DNA of 47,268 nt from a candidate division WWE3 bacterium (GCA_038231515.1 JBBRLF010000003.1:1-47268); one strand, 5' to 3'; shown: positions 1-47,268, counted from the stretch's first letter. Notes: generated from the letters alone by a model not told the origin. Translations and numbers: made by a program.

Positions 1-1
1 A

Positions 2-40
2 GGGGTAAAATAACGCATCGGGGGTCAAAACGTGATTCGG
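2..40. repeat. Two degenerate ~19-bp-period direct repeats, possibly an IS21-like element end
   Basis: GGGGTAAAATAACGCATCGG (2-21) vs GGGGTCAAAACGTGATTCGG (21-40), 13/20 identical. Reiterated GGGGTCAA boxes are typical of IS21-family ends. No transposase for it is present in the window. Confidence 0.2.
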
Positions 41-2800
41 TCATTAACCAGGGTGGCAGACTGCGAAGACAGCTTTAGTTCCGCGCAAATGCGCGGCCCT
101 GCGCTCAGATTAGTTTGCGAGCACGTTTTATCGGTAAACAATGGACTCTCTCAGTATGGGGTCACGACCGACCAAAACGGCTTAATAACTGGCATCACTG
201 ACCTGCACAACAGCGAAACCAGGACCAACGATGCGAGAGGCCGCGTCCTCACACGGTCGTTCACGAGTGGACACGTTCTCACCTATACGTGGGACGACTT
301 TGACCGCTTGACCGCGATCAGCGACAACACGGGACCTTCGATTTCAATGGTTTTCGACATTATGGGCAAGATGCTCTCGCGCTCGGTGACGCCGCTCGGT
401 GGTGGAACTTCGCAGACGACGTTCTACACTTACGATGATCGCGACAGGCTCACACAAGTGACGAACCCGAAGGGTGAGATCACGAAGGTCGGCTACAACA
501 TCATCTCCGTTGGCTGCCATGTGCGCGATCTGCCTACGTCCATCGCCGACACCGGCGGCCGCGTGACGACGATGCAGTACGATAATCGGCAGCGACTCAC
601 GCGTGTGACCGATGCGAACGGCCACGTGACACGCGCCGAGTATAACGCGAGAGGCGAGAAGATCGCTGTCACTGATCCGAATGGGAACCGCGCGACGTTT
701 TCTTATGACGGCAACAGCCGCCTTGTACAGCAGACGCGGCCCGTGGCGATCTCTGGAACTGGCGGCGCTCCGCTGTCGGCCACTCAGATTACAAACTACT
801 CTTACGACACCGCTGGACGCCTTACCTCGTCGGACAAATACGCGCTCGGCATCGCTAACGCGACGCACTCGACGCTTGCTCTCGCGTACGATCCGCTCGA
901 CCGTGTGATCCAGAAGACACTCATGACCGGATCAAACGTCGATGACAGCTCAACCTTCAGCTACTCGCGACAGATCGACAATGTTGCGCGGATCTCGGCA
1001 AACAACTCCGTGGCGAGCTTGAGCTTCATCAACGAGACGGCTCCGCCGTTTTTGATGTCGAGTTACAGCATTACTGCGGGCTCTGCTGGCGGTGCCCTGA
1101 ATCTCACTCAGGGTACGTTTAACATCGGTCGCGACGTGACGGGCAACATCGCCGCTGTCAGTGGTCCGAATGGGCAGCTCTACAGCGCTGGATACGATCC
1201 GGCGGGCAGACTCACCGGCATCCAGTCGGGCTTCAACGCCGCGAACTACTCGGCCACAATCGGCTACGACGGCTTCGGGCGAAAAAACTCTGTCACGCAC
1301 TCGACGGGCCTGGCAGGAACCTATTCGTATGACCTGTTGAGCAGGATCACGGCCATCTCCTGGAACGGCTTCGACGGCGAGACTGCCCAAGCGATGAGCG
1401 AAAATCTGGCGTATGACCCCGCCGGAAATATCACCTCAATCACACGTGAACTCGGCGGCTTCGACTTCTCTTACGACAGCATCGACCAGCTCGTCAGCAC
1501 GGGCTTCGCCCCGAGCCAGGGCGTGAACCTCGGTGCTCTCGTGAGCCGCCAGTGGTCGTGGGACCCAGCGGGCAACAGAGCCGGTGACAACATCAACGGT
1601 TCGAGCGTGTTCTTCGCGAACTCGATTCTCTCCGATGCGCTTCACAGCTATCAATCCGACTCGATGGGACTTGGCAACGTCGTGCAGAAGAATACGCCAG
1701 CGGCCCAAGTCATCGACCTGTTTAGCTACAGAGCCGACTCGCGAGTCACTTCTTACATGAACGTGACCGACGTGAACGGAAACGGTGCTTACGATCCGGG
1801 CGCGGACACGATGAACAGAAGCGGTCAGTTCTACTACGATGCTCTCGGGCGTCGTGCTGCGAACGTGATCTCTAAGGGCGGCACGAGCTTCACGCAAAGC
1901 TTCTCGTACCTCGGTGATCGTGGTCGATTCCTAACGACGACTGCCGGTGACGGTAGCACGCGACTCTACCTCGATGCCAAGGGCCTCAACGAGCACCTCG
2001 CTGAGATCGGGCCTTCGGGCGTCAAGGCGTTCGTGAGCGATCACCTCCTGAGTGTATTGAATGGACCGGTCGCCGGTGGGTCGATGGCATTCGGCGCCTT
2101 CGGTGAGAGTCTCGGAAGCGATCTAGTGCTCAATGCTTCGTCCGATCCTGCATCACCGGGCTATGCTGGCTACCGCTTCAGCTCCTTGATGAGAATTTAC
2201 GAACTCGATCACAGGCTTTATGACCAAGAGAGCGGCCGCCATCTATCGAGCGATCCGCTCTCGAATGGTGGTTCTTACGGCTACGTTGGTGGAAGTCCTG
2301 TGAAGTACGTTGACCCGCTCGGCCTCTCGCGCGGCGTGGTCACGCCGGATCGCCGTCACATGGACGTTTATCCGGGCAATACACCTGACACGCAAGGTCC
2401 GCCTCAGCGAGTCGACATCGGCAATAACACCACCAACCCGAACGGCGATCCGAACACCGTCGGCAGCCACGGTCCTGCTCCGGCTGGAACCTTCCCGGTT
2501 CAACCGCCTGTACGAATCCCGAGCGATAGCGACGAGGCCACGTCTTACGGGACGGTCTTCTTCCCGATAGGATCTGTTGACTCGAACGGCAATCCAAGCG
2601 ACATCGCTCGTCAGCGCGGAATCGGTCTGCACGGCGGCCGCAACGGGCCGGGTTCTAGGACTGAGGGCTGCCTGCGAGGCAACAACTCCGACCTGGAAAA
2701 CCTGTTCAACCAGAACCAGTCCGATCCTCTCACTACGATAACGATACCGCCGCTTCCACCAGTGGAACTGATTGAGACGTTCGAGACGACTCTGCCATGA
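32..2800 (+). CDS. RHS/YD-repeat polymorphic toxin, 5'-truncated, with C-terminal L,D-transpeptidase-fold (Tlde1/DUF2778-like) domain
   Basis: Many YD repeats (YTYDDRDRLTQVT, YDPAGRLT, YDALGRR). RHS core LYDQESGRHLSSDPL...SPVKYVDPLGL. The C-terminus has GPAPAGTF and IGLHGG-x7-TEGCLR. In-frame TAA at 11-13; the first ~36 aa are not RHS-like. Confidence 0.85.
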   Translation: MIRSLTRVADCEDSFSSAQMRGPALRLVCEHVLSVNNGLSQYGVTTDQNGLITGITDLHNSETRTNDARGRVLTRSFTSGHVLTYTWDDFDRLTAISDNTGPSISMVFDIMGKMLSRSVTPLGGGTSQTTFYTYDDRDRLTQVTNPKGEITKVGYNIISVGCHVRDLPTSIADTGGRVTTMQYDNRQRLTRVTDANGHVTRAEYNARGEKIAVTDPNGNRATFSYDGNSRLVQQTRPVAISGTGGAPLSATQITNYSYDTAGRLTSSDKYALGIANATHSTLALAYDPLDRVIQKTLMTGSNVDDSSTFSYSRQIDNVARISANNSVASLSFINETAPPFLMSSYSITAGSAGGALNLTQGTFNIGRDVTGNIAAVSGPNGQLYSAGYDPAGRLTGIQSGFNAANYSATIGYDGFGRKNSVTHSTGLAGTYSYDLLSRITAISWNGFDGETAQAMSENLAYDPAGNITSITRELGGFDFSYDSIDQLVSTGFAPSQGVNLGALVSRQWSWDPAGNRAGDNINGSSVFFANSILSDALHSYQSDSMGLGNVVQKNTPAAQVIDLFSYRADSRVTSYMNVTDVNGNGAYDPGADTMNRSGQFYYDALGRRAANVISKGGTSFTQSFSYLGDRGRFLTTTAGDGSTRLYLDAKGLNEHLAEIGPSGVKAFVSDHLLSVLNGPVAGGSMAFGAFGESLGSDLVLNASSDPASPGYAGYRFSSLMRIYELDHRLYDQESGRHLSSDPLSNGGSYGYVGGSPVKYVDPLGLSRGVVTPDRRHMDVYPGNTPDTQGPPQRVDIGNNTTNPNGDPNTVGSHGPAPAGTFPVQPPVRIPSDSDEATSYGTVFFPIGSVDSNGNPSDIARQRGIGLHGGRNGPGSRTEGCLRGNNSDLENLFNQNQSDPLTTITIPPLPPVELIETFETTLP

Positions 2801-3333
2801 AAACGAAAAGAGGGTCGATCATGAGATGTTCAATTCTTCTGCCAGCGATTCTGCTTGGGTGCCTGAGCTTCGGAACAGCGTGCGCGACAGCTCCGAGCAT
2901 CGTGAAAAACCTTGGGACATCGAACTCGCCCGACGGAGGCTGTCGTACAGATCTCTCTGTGAGCACCATGGGCGGGGCGAAGGTCCTGCGCCTGACCATC
3001 GGAAACGAAACCACCCTAGAGGTGAAGGACGTAACGGCGATCGCTTGGGCCGAGGACTCGATCCTGGCCTTCAGCGTTAGCCCGGTCTACGGAAAGCCTG
3101 GAATCTTCACCTACGACTGTCACTCACGCCAGAAGCAGCAACTGGTTGCGCCAAAGACCATCAACAAAGGGTATCCCCACGGCGCCGATTACTTCGATCT
3201 GTCTGGTGTCTCCGGCGACAAGGGAAAACGCGTCGTGGAGTTCTATCGTGTCGACGATGTCGACTCGAAAGAGTTCCTGAAGCTTCACACAAAAGAGCAT
3301 CTGGAACGTGTTCCTCTCCACACTCACGAGTAA
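2797..3333 (+). CDS. Putative periplasmic/lipoprotein immunity protein of the RHS toxin
   Basis: ATGA overlap with the RHS stop (alternative start 2821). Hydrophobic N-terminus with possible lipobox LLGC. Small, directly downstream of the toxin tip. Confidence 0.6.
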   Translation: MKTKRGSIMRCSILLPAILLGCLSFGTACATAPSIVKNLGTSNSPDGGCRTDLSVSTMGGAKVLRLTIGNETTLEVKDVTAIAWAEDSILAFSVSPVYGKPGIFTYDCHSRQKQQLVAPKTINKGYPHGADYFDLSGVSGDKGKRVVEFYRVDDVDSKEFLKLHTKEHLERVPLHTHE

Positions 3334-3424
3334 GTGAGCACCAGGCCAAAAACGCAGCCACGGGGCGATAAACGCGTTTAGCGGGTAAGCAGGAAGCAGA
3401 CCTCGAAGCTTCGACGAGAGTTCC

Positions 3425-3464
3425 GGACCTGCCGCCACTTGCGGGCCAGGTCCTTTTGCTTTTT
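3425..3464 (+). terminator. Intrinsic terminator after the toxin-immunity pair
   Basis: GGACCTG-CCGC-CACTT-GCGG-GC-CAGGTCC hairpin followed by TTTTGCTTTTT. Confidence 0.65.
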
Positions 3465-3515
3465 GCCAAATCTGCGGAGCAAATCTGATGGCCGCCTTGA
3501 TAGCCGGGTAGGACT

Positions 3516-4686
3516 TGTGCTCTGTAAATACTCATACGGAGACCCACCAGATGCCCGATTTCCAGCATTAAACTGCTCAAGCTGATCCAATATTATTCCG
3601 TCACGCGATATTCGTGATGGAGACCACCCAAATATGGAAATGCGCTGATTACTGACGTCGAAACCGGCGGATTTCGAGGGCCCTTTTCCCCGTTTTCCAT
3701 GGCCATCGGAACCCGCTGATCGATTCCCTGGTGGCAGCGCGCGGTATTATAGTACAAACGATACTCGTCAAGCACCACCTGCAAATGCTTGCGGCCCGAA
3801 AAGAGGAAGTGATCGGTGCACTCCCGCCTGATGCTGCCAATAACCCGCTCAACAAAACAATTAGCCATGGGCGCGTACACAGGAGTCATTGCCACGCGAA
3901 CCTTTCGAGATACCAGTAAATTTTTAACATCCGCACCTCGGAAGATACTGGCATGGTCGTGGATAAGAAGGTCAGGCGTGCTACGCTCAGCCATCTCGGA
4001 GCGCAAGACGTTGGCGACCCACTCACCATCGGAAATAGGTGTGACACTCGTAGCGATGAGCACCCGATTCTTGATATCCAGTATGACCAGCACGAAAAAG
4101 GTCTTGAGAAACGCCGACTCGACCGTGAATAGGTCAATTGCCCAGGCAGTCTTGTGCATCGTTAGGAATTGACGCCATTTCATTGATGGAAGTCCGCCAC
4201 CGGGATCCTCGCCAGCGGCACGCAAGATATTGCGCACGCTCGACTCAGACAACCGATATCCCAGCTTCAAAAGCTCGCCGTGCAGCCGCTTGGCGCCCCA
4301 GATTGGGTTGCTTCGTTTCATTCTCACGACGAAAGCAATGAGATCGTCCGCTACAGATGGGCGCCCGGCGCTCCCGCTTTTCTTGAAAGTCCATTTCCAG
4401 CGCACCAGTCTCTTATGCCATTCGAGGATCGTTTCCGGCTTCACGATATAACAGGCTTCGCGCCAACCGCGCAGGGCTAGAGCCAGCTTCGTTAGAATCT
4501 GGCGATCATGCGGTAGAAACCGCGGGCGGCCTTCGTTTCGCCGATAAACCTGAAGCTGGTACCGAAGATAAAGATTTTCGAGGCGCACCTGGTCGGTCGA
4601 GGAAATGATCCCACGCAGAAACATGGCGACGAGCTCGATAAGATCGATCATGACAAAAAATCATACGCTGGCGTGCCCACGTCACA
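3516..4686 (-). mobile_element. Insertion sequence (IS481/IS3-superfamily-like, single ORF); ends tentative
   Basis: Contains the DDE transposase. Candidate termini TGTG (3516) and CACA (4686), within a 6-bp IR CTTGTG/CACAAG. No target duplication seen. Confidence 0.4.
3593..4651 (-). CDS. DDE transposase (integrase core domain)
   Basis: LENLYLRYQL, HTH NPIWGAKRLHGELLKLG, catalytic WAID / IHDH / FVERVIG, YYNTARCHQGI, C-terminal GGLHHEY. Confidence 0.9.
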   Translation of the reverse strand: MIDLIELVAMFLRGIISSTDQVRLENLYLRYQLQVYRRNEGRPRFLPHDRQILTKLALALRGWREACYIVKPETILEWHKRLVRWKWTFKKSGSAGRPSVADDLIAFVVRMKRSNPIWGAKRLHGELLKLGYRLSESSVRNILRAAGEDPGGGLPSMKWRQFLTMHKTAWAIDLFTVESAFLKTFFVLVILDIKNRVLIATSVTPISDGEWVANVLRSEMAERSTPDLLIHDHASIFRGADVKNLLVSRKVRVAMTPVYAPMANCFVERVIGSIRRECTDHFLFSGRKHLQVVLDEYRLYYNTARCHQGIDQRVPMAMENGEKGPRNPPVSTSVISAFPYLGGLHHEYRVTE

Positions 4687-4798
4687 AGGGGTGAAAAGTG
4701 CCGGTACGCCAATTACCGAACCAGCGTCATATGCTCCCGACAACGCAGCCGAAGATTAGCCGCACGCGCCCGCTTCCAACGTAATTCCAGCAAACCGC

Positions 4799-6076
4799 TC
4801 ATAACGCCCCCGTAAGCAACCGCTTCAAACCATCAAACGAATGCTCAATAATATCTGCCGCATAATTAAAATCAAGAATAGCCGCCGTATCGCCCGGCGT
4901 ATGCAGATTCGGATTAAAGAACTTAAACGGCGAATCACATTTCAAATTCGAGCAGGCCTGCTCGCTAATCGAAACGCCAGGCACGCCAATGTCCCAGAAA
5001 GCGATCTGATCGCTGCTATAGATGAAAGTTTCGCGCTCGATGATGAGCGACTTCAGCTTTGCCGTATCGCCCGCAAAGTATTCAGCCACTTCACGCCCAA
5101 ACGCCTTGTCGTAACCCACGTTAACCACAGCCTCGTGCTTCTCAGGCGAGCCGTTGTAAGCGATCATGTCAAAGTTGACCATCCACAGAATCGGACGCTT
5201 CATCAAAAGATGCGCAAAAGCGATGCTGCCAATCAGGCCTTCTTCTTCGCCCGAAAAATGCGCCAGAATGATGTCGCACTTGATGTTCTGCGGCTTGCTC
5301 ACCGCCAGCCAGTCGCGCAGGCCGCGCGCAAGCGTCAGTACCGCTGCCGTGCCGCTGCCGTTGTCGTCAGCACCGGGCGCAAGGGTTGCCGGCGAGATGA
5401 TCGGGCCCCGGCCACCGCCATCGCGGGCCACACTGTCCATGTGCGCGCCAATCACGCACACCGGGCGTTGAAACACTTCGCCACCCAGGTCGCCAGTAGG
5501 CAGATAGGCCAGCACATCGGGCCAGGTTGTTTGCGTGCGTTCGGTAAGTAGTTTTTTGGTGATGCTCGTAGAATGTTCAATCGTCGTGTGAATGTAGGTC
5601 TCAACCCGGTCTTTCACCGCGACTTTGCAAAACGAGTCTTTTTCCAGCCCAACTCGCTTCAGCCGCTTTACAACCGTATCAAGCTTATCGGCTGGCAACG
5701 TGCCCGCGCAAAGCCCGTCAAAGTCGGAACGCAACATCGGCATCATGTGCACGAAATACGAACGATAGGTTTTGTCGGTATTTTGAAAATAAAACGGAAA
5801 TGCGTCCAGCGGGTCATAGTCCGCAATGCCCGCCTGAATTCCCAGCTCGTCGTATTTGGCTTTAAGGTATTGCGCCGTGGTTTGAATCTCGGGGCTGTCG
5901 CTAAAACGCTGGCTCAGGATATTGGGCAGGCCACCCACTCCAAGCTGGGCTGCGCCCGACAAAGACTCGATCAGGTTTTTTTGCTCAGTCGCAGACGTCA
6001 ACCCCTCTGCGCGCGCAGGGCCAGCAGCAAACGACAGGCAAGCCAGGCCCAAACTCAAGACGATGGTTAGTTTCAT
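4799..6076 (-). CDS. Secreted M28-family zinc aminopeptidase
   Basis: Signal peptide ending ARA; GAHMDS, GADDNGSG, GEEEGL, NFDM and HTPGD motifs. Confidence 0.85.
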   Translation of the reverse strand: MKLTIVLSLGLACLSFAAGPARAEGLTSATEQKNLIESLSGAAQLGVGGLPNILSQRFSDSPEIQTTAQYLKAKYDELGIQAGIADYDPLDAFPFYFQNTDKTYRSYFVHMMPMLRSDFDGLCAGTLPADKLDTVVKRLKRVGLEKDSFCKVAVKDRVETYIHTTIEHSTSITKKLLTERTQTTWPDVLAYLPTGDLGGEVFQRPVCVIGAHMDSVARDGGGRGPIISPATLAPGADDNGSGTAAVLTLARGLRDWLAVSKPQNIKCDIILAHFSGEEEGLIGSIAFAHLLMKRPILWMVNFDMIAYNGSPEKHEAVVNVGYDKAFGREVAEYFAGDTAKLKSLIIERETFIYSSDQIAFWDIGVPGVSISEQACSNLKCDSPFKFFNPNLHTPGDTAAILDFNYAADIIEHSFDGLKRLLTGAL

Positions 6077-6090
6077 TCCCCGGGTCTAGC

Positions 6091-6984
6091 TTACTTCGAG
6101 CGTTTCGCCAATGGATGCGACCGGTCGTACTCTTCGCAAAGCGCTTTCTGATCCAGGTGCGTATAACGCTGCGTGGTAGAAAGACTGGAGTGGCCCAGCA
6201 GCTCCTGAATCGCCCGTAGATTCGCGCCGTTCGAAAGCAGATGCGTCGCAAAAGAATGCCGCAGCGTATGCGGCGTGGTGTGCTGCGGAAGCCCAAGCTG
6301 ACGCGCACGCAGCACAATGATCTTTTGAATCCAGCGCGTGCTGAGCCGGGTGCCGCGAAAATTTCTCAGAATGGGTCCGGTCAAATCCCCCGGATTTTCG
6401 TCCCGTAAATTCTGCAAAGCCACAAGCGCCGAGGGCAAAAGCGGAACAACACGGCCCTTGCCCCCCTTACCCAGCCGCACACACAGCTGCGCTTCGCTCC
6501 ACGAGATGTCTTGCCAGTCCAGGGCGGCCGCCTCTGAGGCGCGCAGGCCGCAGCAGTATAGAATTTCGAGCAGCACCTGATCGCGCCGTAAAAAACGGGT
6601 CAGTGCCTGGGGCGTAGCAGCCAGGGTGGCAGCCTGCTCTTCGTTTAAAACCCGCGGCAACTTGCGGCGGCGCTTGGGCGAGGGAATATTGCGCGAAACA
6701 TCAGCCTGCACGATTTTTTCACGCGTCAGAAACTCAAGAAAAGTGCGCAGAGCCGCAAGTTTTCGCTGCAAGGTTGCCGGCTCGCAGTCGTCGCGGGCAC
6801 CCAGAAACCCGCGCACATGATCGCTGTTCAGCCCCTCAAACGCAGTGACGCCCGCCGTGCTAAAATGCTCGTCCCACTGCCTGAGATCAGACAGGTAGCC
6901 CCGAACGGTATGTGTGGAAGCGCCTTTTTGAATCTTCAGATAGCTCTCAAACGTCTCAAGATAGGGGGCGATAAGCCGGGTCAT
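6091..6984 (-). CDS. xerC: Tyrosine recombinase XerC
   Basis: SAM-like N-domain (ASTHTVRGYLSDL), GLRASE, GKGGKGR, HTLRHSFATHLL, LLGHSSLSTTQRY. Start set at ATG 6984 because the longer ORF overlaps the trmFO start. Adjacent to trmFO. Confidence 0.85.
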   Translation of the reverse strand: MTRLIAPYLETFESYLKIQKGASTHTVRGYLSDLRQWDEHFSTAGVTAFEGLNSDHVRGFLGARDDCEPATLQRKLAALRTFLEFLTREKIVQADVSRNIPSPKRRRKLPRVLNEEQAATLAATPQALTRFLRRDQVLLEILYCCGLRASEAAALDWQDISWSEAQLCVRLGKGGKGRVVPLLPSALVALQNLRDENPGDLTGPILRNFRGTRLSTRWIQKIIVLRARQLGLPQHTTPHTLRHSFATHLLSNGANLRAIQELLGHSSLSTTQRYTHLDQKALCEEYDRSHPLAKRSK

Positions 6985-7027
6985 ATGTGCATTGTACGCG
7001 GCAGCCCGATAGGATATAAGACGCGAC

Positions 7028-8380
7028 ATGTCAGAAACAGTAGTAAATGTGATTGGCGGCGGCTTGGCGGGCTCGGAGCTGGCCTACCAGCTTGGCTCGC
7101 GTGGAATTAAAGTACGGCTTTTCGAGATGCGCCCCCAGCAGCTCACGCCCGCACACCGTACGGGTGGCTTAGCCGAGCTGGTTTGCAGCAACACGTTTAA
7201 GTCCATGGCTGCGCACTCCGCGCCTGGCATTCTGAAACGCGAGCTCAAAGAGCTGGGAAGTTTGCTCGTCAAATCAGCACCCGTAGCCCAGGTGCCCGCG
7301 GGCGACGCGCTTGCGGTTGACCGCGAAGTTTTTTCGCGCGAGGTGGAACGCGCGGTGCTGGCCACCGGAAATGTGGAACGCATTTCGATGGTCGTCGAAG
7401 ACCTCGCGTCGCTGCCACCCGCCTATGCAACGGTGCTGGCCACCGGCCCGCTGACGCAAGGCAAGCTTGCCGACTACGTAAAATCTCTGTCAGGTGGCCT
7501 TGGCCTTTATTTTTACGACGCCATCGCGCCCGTGGTGGAAGCGTCGTCGGTTAATCGTGAAATCGTTTTTGCGGCCTCACGCTATGGCAAGGGCGGCGAC
7601 GACTATCTGAACTGCCCCATGACCGAAGACGAATACAACCGCTTTTACGACGCCATGATCGCGGCCGAAAAAATGGATTTTCAGGACTTCGAAGAGGCGC
7701 AGTACTTTCAGGGCTGCCAGCCCATCGAGGCGATTGCCGAAACCGGCCGCGACTCGCCCCGCTTTGGCCCGATGAAGCCCGTGGGCCTCGAAGACCCGCG
7801 CACGGGCCGCCGGCCGCACGCCGTGGTGCAGCTGCGAATCGACAATCTGAGCCGCAGCGCTTACAACATTGTTGGATTTCAGACGAAGCTGAAATACGGC
7901 GAACAAAAGCGCGTTTTTCAGCTCATTCCCGGTCTCGAGCACGCCGAGTTTCTACGCCTGGGTTCGATGCACCGTAACACGTACATCTGCTCGCCCTTAC
8001 TGCTCGACAAGCATTTTGCGCTCAAAGACCACCGTGCCGTGCGCCTGGCCGGCCAGATTACGGGCGTTGAAGGCTACACCGAGTCATCCGCGATTGGCCT
8101 GCTGTTGTCGATGGCCATCTGGAGCGAGATCAGTGGGCGGGAGTGGAACCTGCCGCCGCGCGCGTCGGCACTGGGCGGCCTGTGCCATTATATCTTCAAC
8201 AGCCCGGCTGACGAGTTTCAGCCCGTCAACGTGCACTTTGGGCTTTTTGATCAGAGCCTCTATACGCTGCCCAAAGGCAGACGCGGCAAAGCCGAAACGC
8301 GTGAGCTGATGGGCCAGCAGTCGATCGTGAATATTTGCGGCTGGCGCGACAGACTGGGCTGGGCTACCGTTCCAGCATAA
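7028..8380 (+). CDS. trmFO: FAD/folate-dependent tRNA (uracil-54) methyltransferase TrmFO
   Basis: GGGLAGSE, ELVCSNT, FYDAIAP, GPMKPVGL, VGFQTKL, MHRNTY, AGQITGVEGY. Confidence 0.96.
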   Translation: MSETVVNVIGGGLAGSELAYQLGSRGIKVRLFEMRPQQLTPAHRTGGLAELVCSNTFKSMAAHSAPGILKRELKELGSLLVKSAPVAQVPAGDALAVDREVFSREVERAVLATGNVERISMVVEDLASLPPAYATVLATGPLTQGKLADYVKSLSGGLGLYFYDAIAPVVEASSVNREIVFAASRYGKGGDDYLNCPMTEDEYNRFYDAMIAAEKMDFQDFEEAQYFQGCQPIEAIAETGRDSPRFGPMKPVGLEDPRTGRRPHAVVQLRIDNLSRSAYNIVGFQTKLKYGEQKRVFQLIPGLEHAEFLRLGSMHRNTYICSPLLLDKHFALKDHRAVRLAGQITGVEGYTESSAIGLLLSMAIWSEISGREWNLPPRASALGGLCHYIFNSPADEFQPVNVHFGLFDQSLYTLPKGRRGKAETRELMGQQSIVNICGWRDRLGWATVPA

Positions 8381-9264
8381 TGCTGGGAATTATTCTCATC
8401 GTCATCTGCGCGGCACTTTGGGCTACTGATGCGCTTTTTCGCATGCCGCTTGCGCGCACTATGGACCCGGGCACCATCGTTTTTCTGGAGCATGCGATTG
8501 GCGTGGTGGCCACGCTGCCGCTGTTTTTGACGCGAACCCACGAGCTCAAGGCGCTTAAGACGCGGGGCTGGCTGGCCATTGCGTTTATCGGCATTATGGG
8601 TTCGGCGCTGGGAACGTTTTTCTTCACGGCGTCGTTTCGATTTGTGAACCCCTCGGTGACCATCTTGTTACAAAAGCTGCAGCCCATCTTTGCCGTGCTG
8701 GGCGCAAGAGTTCTGCTCGGTGAAAAGCCTCGCAGTGATTTTTATCCGTGGGGCCTCGTGGCACTTGTTGCGGCAGCCATGATTTCGCTACCCGAGCGCG
8801 CGCTCTCGATTACCCCCGGGGCAAGCGGCAATATGGCTGGCGCCGGACTGGCGCTACTGGCGGCCGGGTGCTGGGGCCTGAGCACGGTTTGCGGAAAATT
8901 CGTTACGGGAAGAGTTTCGTTTCCGGTTACCGCGTTTTTGCGGCTGGCCTTTGGCCTGCTTGGCATCACTTTGCTGCTGGCGCTGAGTTTCATGAGCGCC
9001 AGCCGGCCAGACCACCTTGACGCCCCCGAGCTGCGCTCGATTCTTTACATGGCCCTGGTGCCGGGCGTGCTGGCGCTTTATCTCTACTACGCGGGCCTTA
9101 AGCGAACGAGGGCCAGCAGCGCCACTTTTGCGGAGCTGTTTTTTCCCGCCGCGGCAGTTCTGATCAACTGGCGTTTTTTAGGACAAGCCCTGACCCCGAC
9201 ACAGATGATAGGAATGGGCTTGCTGCTGACATCGGTATTTTTTATTAGTAAGGGCATGAGATAA
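8380..9264 (+). CDS. DMT/EamA family transporter
   Basis: About 10 hydrophobic helices in two repeats, LQKLQPIF and LLGEK motifs. TAATG coupling to trmFO. Confidence 0.85.
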   Translation: MLGIILIVICAALWATDALFRMPLARTMDPGTIVFLEHAIGVVATLPLFLTRTHELKALKTRGWLAIAFIGIMGSALGTFFFTASFRFVNPSVTILLQKLQPIFAVLGARVLLGEKPRSDFYPWGLVALVAAAMISLPERALSITPGASGNMAGAGLALLAAGCWGLSTVCGKFVTGRVSFPVTAFLRLAFGLLGITLLLALSFMSASRPDHLDAPELRSILYMALVPGVLALYLYYAGLKRTRASSATFAELFFPAAAVLINWRFLGQALTPTQMIGMGLLLTSVFFISKGMR

Positions 9265-9275
9265 GAGGAGCTACT

Positions 9276-9866
9276 ATGAATCGTGGATTAATTGCGTTGC
9301 TTGCCGTACTGGGCGTACTTGCCGTGGGAGTTCTGTGGTTTATCTCGGCGGGAAACTCGCTGGTGGCCAAAGACGAAGGTGTTAAAGCCGCCTGGGCCCA
9401 GGTTGAAAATGTGTATCAGCGCCGCATGGACCTGATTCCGAATCTGGTGAACACCGTAAAAGGCTACGCCACTCACGAGCGCGAAACCCTTGAAAAGGTG
9501 ATTCAAGCCCGCAATCAGGCCGTAGCCCCCGGAAAAGACCTGGCAACTGGCGACCCCAAGAAGCTGGAAGCTTTTCAGAAGTCTCAGGACGCCCTGGGCT
9601 CGGCACTCAGCCGGCTGATGGTCGTCGTCGAAAAATATCCTGACCTGAAAGCCAACGAAAATTTTCGCGACCTGCAAGTGCAGCTCGAAGGGACCGAGAA
9701 TCGCATTGCTGTCGAACGCAAACGCTTCAACGAGGTGGCGCAAGACTACAACTCGGCGATTCGCATGTTTCCCACCTCAATCATTGCCGGCATGCGCGGC
9801 CTGCAGGCCCGCGCCTATTTCCAGGCCCAGCAAGGTGCCGACACCGCTCCTAAAGTGCAGTTCTGA
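9276..9866 (+). CDS. lemA: LemA family protein
   Basis: N-terminal TM, YQRRMDLIPNLV, YPDLKANENF, LEGTENRI; GAGGAG RBS. Confidence 0.95.
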   Translation: MNRGLIALLAVLGVLAVGVLWFISAGNSLVAKDEGVKAAWAQVENVYQRRMDLIPNLVNTVKGYATHERETLEKVIQARNQAVAPGKDLATGDPKKLEAFQKSQDALGSALSRLMVVVEKYPDLKANENFRDLQVQLEGTENRIAVERKRFNEVAQDYNSAIRMFPTSIIAGMRGLQARAYFQAQQGADTAPKVQF

Positions 9867-10630
9867 TGCGCCCAAGCTTCTGGCTTCTTGCGCTAATCGC
9901 CTTTGTTCCCCATGGCGTGCAGGCCCAGACGGCGCTGCCCGACCGGCCCCACCACCATGTGAACGACTATGCGCAGGCGCTTGCCGGAAATGCCTTGGCG
10001 GGCCTTGAGCAAAAATTTGCGGCATTCGAAGCCAAGACCGGACATCAGGCGGCCGTCGCCATTTTTGCCGATCTTGGCGGCGCGCCGGTAGATGACTTTG
10101 CCAACAAGCTCTTTACGAAATGGCGCCTGGGCAGGGACAAGCAAAACGACGGCATCTTGCTGGTGCTGGGCTTGCGCGAACACGCGCTTCGAATCGAGGT
10201 TGGCTACGGACTCGAAGGGCAGCTGCCCGATGCGCTTGCCGGCCGCATAATTCGCGAAGAGATGGTGCCTTTTTTGAAGCAGGGCCAGGTAGCAACTGCG
10301 GTACTTGTTTTTGAAAAGCGCCTGGAAGATATCTTTGTCGATGGAAAAAATCTGGCGGCGGCACCGCCGCGCGCGCAGAAAAATCCGATACGCGATATTC
10401 TGATTGCGCTTATTGTGATGATCTTTTTGTACTCCATTTTTTTTCCGAAACGAAATGGCCGCAGTATTGGCGCCGGTGGCGTCTATGGCCGCAGCAACTG
10501 GTGGTGGTGGTTGGGTGGCGGCGGTGGTGGCTGGGGCGGCGGTAGTGGCGGAGGTTGGGGTGGTGGTGGCGACTGGGGCGGCGGCGGTGGTGGCATGTCC
10601 GGTGGCGGAGGCGCAAGTGGCAGCTGGTAA
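9866..10630 (+). CDS. TPM-domain (YgcG-like) protein with Gly-rich tail
   Basis: VNDYA, NDGILLV, RIEVGYGLEG, TM helix, GGGMSGGGGASGSW end; typical lemA partner. Confidence 0.92.
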   Translation: MRPSFWLLALIAFVPHGVQAQTALPDRPHHHVNDYAQALAGNALAGLEQKFAAFEAKTGHQAAVAIFADLGGAPVDDFANKLFTKWRLGRDKQNDGILLVLGLREHALRIEVGYGLEGQLPDALAGRIIREEMVPFLKQGQVATAVLVFEKRLEDIFVDGKNLAAAPPRAQKNPIRDILIALIVMIFLYSIFFPKRNGRSIGAGGVYGRSNWWWWLGGGGGGWGGGSGGGWGGGGDWGGGGGGMSGGGGASGSW

Positions 10631-11057
10631 CTTTATCAACGAGCCAGAAGAGCAGCGGCTCGTCACCCTTATTCGCGCCATGGAGCGCGCCACGACAGGC
10701 GAAATTCACGTTCATCTTTCAAAAAAAGTTTCGCGCTACGGCCCCATGCACGATGCCGCCCGGGTATTTAAAAAGCTGGGCATGGACAGAACCCGTCATC
10801 AAAACGCGGTTCTCATCTTTATCGCAACCCAAGACCGACAGCTGGCCTGCCTGGGCGCCAAGGCCATTCACGAAAAGATCAGCCAGACGGGCTGGCAAGC
10901 GCTGGTGGACGAGCTGCGCAGCCACTTCACCAAAGGCGATCATTATCTGGGCTTGCACAAAGCCGTGGAAATCGTGGGCGCTGCCCTGGCCACACATTTT
11001 CCGCCCACCGGTGAGGCGCCGCTGGGCGAAATCCCAGACGACATTACCCAGGACTAG
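10617..11057 (+). CDS. TPM-domain protein (second lemA-operon member)
   Basis: ERATTGEIHVH, LGMDRTRHQNAVLIF, HFPP...EIPDDI. GTG at 10617 with GGAGG RBS upstream. Confidence 0.85.
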   Translation: MAAGNFINEPEEQRLVTLIRAMERATTGEIHVHLSKKVSRYGPMHDAARVFKKLGMDRTRHQNAVLIFIATQDRQLACLGAKAIHEKISQTGWQALVDELRSHFTKGDHYLGLHKAVEIVGAALATHFPPTGEAPLGEIPDDITQD

Positions 11058-11890
11058 CGCCGGGGAATTTCGAGCGGCCTGAGATAGTCACGCTCTTCTT
11101 TTAACCCGCGCTGATTCGTGCGCTCCCACAGCTTTATCCGCAGCGTCAGATGGTACAGCATGAAATAAAACACGGCGACCAGACCAGGAAATCCGTCTAA
11201 AAATCCCAGACGAAAAAAGTAATGGCGCACAAAAAACCGAAAGGCGCTGAAAAACGCGCCGTAGGTCATAACCACGTCGCCGGGCGCGAGCTCCTGGATT
11301 TTTTTGTCCGCATCGTGCTCGGTGTATTGATTGGTTTTGAGAAACCACTCTGCCAGCGAGTTCACGTTAAAGTGCTTATACACGTTCTTGAAACGCGCAA
11401 CCTTACCCTCTACCGAAAGACCGCGATGAAACCCGCTCTCGCAGGGATACTGCCATTTTCCACGGCGCACCATGCGTATCTCGGCTGAACGCGGATTGAA
11501 AATGCCATGCCGCAAAGGACGCCCCAGAAAGTAAAACATGTTTGGGATGCGCACGCCATTGGGCGACGTGGGCCCCAGCGGCTGCTCTAAAAACTTTCTG
11601 ATTTCGGCAAGCAGCTCGGCCGTGGGGCGCTCGTCGGTATCGATGTAAAGAATCCAGTCGCCCGTAGCTTGCTCCATGCCCAGCTTGCGATTCAGGTCGA
11701 AGTTACCCCCAGGCGGGTCATTGCGAATGAGCCGACAGCCCAGCTTCTGAGCAACCTCGGCCGTCTGATCTGTGCTCATCTGGTCGGCCACGATGATCTC
11801 GTGTGCAATGGGACGCCACGGCTGAACCGTCGTCTCAAGACGATCGGCGCAGTTTCGCGCCGCAATGACCACCGACAACGTTGCACTCAT
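11054..11890 (-). CDS. Glycosyltransferase family 2 (LPS/LOS beta-1,4-glucosyltransferase-like)
   Basis: LSVVIAARN, MSTDQT, WILYIDTDE (DxD), YFFRLGFLDGFPG. Confidence 0.88.
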   Translation of the reverse strand: MSATLSVVIAARNCADRLETTVQPWRPIAHEIIVADQMSTDQTAEVAQKLGCRLIRNDPPGGNFDLNRKLGMEQATGDWILYIDTDERPTAELLAEIRKFLEQPLGPTSPNGVRIPNMFYFLGRPLRHGIFNPRSAEIRMVRRGKWQYPCESGFHRGLSVEGKVARFKNVYKHFNVNSLAEWFLKTNQYTEHDADKKIQELAPGDVVMTYGAFFSAFRFFVRHYFFRLGFLDGFPGLVAVFYFMLYHLTLRIKLWERTNQRGLKEERDYLRPLEIPRR

Positions 11891-11935
11891 GGCTTAAACC
11901 TATTGCGGTTATGTGGCATAATCAAGCCAGCAACC

Positions 11936-12808
11936 ATGGGCACGAAGAAAACTCTCTTTGATCGCAAGTTTGGGTCTGAATTCATTGACAGCGTACCGCT
12001 TTGCCCGGGCGTCTACGAGATGCTCGACGGCGCCGGCACCACGGTTTACGTTGGCAAGGCCAAAATACTGCGCCGACGCCTGCAACAGTACCGCAATGCC
12101 CGTCGCTGCAAGAAGCACCACAAGATGCGAGCCATTCTTGGTGATGCCGCCTCGTTGCGCTTTACCGCCTGTACGAGTGATCTGGAAGCCCTGCTGCTGG
12201 AAAACGAGCTCATCCGGCGGCTTCGGCCCCGCTTTAATATTGCCGGGGCTTTTTCCTTTCTCTATCCCTGTGTCGGACTACGCCGCGACGGACTCAATCT
12301 GTATCTGTGCTATTCAACCTCACCCGCTGACTATCCCATGTTCGATTTTTTTGGCGCCTTTCGCTCGCGCGAACTCACCCGCGAGGGCTTTATGGCCCTG
12401 CTCGAGCTGCTTGGGCACATCGGACACCGCGAGCCCCTGAAAAAGCTCGGTGCCTTTCCGCGTGTGCGCTACTCGATTGTCGCCGGTTTTAGACAGGTGG
12501 GCGAGCAGTGGCTACCCCTGCTTGAGGCGTTTTTGCGAGGCGAATCCAAGGAATTTCTTGAAAAGGCCGTAATGGCGCTGGTGGAAAAACCTTTTGCGCG
12601 CAAACATGCCGCCCAGGTGCAGGAGCTGCTCGACACCGTGATGCGGTTCTATAAGTTCGAGGCGCGCCCCCTGCGCAGAGCCATGAAAGACGTGGGGCTC
12701 GAAACCAAGGCCATCAGTCAGCAAGATCGCGACGGCGTGTTTTTACGGTCGCGGCACACGCCAAAGCCAGCAAAAATCAAACGCGCGGGGTTCGTGCCGC
12801 AAGCTTAA
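11936..12808 (+). CDS. GIY-YIG nuclease (UvrC N-terminal/Cho-like)
   Basis: PGVYEM...VYVGKAKILRRRLQQY, EALLLENELIRRLRPRFN. Lacks the UvrC C-terminal half. Start ATG 11936. Confidence 0.8.
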   Translation: MGTKKTLFDRKFGSEFIDSVPLCPGVYEMLDGAGTTVYVGKAKILRRRLQQYRNARRCKKHHKMRAILGDAASLRFTACTSDLEALLLENELIRRLRPRFNIAGAFSFLYPCVGLRRDGLNLYLCYSTSPADYPMFDFFGAFRSRELTREGFMALLELLGHIGHREPLKKLGAFPRVRYSIVAGFRQVGEQWLPLLEAFLRGESKEFLEKAVMALVEKPFARKHAAQVQELLDTVMRFYKFEARPLRRAMKDVGLETKAISQQDRDGVFLRSRHTPKPAKIKRAGFVPQA

Positions 12809-13331
12809 CGGCGTTTCTTAGGGTTTCGCGCAGAACTTCCATCTGGCCCTCGGCGCGCAGATCGCCCAAGCCCAGCTCATGCAAGCCCATGGCCGACACC
12901 TGAACGCCATGCAGACGCAGCAGATACGAGGCCGCAACAACGGCGGTACGCCGGTTGGCGTCTTTAAAAACGTGGGTTAAAACCAGATGCGCATAAAGAT
13001 CTGCGGCTGCCTCGACCACTTCGCCAGAAGCCGCGCGATCTTTGGCTGTTCTAAGTAGGTCTTTGGCCTTGGTAATAGGGTCGGCCAGAATTTGCAGATT
13101 TTCTTCGCGGCCCGAGGGCAGATTGCATACTGCCGAACCTTCCCGCCAGGGCTCGGTTTTTTCACCGCGCAAAACATTGTTGATGCGCGCCAGCTCGGCC
13201 GTATTCAGAAACGCCCCGCTCTCAACCATGCTGTCGACAACTTCCAGCGCGCGCTCAAAACGGGCGCGCTCAAGCTGGCGTTGCAAAAAATTCGGATTTC
13301 GTGGGGCGGAATGATCGTCTCTGTGCGGCAT
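12777..13331 (-). CDS. Fic/Doc family protein (Doc-type motif)
   Basis: HVFKDANRRTA motif. Confidence 0.8.
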   Translation of the reverse strand: MPHRDDHSAPRNPNFLQRQLERARFERALEVVDSMVESGAFLNTAELARINNVLRGEKTEPWREGSAVCNLPSGREENLQILADPITKAKDLLRTAKDRAASGEVVEAAADLYAHLVLTHVFKDANRRTAVVAASYLLRLHGVQVSAMGLHELGLGDLRAEGQMEVLRETLRNAVKLAARTPRV

Positions 13332-13343
13332 GCACTCTTTCTA

Positions 13344-14567
13344 TCACCAGCCCAAGCCAAAGCCAATTTTACAATTGCCCCAAGCGCCGCGCACATCATG
13401 ATTATTGATGGGGCCGCCATAGTTTCTTTCCAAATCACAGCCCCCTTCGAATATTAGCCGTTGGCCGGTCGAATGGTGACGGGTTCGAGGCACTTCCCAG
13501 GCCAGATTCAGGCCGCCGCCCCACCCTGGTGAAGTACCCGCCGAGCTGATCATTCCCCGAAACCCAAGCTCGGCGCTTAACGTCAGGTAGCGGTGCGGCC
13601 AGAAAGCATAACCGTAGGAGTGGCGCGTAAGAAACGCAGCCGTTGTGCCGCCGGTTTTGGTCGTGTCATGCAGCGAGGTCGCGTGCACCTCGACGGTAAA
13701 GCCCTGGTGGGCCCACCCCAGATACGCAAAACGCAGATAGTACGAGGGGCTGGGGCGCAGCGCCTCCCAACCCGCATCACGAAACGGCAGAATGGACGCC
13801 GCACCCACGCTCAGCGCACCTCGCATATGGCCATCCCAGACGACCTCCTGCTTCTGGTTGCGATTGAATTCAAGGTCGGGCTTGGTGTCGCAGCCTTCCA
13901 CCCAGGGTAGATACACTTGCAGCCAGTCATGAGTGGTCAGCTCTTTGGGGTCCGGAAACTTCACCACCTCAAGGTACTTGAACTTGGGATTTATCGTGAC
14001 GGTGCCGCGCGTGCGATATTCGTGCGTCGGCTTGCCGTCGTCGAAAAGATACTTGTGGTACTCGGGGTACAACTCGGGATGCGACTTGGCGTCGGGCCGC
14101 CCCTCGACGTGGGTATAGGCCTGCTGCTGCACCTCGGAGTTCAGCGATTTTTTAACTTCTTCTTCATTTGGACTGCCGCCACGACGTGAAAAATACCGCG
14201 GCTTCTCATTATCGAACCGGTATTCGACCGGAATCCATTTCAGCTTGTGCTCTTGCTTGTCAGCCGCAGAGACAATCAGAATGACATACGTGCCGTAAGG
14301 ACGCTGGCGCAGGTACCCGTCAAAATGGAGACCGCAGGCGGTGGTCGTATCCAGCGCCCGGCTACCCTGACGACCGTTCCACCCATTGAGCCGGGTACTC
14401 TCTTTTCCGACGACCTGATGTATGTACGCGTCGGGATCGACCTCGTCGATCAAAGGACCGATATGCCGGGGCCAGCGCACCTCAATGTAATTCCATTCGC
14501 TGGTATGCTCTTCATGAGCAAAACCGGGAGCAATCGACAGTAGAACCGCAAAAAGAATGGCGTGCAC
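13344..14567 (-). CDS. Hypothetical secreted protein with probable C-terminal outer-membrane beta-barrel
   Basis: Signal peptide, alternating amphipathic strands in the last ~160 aa, terminal aromatic residue (GFGLGW). Confidence 0.55.
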   Translation of the reverse strand: MHAILFAVLLSIAPGFAHEEHTSEWNYIEVRWPRHIGPLIDEVDPDAYIHQVVGKESTRLNGWNGRQGSRALDTTTACGLHFDGYLRQRPYGTYVILIVSAADKQEHKLKWIPVEYRFDNEKPRYFSRRGGSPNEEEVKKSLNSEVQQQAYTHVEGRPDAKSHPELYPEYHKYLFDDGKPTHEYRTRGTVTINPKFKYLEVVKFPDPKELTTHDWLQVYLPWVEGCDTKPDLEFNRNQKQEVVWDGHMRGALSVGAASILPFRDAGWEALRPSPSYYLRFAYLGWAHQGFTVEVHATSLHDTTKTGGTTAAFLTRHSYGYAFWPHRYLTLSAELGFRGMISSAGTSPGWGGGLNLAWEVPRTRHHSTGQRLIFEGGCDLERNYGGPINNHDVRGAWGNCKIGFGLGW

Positions 14568-14581
14568 CGATTAGAACTCTG

Positions 14582-14869
14582 TCAGTCGTCGTGCGAGCCC
14601 GCGCCGCCGCCGCCCTTGTTGAGCTCGGCGTTGTACGCGTCCAGAATCTTGTTTTCCATCATTGCGCGGGTCTCGTTGTTGAGCGGGTGGGCAATGTCCT
14701 TGAAGGCGCCGTCTTTGCGCTTCTTCGAGGGCATGGCCACGAAAAGCCCCGTGGTGCCATTGATCACTTTCAGGTCTCGCACCACAAAACAGTTGTCGAG
14801 AATGATCGTAACGTAGGCCTTCAGCTTCTCTTCGTTGACCGGAAAGATTTTAATCTCTGTGATTTCCAT
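14582..14869 (-). CDS. spoVG: SpoVG nucleic-acid-binding regulator
   Basis: MEITEIKIF, KLKAYVTI, GLFVAMPS, FKDIAHPLN. Confidence 0.96.
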   Translation of the reverse strand: MEITEIKIFPVNEEKLKAYVTIILDNCFVVRDLKVINGTTGLFVAMPSKKRKDGAFKDIAHPLNNETRAMMENKILDAYNAELNKGGGGAGSHDD

Positions 14870-14899
14870 GGTGGATGCTCTCCCAATCTCCTGACTACA

Positions 14900-14928
14900 A
14901 TTGTAGGGTGTCCATGGAATTGATGCAA
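14900..14928 (-). promoter_or_regulatory. Sigma70-type promoter of spoVG
   Basis: Minus strand TTGCAT (14928-14923), 17-nt spacer, TACAAT (14905-14900); GGGAGAG RBS downstream. Confidence 0.6.
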
Positions 14929-14959
14929 TATATCAATTAGGCAAATAATTCCGGTTGAT

Positions 14960-17566
14960 TCATCCGCCGGCCACCGCCTTTAACTTGCCACCATCGTTGA
15001 TCTCGATCTTGCCGTTGCCGGCAGTAACATGAATCGTGTCGCCGTCCTTGTAACGGCCTTCAAGCAGCTTCGACGCCAGCACGTTCTGAAGTTCGCGCTG
15101 AATAAGCCGTTTTAACGGCCTGGCGCCGAAGTCGGGGTCATACCCCTTCTCGGAAAGCAGCTCCAGAGCCTCATCTGAGATATTAAGCTTAAGCTGGCGC
15201 TGGGCCAGCAGCTCTTCGAGATGCTTCATCTGCACCCTTACAATCCCCTTGAGATGGTCGCGGCCCAAGCTGTCGAAGGTCACGATATCGTCAATGCGGT
15301 TGAGAAACTCGGGCTTGAAGTGCTCGCGCAAGACGGCATTTACCTTGATTTCGCGCTTTTCGGCATCGGGCTCGCCCATGATCTCGCGGCTGCCCACATT
15401 GCTGGTCATGATGATGACGGTGTTGGTAAAGTCCACCGTACGCCCCTGGCCGTCGGTAATCCGGCCATCGTCCAGCACCTGTAAAAAGACGTTGAAAACA
15501 TCGGGATGCGCCTTTTCGATTTCGTCCAGCAGCACCACGCTATACGGCCGGCGGCGAACCGCCTCGCTCAGCTGCCCCCCTTCTTCATAGCCGACGTAGC
15601 CCGGAGGGGCGCCGATAAGCCGGGCCACGGAATGTTTTTCCATATACTCCGACATATCGATGCGAATCATCGCATGCTCGTCATCGAACATAAAGGCAGC
15701 CAGGGCCTTGGCCGTTTCGGTCTTGCCCACGCCGGTAGGCCCCAAAAACATGAACGACCCGATTGGGCGATGAGGATCTTGCAAACCGGCACGCGCCCGG
15801 CGAATGGCATTCGACACCGCGGTAACCGCCTTGTCCTGGCCAACCACGCGCTGATGCAGCCGTTCTTCCATCTTGAGCAGCTTGCTCTGCTCGCCTTCGA
15901 GCATCTTCGACACCGGCACGCCACTCCACCTCGAAACAACGTCGGCGATGTTGCTCTCGTCAACTTCTTGATGCAGCATCTTGCGATCCTGGGCCTTGGC
16001 CGTCTTCTGATCGAGATTCTTCTGCAGCTCGAGCAGTACTCCGTATTTGAGCTGCGCGGCTTTTTCAAGATCACCACGCTTTTCAGCGTGCTCCATCTCG
16101 ATGCGCTTCTGTTCGATCTCTGTCTTGATGGCAGACATCTCGGTTACTTCAGTGCGCTCTTTCTGCCACTGCGCCTTCATGGTTGAGGCTTGCTCGGTCA
16201 GAGTCTTGAGCTCGGCTTCAATTTTTTTCAGGCGTTCTTTCGACTGGGTGTCTGACTCTTTTTTCAGGGCCTGACGTTCGATTTCGAGCATCAGAATTCG
16301 CCGGTTAAGATTATCAATTTCTTCGGGCAGCGACTCCAGCGCCATCTTCACGCGACTCGCGGCTTCGTCAACCAGATCGATCGCCTTGTCGGGCAGAAAC
16401 CGGTCTGAGATATAACGATTCGAAAGCGTGGCAGCCGCTACCAGCGCGCTGTCTTTGATGGTCACGCCGTGGTGCACCTCGTATTTTTCGCGCAGGCCAC
16501 GCAAAATGGAAATCGTGTCTTCCACCGTGGGTTCGCGCACGACTACGGGCTGAAAACGCCGTTCGAGCGCGGCGTCTTTTTCGATTTTCTTTTTATATTC
16601 GCTTAAGGTCGTGGCGCCAATGCAATGCAGCTCGCCGCGTGCCAGGGCCGGCTTGAGCATATTGGACGCATCCATGGCGCCCTCGGCGGCGCCCGCGCCG
16701 ACCAGCGTGTGAATCTCGTCGATGAAAAGAATGATTTCGCCGGCGGCGTCCGCCACGGCCTTGAGCACGGCCTTGAGCCGCTCTTCGAACTCGCCTCGAA
16801 ATTTGGCGCCGGCAATAAGCGCGCCCAGATCAAGCGTGATGACCCGCTTGTTTTTCAAGCTCTCGGGCACGTCGCCTGCGGCTATACGCTGCGCAAGTCC
16901 TTCGACCACCGCTGTTTTGCCCACGCCCGGCTCGCCAATCAACACCGGATTGTTTTTGGTTCGTCGCGACAGCACCTGCATCACCCGCCGAATTTCTTCG
17001 TCGCGCCCGATAACCGGGTCGAGCTTGCCCTTTTGGGCCATCTCGGTCAGATCGCGTCCATACTTTTGGAGCGCGTTCATCTTGCCCTCGGGGTTCTCGT
17101 CTTGCACCCGCTGATTGCCGCGCATCTTGGCCAGCACGCCCAGCACCTTGTCGTAGGTCAAACCGGCGCGAAACAAGGCATTGCTGGCCTCGGTGGACTT
17201 GAAAGTTTTTTGACCAAGGTAAGCGAGCAGAAAATGCTCGGTGCTGACGAACTCGTCTTTCAGCTTTTTAGCCTCATCTTCGGCACCCACCAGCAGCTTG
17301 TTGAAGCTGCCCGAGGGATAAACCTTACCCTCGGCCGAGCCACCCGAGACAGAGGGAAGTTTTCTGAGCTGCTGCTCAAGCGCCTGGGTTATCGCTGTGA
17401 CGTCGGCACCTGCCGCGGCCGCAATGGACGGCACAATGCCGTCTTCCTGGGCAAAAAGCGCGAGCAAGAGATGTTCGGGCTGCAGCTCTTGATGACTATG
17501 GCGAATAGCAATGTGCTGCGCCTCAACCAGGGCCTCTTCGGCTTTTGTCGTGAATTTTGCGGCCAT
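14960..17566 (-). CDS. clpB: ATP-dependent disaggregase ClpB
   Basis: Clp N-domain, GEPGVGKT, coiled-coil M domain, [20 protein letters not shown]; 868 aa. Confidence 0.98.
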
Positions 17567-17605
17567 TTTCGAAGCCCCCTTCGAGGTCGTTTGGCCGCTC
17601 GCTGA

Positions 17606-19096
17606 CTACTCGTCCGAGGCGGCCAGTTTTAAGGCAATAACCGCGAAGGTTTCGCGGCCTGCTTCGTCTTGCTTGCGTACCCGCAGGAGATACGTTTTTT
17701 TGGTCTTTACCGTTTTATAAAACTGCTCGACTGTCTTTACCGGCTTTCGATCGACTTCCAGAATCACATCACCGCGCATTAGGCCTGCCGTAAAGGCAGC
17801 CGCCCCAGGTGTTACCTGCGAAACCACGACGCCTTGAAACGTCTCTGGCAAACCCAGCTCGTGCGCCACGTCGGCATCTATATCTTCAAGCAACATTCCA
17901 GTTTCAACCCGCGAAGGCTTAGCCTGTTTGCCCGGCTTGTCGTTACGCTTTCCGTTCTTCTCTCGTCCAAGATCCGGACGCCGCGCAATCACAACCGAGA
18001 CAACCTTTTCCTTGCCCGACCGCAGCACGGTCAGCTTTACCGAGTCGCCAATGGGAATGGCGGTGATTCGTTCGACGAGGTCTGCGCCGTTGTGCACCGT
18101 CGTGCCATCAACCGCGGTAATCACGTCGTAAGCCTGCAGCCCCGCCTTGTCGGCTGGCTGCCCCGGCATCACATTAGTAATGATGGGTGCTCTCAGGCCT
18201 TCGTCAAGTTTCAGGGTCTTTGCCAGATCGGATCGTAAATCATCAATACTTACCCCGATAAAGCCCCGCTCTACCCGGCCCTTGGTTTTGAGCTGGGGCA
18301 GCACGGCCTTAACCAGATTGATAGGAATGGCAAAACCGATGCCCGAGCCACGTGCGTCAATGGCGTTATTGATGCCCACCACCTCGCCACTCAGGTTAAC
18401 CAATGGCCCGCCTGAGTTGCCGGGATTGATAGGTGCATCAACTTGCAGATACTTGCCAAAGCCACCCGGAAGCGTGCGCTCTTTGGCACTCACGATTCCA
18501 TGCGAAACCGAGTGCCCGTGACCAAACGGATTTCCGACGGCCGCCACCCATTCGCCAACCTCGAGTTTATCAGAGTCGCTCAACACGGCCGCTTGCAGCT
18601 TGCGTCTCGTCTTAACCTTGATCAGCGCGATATCCAGGTCGGGGTCGTTGCCGACCACCTCGCCATCGGATTCTTTTTCATCGGCGGCTTCGGTAAATCT
18701 GACCTTCACCTCTTCGGCGCCTTCGACCACGTGGCTGTTGGTCAAAATCAGGCCGCCCGTGTTTGACGTTTCAATGATAAAGCCCGAACCCAGAGACTGC
18801 GTCTTGGGAGCCGGTCCACCGCCTGGTCCGCCCGGCGTGCCCTGAAACGGTTCGCCGCCAAACTCTTCAAAAAACTTGCGCCAGAAATCATCCTGACCGC
18901 CCTGGTTGCCCGAGCTCCACGGCATCTTCACCGTCGAGGTTGTTTGAATGTTCACCACCGAGGGAATCATCTTGCGCGAAACCTGGACAAAGATATTGAC
19001 GAGGTCACTCTTGTTCTCGCTGCTGGCCGCGTACGCGGGCAGAGCCACGAGCAGACTGAGCACAACGGTCAAAAAATTAGTGAAACGCATAGTCAC
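17606..19096 (-). CDS. degP: Periplasmic serine protease Do/DegP-DegQ family
   Basis: Signal peptide, TNSHVV / DIAL / GNSGGPL triad, two PDZ domains. Confidence 0.92.
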   Translation of the reverse strand: MTMRFTNFLTVVLSLLVALPAYAASSENKSDLVNIFVQVSRKMIPSVVNIQTTSTVKMPWSSGNQGGQDDFWRKFFEEFGGEPFQGTPGGPGGGPAPKTQSLGSGFIIETSNTGGLILTNSHVVEGAEEVKVRFTEAADEKESDGEVVGNDPDLDIALIKVKTRRKLQAAVLSDSDKLEVGEWVAAVGNPFGHGHSVSHGIVSAKERTLPGGFGKYLQVDAPINPGNSGGPLVNLSGEVVGINNAIDARGSGIGFAIPINLVKAVLPQLKTKGRVERGFIGVSIDDLRSDLAKTLKLDEGLRAPIITNVMPGQPADKAGLQAYDVITAVDGTTVHNGADLVERITAIPIGDSVKLTVLRSGKEKVVSVVIARRPDLGREKNGKRNDKPGKQAKPSRVETGMLLEDIDADVAHELGLPETFQGVVVSQVTPGAAAFTAGLMRGDVILEVDRKPVKTVEQFYKTVKTKKTYLLRVRKQDEAGRETFAVIALKLAASDE

Positions 19097-19353
19097 TTCC
19101 TCTGAGCTTCCACGAAGCGCATTCGGGTTTCGAACAGCAGGCTGTCGAGCAGCTTTGCTTCTTCGGGAGTAAGGTTATTCAAGGTTTTCTCTTTGATGAG
19201 TTCGAGCAGATCGATGTTCTGACGGGCAAGCTCGAGATCGAGCTCCGGCTTGTCACCGCCCGGCCGTGGCGTCAGGCCCAGCCCCATAAAGGCGGCTGAC
19301 GAAACAGAAAGTACGAAAGTGGTAAAATCCAATCCTCGAGTCGACTGCGTCAT
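19093..19353 (-). CDS. DUF1844 domain protein
   Basis: DFTTFVLSV...LG...ARQNIDLLELIKEKT.NNLT.EE..LL...L.E.RMRFV pattern. Confidence 0.85.
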   Translation of the reverse strand: MTQSTRGLDFTTFVLSVSSAAFMGLGLTPRPGGDKPELDLELARQNIDLLELIKEKTLNNLTPEEAKLLDSLLFETRMRFVEAQRK

Positions 19354-19358
19354 GATCT

Positions 19359-20216
19359 TTACTCCGGTCTGATTTTCAGCAACCGCGCAATTCGATCTTC
19401 GATTGGCGGATGCGTGCTGAACAGGTTCAGAAGCGCGCTGCCCGAAAATGGGTTCACGATATACAGGTGCGCCGTGGCAGGACCACCAGTAGCGAGCGGT
19501 AAGCCCGCACTAATGTTCTGAATCTTTCGAAGCGCATTGGCAAGCCATTCTGGATTCCCACACAGCAATGCCCCCCAGGAGTCCGCCTCGTATTCCCGCC
19601 CTCGCGAAACCGCAAACTGAACCAGCAGTGCCGCCAGAGGCGCAACTACCGACATGACCAGAACCTCAAGCGCACCTGCGCTACGGCCATTTTCGTCACG
19701 CCGTTGTACCCCGCCAAAAAGCGACGCCCAACGCGCCATGTTTGCAAAAAGCATAATAGCCGAGGCCATCGTGGCCGCGATGCAACTAATCAAAGTATCG
19801 CGATGTTTCACATGTGAAAGCTCGTGCGCAAGCACCGCTTCCAGCTCCTGATAGCTCAGCACACTCAGTAATCCCTGGGTAACTGCCACCGCTGCGTGGT
19901 GAGGGTTACGGCCCGTGGCAAAAGCATTGGGGGAATGGTCGGGAATTAAATACACCCGCGGCGTCGGAATACGCGCACGTTGCGCAAGGCGCTCGACCAT
20001 CTCATACAGTCCCTGAGCATCGCCCGACTGCACTTCTTGAGCGTGGTGCATGGACAAAACGATGCGATCTGAGAACCAATATGAAATAAAATTTACCATT
20101 AGAGCGAGGGCAAACCCCGCAACCACCCCCTGGGTGCCCCCAATGAGGTAGCCAAAGGACGTGAGCAAGCCCGAGAGCAACACCAGAAAGGTAAATGTTT
20201 TCAAGTAATTACGCAT
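19359..20216 (-). CDS. htpX: Zinc metalloprotease HtpX
   Basis: SYWFSD, PNAFATGRNP, LAHELSH, SRGREYEAD, LFSTHPP. Start ATG 20216 with AGGGA RBS. Confidence 0.95.
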   Translation of the reverse strand: MRNYLKTFTFLVLLSGLLTSFGYLIGGTQGVVAGFALALMVNFISYWFSDRIVLSMHHAQEVQSGDAQGLYEMVERLAQRARIPTPRVYLIPDHSPNAFATGRNPHHAAVAVTQGLLSVLSYQELEAVLAHELSHVKHRDTLISCIAATMASAIMLFANMARWASLFGGVQRRDENGRSAGALEVLVMSVVAPLAALLVQFAVSRGREYEADSWGALLCGNPEWLANALRKIQNISAGLPLATGGPATAHLYIVNPFSGSALLNLFSTHPPIEDRIARLLKIRPE

Positions 20217-20364
20217 TATTCCCTGTCTAATCAACAAATTGGACGATGTTCCATATAACTACGGCAAATGCTTATGCGCAACCACTTGTTCCGCATCGTG
20301 CGCCATGTTAGAAGGTGGCTTCGTTTGAGCAGTATTTCAACGGAGAGCAAGGGGTAACACAGGA

Positions 20365-21222
20365 ATGGAAAAGCTCGGGTTCGGTACAGCTGGTTTTCCA
20401 AGCACTGCACCGAAAAAAGATCCGATCGGGGCTCTGCAAAAGGTTAAGGATATTGGCCTTGATTGCATGGAGCTCGAATTCGCCCACGGTGTTCGCATGC
20501 GCGACGAAACTGCCGACGAGATCAGCCGCACGGCAAAGAAGCTCGGCATCACGCTTACCGCTCACGCTCCCTATTACATCAATCTGAACGCCAAAGAGCA
20601 GGACAAGATCGATGCGTCGATTAACCGCCTGCTTCAAACCGCGCGCCTTGCCGGCATGTGCGGCGCGTACAGCATGACCTTTCACGCGGCGTTCTACATG
20701 AAGGACGATCCGAAAACTGTTTTCGATATCGTGAAGCGCTATCTGAAACAGATTACCGAACGGCTGGGCGACGAAGAAAATTCAATTCATCTGCGCCCTG
20801 AACTTACCGGACGCAAGAGCCAGTTTGGCACGCTCGAAGAGCTGTGCGAGCTGAGCCAGGAAGTGCCGCAAGTTTATCCCTGCCTCGACTTCTCGCACAA
20901 CCAGGCCCGCACCGATGGCCAGGCCAACAACTACAAGCAGTTTTCGGAAGTTTTTGAACGCTACAAGAAGGCCTTGGGCAAAGGCGCTTTGAACCAGATG
21001 CACATTCACGTCGCCGGAATCCAGTACGGACCCAAAGGCGAGATCAAGCACCTGTCGCTCAAAGAGAGCGAGTTCAACTACAAAGACTTTCTGAAAGCCT
21101 GCCGCGACTTCAACGTGCGCGGCGCGATCATCTGCGAAAGCCCCGAGCTTGAGCACGACGCGCTTCTGCTGAAGAAGACGTATCACGGCCTGGGAACCAC
21201 CACGAAAGTGGCTAAGGCTTAG
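20365..21222 (+). CDS. nfo: Endonuclease IV / AP endonuclease 2 (archaeal-like subtype)
   Basis: FGTAG, HAPYYINLN, RPELTGRKSQFG, DFSH, HIHVAGI.YG.KGE..H, ICESP. Confidence 0.85.
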   Translation: MEKLGFGTAGFPSTAPKKDPIGALQKVKDIGLDCMELEFAHGVRMRDETADEISRTAKKLGITLTAHAPYYINLNAKEQDKIDASINRLLQTARLAGMCGAYSMTFHAAFYMKDDPKTVFDIVKRYLKQITERLGDEENSIHLRPELTGRKSQFGTLEELCELSQEVPQVYPCLDFSHNQARTDGQANNYKQFSEVFERYKKALGKGALNQMHIHVAGIQYGPKGEIKHLSLKESEFNYKDFLKACRDFNVRGAIICESPELEHDALLLKKTYHGLGTTTKVAKA

Positions 21223-21370
21223 CCCGGATTTCTCACCATCTTTCGTCGCGAGGGCGCGGAGCTGCCGCGTGGTTGCACGCGCGCAGGGGTGAGCGAGCGA
21301 AATCCCCGAGCACGTGCGACCACGCGAGCAGATCCACGGCCGCAGCAGAAAGCTGGTGAGAATTCCGGGC
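21222..21370. mobile_element. 149-bp palindromic MITE-like element flanked by TA
   Basis: Terminal IR 23/25 (21220-21244 vs 21348-21372, including the TA), internal IRs 7/8 and 15/17, GGGG/CCCC apex. TA on both sides. Confidence 0.65.
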
Positions 21371-22578
21371 TAGAAGCCTTCTTCTTTCTTGAAGCCGGAC
21401 AGACGCATCTTGAGATCTTCGGGCGAGTTGCTGGCGAAGATCGCATCTTCGTTCGTAACCGTGCCGGCCATTACCAGACGTTCCAGGGCCTGATTGAAGG
21501 TCTGCATCTTGTAGTAGGTCGTCGAGCTGGCCATCGCCTCGTTGATCTTGTCTATCTCGCCGGTCAGGATGAGATTTTCGATGGTCGGACTCTTGATCAG
21601 CACCTCGCACACGGCAACCCGGCCTTCGCCATCGGCGCGCGGTACGAGCTTCTGGCTGACGATTGCAAGCAGGCAGGCGCTAAGCTGAATGCGCACCTGA
21701 TTTTTCGAGGCTGGCGGAAAAACGTCCACGATGCGATCGATGGTCGATTTGGCGTCGTTCGTGTGTAGCGTGGAAAACACGAGGTGACCGGTTTCGGCCG
21801 CGGTAAGCGCGGTTTCAATGGTTTCGGTCTGGCGCATTTCGCCAATCGTAATCACGTTGGGGTCCTGGCGCATGGCGCCCATCAGGGCATCGTGCATGGT
21901 CAAGGCATCGCTGCCCACCTCGCGCTGCGAGACGCTGCTCTTCATGTCGCGATAGACGAACTCGATCGGGTCTTCAATCGTCACGATATGCGAATGGCGG
22001 TTTTCGTTGATGTGATTGATCATCGCGGCCATCGTGGTTGATTTGCCGCTGCCGGTGCTGCCGGTAATCAGAACGAGTCCACGCTTTTTCATCGCGAGTT
22101 CTTTGAGTACAGGCGGCAGATTAAGGCTTTCCAAACTTGGAATCGTAAGCGGAATCATGCGAATCACGCCGGCAACCGTGCCTCTTTGCACGTAAACGTT
22201 GGCGCGAAACCGGCCCATGCCTTCGAGCAGAAAGCTGCAGTCAACCTGGCAGTTTTTTTCGAAGTCGCGAATGAGCTTGTCGCTCAGAATGCCGTAAAGA
22301 ATCTCTTTCACCGCCTCGGTCGAAAGCTCGGCCATCTTGGCGGCCACGAGCTTGCCGTTGATGCGATACATGGGCGGACGACCCGACTTGAGATGCAAGT
22401 CAGAAGCCCCATGCTTGAGCAACGCATGCAGCAGATATTTCATCGAAGGGCGGCCACTGGCCGGGGCCGCTGGCGCCGGAGCGGCAGGCGCGATACTCGT
22501 CACGCCGGTACGCGTTCCGCCGGTTGCGGTTTCTGGTGCGGCGGCTGCTGGTGGCACTGCCTTTAATGGAGCGCTCAT
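21370..22578 (-). CDS. pilT: Type IV pilus retraction ATPase PilT/PilU family
   Basis: ASDLHL, GRFRANVY, GSTGSGKST, TIEDPIE, RQDPNVITIGEMR, AETGHLVFSTLHT. The AIRNLIRE motif is replaced by TIENLILT. Confidence 0.9.
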   Translation of the reverse strand: MSAPLKAVPPAAAAPETATGGTRTGVTSIAPAAPAPAAPASGRPSMKYLLHALLKHGASDLHLKSGRPPMYRINGKLVAAKMAELSTEAVKEILYGILSDKLIRDFEKNCQVDCSFLLEGMGRFRANVYVQRGTVAGVIRMIPLTIPSLESLNLPPVLKELAMKKRGLVLITGSTGSGKSTTMAAMINHINENRHSHIVTIEDPIEFVYRDMKSSVSQREVGSDALTMHDALMGAMRQDPNVITIGEMRQTETIETALTAAETGHLVFSTLHTNDAKSTIDRIVDVFPPASKNQVRIQLSACLLAIVSQKLVPRADGEGRVAVCEVLIKSPTIENLILTGEIDKINEAMASSTTYYKMQTFNQALERLVMAGTVTNEDAIFASNSPEDLKMRLSGFKKEEGF

Positions 22579-23438
22579 GCCGCGTCTCCCGTCTTCTTAA
22601 GAGAGCCGGGATTTTTGAAGCCGTGCAGCTCTTTCGAAATTGCGGCCAGCATCAATCTGTTTTCGATAACCTTGGCGGCGTAGTCACAGATCGTAACCAG
22701 CACCTCTTTGTCGGCATCGGTATACTGGGGCTCACCCAGCCGGTTGAGCAGCTCAAGACAGCCAAAGGTAACTCCGCGAATCACGACCGGATAGGCGACC
22801 ATGTTCTTGGCTTCAAAGCCCACGGCATTGCTGATGGTGCTGAGATAGACACTGCTGTCGTCGATGCTCGAAAGCGCCATCGGCTGCTGATTTTCGCAGA
22901 CGAAACCGGCGATGCCCTGGCCCAGCGGCACCGTGAAGTTCAATAGTCCCTCTGAAGAACGGCCGGCGGCCGCGCGAAAAAAGAGACAGGTGTTCTGATA
23001 GTCGATTTCGAGAAAAGAACCGGCTTCGGATTTAACCTGCTCCATCGCGATGCGAAGGATTTCACTGATGAGCTGACCAAAGGTCAGCGAGTCGCGCGTG
23101 ACGAGCCGAAAAAGCGACTCCACCGCGGCAAACTTGCGATTGATGCAGAACAGACTATCGTTATCGACAATAGCGACTTGCGCCAGATCTTCGTCACTCA
23201 GCTGCATTTCTTTTCCAAACTCGCTGCCTTTACTTGGCGCAATGTTAGCTTCCTCCACGACGAGCGGGGAAATCGAGAGCGACGTAACCTCGGCTGTAAC
23301 GCCGGGGCTTTCCTCTTTTTTCACTTCATATGGATCGGACCCTTTCGGGGTCGGTTGATCCTTGAAAATATCGTCCACCGTTGCTCCTCGCTCCAGGATT
23401 TCAGCGAAATTCTTTGGGGACGGAGCGTTACCTGCCAT
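22575..23438 (-). CDS. Stand-alone GAF-domain protein
   Basis: LFFRAAAG, VPLGQGIAGFV, GFEAKNMVAYP, GCLELLNR, YTDAD. ATGA overlap with pilT; AGGAGGAG RBS. Confidence 0.85.
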   Translation of the reverse strand: MAGNAPSPKNFAEILERGATVDDIFKDQPTPKGSDPYEVKKEESPGVTAEVTSLSISPLVVEEANIAPSKGSEFGKEMQLSDEDLAQVAIVDNDSLFCINRKFAAVESLFRLVTRDSLTFGQLISEILRIAMEQVKSEAGSFLEIDYQNTCLFFRAAAGRSSEGLLNFTVPLGQGIAGFVCENQQPMALSSIDDSSVYLSTISNAVGFEAKNMVAYPVVIRGVTFGCLELLNRLGEPQYTDADKEVLVTICDYAAKVIENRLMLAAISKELHGFKNPGSLKKTGDAA

Positions 23439-23543
23439 AGGATAGCTCCTCCTGTCATTCAGATCGGAGAAGGTGTGGCTTTCCTTAACGTAGCCGTTAC
23501 GCAGCGGCAGATATTGCCGCGTTGGCGAAGCTGGGGCGCTCAG

Positions 23544-24059
23544 CTAATTCTTCTTAGTAGGATCCGCCGAAATCTTCTCATCAGCAGTGTGCTCAACAAA
23601 AGTCTTCAAACCCTGCACATCTTTAATGAGCCACCGGCCCTTGGCCTTATCAAACTCAAAGATCGCATGCTTCTTGGTCGTCACCTTGTCTTCAGTGTTA
23701 GCCGACTTCACATGATAAGCGAGTTCGTAGGTAATCGAATAGCCGTCCTCGCCCAGCTTGCGCTCGTCGCGAATTTTGAGTGACGAGGTAGACTCGATCT
23801 TCTGGTCTTCAAACGCCCGTTTAAAAAGGTGCTCGCCCTGATCGCCAAGCTGCGCGTCTTTTTCAAGCTTTTCCAGCTCCTCGCGCGCGCTGTCCATTGT
23901 AAGGTCTTTGAGGCCGGCGATGTCGCCGATCGCCTTCACTCCAAAGGCCAGATTGACGTAAGTGCTAAGAACTTCTTTGGGCGTTTCGGTGGCCGGTACC
24001 TTTGTGCAGCCAAAAGCGCCTGCCACGAGCAAAACAATCACTACGCTGTTACGCAACAT
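23544..24059 (-). CDS. Hypothetical lipoprotein (possible NTF2-like fold)
   Basis: Lipobox AFGC, TPKEVLSTY start and RWLI C-terminal strand. Confidence 0.65.
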   Translation of the reverse strand: MLRNSVVIVLLVAGAFGCTKVPATETPKEVLSTYVNLAFGVKAIGDIAGLKDLTMDSAREELEKLEKDAQLGDQGEHLFKRAFEDQKIESTSSLKIRDERKLGEDGYSITYELAYHVKSANTEDKVTTKKHAIFEFDKAKGRWLIKDVQGLKTFVEHTADEKISADPTKKN

Positions 24060-24756
24060 ATCCCGAGCTCCTCACACGATCGATGAAATCTCTTATATCT
24101 TTGTGTTGGTCCGCCGACGTGGCCAGAAATCGCAGCCCTCGCCCGGTGCCGTCTTTGCTTCTACTTACTGATTCTACCGCACAGCCCAGGAAGAGATCAC
24201 CCAGTTTCAGCTCTATGGCATCAACTTTGTCCAAACCCAGCCCCGCTTCGGCGCTTGCGAACGCATAACAGCCTTCCAGGCCCAGGCGGCTCACCCGCGC
24301 AGGGACGGATTTGCCCCCCATCTGCAGCTCGGCTTCAATGCGGGGCAGAAAAACGGGCTGTCCTTCAAACCAGCGTTGACCGGCATGGTAGTAGGCTTCG
24401 CTCAAGCTGCGATAAAGATGCAGACAGTAGATGCCTCCCACGATCAGCAGAAATAGCGCATAAAACGCGAGCGCATAGTTCTTCGTGCTGATCAGATAGT
24501 GCAGGTTCACTCCGAGCAGCACGGTGCCCAGCACCAGCACGCTCCAAAAACCCCGCCACCGGGCCTTCAGCAGCCAGTAAACCGTAACCAGGGTCCACAG
24601 GCCTTGAACTATCATCCAGAAATATGACTCCGGGTGCATTACCTTGGCCAGCGACCCTTTTTGCATCACCCAGATGTTGAGTATAAAAATTGGAATCGCC
24701 AGAAGCATCGTGAAAGCCAAAAGCGTGTACTGGCGCGGACGGCGGATGAGCGGCAT
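24049..24756 (-). CDS. Membrane protein with degenerate C-terminal PilZ-like domain
   Basis: Four TM helices followed by QRWFE, RLGLEGC and GLRF. Start set at ATG 24756. Confidence 0.6.
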   Translation of the reverse strand: MPLIRRPRQYTLLAFTMLLAIPIFILNIWVMQKGSLAKVMHPESYFWMIVQGLWTLVTVYWLLKARWRGFWSVLVLGTVLLGVNLHYLISTKNYALAFYALFLLIVGGIYCLHLYRSLSEAYYHAGQRWFEGQPVFLPRIEAELQMGGKSVPARVSRLGLEGCYAFASAEAGLGLDKVDAIELKLGDLFLGCAVESVSRSKDGTGRGLRFLATSADQHKDIRDFIDRVRSSGYVA

Positions 24757-24800
24757 ATTATTAAAGTTCGCACAGTTTCGCGTGTGATACAATTCTAGTT

Positions 24801-24992
24801 ATGTCGCACTATATTACTAAAGAATGCGTCGACTGCGGTGCGTGTCTTGAAGCATGTCCGACTGACTCCATCATCAAAGGCGAAAAGATCTATCTTATCG
24901 ATGCCGATACCTGCACCGACTGCCTGGCCTGCGTGCCCCTCTGTCCAACCGATGCCATCAAAAAGCTGCCCGCCATAGCGACAAAACCGTGA
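24801..24992 (+). CDS. 2x[4Fe-4S] ferredoxin
   Basis: CVDCGACLEACP and CTDCLACVPLCP. Confidence 0.93.
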   Translation: MSHYITKECVDCGACLEACPTDSIIKGEKIYLIDADTCTDCLACVPLCPTDAIKKLPAIATKP

Positions 24993-26161
24993 GCAAAATA
25001 TTCTCTCTTGGAGTGATGACGGGTACGAGCTGTGATGGCGCAGATCTGGCGTTGCTGCAGATTAAACAAGGCGACGAGACCCTGGCGCATACCGCATCGC
25101 ATTCCTTTCCTGAACCGCTGCGCCAGCGCCTGCGTGCCGCGCAGGCCGGCAAACTCGATATTCCTGAAACCGCGGTCCTGACCCGCGACTATTCGGCCTG
25201 GCTGGCGCTCGTTTGCCGCCGTACACTTACGCGCTGGCGCGTGCCTGCCTCGGGCGTGCTGATTGCGATTCACGGACAGACTGTTTGGCACGCACCTGAG
25301 CGCGGCATCTCGGTGCAGCTGCTCGACCCGACGATCGTGGCTTTTCAAACGGGCTGCACCGTAACCGCGGCTTTTCGGCAACCCGACCTGGCACGTGGTG
25401 GCCAGGGCGCACCGCTGGTGCCGCTCTACCATTGGATGCGCGCGAACTCTGGCAGCTTTGCCAAGACGCTGCCCTTCGCGATTCACAATATCGGCGGCAT
25501 CGCGAATCTTACCTACATCACCCGTAACCAGCAGCGCCTCATCGCGTTCGACACCGGCCCCGGCAACGCCTTGATTGACCTGGCCGCCGAGCAGGCCAGC
25601 GGCGGACGGCTGAAGTTTGATAAAGATGGCAAGCTCGCCGCCTCGGCCCTTGATGCCATTGACTGGCGTGCCATTGAAAAACTCGGGCGACACGCATTTT
25701 TTCGCACGCCGCCCCCCAAAAGCACCGGCCGCGAACTTTTCAGCGGAGCCTTTCTGCGACAGCTTCCCGGCCGAGGCGCGACGCGCGTCGCAAACGCGAC
25801 AGCCCTGACTGCGCACACCATGGCAAAAGCCCACGTCGAATTTATCTTGAAGAAGGGGCACGTGCTGAACGGCGTTTTCGCTGCCGGCGGCGGCGCGCGC
25901 AACCCAACCTTGCTGCGGCTGTTTTCGCGTGAAATCGCTCGCCTGAGCGGCGAAGAGATTCCCATCGGGGTTTTGCCCGACAGCTTTGCGCCAGCACAAT
26001 ATCTGGAAGCAATGGCCTTTGCCCGCCTGGGCTACGAAGCCCTCAAGGGCAATGCCGTAAGTCTGGCCATCGTAACCGGTGCCGTCGAGAACGCCTTTGG
26101 CGCGGGCATTTTTCCGGGCGAAAACTATCGCCGGCTCTTAAAACGTCTCAACCTGACTTGA
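24989..26161 (+). CDS. anmK: Anhydro-N-acetylmuramic acid kinase
   Basis: GVMTGTSCDG, HGQTVWH, GGQGAPLVP, NIGGIAN, FDTGPGN, PKSTGRELF, GGGARN. Confidence 0.95.
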   Translation: MSKIFSLGVMTGTSCDGADLALLQIKQGDETLAHTASHSFPEPLRQRLRAAQAGKLDIPETAVLTRDYSAWLALVCRRTLTRWRVPASGVLIAIHGQTVWHAPERGISVQLLDPTIVAFQTGCTVTAAFRQPDLARGGQGAPLVPLYHWMRANSGSFAKTLPFAIHNIGGIANLTYITRNQQRLIAFDTGPGNALIDLAAEQASGGRLKFDKDGKLAASALDAIDWRAIEKLGRHAFFRTPPPKSTGRELFSGAFLRQLPGRGATRVANATALTAHTMAKAHVEFILKKGHVLNGVFAAGGGARNPTLLRLFSREIARLSGEEIPIGVLPDSFAPAQYLEAMAFARLGYEALKGNAVSLAIVTGAVENAFGAGIFPGENYRRLLKRLNLT

Positions 26162-27097
26162 AAGCACGAGCGCATTGCGAACTGGAATACTCATTCCGGG
26201 CGGTGGCGGCTCAATGCCGATAAAGCGCGGTCCGAAAACCGAGCCGTGTTCGGCCCATTCCGACTGTAGCCCCGTCATGACCACCGGCTGACTCAGGGCG
26301 GGCTTGCCCGCGTTGTGGCTCCAGCTGCGCGGCACCCAGCAGTCCGGCGAGTCCTCTCGCATTTTGGCCTCAATCAGCTTTCGCGCCAGGGGCAACTTGT
26401 GCGTGAGCTCAAACTGCGCGGCCGCATAGGTGGCAATCGAGCCGGTATCAAACCATTCCAGCTCTTCGCGAAACGCAAACAGGCGGCCTTCTTTGATCAG
26501 CGGCTCAAGCAGCGTGGGCCGCAGCTCGCTAACGCCGGCCGGTAGCCGCTCGAGCAGCTCGGGCTCAAGCAGGTAGCCCCCGGTAAACATGGTGCCCTGC
26601 GAGGCTTTTTCGCCAAGAGACAGCACGCGTCCATCGGCTCCGATTTGAATATTCGTATAAGGCTCGGCCGCATTGCTAAAGCTGCGAACGTGCAACGTCA
26701 GCAGCGCCTTGCTCGCACGATGAAACTCCGCCATGCGCGTCCAGGCCGGAAAGCAGATGCAGTCGCCGTTAATCACGGCAAGCAGGTCGGAGCCAATCCA
26801 GTCCGTGAGCTTCCACAGCGCACCCGACGAGCCCAGCACCTGCGCCGACTCATCGCTATATTTGAACGAAATGCCCGTGAATTTTTTCAGCTCAAGGTCG
26901 TCGCCCGCCTCCCGTACCGTGTCGGGGGCATGGCTGACGTTGATCATGAACGAGCCAATGCGCAGCTCAGACTTCAGATGCCAGGCCCCATACCAGAACG
27001 CGGGAATGCCCACGACTGGAAGACTGGGCTTGGCCCGGCCATACGTCAGCGGGCGAAGACGAGTGCCCAGGCCTGCGGCCAGCACCAGGGCCTTCAT
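26138..27097 (-). CDS. murU: Sugar-phosphate nucleotidyltransferase, MurU-like
   Basis: LAAGLGTRLRPLT...KP, INGD, WFDTG. Directly downstream of the amgK-like kinase. Confidence 0.75.
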   Translation of the reverse strand: MKALVLAAGLGTRLRPLTYGRAKPSLPVVGIPAFWYGAWHLKSELRIGSFMINVSHAPDTVREAGDDLELKKFTGISFKYSDESAQVLGSSGALWKLTDWIGSDLLAVINGDCICFPAWTRMAEFHRASKALLTLHVRSFSNAAEPYTNIQIGADGRVLSLGEKASQGTMFTGGYLLEPELLERLPAGVSELRPTLLEPLIKEGRLFAFREELEWFDTGSIATYAAAQFELTHKLPLARKLIEAKMREDSPDCWVPRSWSHNAGKPALSQPVVMTGLQSEWAEHGSVFGPRFIGIEPPPPGMSIPVRNALVLSSQVETF

Positions 27098-27107
27098 GCG
27101 CAGCTAC

Positions 27108-28184
27108 CTAAAAATAATAATAGCGGAAGAGCAGGCATCGCAGCTCCTCAAGCTCGGGGAATTTGAGCAGGTTTCTTCGGATGTTCTCAAAGGTGTTGCC
27201 GATGAACTTCAGATATCTGACATCCTGCCGTTTCATGTAAAACGAGGCGAACGATCCGATGGCCTTGAAGTTGCGCTGAATCGACATCAGATCAAAGATG
27301 CGGATGAACTCTTTGTGATTCTCTTTTACGCCTTCGGCCTTTTCTTTGGTGCGCAGGTAGTAATCGACCAGCTCGTAAATAACCTCTTCATCGAGCTGAT
27401 AATATGAATCGCGCAACAGCGACGCCAGATCGTACTGCGGACAGCCCAGGCGGGCATCCTGAAAGTCGATCATGTATAGCTCGTTGCCCTTCACCATGAC
27501 ATTACGCCCGTGGTAATCGCGGTGGGTGAAGTACCACTCCTGCGAGGCCAGGCGTTTGCAGATCATCTTGAAGTAAGTTTCGACGGTTTTACTTTCCTTG
27601 GCCGGAATGTTGCGCGCCAGGGCACCGTTGTAAAAATGAGCCAGCGTGAAGCCCACCTCCCACATCAGCTTCTCTTCGTCGAAATAAAGGCCGTAAGCAT
27701 CAATCGGGGCCGTGGTTTTCGTGGCGATCACCTGCATGTTGAGCACCAGGTCGATGGCACGTTTGAACCAGACCAGCTGATCGCGTTGCTTCGACACGCG
27801 CTCGAGGCGCTTGAGCAAAGTCTCGTCGCCCAGATCGGACAGCAGAATCATTCCCTGCTTGGGCTCGATATCAATAATTTGCGGCACGTTCACGCCCAGG
27901 CGGCTCAGATGTTTTTGCACCTGAATGAAGGGCAGCTGCTCGCCGACGTCAGCGAAGGTCTGCATCTTCATCGCGATAAAAGAGGAGTTGCGCGTGCGCA
28001 CGCGAAAGTACCGGCGCGTAGACGCGTCACCCGGGATAGGGGTAACGGCCACGGACCGGCCCAGCCGCGAAACCCAATGGCGTACCAGGGCATCATCGGA
28101 TGCCTGTGACGCCTGAGACACCCGCGACGTGCTGCCACGAGCCGCTCTTACCGGAACCATTCTCGTTTTCAAATCGAGGCTCAC
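27108..28184 (-). CDS. amgK: MurNAc/GlcNAc anomeric kinase AmgK (APH-fold phosphotransferase)
   Basis: GDASTRRYFRV, LSDLGD, HRDYHGRN, IDFQDA, YDLASLLRD, QRNFKAIGSF. The start could be ATG 28160. Confidence 0.85.
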   Translation of the reverse strand: MSLDLKTRMVPVRAARGSTSRVSQASQASDDALVRHWVSRLGRSVAVTPIPGDASTRRYFRVRTRNSSFIAMKMQTFADVGEQLPFIQVQKHLSRLGVNVPQIIDIEPKQGMILLSDLGDETLLKRLERVSKQRDQLVWFKRAIDLVLNMQVIATKTTAPIDAYGLYFDEEKLMWEVGFTLAHFYNGALARNIPAKESKTVETYFKMICKRLASQEWYFTHRDYHGRNVMVKGNELYMIDFQDARLGCPQYDLASLLRDSYYQLDEEVIYELVDYYLRTKEKAEGVKENHKEFIRIFDLMSIQRNFKAIGSFASFYMKRQDVRYLKFIGNTFENIRRNLLKFPELEELRCLLFRYYYF

Positions 28185-29015
28185 CTATATGCTCTTTTTC
28201 CTGGTCTTGGCCTTCTTAAAAACGAGGCGCGATTGTAGCTCCTCGAAGGCATGACTCTTAACAATAGGATCACGCACCGGAGATAATTTCGCAACCTCAT
28301 CGCGGGCCGAAGTCAGGCGCTCATCCGGATCTGGTAGAATTTTGCCGAGTGCCCGCATCGAAACGTCCATGGGCGGAGCCGTCCAACGCTGAACCAGGGT
28401 AACCGCGCCGCGCGGGTCATATTTGGCGGCATACATGAGCCTGATCCCCTCTTGCTCGGCCTTGAGATAGGCGAAACTTCCAAAGTCGAACAGCCCCCCC
28501 GCGTCAAACCAGCCATTTTCCAAATAATTCCGTTTGGGAGCTTCAGGCGGAGTGGGCAGGCTTTCGAGCGTTGCGAAGTTGCGCGCGGTCAGGTGCTCTT
28601 TGACGCAGGCAAGCTGCACGGCCAGGATAAATGCGAGCTCATTTTCGTACACCACTGTGGCAAGGGCCCCGCGTGAAATATAAATAGTCTTGCCCAGGCC
28701 AGATGCAATGTAAGGCGTTGCCGTGCCCAAAAGCAGTACGTGGGCGCCCTTAAGCTCGGCCGCGGATTCGGGGTCGGCCGCCGCAATGCGCGCGAGCATG
28801 GCATTGAGAATTCGCTCAGCCGGAAAATCCATCCATGCGCCATAGGCGCGCAGGATATTCGCATCAAGCCGACTCGCCAGCGGCGCCTCTTTGTCAGCGG
28901 GCATGACTTGCTGCTGAGCATTTTGCGAGGGCGCCGACCTACACGAGGCCAGGCCCACGACAAGAGTCAGACCGGCCAGGCCGATTGCAAAAATCGCAAA
29001 GTTATTGTTGCGCAT
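28185..29015 (-). CDS. M48/BepA-like lipoprotein lacking the HExxH motif
   Basis: Lipobox LASC, IYISRGAL, NELAFILAVQLAC, AEQEGIRLMYAAKYDPRGA, PDPDERL. Confidence 0.65.
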   Translation of the reverse strand: MRNNNFAIFAIGLAGLTLVVGLASCRSAPSQNAQQQVMPADKEAPLASRLDANILRAYGAWMDFPAERILNAMLARIAAADPESAAELKGAHVLLLGTATPYIASGLGKTIYISRGALATVVYENELAFILAVQLACVKEHLTARNFATLESLPTPPEAPKRNYLENGWFDAGGLFDFGSFAYLKAEQEGIRLMYAAKYDPRGAVTLVQRWTAPPMDVSMRALGKILPDPDERLTSARDEVAKLSPVRDPIVKSHAFEELQSRLVFKKAKTRKKSI

Positions 29016-29142
29016 GTTCAATATAACTAACAAACGCTCGCGCTCCGCGCAACCGCCCGACGTATTTTGTCTTGATAAAAAGGTCTCTCTTCGACATGCT
29101 TTCCGCGTAATCACACTTATATGGATATGGGGGAGAGATAGT

Positions 29143-29712
29143 ATGAAAATGAATCTTTTCGTAATGGGACTTATTATGTCGGCCGTCGCAGGAAGCGCTC
29201 AGGCGAACATTGTAACGATCGAGCAGATCAATACGCAGCAGCTCATGACTTCAGTGGCAACCCTGTCGCTCATCAACTGGAAAGTTGGCGACATGCAGGA
29301 CTCCAAGGTCAGCCTGAGCCTCGGCATGGAAGGCACCATGCACAAGGAAGCGACCAAGGAAGAGGGCGACGGCATCTGGATCAAGAACGTGCTGACCCTG
29401 CCAATTCAGACCGACACGCAGGAGCTGCTGATCGACCGCAACTCAGGCAAGACGCTGAAGTACGTGCACAACGGCAAAGAAGAGCAGATGCCCGAAGGCA
29501 ATATTGAAATTATCGGCACGAAGAACGAAACCATCACGGTTCCTGCCGGAACGTTCAAGGTCACTCACGTCAGTGCCAAGAGCAAAGACGTCAAAGACAT
29601 CCAGATCTGGATGAACCCTCGCGAAATTTCGCTCGACGGCGCAGCCAAGGAATTTCTGGACCAGGGCATGATCAAGATCACGATCGAACTGACCAGCTTC
29701 AAGAAACAGTAA
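29143..29712 (+). CDS. Hypothetical secreted beta-rich protein (ETITVPAGTF motif)
   Basis: GGGGAGAG RBS, signal peptide ending AQA, E.ITVPAGTF motif seen in DUF3108-like exported proteins. Confidence 0.65.
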   Translation: MKMNLFVMGLIMSAVAGSAQANIVTIEQINTQQLMTSVATLSLINWKVGDMQDSKVSLSLGMEGTMHKEATKEEGDGIWIKNVLTLPIQTDTQELLIDRNSGKTLKYVHNGKEEQMPEGNIEIIGTKNETITVPAGTFKVTHVSAKSKDVKDIQIWMNPREISLDGAAKEFLDQGMIKITIELTSFKKQ

Positions 29713-29720
29713 GCAGTCTT

Positions 29721-29760
29721 CAGACGAAGGGGGAAGACAAGAGTTCTTCCCCTGAGTCTG
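29721..29760. terminator. Hairpin between convergent genes (possible bidirectional terminator)
   Basis: CAGAC..AGGGGGAAGA-loop-TCTTCCCCT..GTCTG; no clear U-tract. Confidence 0.45.
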
Positions 29761-29791
29761 CTGCCCGCATTCACTGCCCGCGAGCCAGAAG

Positions 29792-30634
29792 TTATTTCTT
29801 CGCTGGAGCCGGAAGTCCTACACTCGCGGGAGCACGTGGCGCCGCAAGTGCGCTTAGTCCCCCTGGCTTGAGTGCTCCCTTACCCGCATTCGCCCCATTC
29901 GCAGCCGGATCGGGTGCCGTAGCCGGCTTTGGCAATGAAGCCGCCGCCGGCGCTGGATCTGCAGCCGCGGGCGCCGCATCGCCAAGAGTCGGTGCACCAC
30001 CGCCACGCTTGGCTTTGATTGCCTCAGCCTGAGCCTTTTCCTGCTCGGTAATCTGATAATAGAGATAGAAGCCGGAGTAAATGCGGTTTGGATTGTGAAT
30101 CAGGCCTTTGTTGTTGGCCCAGATCTTCTTCCACTTGTTGCGTTTCGCATAAATGTCGTCGGCAATCGAAGCCAGCGTGTCGCCGTGCTTGATCATGTAA
30201 GGGTCGCCATTTTTTTCAATAACGGCTTCGCTATCGGGCTTCTCGTATTTGAGCTCGGTGCCCTTTTCGAGCTGACTTGCCCGTTTCAGCGTATCCTTGT
30301 TCCAGTCATAAAGATTTTTCCAGTGCGCGATGTCGCCGTAAATCGTAAAGGCGATTTTCATCAACGTATCGCCCTTTCGCACGGTGTACGTCGCCATGTC
30401 GCCGCTACCCTTCATTTCGGGTGCCGCGGCTTTAGGAGAGTCCTCAAACGGCTTGGAGTCGTCGATCACCGGCAGCGCTTCTGCCGTGCTCCCGCCGTCT
30501 ACCGGCGCGGTATCCGCGTCTGGCGTGCCGTCGAGGGATTCGGCTCCTGCATCTTTTCGTTTCTTTCCGCAGCCCGTCATGCCTATAGCAAGGGCCAGGA
30601 TGACTACGGTGAACCATTTTAAGTTCGATGGCAT
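29792..30634 (-). CDS. Double-LysM peptidoglycan-binding lipoprotein
   Basis: AAGGAG RBS, lipobox MTGC, YTVRKGDTLMKIA and YMIKHGDTLASIA, Ala/Pro-rich tail. Confidence 0.88.
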   Translation of the reverse strand: MPSNLKWFTVVILALAIGMTGCGKKRKDAGAESLDGTPDADTAPVDGGSTAEALPVIDDSKPFEDSPKAAAPEMKGSGDMATYTVRKGDTLMKIAFTIYGDIAHWKNLYDWNKDTLKRASQLEKGTELKYEKPDSEAVIEKNGDPYMIKHGDTLASIADDIYAKRNKWKKIWANNKGLIHNPNRIYSGFYLYYQITEQEKAQAEAIKAKRGGGAPTLGDAAPAAADPAPAAASLPKPATAPDPAANGANAGKGALKPGGLSALAAPRAPASVGLPAPAKK

Positions 30635-30698
30635 GGGCAGATTCTCCTTCACCTGCTTCTTCGGAGATTCCCAAGTCAATCTTTAGGCGCGGCAAACT

Positions 30699-31376
30699 TT
30701 ACCGGGCTGGCAGGAACAATTCCTTCTGGTCGAGCTCCTGAAAAATCTGACGTCCCACTTTTTCGAAGTCGCTCGGATTATTGAGAAAGTCGTAATTGTC
30801 AGAGTCAACAACCAGAACCTTACCCTGATGGTGCTGTTCGATCCATTCGTCATAATAACGATTAAGATTGGCCAGATAGGTGTCGCTGATGTTGGCTTCG
30901 TAGTCGCGGCCGCGACGCGCGATGTTGCTCTTCAGCTTGGGCAGGCTTTTGCGCAGATAGATCAGCAAATCCGGCGGTGTCAGGTGTTTGCACATCTCGT
31001 TATAGAGATCGAGATAGTTGTGATAATCGCGCTTCTCCATCAGACCGCTTTCAAACAGGTTGCGCGCGAAGATGTTAGCGTCTTCATAAATACTGCGATC
31101 TTGAATCGAGCTGTTTGAACTCTGATTAATGATCTGGTGAGCCTTGAAGCGCGTGTTCAGAAAGAAGATCTGAATCGGAAACGACCAGCGCGACATATTC
31201 TCATAGAAATCGGCCAGGTATGGGTTATCGACGACCACTTCGTAGTGTGGTTCAAAGCCATACTTTTTCGAGAGCAATCCGGTCAGCGTCGTCTTGCCCG
31301 TCCCGATATTTCCGGCAACTGCAATGAAGATCTTGGGCCCCGGCGTGGTGCGTTCGTTCTCAGCTATTCCGGACAT
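30699..31376 (-). CDS. Deoxynucleoside kinase (dAK/dCK family)
   Basis: AGNIGTGKTT, NPYLADFY, QDRSIYED, IARRGRDYE. Confidence 0.92.
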   Translation of the reverse strand: MSGIAENERTTPGPKIFIAVAGNIGTGKTTLTGLLSKKYGFEPHYEVVVDNPYLADFYENMSRWSFPIQIFFLNTRFKAHQIINQSSNSSIQDRSIYEDANIFARNLFESGLMEKRDYHNYLDLYNEMCKHLTPPDLLIYLRKSLPKLKSNIARRGRDYEANISDTYLANLNRYYDEWIEQHHQGKVLVVDSDNYDFLNNPSDFEKVGRQIFQELDQKELFLPAR

Positions 31377-31519
31377 CGTACCGGTCCCCTCTCGAATGGT
31401 TTATATTCGGATACCTAGTGACGGCAGCAACGTCAAACTGCTCCGCGTTATGTCCAATTCATCTACAGTCGGCCAAAAAATCCCATTTTCATCGAGGTGC
31501 ATTCGACTACAATGAACGA

Positions 31520-31924
31520 ATGATTAAGGCCGACGAAGTATTCAACGCCTCTGACTTTGAATCCATCCGACTTGTGGTGCACTTTCAAAACATCACGACT
31601 CGTACCGAAGTCAAAGACAAGAAGTCGGCGCAGCTCATCGAAATTGGCGACAAATGGCTTACCCTCGAGCTTCCTTCCAAAAGCTGCAATGATCGTCACA
31701 ACGTCATGGTCGACGTCAAACGTGCCGGCAAGGGCAAGCAAAAAGACGTGGACATCCTGAGCGTGACTGGAAAAGTTTTTTCAGTCGAGGACCTGGGCGA
31801 CAATCGCATGCAGGTGGTGGTCGAATGCGTACAGTTCGAAGAGCGCCGCTGGAACGATTTGCTGAGTCTTTATGCAAATCGTCAGGCCGAGATTCAAAAA
31901 TTTTTTGCCGCGGTTAAGGGGTAA
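31520..31924 (+). CDS. Hypothetical protein, possibly a degenerate PilZ-like barrel
   Basis: Beta-strand pattern (LIEIG..., LSVTGKV, VVVECVQF) followed by a C-terminal helix. Start set at ATG 31520. Confidence 0.5.
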   Translation: MIKADEVFNASDFESIRLVVHFQNITTRTEVKDKKSAQLIEIGDKWLTLELPSKSCNDRHNVMVDVKRAGKGKQKDVDILSVTGKVFSVEDLGDNRMQVVVECVQFEERRWNDLLSLYANRQAEIQKFFAAVKG

Positions 31925-31929
31925 TAGCA

Positions 31930-33261
31930 ATGGGATCGCCGCAGCAAACGCCCGAGCAGCAGCTGTTCATGAAGTATCTTGCCACGCGCAAAATTCTCAT
32001 CGCCGATCCCAGCGCCTCGGCGCGTTCCGGCGTTTTTAAAATTTTTCAGGAATGCGGAGCAAAGACCAGCCAGATTACGCTGGTGAACAGCTTCACGCAG
32101 GCGCTGGAGCAGATGGAAAAACTCAAGCCGCACATCGTGATCGCGGAATACGAGCTTGGCAAACGCTGTGGCCTCGATCTTTTGCAAAGCCAGCGCCAGC
32201 AGCAGCCTGCCGAAACTAAAGACACGCTTTTCATTGTCGTCACGGGCAACACCTCGCAGTCTGCAGTGGCCCGCGCGGCCGAAGAGGATATTGACGGCTA
32301 TATCCTGAAGCCCTTTACCGTCGAGGTGGTGCGGCAAACCATCATGAAGGCCGCCATCAACAAGATCCGTCCGTCGGAATACGCCATCGCCATTGAAAAG
32401 GGAAAAAAGGAGCTGGCCGAAGGCAACTTTGACGACGCCGAGTCGACGTTCCAGGACGCCACCAAGCTCGACACCCAGCCGGCCTTGGCCTTCTACTATC
32501 ACGGACAGACCAAGTTCATTCGCCAGGTCGCCGAAGAAGCCAAGGGCAGCTACAGCAAAGGCCTCGAGTACAACAAGATTCACTACAAGTGCCTGGTTGG
32601 TCTTTACGAGCTGCTGGTGAGCCAGAAAAATCACGCCGAGGCCTACGAGGTCGTGAAACGCGTTTCGCAGTACTTTCCGGCCAACCCCAAGCGGCTGGCC
32701 GAGGTGCTGCGGCTGGCGATAGTCAACGGCAAGTACGAGGACGTCGAAAAATATTACGCGATCTTTTGCAACATCGACGACCGCGACGAAACCCTGATCA
32801 AATACATCTGCGCGGCGCTCGTGGTGTGCGGCCGCTACTATCTGAGCTCCAAGTTCAAAACCCGCGCCCTGGAGCTGTTCACCAAGGCAGCGGCTACCGG
32901 CACGGGACGTGTCAAGATTCTGAAAGAGATCGTTCAGGCCCTGCTTGATTTTGAGATGATCAAAGAGGCCGGACAGTTTCTGACCAAGTTTCCGCCCGAA
33001 AGTCAGACGACCGACGAATATCTGCTGATGTCGTTCCAGGTGCTGAACTCCACGGGCAATCGCTCGATTATCATCGATAAGGGCCGCGAGCTGATCTCCA
33101 AGGGCGTGGCCGACGAGCATCTTTACGAGATCATGATTCAGCGGTCCATCGAAGCCAGGCTTACCGGCGCGGCTGAATCACTTTTCAACGACGCGGTTAA
33201 GAAGTTTCCGCACCGAAAAAAAGAATTTGAACAAATCGTGGCCGCGGTGAATTCGGCCTAA
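31930..33261 (+). CDS. Atypical receiver domain plus TPR-repeat protein
   Basis: KILIADP, HIVIAEY, VVTG, YILKPF receiver pattern followed by helical TPR-like repeats. Confidence 0.8.
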   Translation: MGSPQQTPEQQLFMKYLATRKILIADPSASARSGVFKIFQECGAKTSQITLVNSFTQALEQMEKLKPHIVIAEYELGKRCGLDLLQSQRQQQPAETKDTLFIVVTGNTSQSAVARAAEEDIDGYILKPFTVEVVRQTIMKAAINKIRPSEYAIAIEKGKKELAEGNFDDAESTFQDATKLDTQPALAFYYHGQTKFIRQVAEEAKGSYSKGLEYNKIHYKCLVGLYELLVSQKNHAEAYEVVKRVSQYFPANPKRLAEVLRLAIVNGKYEDVEKYYAIFCNIDDRDETLIKYICAALVVCGRYYLSSKFKTRALELFTKAAATGTGRVKILKEIVQALLDFEMIKEAGQFLTKFPPESQTTDEYLLMSFQVLNSTGNRSIIIDKGRELISKGVADEHLYEIMIQRSIEARLTGAAESLFNDAVKKFPHRKKEFEQIVAAVNSA

Positions 33262-34142
33262 ACGCCCAGCTTTTTATCCAGGGCCGTAAGCGCGGTCTGT
33301 GCCAGTGGCAGCAGCAGATCCAGGTGCCGGCTCTTGAGTTCGGTCTCTTTCATGCGCTTGCAACGCGTGACAAAAAGCGAAAGCATCTTGCGGGCGGGCC
33401 AGTCACGCCCGGGCATGCGCATATACAGCACACCCAGCTCATAAATTACGCCCACATGCTCGAGCCGGGTTTCCTGGTCCTCGCGCAGCAGCTCGGCGGC
33501 TTCGTCGATTTTATCCGCCTGCTCCAGCAGCTTTGCCTTGAGTATCACGTACCGTTCCACGTCGGCCGACAGCGTGGGCTCAATGCTTTCCAGCAGCGCC
33601 AGTCCGGGTGCTGTTTGCCGCGTGGTCACCGCCAGCTCGGCCAGCTCAAAAGAGGCTTGCATGTCATTGGGAATCAGCGCCAGCACGCTCTTCAGAGTTG
33701 TTTCGGCCGCGGCCAGCTGCTTAAGCGAGCGTTGGCAATCGGCGCGCAGCCGCATTCCCAGCACATTGTCTTTGTCCTTTTCGCCGATCGCGTCCAGCTC
33801 GTGCAGACACTCGTCCCAGCGGTCAAGCGTGGAGAAGCTACGGGCGGCTTCGAAATTTTGGAACGACTCCGAGGTCAGAAACTGTTCCAGAAACAACGTG
33901 CGCCGGGCCAGCAGCTCGCGACGTTCTGTTTTCGACTTCGACGTGGCCGCTGCGCGATCGAGCAGCTCGATGGCCAGCTTGCGATTGCCCTGGGCCATCA
34001 ACGTCTTGGCCTGTAGCACCATGACTGCAACCGCCGGCATTTGCTTTTCAGCGGCAGCCTTTTTCTTTTTTGCGGCCACCGCCCAGTTTGCGGCACCGAC
34101 CAGGACCAGCACCGCCGTTACTACCACGAGCACCTGTCTCAT
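33258..34142 (-). CDS. Exported tetratricopeptide-repeat protein
   Basis: Signal peptide; TPR-like helices (LALIPND...ELAEL, YELGVLY). Confidence 0.7.
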   Translation of the reverse strand: MRQVLVVVTAVLVLVGAANWAVAAKKKKAAAEKQMPAVAVMVLQAKTLMAQGNRKLAIELLDRAAATSKSKTERRELLARRTLFLEQFLTSESFQNFEAARSFSTLDRWDECLHELDAIGEKDKDNVLGMRLRADCQRSLKQLAAAETTLKSVLALIPNDMQASFELAELAVTTRQTAPGLALLESIEPTLSADVERYVILKAKLLEQADKIDEAAELLREDQETRLEHVGVIYELGVLYMRMPGRDWPARKMLSLFVTRCKRMKETELKSRHLDLLLPLAQTALTALDKKLGV

Positions 34143-35194
34143 CGTCCGGACCTCGTTATCGCCTGCGTCAGATCGTGTGCGTGAGCGAAGATCGACGGTA
34201 AACCACCAGTGTGAATGAAGAGAATATTTTTTCCGAAAAGAGCCGCGCGTTCCGGCGAGGCTTTAAGCTAGCCCAGTAACCCGCCCAGCGCCTTGCCCGT
34301 GTAAACCGGGTCAAGGATCAGGCCATCTTCGCGCGCCACCTCGGCGATAAAATCAAAAAGTACGGGTGTCGCCTTGGCATAACCCGGCCCCACGTAGCCA
34401 TCGACCACGTGAATCTCGGCTGGCAGAAACGAAATGGGCAGACGATAGCGCTGAATCGCTCCGATCATCACCCATTTCACACGCTCGGCCATCTCAGCGG
34501 CAGTTCGGCAAACATTGAAGCTCACAACCTGGCATTCGTCGTCCCAGTCGTAGAGGTATCTGCCTAGCGACAGACCTCCGTGGGTGCCCCCCGAACCATT
34601 GGCCGTAACAATCGAGCTGAACTTGGACGGCAGCCCGCCCTTTCCCGCCTGAGCCACGATTTCCTCAAACGCCGCGACATAGCCCATGGCCCCTATGTCA
34701 TTACTGCCGCCCTCGGGAATAAAGAGCGGCATCTTGCCGTCCCGGCGTCGATATTCCTCGGACGCGGCAATAAAGGTCTTGGCAATCTGGTCGTACTGCT
34801 CCTGGCTTACGTATTCGGTGCGGGCTCCGCTAAGCCGATCGAGCAAAAGATTGGCTTCAAGTGAGGTACCCGGGTTTGGCCTCTCGCCCCTGAGAAAAAG
34901 CACTGGCTCCAGGCCCACTTGGCGACAAAGCAGGGCCGTTGCGCGCGCGTGGTTGCTTTGCAAGCCGCCGCACGTAAACACCACTTTAAGCTGCTTTTCG
35001 AGAGCTTCGGCCAGCAAAAACTCGAGTTTTCTGATCTTATTGCCCGCGGCCGGCCCATGGGTAAGATCGTCCCGCTTCACAAATAGGTCGACCTTCGAAA
35101 ACTTCGAAGCCAGCTTCGAGAGTCTCGGCAAATGTTGAATGGGCGTCGGCACTTGCGCCAGTTTGAGCTTGTCCGGAATAGAAAACTTCGACAT
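34139..35194 (-). pseudogene. dcyD: D-cysteine desulfhydrase/ACC deaminase family PLP enzyme interrupted by an in-frame TAG at 34270-34268
   Basis: VKRDD, GNKIRKLEF, GGLQSNHAR, PEGGS, GSGGT, LDPVYTGKA. After the TAG the same frame continues LKASPERAALFGKNILFIHTGGLPSIF to TGA 34141-34139. Confidence 0.8.
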
Positions 35195-35206
35195 AATTTT
35201 TAGAGG

Positions 35207-36487
35207 ATGATTAAAGCGGATGGACCCGCGAAAGTCAAAGGTACTCTCTTTCTCTCACTGATGCTCAGCGTCTGCCTCTGCACGCCAACTCGTCTTCACG
35301 CACAGGTTTCTGAAAAGGAAGTTCAGGGAATCGAGCAGCAGGAGTTCGGCATCGAAAGCGGCAAGACGAAAAAAGCCGAGCAGCCCGCCGCCAAAGCCAC
35401 CGGCAAGACCGCCGAAGATTATCAGTCCAGCGCCGAGCCCGAGCAGGTAAGACCCATCGAGGCCGAAGAATTTCGCGTGACCTACAAAAAGAGCAGCCAT
35501 TCCGGTCGCGTCATGATGTTCGAAGACGCCTCAGAGAATCGTCCGCGTCCCGGCAAGATTCTGCTGCTCAAAAAAGACAACGACGACGTGGTCGCCATTC
35601 GCGTACTGAAGAATTACCCCGGAAAATTCGCCGCCAAAACGGTTTTACCGATCAACGAGCTGAAACCCGACACCGAATACCGCGCCATCAAAAAGCTGGG
35701 CGAAAAAATCATCGCACTGATTCGCGAACGCGAAAAGCGCGGCAAAGATCTGGACGCGGCCAAGACCGACGAGGACCTGGCCAAGGAAGTATCGCCAGAC
35801 GACAATGAGCTCGACCGCGGAATTCCGCTGCAGAAGGGTAAGACCAAAAAGGTTCTGCCATCGCGTCCCGATGGCGCCGCCGCGCCTGGCATGCCAGAGC
35901 CCCTGTTCACCAAAGACGGTGGCGAACTTACCGCAGACAGCATTGAAATTAAGGATGAGGACGAGCAGTATAGCGACCTTTCCGTGCAGGAAGACCTACC
36001 CATCGAACCGAGTCGTCATGCGGTAACGCTGGAATATGGTTCTTTGAAAAGCGTCGACCAAAACGCTAATCCGGCAACCTATAGCGGCATCGGGCTGCGT
36101 TACGGTTTCAACATCTGGCGCATGGCGCTGTGGCACCGCAAAACCTTGCAAGACATGCTTACGCTCGAGGCGGGGCTGTTCTATTACACGATTTCGGGCT
36201 TCGTCGAGGCCGACGATAGCGTGACCGTCTATCCCTTCGTGGGCGACGTCAGATACACGCTGCTCATTGGCGAAAGCCTGGGCCTGTTTGGCTATCTTGG
36301 TTTCGTCAAAAATACAGCTTCGGCCGGCAACGGCGCCAGCGCGGCCCTTACCAGCGCCGTGCTCGCCCTTAACGGCACCCATGCCGCACTTGGCGTGGGG
36401 GCCACTCTGAAAATCGGACCCTCGTGGGCCGTACGACTTGATGTGGGCTCGGATCTTTTTGGCATTGGCGCGGTTCTGAAGTTCTAA
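35207..36487 (+). CDS. Hypothetical outer-membrane protein (charged N-region, C-terminal beta-barrel)
   Basis: Signal peptide ending LHA, about 8 amphipathic strands, terminal Phe (GAVLKF). Start uncertain. Confidence 0.65.
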   Translation: MIKADGPAKVKGTLFLSLMLSVCLCTPTRLHAQVSEKEVQGIEQQEFGIESGKTKKAEQPAAKATGKTAEDYQSSAEPEQVRPIEAEEFRVTYKKSSHSGRVMMFEDASENRPRPGKILLLKKDNDDVVAIRVLKNYPGKFAAKTVLPINELKPDTEYRAIKKLGEKIIALIREREKRGKDLDAAKTDEDLAKEVSPDDNELDRGIPLQKGKTKKVLPSRPDGAAAPGMPEPLFTKDGGELTADSIEIKDEDEQYSDLSVQEDLPIEPSRHAVTLEYGSLKSVDQNANPATYSGIGLRYGFNIWRMALWHRKTLQDMLTLEAGLFYYTISGFVEADDSVTVYPFVGDVRYTLLIGESLGLFGYLGFVKNTASAGNGASAALTSAVLALNGTHAALGVGATLKIGPSWAVRLDVGSDLFGIGAVLKF

Positions 36488-36500
36488 TAGAGTACCCCAC

Positions 36501-36671
36501 ATGCGCCGTTTTCTTATCGTTTTGATGTGGCTGATGATTCTCGCCTCTGCCAGCTGCGGCGTGAAGGGCCCGCCGCTGCCGCCTGAAACGTCCAACGTCG
36601 ACGTTGCGACCGGACCGGTTTACGCGCCACCCGTTCCTAAAATTTATGGACCAAAGAACCGCGATGAATAA
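36501..36671 (+). CDS. lptM: Small LptM/YifL-like lipoprotein (56 aa; absent from the ORF track)
   Basis: MRRFLIVLMWLMILASASCGVKGPPLPP: lipobox plus CGxKGP motif, immediately upstream of lysA. Confidence 0.75.
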   Translation: MRRFLIVLMWLMILASASCGVKGPPLPPETSNVDVATGPVYAPPVPKIYGPKNRDE

Positions 36672-37911
36672 AACCCACGAAGGTTTTTCGTATCTGGGCG
36701 GCAAGCTGCACTGCGAGGGTGTGCCACTGTCGCGCATCGCGGGCGAGGTGGGCACGCCAACCTATGTCTATAGCCGCACTGCTCTAGTCAACCGTGTACG
36801 TCGGCTGCAAACAGCGCTGGGCAACGACATCAACTGCCAGATCTATTTCGCCGTTAAGGCGTGCAGCAACATTCATATCCTCGAGGTGCTGCGCAGCGCG
36901 GGCTGCGGCGCCGACATCGTCAGCGCGGGCGAGCTGTTTCGCGCCAGCGTGGCGCAGATTCCCGCCGATCTCGTCGTATTTTCGGGCATCGGCAAAACCG
37001 AAAAGGAAATTTCCGAGGCGCTCAAAGCCCGTATCCACATTTTCAACGTCGAGTCACTGGCCGAGCTGCTGACCATCGAACGCCTGGCCTACGCTGCCGG
37101 CGAAAAGGCCCGCGTCGCCCTGCGCGTGAATCCCAACGTCGACGCCAAGACGCATCCGTATATCTCCACCGGTTTGAAGAAAAATAAATTTGGTCTCGCA
37201 CCCAGCGAGCTGCGCGAAATCTACGCGCAGCTGGACAATCTGCGCGCCGTAAATGTGTGCGGTCTGAGCTGTCACATCGGCAGTCAGATTCTGACCGAGG
37301 CGCCGTTCGTAAAGGCGTGGAAAGAGCTCATCAAGACCGCGGTCGAAGCGCCGTTTGATGTAACCTACCTCGATCTGGGCGGCGGCCTGGGTATTCCGTA
37401 TCAGCGCGAAAAAGAATATTCACTCGAGCGTTATGGCGCACTTGTGAAGAAAACGTTCAAGGGTTTGAACTACAAGCTGGGCGTTGAGCCCGGTCGCTCT
37501 ATCGTGGGTCCCATCGGAATGCTGCTCACCCAGCTGGTCGTAACCAAAAAGCGCGGCGCACGTAATTTTTATATTCTGGATGCCGGCATGAATGATTTGC
37601 TGCGGCCGGCGCTTTATGGCGCAACTCATCCGGTCTCGGTGGTCGACTTGCCCCGGACGCGCAAGCTGGCGCCGGTCGATCTGGTGGGCCCCGTCTGCGA
37701 ATCTTCAGATTCCTTTCAGACTGGCGTACGACTTCCGCCACTTCATGCCGGGGCATTACTTGCCTTTGGCAACGCGGGAGCCTATGGAATGACCATGGGC
37801 AGTCAGTACAACTCCAGGCCCCGCGCGGCCGAGGTGCTTGTAGATGGCTCATCCTATCAGGTGATCAGAACTCGGGAGACATATGCAGATCTTATCCAAC
37901 GAGAACTCTAG
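36664..37911 (+). CDS. lysA: Diaminopimelate decarboxylase
   Basis: GTPTYVYS, FAVKA, THPYISTG...KFG, HIGSQ, EPGR, GPVCESSD, YNSRPR. Confidence 0.96.
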   Translation: MNKTHEGFSYLGGKLHCEGVPLSRIAGEVGTPTYVYSRTALVNRVRRLQTALGNDINCQIYFAVKACSNIHILEVLRSAGCGADIVSAGELFRASVAQIPADLVVFSGIGKTEKEISEALKARIHIFNVESLAELLTIERLAYAAGEKARVALRVNPNVDAKTHPYISTGLKKNKFGLAPSELREIYAQLDNLRAVNVCGLSCHIGSQILTEAPFVKAWKELIKTAVEAPFDVTYLDLGGGLGIPYQREKEYSLERYGALVKKTFKGLNYKLGVEPGRSIVGPIGMLLTQLVVTKKRGARNFYILDAGMNDLLRPALYGATHPVSVVDLPRTRKLAPVDLVGPVCESSDSFQTGVRLPPLHAGALLAFGNAGAYGMTMGSQYNSRPRAAEVLVDGSSYQVIRTRETYADLIQREL

Positions 37912-38854
37912 GCCCGTCTTCAAAGGTATTTATACCGCGCTCGTCACGCCCTTTCTGCCTGACGGCTCGGTAGACATGAAAAACTACGAGCGCCTGCTCG
38001 ATGCGCAGCTTGCCGGTGGCGTGCACGGAGTAGTTCCCTGTGGCACGACGGGCGAAAGCCCCGTACTGACCAGCGAAGAAAAGCTGCTGCTGATCAAAAC
38101 CGCGGTTAAGAAATGCAAGGGCCGCGCGCTGGTTGTTGCCGGCACGGGCAGCAATGACACGCTCAAGACATTGCAGGACTCCAAAGCGGCGTGTGAAGCT
38201 GGCGTTGACGGACTGCTCGTCGTGACTCCGTACTACAACAAGCCCTCGCAAGCCGGTCTGGAAGCTCATTTTCGCGCGGTTGCCGACGGCGTCACCGCGC
38301 CAATCATTCTTTACAACGTACCGGGACGCACCTGCGTTTCGCTGGCGCCCGCAACCGTGGCCAGGCTTTCAACTCACCCGCGAATCGCCGGCATCAAAGA
38401 GGCAACCGGAAATCTGGGGCTGCTCACTGAAATGCGCAACGCCGTAGCCCAGCAGCCCGGGCGCAAGGCCGACGTTCCGTTTTATTTTCTTTCGGGCGAC
38501 GACATCACCTTCTGGCCATTTTTAGCCTGCGGCGGCGACGGCGTCATCAGCGTGTCGAGCAATATTCTGCCGTCCTGCATGCGCATGCTTTATGAAGACT
38601 GGAACGAAGGACGCAATGGCTCGGGCCTGGCATTGCACGACAAGCTCTCGCATTTCTTCAATATGCTCTTCATCGAACCCAACCCCGTTCCGCTCAAGAC
38701 GCTGCTGGGCTGGCAGGGCCGCATGAATGCCAAGGTTCGCCTGCCCCTTGTCGAGATGGATATTATGAACGCCGAAAAGCTGCGCCGCTCGTGGGATGCC
38801 CTGCTGCCTCATCTGCAGAAAGACAATCCGCGGGAAGATATTCATGGCAAATAA
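37883..38854 (+). CDS. dapA: 4-hydroxy-tetrahydrodipicolinate synthase
   Basis: TALVTPF, GTTGES, PYYNKP, LYNVPGRT, GIKEA, SGDD, EPNPVP. Confidence 0.96.
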   Translation: MQILSNENSRPVFKGIYTALVTPFLPDGSVDMKNYERLLDAQLAGGVHGVVPCGTTGESPVLTSEEKLLLIKTAVKKCKGRALVVAGTGSNDTLKTLQDSKAACEAGVDGLLVVTPYYNKPSQAGLEAHFRAVADGVTAPIILYNVPGRTCVSLAPATVARLSTHPRIAGIKEATGNLGLLTEMRNAVAQQPGRKADVPFYFLSGDDITFWPFLACGGDGVISVSSNILPSCMRMLYEDWNEGRNGSGLALHDKLSHFFNMLFIEPNPVPLKTLLGWQGRMNAKVRLPLVEMDIMNAEKLRRSWDALLPHLQKDNPREDIHGK

Positions 38855-39545
38855 AAAGCTGCGGCTTGGCTTGATCGGCGCAAAGGGCCGCCTGGGCGTT
38901 GCCGTGGCCGAGATGCTCAAGCAGGAGTTCGCCGGCCGCGTCACGCTGGGCGTGGCGATCGACAAAGACAACGCCGCTTCGTTTAGCAAGCACCTCGACA
39001 AGGCCGACGTGTTTCTCGACATCTCGTCGCCTCAGGCCGCTGAACAGTTCATCGTCGAGCTGCAAAAGCGCAAAGCGCGCGTGCCCTACGTCATCGGCTG
39101 CACGGGCTGGACCTCAAGCCAGCTCAAGGCCGTGCACAGCTATGCCAAACACGCGCCGGTGGTGCTGGCCCCGAACTTTGCCCCCGGAGTAAACCTGTTT
39201 CTGGGGCTCATCGAGCAGGCTGCCCCGCTCCTGGCCAAATGGGGTTATGACGTCTCGGTACACGAAACCCATCACACCAAAAAACTCGATTCTCCGAGCG
39301 GAACCGCCAAGGCAATAGTCGAGCGGCTTGGTACTTTAAAGCCGCAAGTCCATTCCACCCGTGCCGGAGATATTATTGGAACTCATGAGGTGCGTTTCGT
39401 CAGTTCTCATGACATTGTGACCCTGACCCATGAAGCGCTCGATCGTTCGATCTTTGCCCGCGGTGCCGTCATGGCTGCCGAATGGGCCAGCCGACAGACG
39501 AGCCCGGGTATGTATTCGATGAAAGAAGTCATCTTTACAGAATGA
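38844..39545 (+). CDS. dapB: 4-hydroxy-tetrahydrodipicolinate reductase
   Basis: GAKGRLG, GCTG, ETHHTKKLDSPSGTA, HEALDRSIFARGA. Confidence 0.93.
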   Translation: MANKKLRLGLIGAKGRLGVAVAEMLKQEFAGRVTLGVAIDKDNAASFSKHLDKADVFLDISSPQAAEQFIVELQKRKARVPYVIGCTGWTSSQLKAVHSYAKHAPVVLAPNFAPGVNLFLGLIEQAAPLLAKWGYDVSVHETHHTKKLDSPSGTAKAIVERLGTLKPQVHSTRAGDIIGTHEVRFVSSHDIVTLTHEALDRSIFARGAVMAAEWASRQTSPGMYSMKEVIFTE

Positions 39546-39568
39546 TAACTCACCGTTAGGAGTCCCTC

Positions 39569-40342
39569 ATGAACATTTACGTTTGCATTAAGCAGGTTCC
39601 GGCCACTGAAACGAAGATCAAGATCAACGCTTCGGGCACGGGTATCGACACCACGGGTATCAAATGGATCATGAGCCCTTACGACGAGTTTGCCGTCGAA
39701 GAAGCGCTGCGCGTAAGAGAGAAGAACGCGGGCAGCACCGTGACCGTCGTCAGCGCAGGCCCTCAGCGCGCGACCGAAACGATTCGCACCGCGCTGGCCA
39801 TGGGCTGCGACAACGCCATCTGGGTTGAAACGCCCGAAGAGACCGACAGCTTTCAGGCCGCCAAGGCCCTGGCCGCTGTAATCAAAAAAGAAGCTCAGCC
39901 CGATCTGATCTTCACTGGCAAGCAGGCCATCGACGACGACTGCGCGCAGGTAAGCCAGCTACTGGCCACCTTTCTCGAAATTCCCTACGTCACTGTGGCA
40001 CTCAACGCCGAATACGGCGCGGGTACCGTGACGGTGAAACGCGAAGTCGAGGGTGGAACCACCGAGATCATCGCCATGCCAACGCCCTGCCTGATTGCCG
40101 CGCAAAAAGGCATGAACGAACCTCGCTTTGCCTCGCTACCCAACATCATGAAAGCGAAGAAAAAAGAAATTAAGCAGTACAAGATGGCTGATCTGGGCGT
40201 TACCGACGCCGATCGCAAGATCAAACTTGTAAACATGACGCTGCCCGCGGGCAAGCAAGCCGGCAAGAAGATTACCGGCGACGCCAAGGCGCAGGCCCAG
40301 GAGCTGGCTCGCCTGCTGCACACCGAAGCCAAGGTTATCTAA
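39569..40342 (+). CDS. etfB: Electron transfer flavoprotein beta subunit
   Basis: VCIKQVP, PYDEFAVEEA, GKQAIDDD, NEPRFASL. Confidence 0.95.
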   Translation: MNIYVCIKQVPATETKIKINASGTGIDTTGIKWIMSPYDEFAVEEALRVREKNAGSTVTVVSAGPQRATETIRTALAMGCDNAIWVETPEETDSFQAAKALAAVIKKEAQPDLIFTGKQAIDDDCAQVSQLLATFLEIPYVTVALNAEYGAGTVTVKREVEGGTTEIIAMPTPCLIAAQKGMNEPRFASLPNIMKAKKKEIKQYKMADLGVTDADRKIKLVNMTLPAGKQAGKKITGDAKAQAQELARLLHTEAKVI

Positions 40343-40365
40343 AGTTACACCCAGGAGATTTTGAA

Positions 40366-41340
40366 ATGGCAACCGCACTCATTTACGCAGAATATAAAGA
40401 CGGAAAAATCAAAAAGATCACCCACGAGCTTATCGCCGAAGCGGCCCGCTCCGGTTGCGAACCAGTCGCATTTCTGGCTGGCGCAGGCGTTGAAGCTTTG
40501 GCCAAAGATCTGGGCGCCATGGGCGCCAAGCGCGTCATCCTGGTGCAAGGTGATGCTTTGAAATTTTATTCCAACGAAGCTTACGGCAAGGCCTTCGTCG
40601 AGGCCGTGAAGTCGGTCAATCCGGCAATCATTCTGATGGGCGCTTCGGCACAAGGTAAAGACCTGGCACCACGCGTAGCAGCAACATTAGGCATTGGCCT
40701 GGCCAGCGACTGCACCAAGGTTAAAATCGAAGGCGACAAGCTCAAGTGCACCCGGCCCATTTACGCCGGTAAGGCGCTGGCCGATGTGGAATTTGCCGGC
40801 AGCGGCCCGCAGTTCGCAACGGTTCGTCCAAACGCTCTTTCTGTCGGCGCACTGCAAGAAGACGCTTCGGCTGCCGTTACCAATCAGCCTCTCGATGCCA
40901 GCGCACTCAAGAGCGTGGTTAAGGATGTCGTACGTGGCGCAACCGCCAAGCTTGACGTTACCGAAGCAAACATCGTCGTTTCCGGCGGCCGGGCCATGAA
41001 GAACAGCGAAAACTTCGCCTTGCTTGAAGCTCTTTCGGCCGTTCTGCCCAACTCGGCCGTAGGCGCCTCACGCGCGGCAGTTGATGCCGGCTATCGCCCC
41101 CATTCCTACCAGGTTGGCCAAACCGGCAAAGTCGTCAGCCCGACTCTGTACATCGCCTGCGGTATTTCGGGTGCTATTCAGCATCTGGCTGGCATGCGTA
41201 CGTCCAAGGTCATCGTCGCAATCAACAAAGACCCCGAAGCCCCGATTTTTCAGCTCGCTGACTACGGCATTGTAGGAGATCTCTTCGAAGTGGTACCATT
41301 GTTGACTGAAGAGTTTAAAAAAGTCCTAGGCGAACACTGA
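40366..41340 (+). CDS. etfA: Electron transfer flavoprotein alpha subunit
   Basis: VSGGR, GASRAAVDAG, QVGQTGK, GISGAIQHLAGM. Confidence 0.96.
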   Translation: MATALIYAEYKDGKIKKITHELIAEAARSGCEPVAFLAGAGVEALAKDLGAMGAKRVILVQGDALKFYSNEAYGKAFVEAVKSVNPAIILMGASAQGKDLAPRVAATLGIGLASDCTKVKIEGDKLKCTRPIYAGKALADVEFAGSGPQFATVRPNALSVGALQEDASAAVTNQPLDASALKSVVKDVVRGATAKLDVTEANIVVSGGRAMKNSENFALLEALSAVLPNSAVGASRAAVDAGYRPHSYQVGQTGKVVSPTLYIACGISGAIQHLAGMRTSKVIVAINKDPEAPIFQLADYGIVGDLFEVVPLLTEEFKKVLGEH

Positions 41341-41365
41341 GGGATCGTTTCCGAGGAGATTGGTG

Positions 41366-43375
41366 ATGCCGGTCTTGTCCTTTGTCTTTATTGCCGTGTT
41401 CCTGGCAGCGAACGCCTTTTTTGCGTATCGCGTCTCTATTCTGCTGCGCCTGATCAAGGCCACCCACGGTCCGGTCTGGAGCGGCACACGCTTCGATCGC
41501 ATCCCTGAGCGCGTCCTGACCGTAGTCATGAACGTGCTGGGGCAGCGGGCCGTCCTGAAAAAAAGAGGTGCGGGCATCATGCACGCCACCATCTTCTGGG
41601 GCTTTCTCATCATCACGCTCGAGACGATGGAAAACTTTGGCTACGAGCTGCATCCTGGTTTTACGTTTGAGTTCATCGGCCCCACGCTTTTCTCGGGACT
41701 CGTCGCGCTGCAAGACTTTTTCACGCTTGCCGTACTTTGCGCCGTCCTCTACGCGTTTTATCGTCGCCTGATTGTTCGGCCCGAGGGGCTGGGCAAATCC
41801 AACGACGCCATCATCATCCTGTCGCTCACCGGCAGCTTGATGATCTCGCTTTTCCTGATGCGCGCCTTTCACATGGTTTCGCAGCCCAACTGGTACGACA
41901 ACTACCAGTTCTTCTCGTCCTTTCTGAGCCGCAATCTGCTTGAGCCCATGGCGCTATCGCCCGAAGCTGCCGGCAATATCTCGTCGGTGTTTCGCTGGGT
42001 GCACCATTTTCTGGTGCTTGGCTTTCTTTGCTACATTCCCGCCAGCAAACACCTGCACGTGCTGACGGCCGGCCCCAACACCTTCTTTCGCAATCTGGAG
42101 CCCACCAAGGGCATGCGCAAGGTGAACCTCGAAGACGAAACCGTCACCAGCTTCGGCATGAGCAAAATCACCGACATGTCGTGGAAAGATACCCTCGATC
42201 TTTTCGCCTGCACCGAGTGCGGCCGCTGTCAGGATGCCTGCCCCGCGCACAACACGCAGAAACCACTTTCGCCCAAGGCCATCATCGCCGACCTCAAAGA
42301 CATTCTTTATCACAACAAGACGGCGATTTTGGCAGGTAAATCCGATGAGGTCGGCCCCGTGCTGGGCACCAAGGTTACCGACGACGTAATCTGGGCGTGC
42401 ACCAGCTGCCGCGCCTGTGAAGTGGCCTGCCCGGTGTTTATCGAGCAGACCGACAAAATTTATGAGATCCGCCGCAACATGGTGCTGATGGAAAGCCGTT
42501 TTCCACCCGAGCTGCAAACCGTGTTCAAGAACGTCGAAAACAACTTCAGCCCGTGGGCGATGAGTCCCGACGACCGCGACAAATGGGCAACCGAACCCGA
42601 TGACCTTCAGGTCAAGACCATGGCCGCACTGGCCGCCAGCGGCGAACAGGTCGAGTATCTGTTCTGGGTTGGCTGTGCTGGTTCGTTTGACGATCGCAAT
42701 AAAAAAGTATCACGCGCACTGGTCAGCGTACTGCGCAAAGCCGGCATCAAGTTTGCCATACTGGGCAAAGAAGAAAAGTGCACGGGCGATCCTGTGCGCC
42801 GCATGGGCAATGAGTACCTTGCACAGTCGCTGATTCAAGAAAACGTGAACAAGCTCAACGAGTACAAGGTGAAGAAGGTCGTAACGGCCTGCCCGCACTG
42901 CTTCAACGCCATCAAGAATGAGTGGAAAGACTTTGGCGGCACCTTTGAGGTCGTGCATCACACGCAGCTCATCGGCAAGCTCATCAAAGAAGGCAAACTC
43001 AAACCCACCAAGGGCACCGAGCAGAAGATCACCTATCACGACTCCTGTTATATCGGCCGCTGGAACCAGGAATACGAAGCCCCCCGCGCCATTCTCGACT
43101 CCTTGCCCATGGCCAAGGTTCAGGAAATGGAAAAAAACTCAGCCAACGGCATGTGCTGTGGCGCTGGTGGCGGTCGGATGTGGATGGAAGAGACCATCGG
43201 CACGCGCGTGAACATCAAGCGCACCGAGCAGGCACTGGCGACGAACGCTTCGACCATCGCCGCGAACTGCCCGTTCTGCATGACGATGCTGACCGATGGA
43301 ATCAAATCCAAAGACATGGCCGAGAAGGTGAAAGTTGTCGACATCGCCGAGCTGATTGATCAGGCAACGATATAA
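41366..43375 (+). CDS. fadF: Membrane Fe-S oxidoreductase (FadF/HdrD-like, likely ETF:quinone oxidoreductase)
   Basis: N-terminal TM domain with His residues, CTECGRCQDACP, CTSCRACEVACP, two CCG domains (CPHC, YHDSC, CCGAGGG, CPFC). Confidence 0.88.
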   Translation: MPVLSFVFIAVFLAANAFFAYRVSILLRLIKATHGPVWSGTRFDRIPERVLTVVMNVLGQRAVLKKRGAGIMHATIFWGFLIITLETMENFGYELHPGFTFEFIGPTLFSGLVALQDFFTLAVLCAVLYAFYRRLIVRPEGLGKSNDAIIILSLTGSLMISLFLMRAFHMVSQPNWYDNYQFFSSFLSRNLLEPMALSPEAAGNISSVFRWVHHFLVLGFLCYIPASKHLHVLTAGPNTFFRNLEPTKGMRKVNLEDETVTSFGMSKITDMSWKDTLDLFACTECGRCQDACPAHNTQKPLSPKAIIADLKDILYHNKTAILAGKSDEVGPVLGTKVTDDVIWACTSCRACEVACPVFIEQTDKIYEIRRNMVLMESRFPPELQTVFKNVENNFSPWAMSPDDRDKWATEPDDLQVKTMAALAASGEQVEYLFWVGCAGSFDDRNKKVSRALVSVLRKAGIKFAILGKEEKCTGDPVRRMGNEYLAQSLIQENVNKLNEYKVKKVVTACPHCFNAIKNEWKDFGGTFEVVHHTQLIGKLIKEGKLKPTKGTEQKITYHDSCYIGRWNQEYEAPRAILDSLPMAKVQEMEKNSANGMCCGAGGGRMWMEETIGTRVNIKRTEQALATNASTIAANCPFCMTMLTDGIKSKDMAEKVKVVDIAELIDQATI

Positions 43376-43395
43376 ACAAACTGCCGCGGTAAGAA

Positions 43396-44160
43396 TCAAG
43401 GCTCGCGAGGCAACTTCGGATAGTTTCGCATCACGAGGCTGTTCATCGGAAAGCCATAAAGGTCAGAGATGCCTTTAAGCAGCGACTCGCGCGTCTGGTA
43501 CGGAAGAATAGGCACACCGCCCTGCTGGCCCTGTGGAAGAGCCGCGGCCGCATGCGCGCGAGTGTCGTCACCCAGCGGGCCACTGGCCTTGAGCAGCTCG
43601 TCGGTAAGGGCCGTCTGATACCAATACGCACGAAACTCAGTGCGCAGCGACTCTTCGCCGTCATGGGCCACGGGGTCAAACAGATGAACGACTTCGTGAA
43701 ACAGCAGCGCGCAGGCCTGTCGCGGCGTCTTGAGATTCACGTCCAGAAACACATTTGAGGTTTTTGGCAGATACATGCCGCCAACTTTGTCGCCAAGCTG
43801 AGCCACTTTGAGCTTCTTAAGATCGGCGTAGCCGATGCGAATGGTGGCATCGGATTGAAAAGCATTTTTCAGGAACGCTTGAGCGGTTGGACTACAGGCA
43901 TAGATGGACTGGCAGCATTCCCACATCTCACCGGAGTGAGTGGCATGCGGTTCAATTTTGCGATCTAGTATGGATACAGCCGCATTTTGATCGCACGTAT
44001 CCAGATTTGCGGTGGCAGACATAGGGGCACTCAAAGCCACCGCGCCAAGCTTCACCGCAATGGGATCTACATTTCGTTTTTGTTTGGATAGGTCGTTCCT
44101 GGCACAGCCCGCGATAATCGCAAGCATGCCAAGCAGCGCCGCCAACTTATAGTTTTGCAC
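43396..44160 (-). CDS. Hypothetical lipoprotein with HExxH zinc-peptidase motif
   Basis: Lipobox IAGC, LFHEVVH, downstream TEFRAY. Confidence 0.65.
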   Translation of the reverse strand: MQNYKLAALLGMLAIIAGCARNDLSKQKRNVDPIAVKLGAVALSAPMSATANLDTCDQNAAVSILDRKIEPHATHSGEMWECCQSIYACSPTAQAFLKNAFQSDATIRIGYADLKKLKVAQLGDKVGGMYLPKTSNVFLDVNLKTPRQACALLFHEVVHLFDPVAHDGEESLRTEFRAYWYQTALTDELLKASGPLGDDTRAHAAAALPQGQQGGVPILPYQTRESLLKGISDLYGFPMNSLVMRNYPKLPREP

Positions 44161-44172
44161 AGTGGCTCCCAG

Positions 44173-44188
44173 AGCACGTTCTATGCCA
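44173..44188 (-). promoter_or_regulatory. Sigma54-like -24/-12 box
   Basis: TGGCATAGAACGTGCT (GG-N10-GC). Confidence 0.35.
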
Positions 44189-44309
44189 TGGGCCTTTGAG
44201 CTTGAGCAAGCATTCGTTTCCGTATGCAGGCTATACAGCTGTCAAAAACCTAAACGGAATCCGGTCCAAAGCGCTTTTAAAAACCACTTATGAATCGATC
44301 ATTTGGCTT

Positions 44310-44325
44310 TGGCATGGGACTTGAT
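44310..44325 (+). promoter_or_regulatory. Sigma54-like -24/-12 box (GC replaced by GA)
   Basis: TGGCATGGGACTTGAT, upstream of the AGGAGG RBS. Confidence 0.3.
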
Positions 44326-44356
44326 AATGCCCGTCCCGGGAAGGAGGCCTCTGTTT

Positions 44357-44992
44357 ATGAAAAAACATACGGGCTTCGAAAGATTAAGTCTTATCATTTT
44401 GTCTGGTTTGATCGCTGGTGCCTGCAGTCCGCTGGCACCTAGCGTGTCCAAGCTATCCAATGCGGCTACAACTAAGACGACACCTACTGATGGCTCAACA
44501 CCCGGAGTACTCAGCTCAAACTCCATTAGTGGGCAAGCCAAGAGCCTGGGCTCATTGTCGGTGCAGGTAACCCAAGCGTCACCTTTCTCGCAGTTCAAAA
44601 AAGACTGGGCTCTCGTGCATGACGTAAAGCCCTCAATGGAACTTGACGACGACGCCACCCTTGAAGAGCTCTCAAGCGCTGGACAAATCAAGTTTGTCAG
44701 TAACGCCGACAGGGTCAAAGGCGCCGAAGACACGCTGGCCACCTCTCCGACCAGAATTTTACTGGCGGTCAATGCTGACCCTGCCACCATCTCAAGCCTG
44801 GGCCTGGATACCGTTAAGATGAACCTGATCTGGAAGGGCGTAAGCCTGGCCAACCCCGCTGCTCACTGGGAGCTGTCGCTGGCCTCGCCCAATACGGGCG
44901 ACGCCGTAAAGGACCTCAACGAGCTCAGACAGATGAAAACCGCCCTACGCGAGCGCCTCGTCGACATCGGCATTGAGTTTCAGGCCGACTGA
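44357..44992 (+). CDS. Hypothetical lipoprotein
   Basis: AAGGAGG RBS, lipobox AGAC, Ser/Thr-rich linker. Confidence 0.6.
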   Translation: MKKHTGFERLSLIILSGLIAGACSPLAPSVSKLSNAATTKTTPTDGSTPGVLSSNSISGQAKSLGSLSVQVTQASPFSQFKKDWALVHDVKPSMELDDDATLEELSSAGQIKFVSNADRVKGAEDTLATSPTRILLAVNADPATISSLGLDTVKMNLIWKGVSLANPAAHWELSLASPNTGDAVKDLNELRQMKTALRERLVDIGIEFQAD

Positions 44993-44993
44993 C

Positions 44994-45191
44994 TTAGTTA
45001 CCCCTGGAGTCTGGAAAGTAATCTTTGTGAGCCGAGATGAACCGCAGCAACGCCGTGGTTACGATCTCAGACTTGGGTATCTTGGTGTAACTTTCCATCT
45101 GTAACAGCTGAGCTGCAAGTTCCTTTTCCAATTCCAGCTCCACCTTTACGGTTGGACCAATCGGCCGCTTTGCACCTTTTGCTAATTTCAT
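44994..45191 (-). CDS. Small ribbon-helix-helix-like protein
   Basis: VKVELEL strand followed by two helices (KSEIVTTAL); GGAGGA RBS. Confidence 0.55.
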   Translation of the reverse strand: MKLAKGAKRPIGPTVKVELELEKELAAQLLQMESYTKIPKSEIVTTALLRFISAHKDYFPDSRGN

Positions 45192-45200
45192 AAGTTCCTC

Positions 45201-46421
45201 CTAATGTAAAACTTCCAGCCGCGCAACCTGGCCACGCAGCGCTTTGATCAACTCGTCACTGTACTTTGGACCACGCGTTTCGAGCGTAAGCTCGACGGTG
45301 GTTTCGCTGATGCCCGTAGCCGGCGAATTCCGGTCGTGTATCGCCTGTAGCACATTGGCACCCTGTTCGGCGATTAGCGCGGTCAGGCGATTGAGTGAGC
45401 CTGGGCGATCGGAGATAAAAACGTTTACCCGCACGCGACGTCCCGCCTGTATCAAGCCTCGATCGATGATGCGCGCCAGAACGTTCACATCGATGTTGCC
45501 GCCGCTGACGATCAGCACTACTTTCTTGCCGCGCATGCGACCCTTGATCTGCTCAAGCACTGCCAGGGGCAACGCAGCAGCGCCCTCAGCCACTATCTTG
45601 GCCTTTTCCATCAGCGTCAGCACTGCGGCGGCTATGGCTTCGTCATCAGCGTAAGCCGTAAAATCAATAAGCGGACGCAGTACGCTCAGCATGCCGGGGC
45701 TAGCCCGCATCACCTTAATGCCATCGGCAAAAGTTTCGGCTGCACCGGTTGCCACGATTTTTTTATGGTCAATCGACTCCACCAGCGAACGCGCGCCAGC
45801 GGCCTGCACGCCAATCAGAGTGGTGGCCGGCTTGAATTCCTTGATCACCGTACCTACGCCTGCCATCAGGCCCCCGCCACCCATTGAGCCAATGACGACG
45901 TCCACGTCAGGCAGCTGCTCCATGATTTCCAATCCAACGGTGCCCTGTCCTGCCATTACGTCGCGGTCTTCGTATGGGTGCACGAAAACGGCGCCTGTTT
46001 TCTTGGCAAGCTTGCGGGCAATGGCGTAGGCCTCGTCAAAATTATCGCCCTGAAGCAGAACTTTCGCACCCAGCGCTTCAGTGTTCTGCACTTTAGTGAG
46101 CGGCGCATTAACCGGCATGACAATCGTGGCCTTTGCCTTGAACTGCGCGCAACCCCAGGCCACACCCTGCGCGTGGTTACCGGCGCTGGCTGTGACCACG
46201 CCACTACGGCGTTGCTGCGGTGAGAGGCGTGAAATCTTGTAAGTCGCGCCGCGAATTTTAAACGATCCAATGGGCTGCATATTCTCAAGCTTGAGAAACA
46301 CCTGACAGCCCAGGCGTTCTGAAAGCCAGCGGTTAGGCATCAGCGGGGTGGGCTCAAGCAACTTGCCCAGCACGGTGCGCGCCTGCTCAACATCGGCCAA
46401 GGTAAGCTTCAAACCAGACAT
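45201..46421 (-). CDS. ilvA: Threonine ammonia-lyase with a single C-terminal ACT domain
   Basis: KLENMQPIGSFKIRGA, SAGNHAQG, GGGGL, SGGNID, DRPGSL. Start ATG 46421 overlaps the kce stop. Confidence 0.92.
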   Translation of the reverse strand: MSGLKLTLADVEQARTVLGKLLEPTPLMPNRWLSERLGCQVFLKLENMQPIGSFKIRGATYKISRLSPQQRRSGVVTASAGNHAQGVAWGCAQFKAKATIVMPVNAPLTKVQNTEALGAKVLLQGDNFDEAYAIARKLAKKTGAVFVHPYEDRDVMAGQGTVGLEIMEQLPDVDVVIGSMGGGGLMAGVGTVIKEFKPATTLIGVQAAGARSLVESIDHKKIVATGAAETFADGIKVMRASPGMLSVLRPLIDFTAYADDEAIAAAVLTLMEKAKIVAEGAAALPLAVLEQIKGRMRGKKVVLIVSGGNIDVNVLARIIDRGLIQAGRRVRVNVFISDRPGSLNRLTALIAEQGANVLQAIHDRNSPATGISETTVELTLETRGPKYSDELIKALRGQVARLEVLH

Positions 46422-47221
46422 AATATCTTTCTCGCCTCTTCGACGTTGGCCACCGGCCGCTGCAAAGTTGCCGCAAGCTGCGTGATGCGCTCGACGAGCT
46501 GCGCGTTGCTCTTGGCCAGCACGCCCTTGGACCAGTAAACGTTGTCTTCCAAACCCACGCGCACATGCCCGCCCATGACAATGGACTGGGCTGCCACGGG
46601 TAGCTGGTAACGGCCAATACCAGCAGCGGTCCAGGAACAGCCCGGAGGCAGCGCATCGGCCATGCGACAAAGATTGCGCGCTTCACCTGTGATGCCGTGT
46701 CCAGTGCCCAGCACGAATTGAAAATGCGAGGGGTCGGGGATCACGCCTTTTTTCATGATTTTGAGCGAGTACTCGAGCATGCCGAAATCATAAACTTCGA
46801 TTTCGGGACGAATCTTGAGCTCTTTCATGCGCGCGGCCAGAAACTCGACGTCCTTGGGCAAGTTTAGAAAAATCTCATCGCCAAAGTTAATTGAACCCGT
46901 ATTCAGACTGGCCATCTCGGGCTTGAGCTTCAAGGGCGCAGCGCGATTCTCGATCTTCTCGCCTACAGCTCCGCCCGTGGAAATCTGGATGATGACCGGA
47001 CATTTTTTTCTGATCTTTTCGATTGTTTCCTGAAACCGATCCACGGACTGACTGGGCTTGCCCTGGTCATCGCGCACGTGCAGATGAATGACCGACGCGC
47101 CGGCCTTCCAGCAATCATAAGCCGCCTGCGCCTGCTCGTCCGAAGTGGTGGGCAGCGCGGGATTTTGATCTTTGGTGGTTTCGGCACCCGTGACGGCACA
47201 GGTGATAATAAGTTTTTCCAT
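46409..47221 (-). CDS. kce: 3-keto-5-aminohexanoate cleavage enzyme (BKACE/DUF849)
   Basis: IITCAVTGAE, IHLHVRD, QISTGG, VRVGLED. Confidence 0.92.
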   Translation of the reverse strand: MEKLIITCAVTGAETTKDQNPALPTTSDEQAQAAYDCWKAGASVIHLHVRDDQGKPSQSVDRFQETIEKIRKKCPVIIQISTGGAVGEKIENRAAPLKLKPEMASLNTGSINFGDEIFLNLPKDVEFLAARMKELKIRPEIEVYDFGMLEYSLKIMKKGVIPDPSHFQFVLGTGHGITGEARNLCRMADALPPGCSWTAAGIGRYQLPVAAQSIVMGGHVRVGLEDNVYWSKGVLAKSNAQLVERITQLAATLQRPVANVEEARKILCLV

Positions 47222-47268
47222 TGGTTCTCGAATCTAGCGCCACTGCGTCAGCGCAGCAACCTTTTCAT

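Follow-up and report, generated by a model that had tools for sequence, protein, structure and literature searches.

The window, that is, the whole 47,268-nucleotide stretch of DNA analysed here, begins with what is probably the C-terminal part of an RHS polymorphic toxin whose tip is a YkuD-fold thiol L,D-peptidase directed against peptidoglycan stems, with the next gene encoding the cognate periplasmic immunity protein. It is the fold of the tip, its catalytic motif, its place after the cleavage motif, the conserved gene pair and the predicted complex of the two products that together lead us to a peptidoglycan-directed polymorphic toxin and a periplasmic immunity protein. The features on which the argument turns are as follows, in window coordinates:

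32..2800, + strand: RHS protein ORF, 922 aa, GTG start
32..2326, + strand: RHS/YD-repeat shell fragment, aa 1-765, equivalent to about the C-terminal half of the full-length relatives' shell
2141..2326, + strand: RHS repeat-associated core (C-terminal plug and aspartyl-protease region), aa 704-765
2312..2326, + strand: DPLGL (within YVDPLGL), predicted autocleavage site, aa 761-765
2327..2800, + strand: toxin tip, 157 aa (aa 766-922) plus stop codon; coding 2327-2797, stop 2798-2800
2471..2488, + strand: GPAPAG, tip residues 49-54, substrate-cleft motif of YkuD-type enzymes
2630..2632, + strand: codon of His867 (tip H102), predicted general base, invariant in alignments A1 and A5
2669..2677, + strand: codons of Cys880-Leu881-Arg882 (tip C115 and R117, both invariant in A1 and A5)
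2797/2821..3333, + strand: candidate immunity gene, directly downstream of the RHS gene

Translation of the ORF bears out the original prediction of a 157-residue tip after DPLGL that contains GPAPAGTFPV, and 'HGGRNGPGSRTEGC' begins at aa 867, so that the numbering of H867 and C880 is right. Residues 1-140 of the tip are modelled as a YkuD-fold L,D-peptidase domain, and residues 141-157 (PPLPPVELIETFETTLP) form a tail that is absent from all ten aligned relatives (alignment A2). Within the tip lies the motif H867...T877-E-G-C880...R882, of which Cys880 is the predicted nucleophile and Arg882 the conserved arginine; H867, C880 and R882 align with H123, C139 and R141 of B. subtilis YkuD (PDB 1y7m), whilst GPAPAG aligns with 'tPvGfY' of Pgp2 and with 'GPTPQGTY' of a genuine Tlde1_dom tip at locus L001. 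Alignment A1 (66 sequences) shows no variation at G75, H102, T112, G114, C115 or R117 (tip numbering) and at least 90% conservation at N33, P52, G54 and G104, and the catalytic pattern His...(S/T)xGC(I/L)R is present with invariant His, Cys and Arg. His and Cys are 13 residues apart in the tip, as they are in 59 of the 91 motif-carrying representatives, and a published pattern, given as 'HXX14-17[S/T]HGC', is longer than this spacing (bioRxiv 10.1101/2020.02.18.954545, PMC9638812).

Profile searches place the tip with the YkuD enzymes. On its own it scores 27.2 bits (E 6.6e-6) against Pfam YkuD PF03734, above the gathering cut-off of 23.4; the whole 922-aa protein gives a marginal 23.2 bits, just below the same cut-off, and 58 of the 66 members of A1 match YkuD at E<=0.01. 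A phmmer search of the full library returned 104 cluster representatives at E<=1e-3, of which 46 also reach E<=1e-10 and 7 reach E<=1e-30. Against PDB sequences phmmer with the single tip found nothing relevant (a chance match to sorting nexin-12, E 0.21) and profiles were needed; those of the tip family matched Pgp2 (9.3e-5) and YkuD (2.7e-4), with YenC2 and TccC also among the matches. NCBIfam holds no family for the tip or for the downstream protein, a tblastn search of the tip against PLSDB plasmids gave no match, and within the window there is no second copy of either the tip or the candidate immunity gene.

The AF2 model of the tip (pLDDT 93.5, pTM 0.85) adopts, as a predicted structure, the YkuD beta-sandwich fold. 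All matches listed by Foldseek against the PDB for aa 766-922 are L,D-transpeptidases or carboxypeptidases, and this result, together with the Pfam score and the alignment to 1y7m, supports the earlier proposal of a YkuD-fold with His and Cys in catalytic positions. The seven matches at E<=1e-3 are to Bd1075, B. subtilis YkuD and Pgp2, and DpaA, Csd6 and Tlde1a come next; the best is the L,D-carboxypeptidase Bd1075 (E 1.4e-5), with YkuD and Pgp2 also among the best. Foldseek probability is 1.00 for the top 12, at moderate query-normalised TM-scores of 0.44-0.59.

Membership of the Tlde1/DUF2778 family, which was also considered, was rejected: the tip scores 12.9 bits (E 0.15) against Pfam PF10908, for which the cut-off is 30.1 and the neighbouring tip in locus L001, as a positive control, reaches 41.2 bits, and only 9 of the 66 family members match Tlde1_dom at E<=0.01. 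By sequence, then, the tip belongs to the YkuD side of the superfamily and not to Tlde1/DUF2778. A maximum-likelihood tree of 91 domain segments, from which rows with a profile match spanning fewer than 100 positions were excluded, does not resolve the position of the window's tip (a polytomy, end branch 0.61, with no supported clade) and says nothing on its origin.

The remainder of the ORF is RHS shell. Residues 1-765 match Pfam RHS_repeat (E 2e-40, in seven stretches) and NCBIfam YD_repeat_2x (E 6.2e-35), the repeats that characterise RHS polymorphic toxins, and aa 704-765 match the NCBIfam model TIGR03696 Rhs_assc_core (E 6.5e-12; 45.8 bits against a cut-off of 32.5). This core ends in a degenerate first motif, DPLSN, and then a canonical second motif, DPLGL, directly after which comes the variable tip, in the position that the original prediction had given it. 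According to the account of P. laumondii Rhs1 in PMC8636562, cleavage takes place after the second DPLGL, whose Asp is catalytic; by analogy, D761 would be the catalytic Asp here and cleavage would follow L765. Autocleavage is nevertheless not assured, since the first DPxGL is degenerate and the spacer between the two motifs is shorter than in relatives. Among the 104 representatives of the tip family, 45 have DPxG[LIVMW] no more than 80 aa upstream of the domain, and in 75 the domain is at the C-terminus. The window's tip is 58-63% identical to those of seven of seven full-length relatives, against 24-28% for the shell, and so looks like a cassette shared between divergent shells.

Two ATG starts are possible for the candidate immunity gene: the one at 2797, which shares ATGA with the RHS stop, gives 178 aa, and the one at 2821, preceded by GAGGG, gives 170 aa. 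Its product is predicted to carry an N-terminal signal peptide, perhaps with a lipobox (LLGC), ahead of a mature part that is all-beta, and an exported product of the adjoining gene points to the periplasmic action first proposed for the tip. Seven loci were obtained with the 11-row alignment A2 (a locus search with the single tip gave 194 pattern matches and 0 relatives), and in all five proteobacterial loci a homologous signal-peptide-bearing ORF lies directly 3' of the tip; the window's protein is 33-37% identical to the ORFs so placed in L001-L005. Locus L006, in an archaeal (Methanophagales) genome, encodes a tip-family member, and no homologue of the immunity protein was found in the DNA examined there, so the family may not always be a peptidoglycan-directed toxin.

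A profile search with six rows recovered 88 relatives of the immunity protein, none with a Pfam domain, and those named by their source are all called 'hypothetical protein'; the window's protein, used alone in a word-index search, retrieved nothing but itself. Pfam gave no significant match (CARDB and DUF1801 appear weakly, at E<=1, below their cut-offs) and no DUF2195 match at E<=1. The AF2 model is all-beta (pLDDT 90.0), and Foldseek against the PDB returned nothing at E<=1e-3, the model having a weak likeness to propeller blades (TolB, S9 peptidase) at query-normalised TM-scores of at most 0.40. Its matches in the ESM Atlas are exclusively 'hypothetical protein' or 'lipoprotein' clusters, with uninformative scores of about 0.9.

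Prediction of the complex of tip and immunity protein gave a passing ipSAE of 0.83, and the best of three controls gave 0.00; that mark is reached by 58 of 80 solved complexes and by 2 of 110 mismatched pairs, a calibration that is only rough, custom alignments having been used. At least 92% of contacts are common to the runs, and the partner pLDDT is at least 91. On the tip side the predicted interface includes H102, G104, T112, G114 and C115, and on the immunity side G51, G52, D70, Y90, G91, Y118, P119 and D148, residues that are invariant or near-invariant in alignment A4; the immunity protein is thereby predicted to sit on the active site of the tip. Tip and immunity identities also correlate (r = 0.97 over 15 pairs), which is weak evidence because the pairs are non-independent. 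Position, homologues and predicted complex all mark the gene immediately downstream as a putative cognate immunity gene.

For the tip's substrate, reaction, toxicity and delivery route we infer a scheme that leans on better-studied proteins. As in Rhs1, the RHS shell would enclose the tip and the aspartyl-protease plug would cut after DPLGL (D761) to free the 157-aa domain. In the periplasm, Cys880, activated by His867, would attack the L-centre carbonyl of residue 3 (meso-DAP) in a tetrapeptide stem to give an acyl-enzyme, which might be resolved either by water (L,D-carboxypeptidase activity, tetra- to tripeptide) or by a free D-amino acid (exchange). Stems needed by the normal transpeptidases would be lost and the sacculus weakened, as with Tlde1. 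In the modelled complex, the exported all-beta immunity protein would cover the His/Cys cleft and so block the tip.

How much of this could be deployed from the window is a separate matter. The ORF is without some 480-850 N-terminal residues of its full-length relatives (1200-1600 aa): in seven of seven of these, positions 478-855 are where window aa 29-67 align (24-28% identity). An in-frame TAA stands at nt 11-13, upstream of a GTG start that is 32 nt from the contig end. The in-frame stop, the contig-edge start and the length of the relatives argue that the protein is a C-terminal fragment, a point that the original prediction had missed, and, because frame 1 has no stop between the contig end and nt 78 while the TAA interrupts the frame of the ORF, a frameshifted or split RHS gene is possible. 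The 922-aa protein has no DUF6531, PAAR, signal peptide or N-terminal secretion/plug region, and hence no complete shell with a plug and a loading domain, whereas 10 of 12 full-length relatives have a DUF6531. A transposase gene (rve_3) lies 260 nt beyond the immunity gene; no inverted repeats bounding its element were found, and neither long repeats nor any Rfam match were found in the window. A scan of the window's 48 ORFs that reach 150 aa or more yielded no secretion-system gene for the RHS protein and no T6SS family match, the region upstream of the RHS gene lying off the contig. With a contig-edge start, a missing N-terminus and a transposase gene following, the fragment is possibly undeployable; locus L001 holds tandem orphan tip-immunity modules of the same family. 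It is thus a serious possibility, if short of a probable one, that the same module is dead or dormant here, an N-terminally truncated RHS remnant (orphan, pseudogene or assembly-edge fragment) that is not secretable, with the immunity gene alone active against toxin-bearing neighbours and the tip at most a recombination cassette. However, a 922-aa ORF without an internal stop is long for a decaying fragment, all catalytic and conserved tip residues are intact, as is the immunity gene, and the missing part may simply sit past the contig end. TcC-type proteins of similar size, moreover, function alongside a separate protein that contributes the remainder of the shell. The copy in the window may be no deployable weapon but a stored or orphan module, and the finding for the window is an ordinary, probably truncated polymorphic-toxin module at a contig edge.

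Other readings concern what the domain does. That a YkuD-fold tip acts on a different bond, whether by detaching a Braun-type lipoprotein (as DpaA does), as an L,D-endopeptidase on 3-3 cross-links or by aberrant cross-linking, we consider unlikely: DpaA (8ikr) ranks eighth in the fold search (E 1.1e-3), which also lists true transpeptidases, and the domain of about 140 aa is without the capping subdomain seen in Tlde1a and YcbB, which the Tlde1a structure paper ties to specificity (PMC9638812), but the top fold and profile matches, Bd1075 and Pgp2, are L,D-carboxypeptidases, as is Csd6 at fold rank 9. The score differences between these matches are small, so the matches do not decide the bond. 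It seems very improbable that the domain is not a toxin at all and serves instead to anchor or remodel the producer's own cell wall, fixing the RHS protein in the sacculus or passing it through, with an unrelated lipoprotein gene downstream. Some family members (P0069, P0083) are indeed fused to SLT and PG_binding_1 domains, much like the wall-remodelling enzymes of secretion machines, and others, such as P0022, are small secreted stand-alone proteins; the fusions also fit a peptidoglycan substrate, however, and the position after DPxGL is the RHS toxin slot, which in the L001 tandem array is occupied by the genuine Tlde1_dom tip (41.2 bits). The downstream gene, moreover, accompanies the tip in five of five proteobacterial loci, and the predicted complex puts its product on the active site where controls gave 0.00. 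A peptidoglycan-directed toxin with its own immunity protein therefore remains our preferred reading.

A more far-reaching version of the preferred reading is offered tentatively, and we think it rather doubtful: that tip and partner represent an uncharacterised pair on the YkuD branch, comprising a minimal L,D-peptidase, some 140 aa long, whose His and Cys keep a fixed 13-residue spacing (GIGLHGGR....SRTEGC), and a new all-beta, cleft-plugging periplasmic immunity family with some likeness to propeller blades, and that the RHS cage might reach a competitor's periplasm without a T6SS. Such a route is possible because the full-length carriers have DUF6531, several have signal-peptide-like N-terminal segments, and PAAR matches number 0 of 12. 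We know of no non-T6SS route for Gram-negative RHS proteins that has been worked out experimentally. Most RHS tips studied at the bench poison the cytoplasm (as nucleases, ADP-ribosyltransferases, NADases or deaminases), and literature listings fit this picture. A cage bearing a wall-directed tip must cross the outer membrane only, not the inner, which makes its route a practical question. In a class predicted since 2012, the tip-immunity pair, a confidently modelled enzyme of about 140 aa and an equally small partner without a known fold relative, would be tractable for structural and muropeptide work.

Set beside known systems, the module falls closest to 'Tox-LD-peptidase', the RHS polymorphic toxins with an L,D-peptidase tip catalogued in 2012 by Zhang, de Souza, Anantharaman, Iyer and Aravind, a catalogue built, as its account has it, by comparative genomics alone (PMC3482391). 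In both, RHS-repeat proteins end in an L,D-peptidase domain in which H, S/T and C are conserved, an immunity gene is linked to it and the predicted target is peptidoglycan stem peptides, and the lineages given for the class include beta- and gamma-proteobacteria, as do the relatives of the tip here (PMC3482391). The window's pair, a C-terminal L,D-peptidase toxin on an RHS carrier with an immunity gene linked to it, thus belongs to this class, and the early view of it as the best candidate for a new system gives way. The immunity proteins listed for the class are Imm16 (DUF2750; alpha+beta) and Imm57 (mostly alpha) (PMC3482391), whereas the one here is modelled as all-beta with no significant Pfam match; it is of neither type, the linked type being an association and not a strict requirement of the class. 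In the literature searched we found no bench study of an RHS-borne L,D-peptidase tip, and one relative of the tip (P0010) is already named 'L,D-transpeptidase family protein' in the public record.

Tlde1a/Tldi1a of Salmonella Typhimurium share the superfamily fold and the His/Cys pair. Tlde1a is described as a T6SS L,D-carboxypeptidase/exchange effector of DUF2778 whose toxicity in the periplasm is countered by the product of an adjacent gene, an immunity protein exported by Sec (bioRxiv 10.1101/2020.02.18.954545, PMC9638812), and Rhs-DUF2778 fusions are noted in the same work (bioRxiv 10.1101/2020.02.18.954545). Its structures 7uo3 and 7uma are among the tip's fold matches (E 3e-3 to 6e-3), and hhalign gives 83% probability between the tip family and the genuine Tlde1_dom tip, over an aligned stretch that includes the shared RHS core end; the family profile matched no Tlde1a sequence at E<=10. 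The tip is borne on an RHS protein, unlike Tlde1a, a small stand-alone T6SS cargo, and has neither the shortened His-Cys distance (13 residues, against 10 reported for H121 and C131 of Tlde1a) nor a DUF2195-type or Tldi partner.

The best fold and profile matches are the housekeeping YkuD-fold enzymes YkuD (1y7m), Pgp2 (6xj6), Csd6 (4xzz) and Bd1075 (7o21), with which the (T/G)PxGxF/Y, H-G and (S/T)xGC(I/L)R motifs align. Those enzymes are exported, carry extra domains (LysM, NTF2-like), shape the wall of their producer and lack an immunity partner; the tip, in contrast, is a bare domain of about 140 aa in an RHS toxin slot. With P. laumondii Rhs1/Tre23 (7q97, PMC8636562), P. protegens RhsA and A. 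baumannii Tse15, as described, the protein shares a YD-repeat shell, an aspartyl-protease plug, an exchangeable tip after a DPxGL motif, and an immunity gene downstream. Such effectors use the T6SS through N-termini that are PAAR or bind VgrG, and their action is cytoplasmic (ADP-ribosyltransferase, nuclease and others), whereas the tip here would, by analogy, have a periplasmic target, and of 12 full-length relatives 10 have DUF6531 and none a PAAR match. The module is not a new system, and its new content is modest: full-length relatives without a PAAR match, and an immunity family as yet without a name.

The original prediction had assigned a 157-aa tip with an L,D-transpeptidase-type motif to the end of an RHS protein, at nt 2327-2800, with H867 and C880 as its catalytic pair, and all of these positions proved correct when counted from the DPLGL motif and from the string HGGRNGPGSRTEGC, which starts at aa 867. 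The RHS protein also contains YD repeats (NCBIfam), and the toxin locus comprises the following features.

32..2800, + strand: RHS ORF, 922 aa
Within 32..2800, + strand: RHS repeats (Pfam, E 2e-40, seven stretches)
aa 704-765 of the RHS ORF, + strand: RHS repeat-associated core (NCBIfam, 45.8 bits against a cut-off of 32.5)
aa 761-765 of the RHS ORF, + strand: DPLGL motif
2747-2797, + strand: 17-aa tail PPLPPVELIETFETTLP at the tip end (11-row alignment A2)
2797 to 3333, + strand: partner (candidate immunity) gene from its first candidate ATG, which overlaps the RHS stop (ATGA); product 178 aa
2821 to 3333, + strand: the same gene from its second candidate ATG, after GAGGG; product 170 aa
3593..4651, - strand: transposase gene (rve_3 integrase core and HTH_32), 260 nt downstream of the immunity gene

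Taken alone, the tip passes the Pfam YkuD profile (27.2 bits vs 23.4, E 6.6e-6), and a full-library phmmer search recovered 104 representatives of its relatives at E<=1e-3. Across a 66-row alignment of this family the residues G75, H102, T112, G114, C115 and R117 (tip numbering, in which H102 and C115 are H867 and C880) are invariant. An AlphaFold2 model built from this alignment (pLDDT 93.5, pTM 0.85) gave seven Foldseek matches in the PDB at E<=1e-3, and every match among those listed is an L,D-transpeptidase or carboxypeptidase, with query-normalised TM-scores of 0.44-0.59; they include Bd1075 (1.4e-5), Bacillus subtilis YkuD, Pgp2, DpaA, Csd6, Tlde1a and the mycobacterial Ldts. Profiles of the family also match Pgp2 (9.3e-5) and YkuD (2.7e-4) by sequence, its GPxPxG motif aligning onto 'tPvGfY' of Pgp2 and its His, Cys and Arg onto H123, C139 and R141 of the YkuD structure 1y7m, which we take to be the catalytic residues of that enzyme. 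The proposal of a YkuD-like fold with its motif intact thus holds. The same cannot be said of the implied membership of Tlde1/DUF2778, as the tip scores 12.9 bits against the Tlde1_dom cut-off of 30.1; across the 66 rows, YkuD is matched by 58 sequences and Tlde1_dom by nine at E<=0.01, and the tip is accordingly assigned to the YkuD branch of the superfamily, outside DUF2778. In 59 of 91 motif-bearing representatives the His and Cys are 13 residues apart, a spacing shorter than the published pattern 'HXX14-17[S/T]HGC' yet longer than that of the H121-C131 pair given for Tlde1a (bioRxiv 10.1101/2020.02.18.954545, PMC9638812). The tail PPLPPVELIETFETTLP is absent from all ten aligned relatives in A2, which stop 1-5 aa past a conserved 'ITI', and model confidence falls to about 70-83 over it.

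The product of the adjacent gene begins with a signal peptide, first charged and then hydrophobic, and has a possible lipobox (LLGC). Seven loci were recovered from reference genomes, and five of them are proteobacterial, coming from a gammaproteobacterial MAG, a Steroidobacteraceae MAG, two Nitrosomonas MAGs and one MAG assigned to Proteobacteria. All five have, immediately 3' of the tip, an ORF of 166-183 aa whose N-terminus resembles a signal peptide and whose product is 33-37% identical to the partner in the window. The immunity profile found no match in the locus DNA of the remaining two, one archaeal (L006) and one a weak clostridial match (L007). A profile built from six sequences retrieved 88 relatives of the partner, none with a Pfam domain and all, where the source gives a name, labelled 'hypothetical protein'. 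The AlphaFold2 model of the partner (pLDDT 90.0) is all-beta and matches no PDB fold at E<=1e-3, showing just a weak likeness to propeller blades. Zhang et al. (PMC3482391) link Imm16 and Imm57 to the Tox-LD-peptidase toxin class; because the partner is all-beta and lacks both a Pfam domain and a PDB fold match, neither family can accommodate it, and it also differs from DUF2195, the immunity protein described for the Tlde1 system.

Prediction of the tip-partner complex gave a score of 0.83 in three runs, the best of three controls reaching 0.00; among solved complexes 58 of 80 attain this value, as do 2 of 110 among mismatched pairs, counts that hold only roughly here because custom alignments were used for both chains. 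Contacts agree to at least 92% between runs, and partner pLDDT is at least 91. On the tip side the predicted interface involves residues 95-100, H102, 104-106 and 109-115, and so includes T112, G114 and C115; on the partner side it involves 47-54, 70, 87, 89-91, 115-120 and 147-148, taking in eight of the 22 family positions that are invariant or nearly so (G51, G52, D70, Y90, G91, Y118, P119 and D148). The lack of a PDB fold match for the partner at E<=1e-3 argues against a score drawn from a memorised solved complex. The predicted complex supports a partner that would act as an inhibitor plugging the tip active site.

A DPxG[LIVMW] motif occurs within 80 aa upstream of the domain in 45 of the 104 representatives, many of which are metagenomic fragments, and the domain forms the very C-terminus in 75. 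Among twelve full-length carriers, RHS repeats are present in all, DUF6531 in ten and YkuD (E<=0.001) in eight, whilst none matches a PAAR family; about five of 15 carriers that are 1200 aa or longer (P0004, P0009, P0061, P0085 and P0105) begin with a Sec-signal-peptide-like stretch, as judged by eye and by a crude count of hydrophobic runs. Against seven of seven full-length relatives, the window's protein is 58-63% identical over the tip and 24-28% over the shell, the signature of a tip cassette common to divergent shells. In the gammaproteobacterial locus (L001, 2300-4830) such tips form a tandem array, in this order:

2300-3214: tip with a genuine Tlde1_dom (Pfam, 41.2 bits)
3211-3744: 177-aa ORF with a signal peptide and no Pfam match
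3737-4324: orphan copy of the window-type tip, starting inside the end of the RHS core
4330-4830: homologue of the window's immunity protein

At a Nitrosomonas locus (L004, 3704-4321) the RHS ORF stops at 3870, just past the first DPIGL motif, and the tip is a separate, overlapping 205-aa ORF in another frame, so the reading frame is broken where the core meets the tip. The archaeal locus (L006, 3860-4501, a Methanophagales MAG) encodes a stand-alone family member (YkuD, 43.9 bits) whose tail is rich in Gly, Pro and Asp; forms that start N-terminally in this way (P0034, P0036, P0040, P0053, P0056 and P0107) make up one tree group with 90/98 support. A Methanophagales archaeon would be expected to lack murein.

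The best-supported reading of these data has four steps. The RHS cage would enclose the tip until aspartyl autocleavage after DPLGL frees it; the 157-aa thiol L,D-peptidase would then attack residue 3 of peptidoglycan stems to give an acyl-enzyme; resolution by water or a D-amino acid would amount to carboxypeptidase or exchange chemistry, both measured for Tlde1 (bioRxiv 10.1101/2020.02.18.954545); and the loss of tetrapeptide stems would lead to division failure and lysis, with the exported partner blocking the cleft in the producer's periplasm. The analysis itself establishes the fold, the motif, the order of the genes, the conservation of the pair and the prediction of their complex; the substrate and bond attacked are putative, as are toxicity and the delivery route. 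The wall remains the likely target, as originally suggested. Two family members (P0069 and P0083) are fusions to SLT and peptidoglycan-binding domains, which fits such a substrate. The chemistry is slightly more likely to be of the carboxypeptidase type, since Bd1075 and Pgp2, the top matches by fold and by profile, are both L,D-carboxypeptidases, although their margins over true transpeptidases and DpaA are small.

In Photorhabdus laumondii Rhs1 the C-terminal cleavage comes immediately after the second DPLGL, whose Asp is catalytic (PMC8636562), and by comparison the tip of the window's protein would start at S766. Its first motif is degenerate (DPLSN), and fewer residues separate it from the second than in relatives; autocleavage is accordingly plausible but uncertain. 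The window is the contig in full, 47268 bases being the longest contig reported for its proteins, and the RHS copy at its edge is probably not complete. There is an in-frame TAA at nt 11-13, and frame 1 has no stop between the start of the contig and a TAG at 76-78, an open stretch that overlaps the RHS GTG start at 32, so the gene may be frameshifted or split at 1-78 rather than starting at 32. Moreover, the seven full-length relatives align with aa 29-67 at their positions 478-855, so the N-terminal 480-850 residues, with DUF6531 and the secretion-directing part, are missing or lie beyond the contig edge. No T6SS family was matched among the 48 ORFs 150 aa or longer that were scanned in the window, where no second copy of tip or partner was found either.

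The transposase stretch has a G+C of about 0.53, against 0.58-0.60, and no terminal inverted repeats were found around 3593-4651. Beyond it lie ordinary chromosomal genes (M28 peptidase, XerC/D-type recombinase, GIDA-family, ClpB, HtrA, and dap and lys genes), together with the following features.

9866-10630: TPM-domain gene; at its 3' end (10513-10618) a glycine-rich, GGxGGW-like imperfect repeat, period 9-12 nt, seven overlapping copies
11669-12808: GIY-YIG domain ORF, opposite the Fic/DOC-family gene
12777-13331, - strand: Fic/DOC-family gene, adjoining the next ORF
13344-14567, - strand: 407-aa ORF, no Pfam match
21370-22578, - strand: PilT/T2SSE-type ATPase gene, directly after the GAF-domain gene
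22575-23438, - strand: GAF-domain gene
24989-26161, + strand: AnmK
26138-27097, - strand: nucleotidyl transferase
27108-28184, - strand: APH-type kinase
29792-30679, - strand: LysM protein
36604-39545: lysA-like (Orn/DAP decarboxylase), dapA and dapB in a row

The cluster at 24989-30679 resembles cell-wall recycling, its transferase-kinase pair (26138-28184) presumably being akin to the MurU/AmgK MurNAc salvage pair. The lysA-like/dapA/dapB row indicates that the host makes diaminopimelate, which fits a DAP-type wall, the tip's expected substrate.

Whilst the tip had been put forward as the best candidate for a new system, it belongs to a toxin class already known. Zhang et al. (2012; PMC3482391) have an entry 'Tox-LD-peptidase' in which H, S and C are conserved, with RHS repeats, trafficking by T2SS, T6SS or TcdB/TcaC and the two immunity families named earlier, and state that the RHS architecture and the linked immunity genes distinguish these toxins from L,D-peptidases associated with the wall; Rhs-DUF2778 fusions are reported in 11% (387/3510) of genomes of one subfamily (bioRxiv 10.1101/2020.02.18.954545); and one relative (P0010) carries the public record name 'L,D-transpeptidase family protein'. 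No bench study of an L,D-peptidase tip carried by an RHS protein turned up in a search of open-access and bioRxiv full text. Relative to these known systems the new content is modest, consisting of an unnamed immunity family, the assignment of the tip to the YkuD branch with a fixed spacing of 13 residues, and carriers without PAAR.
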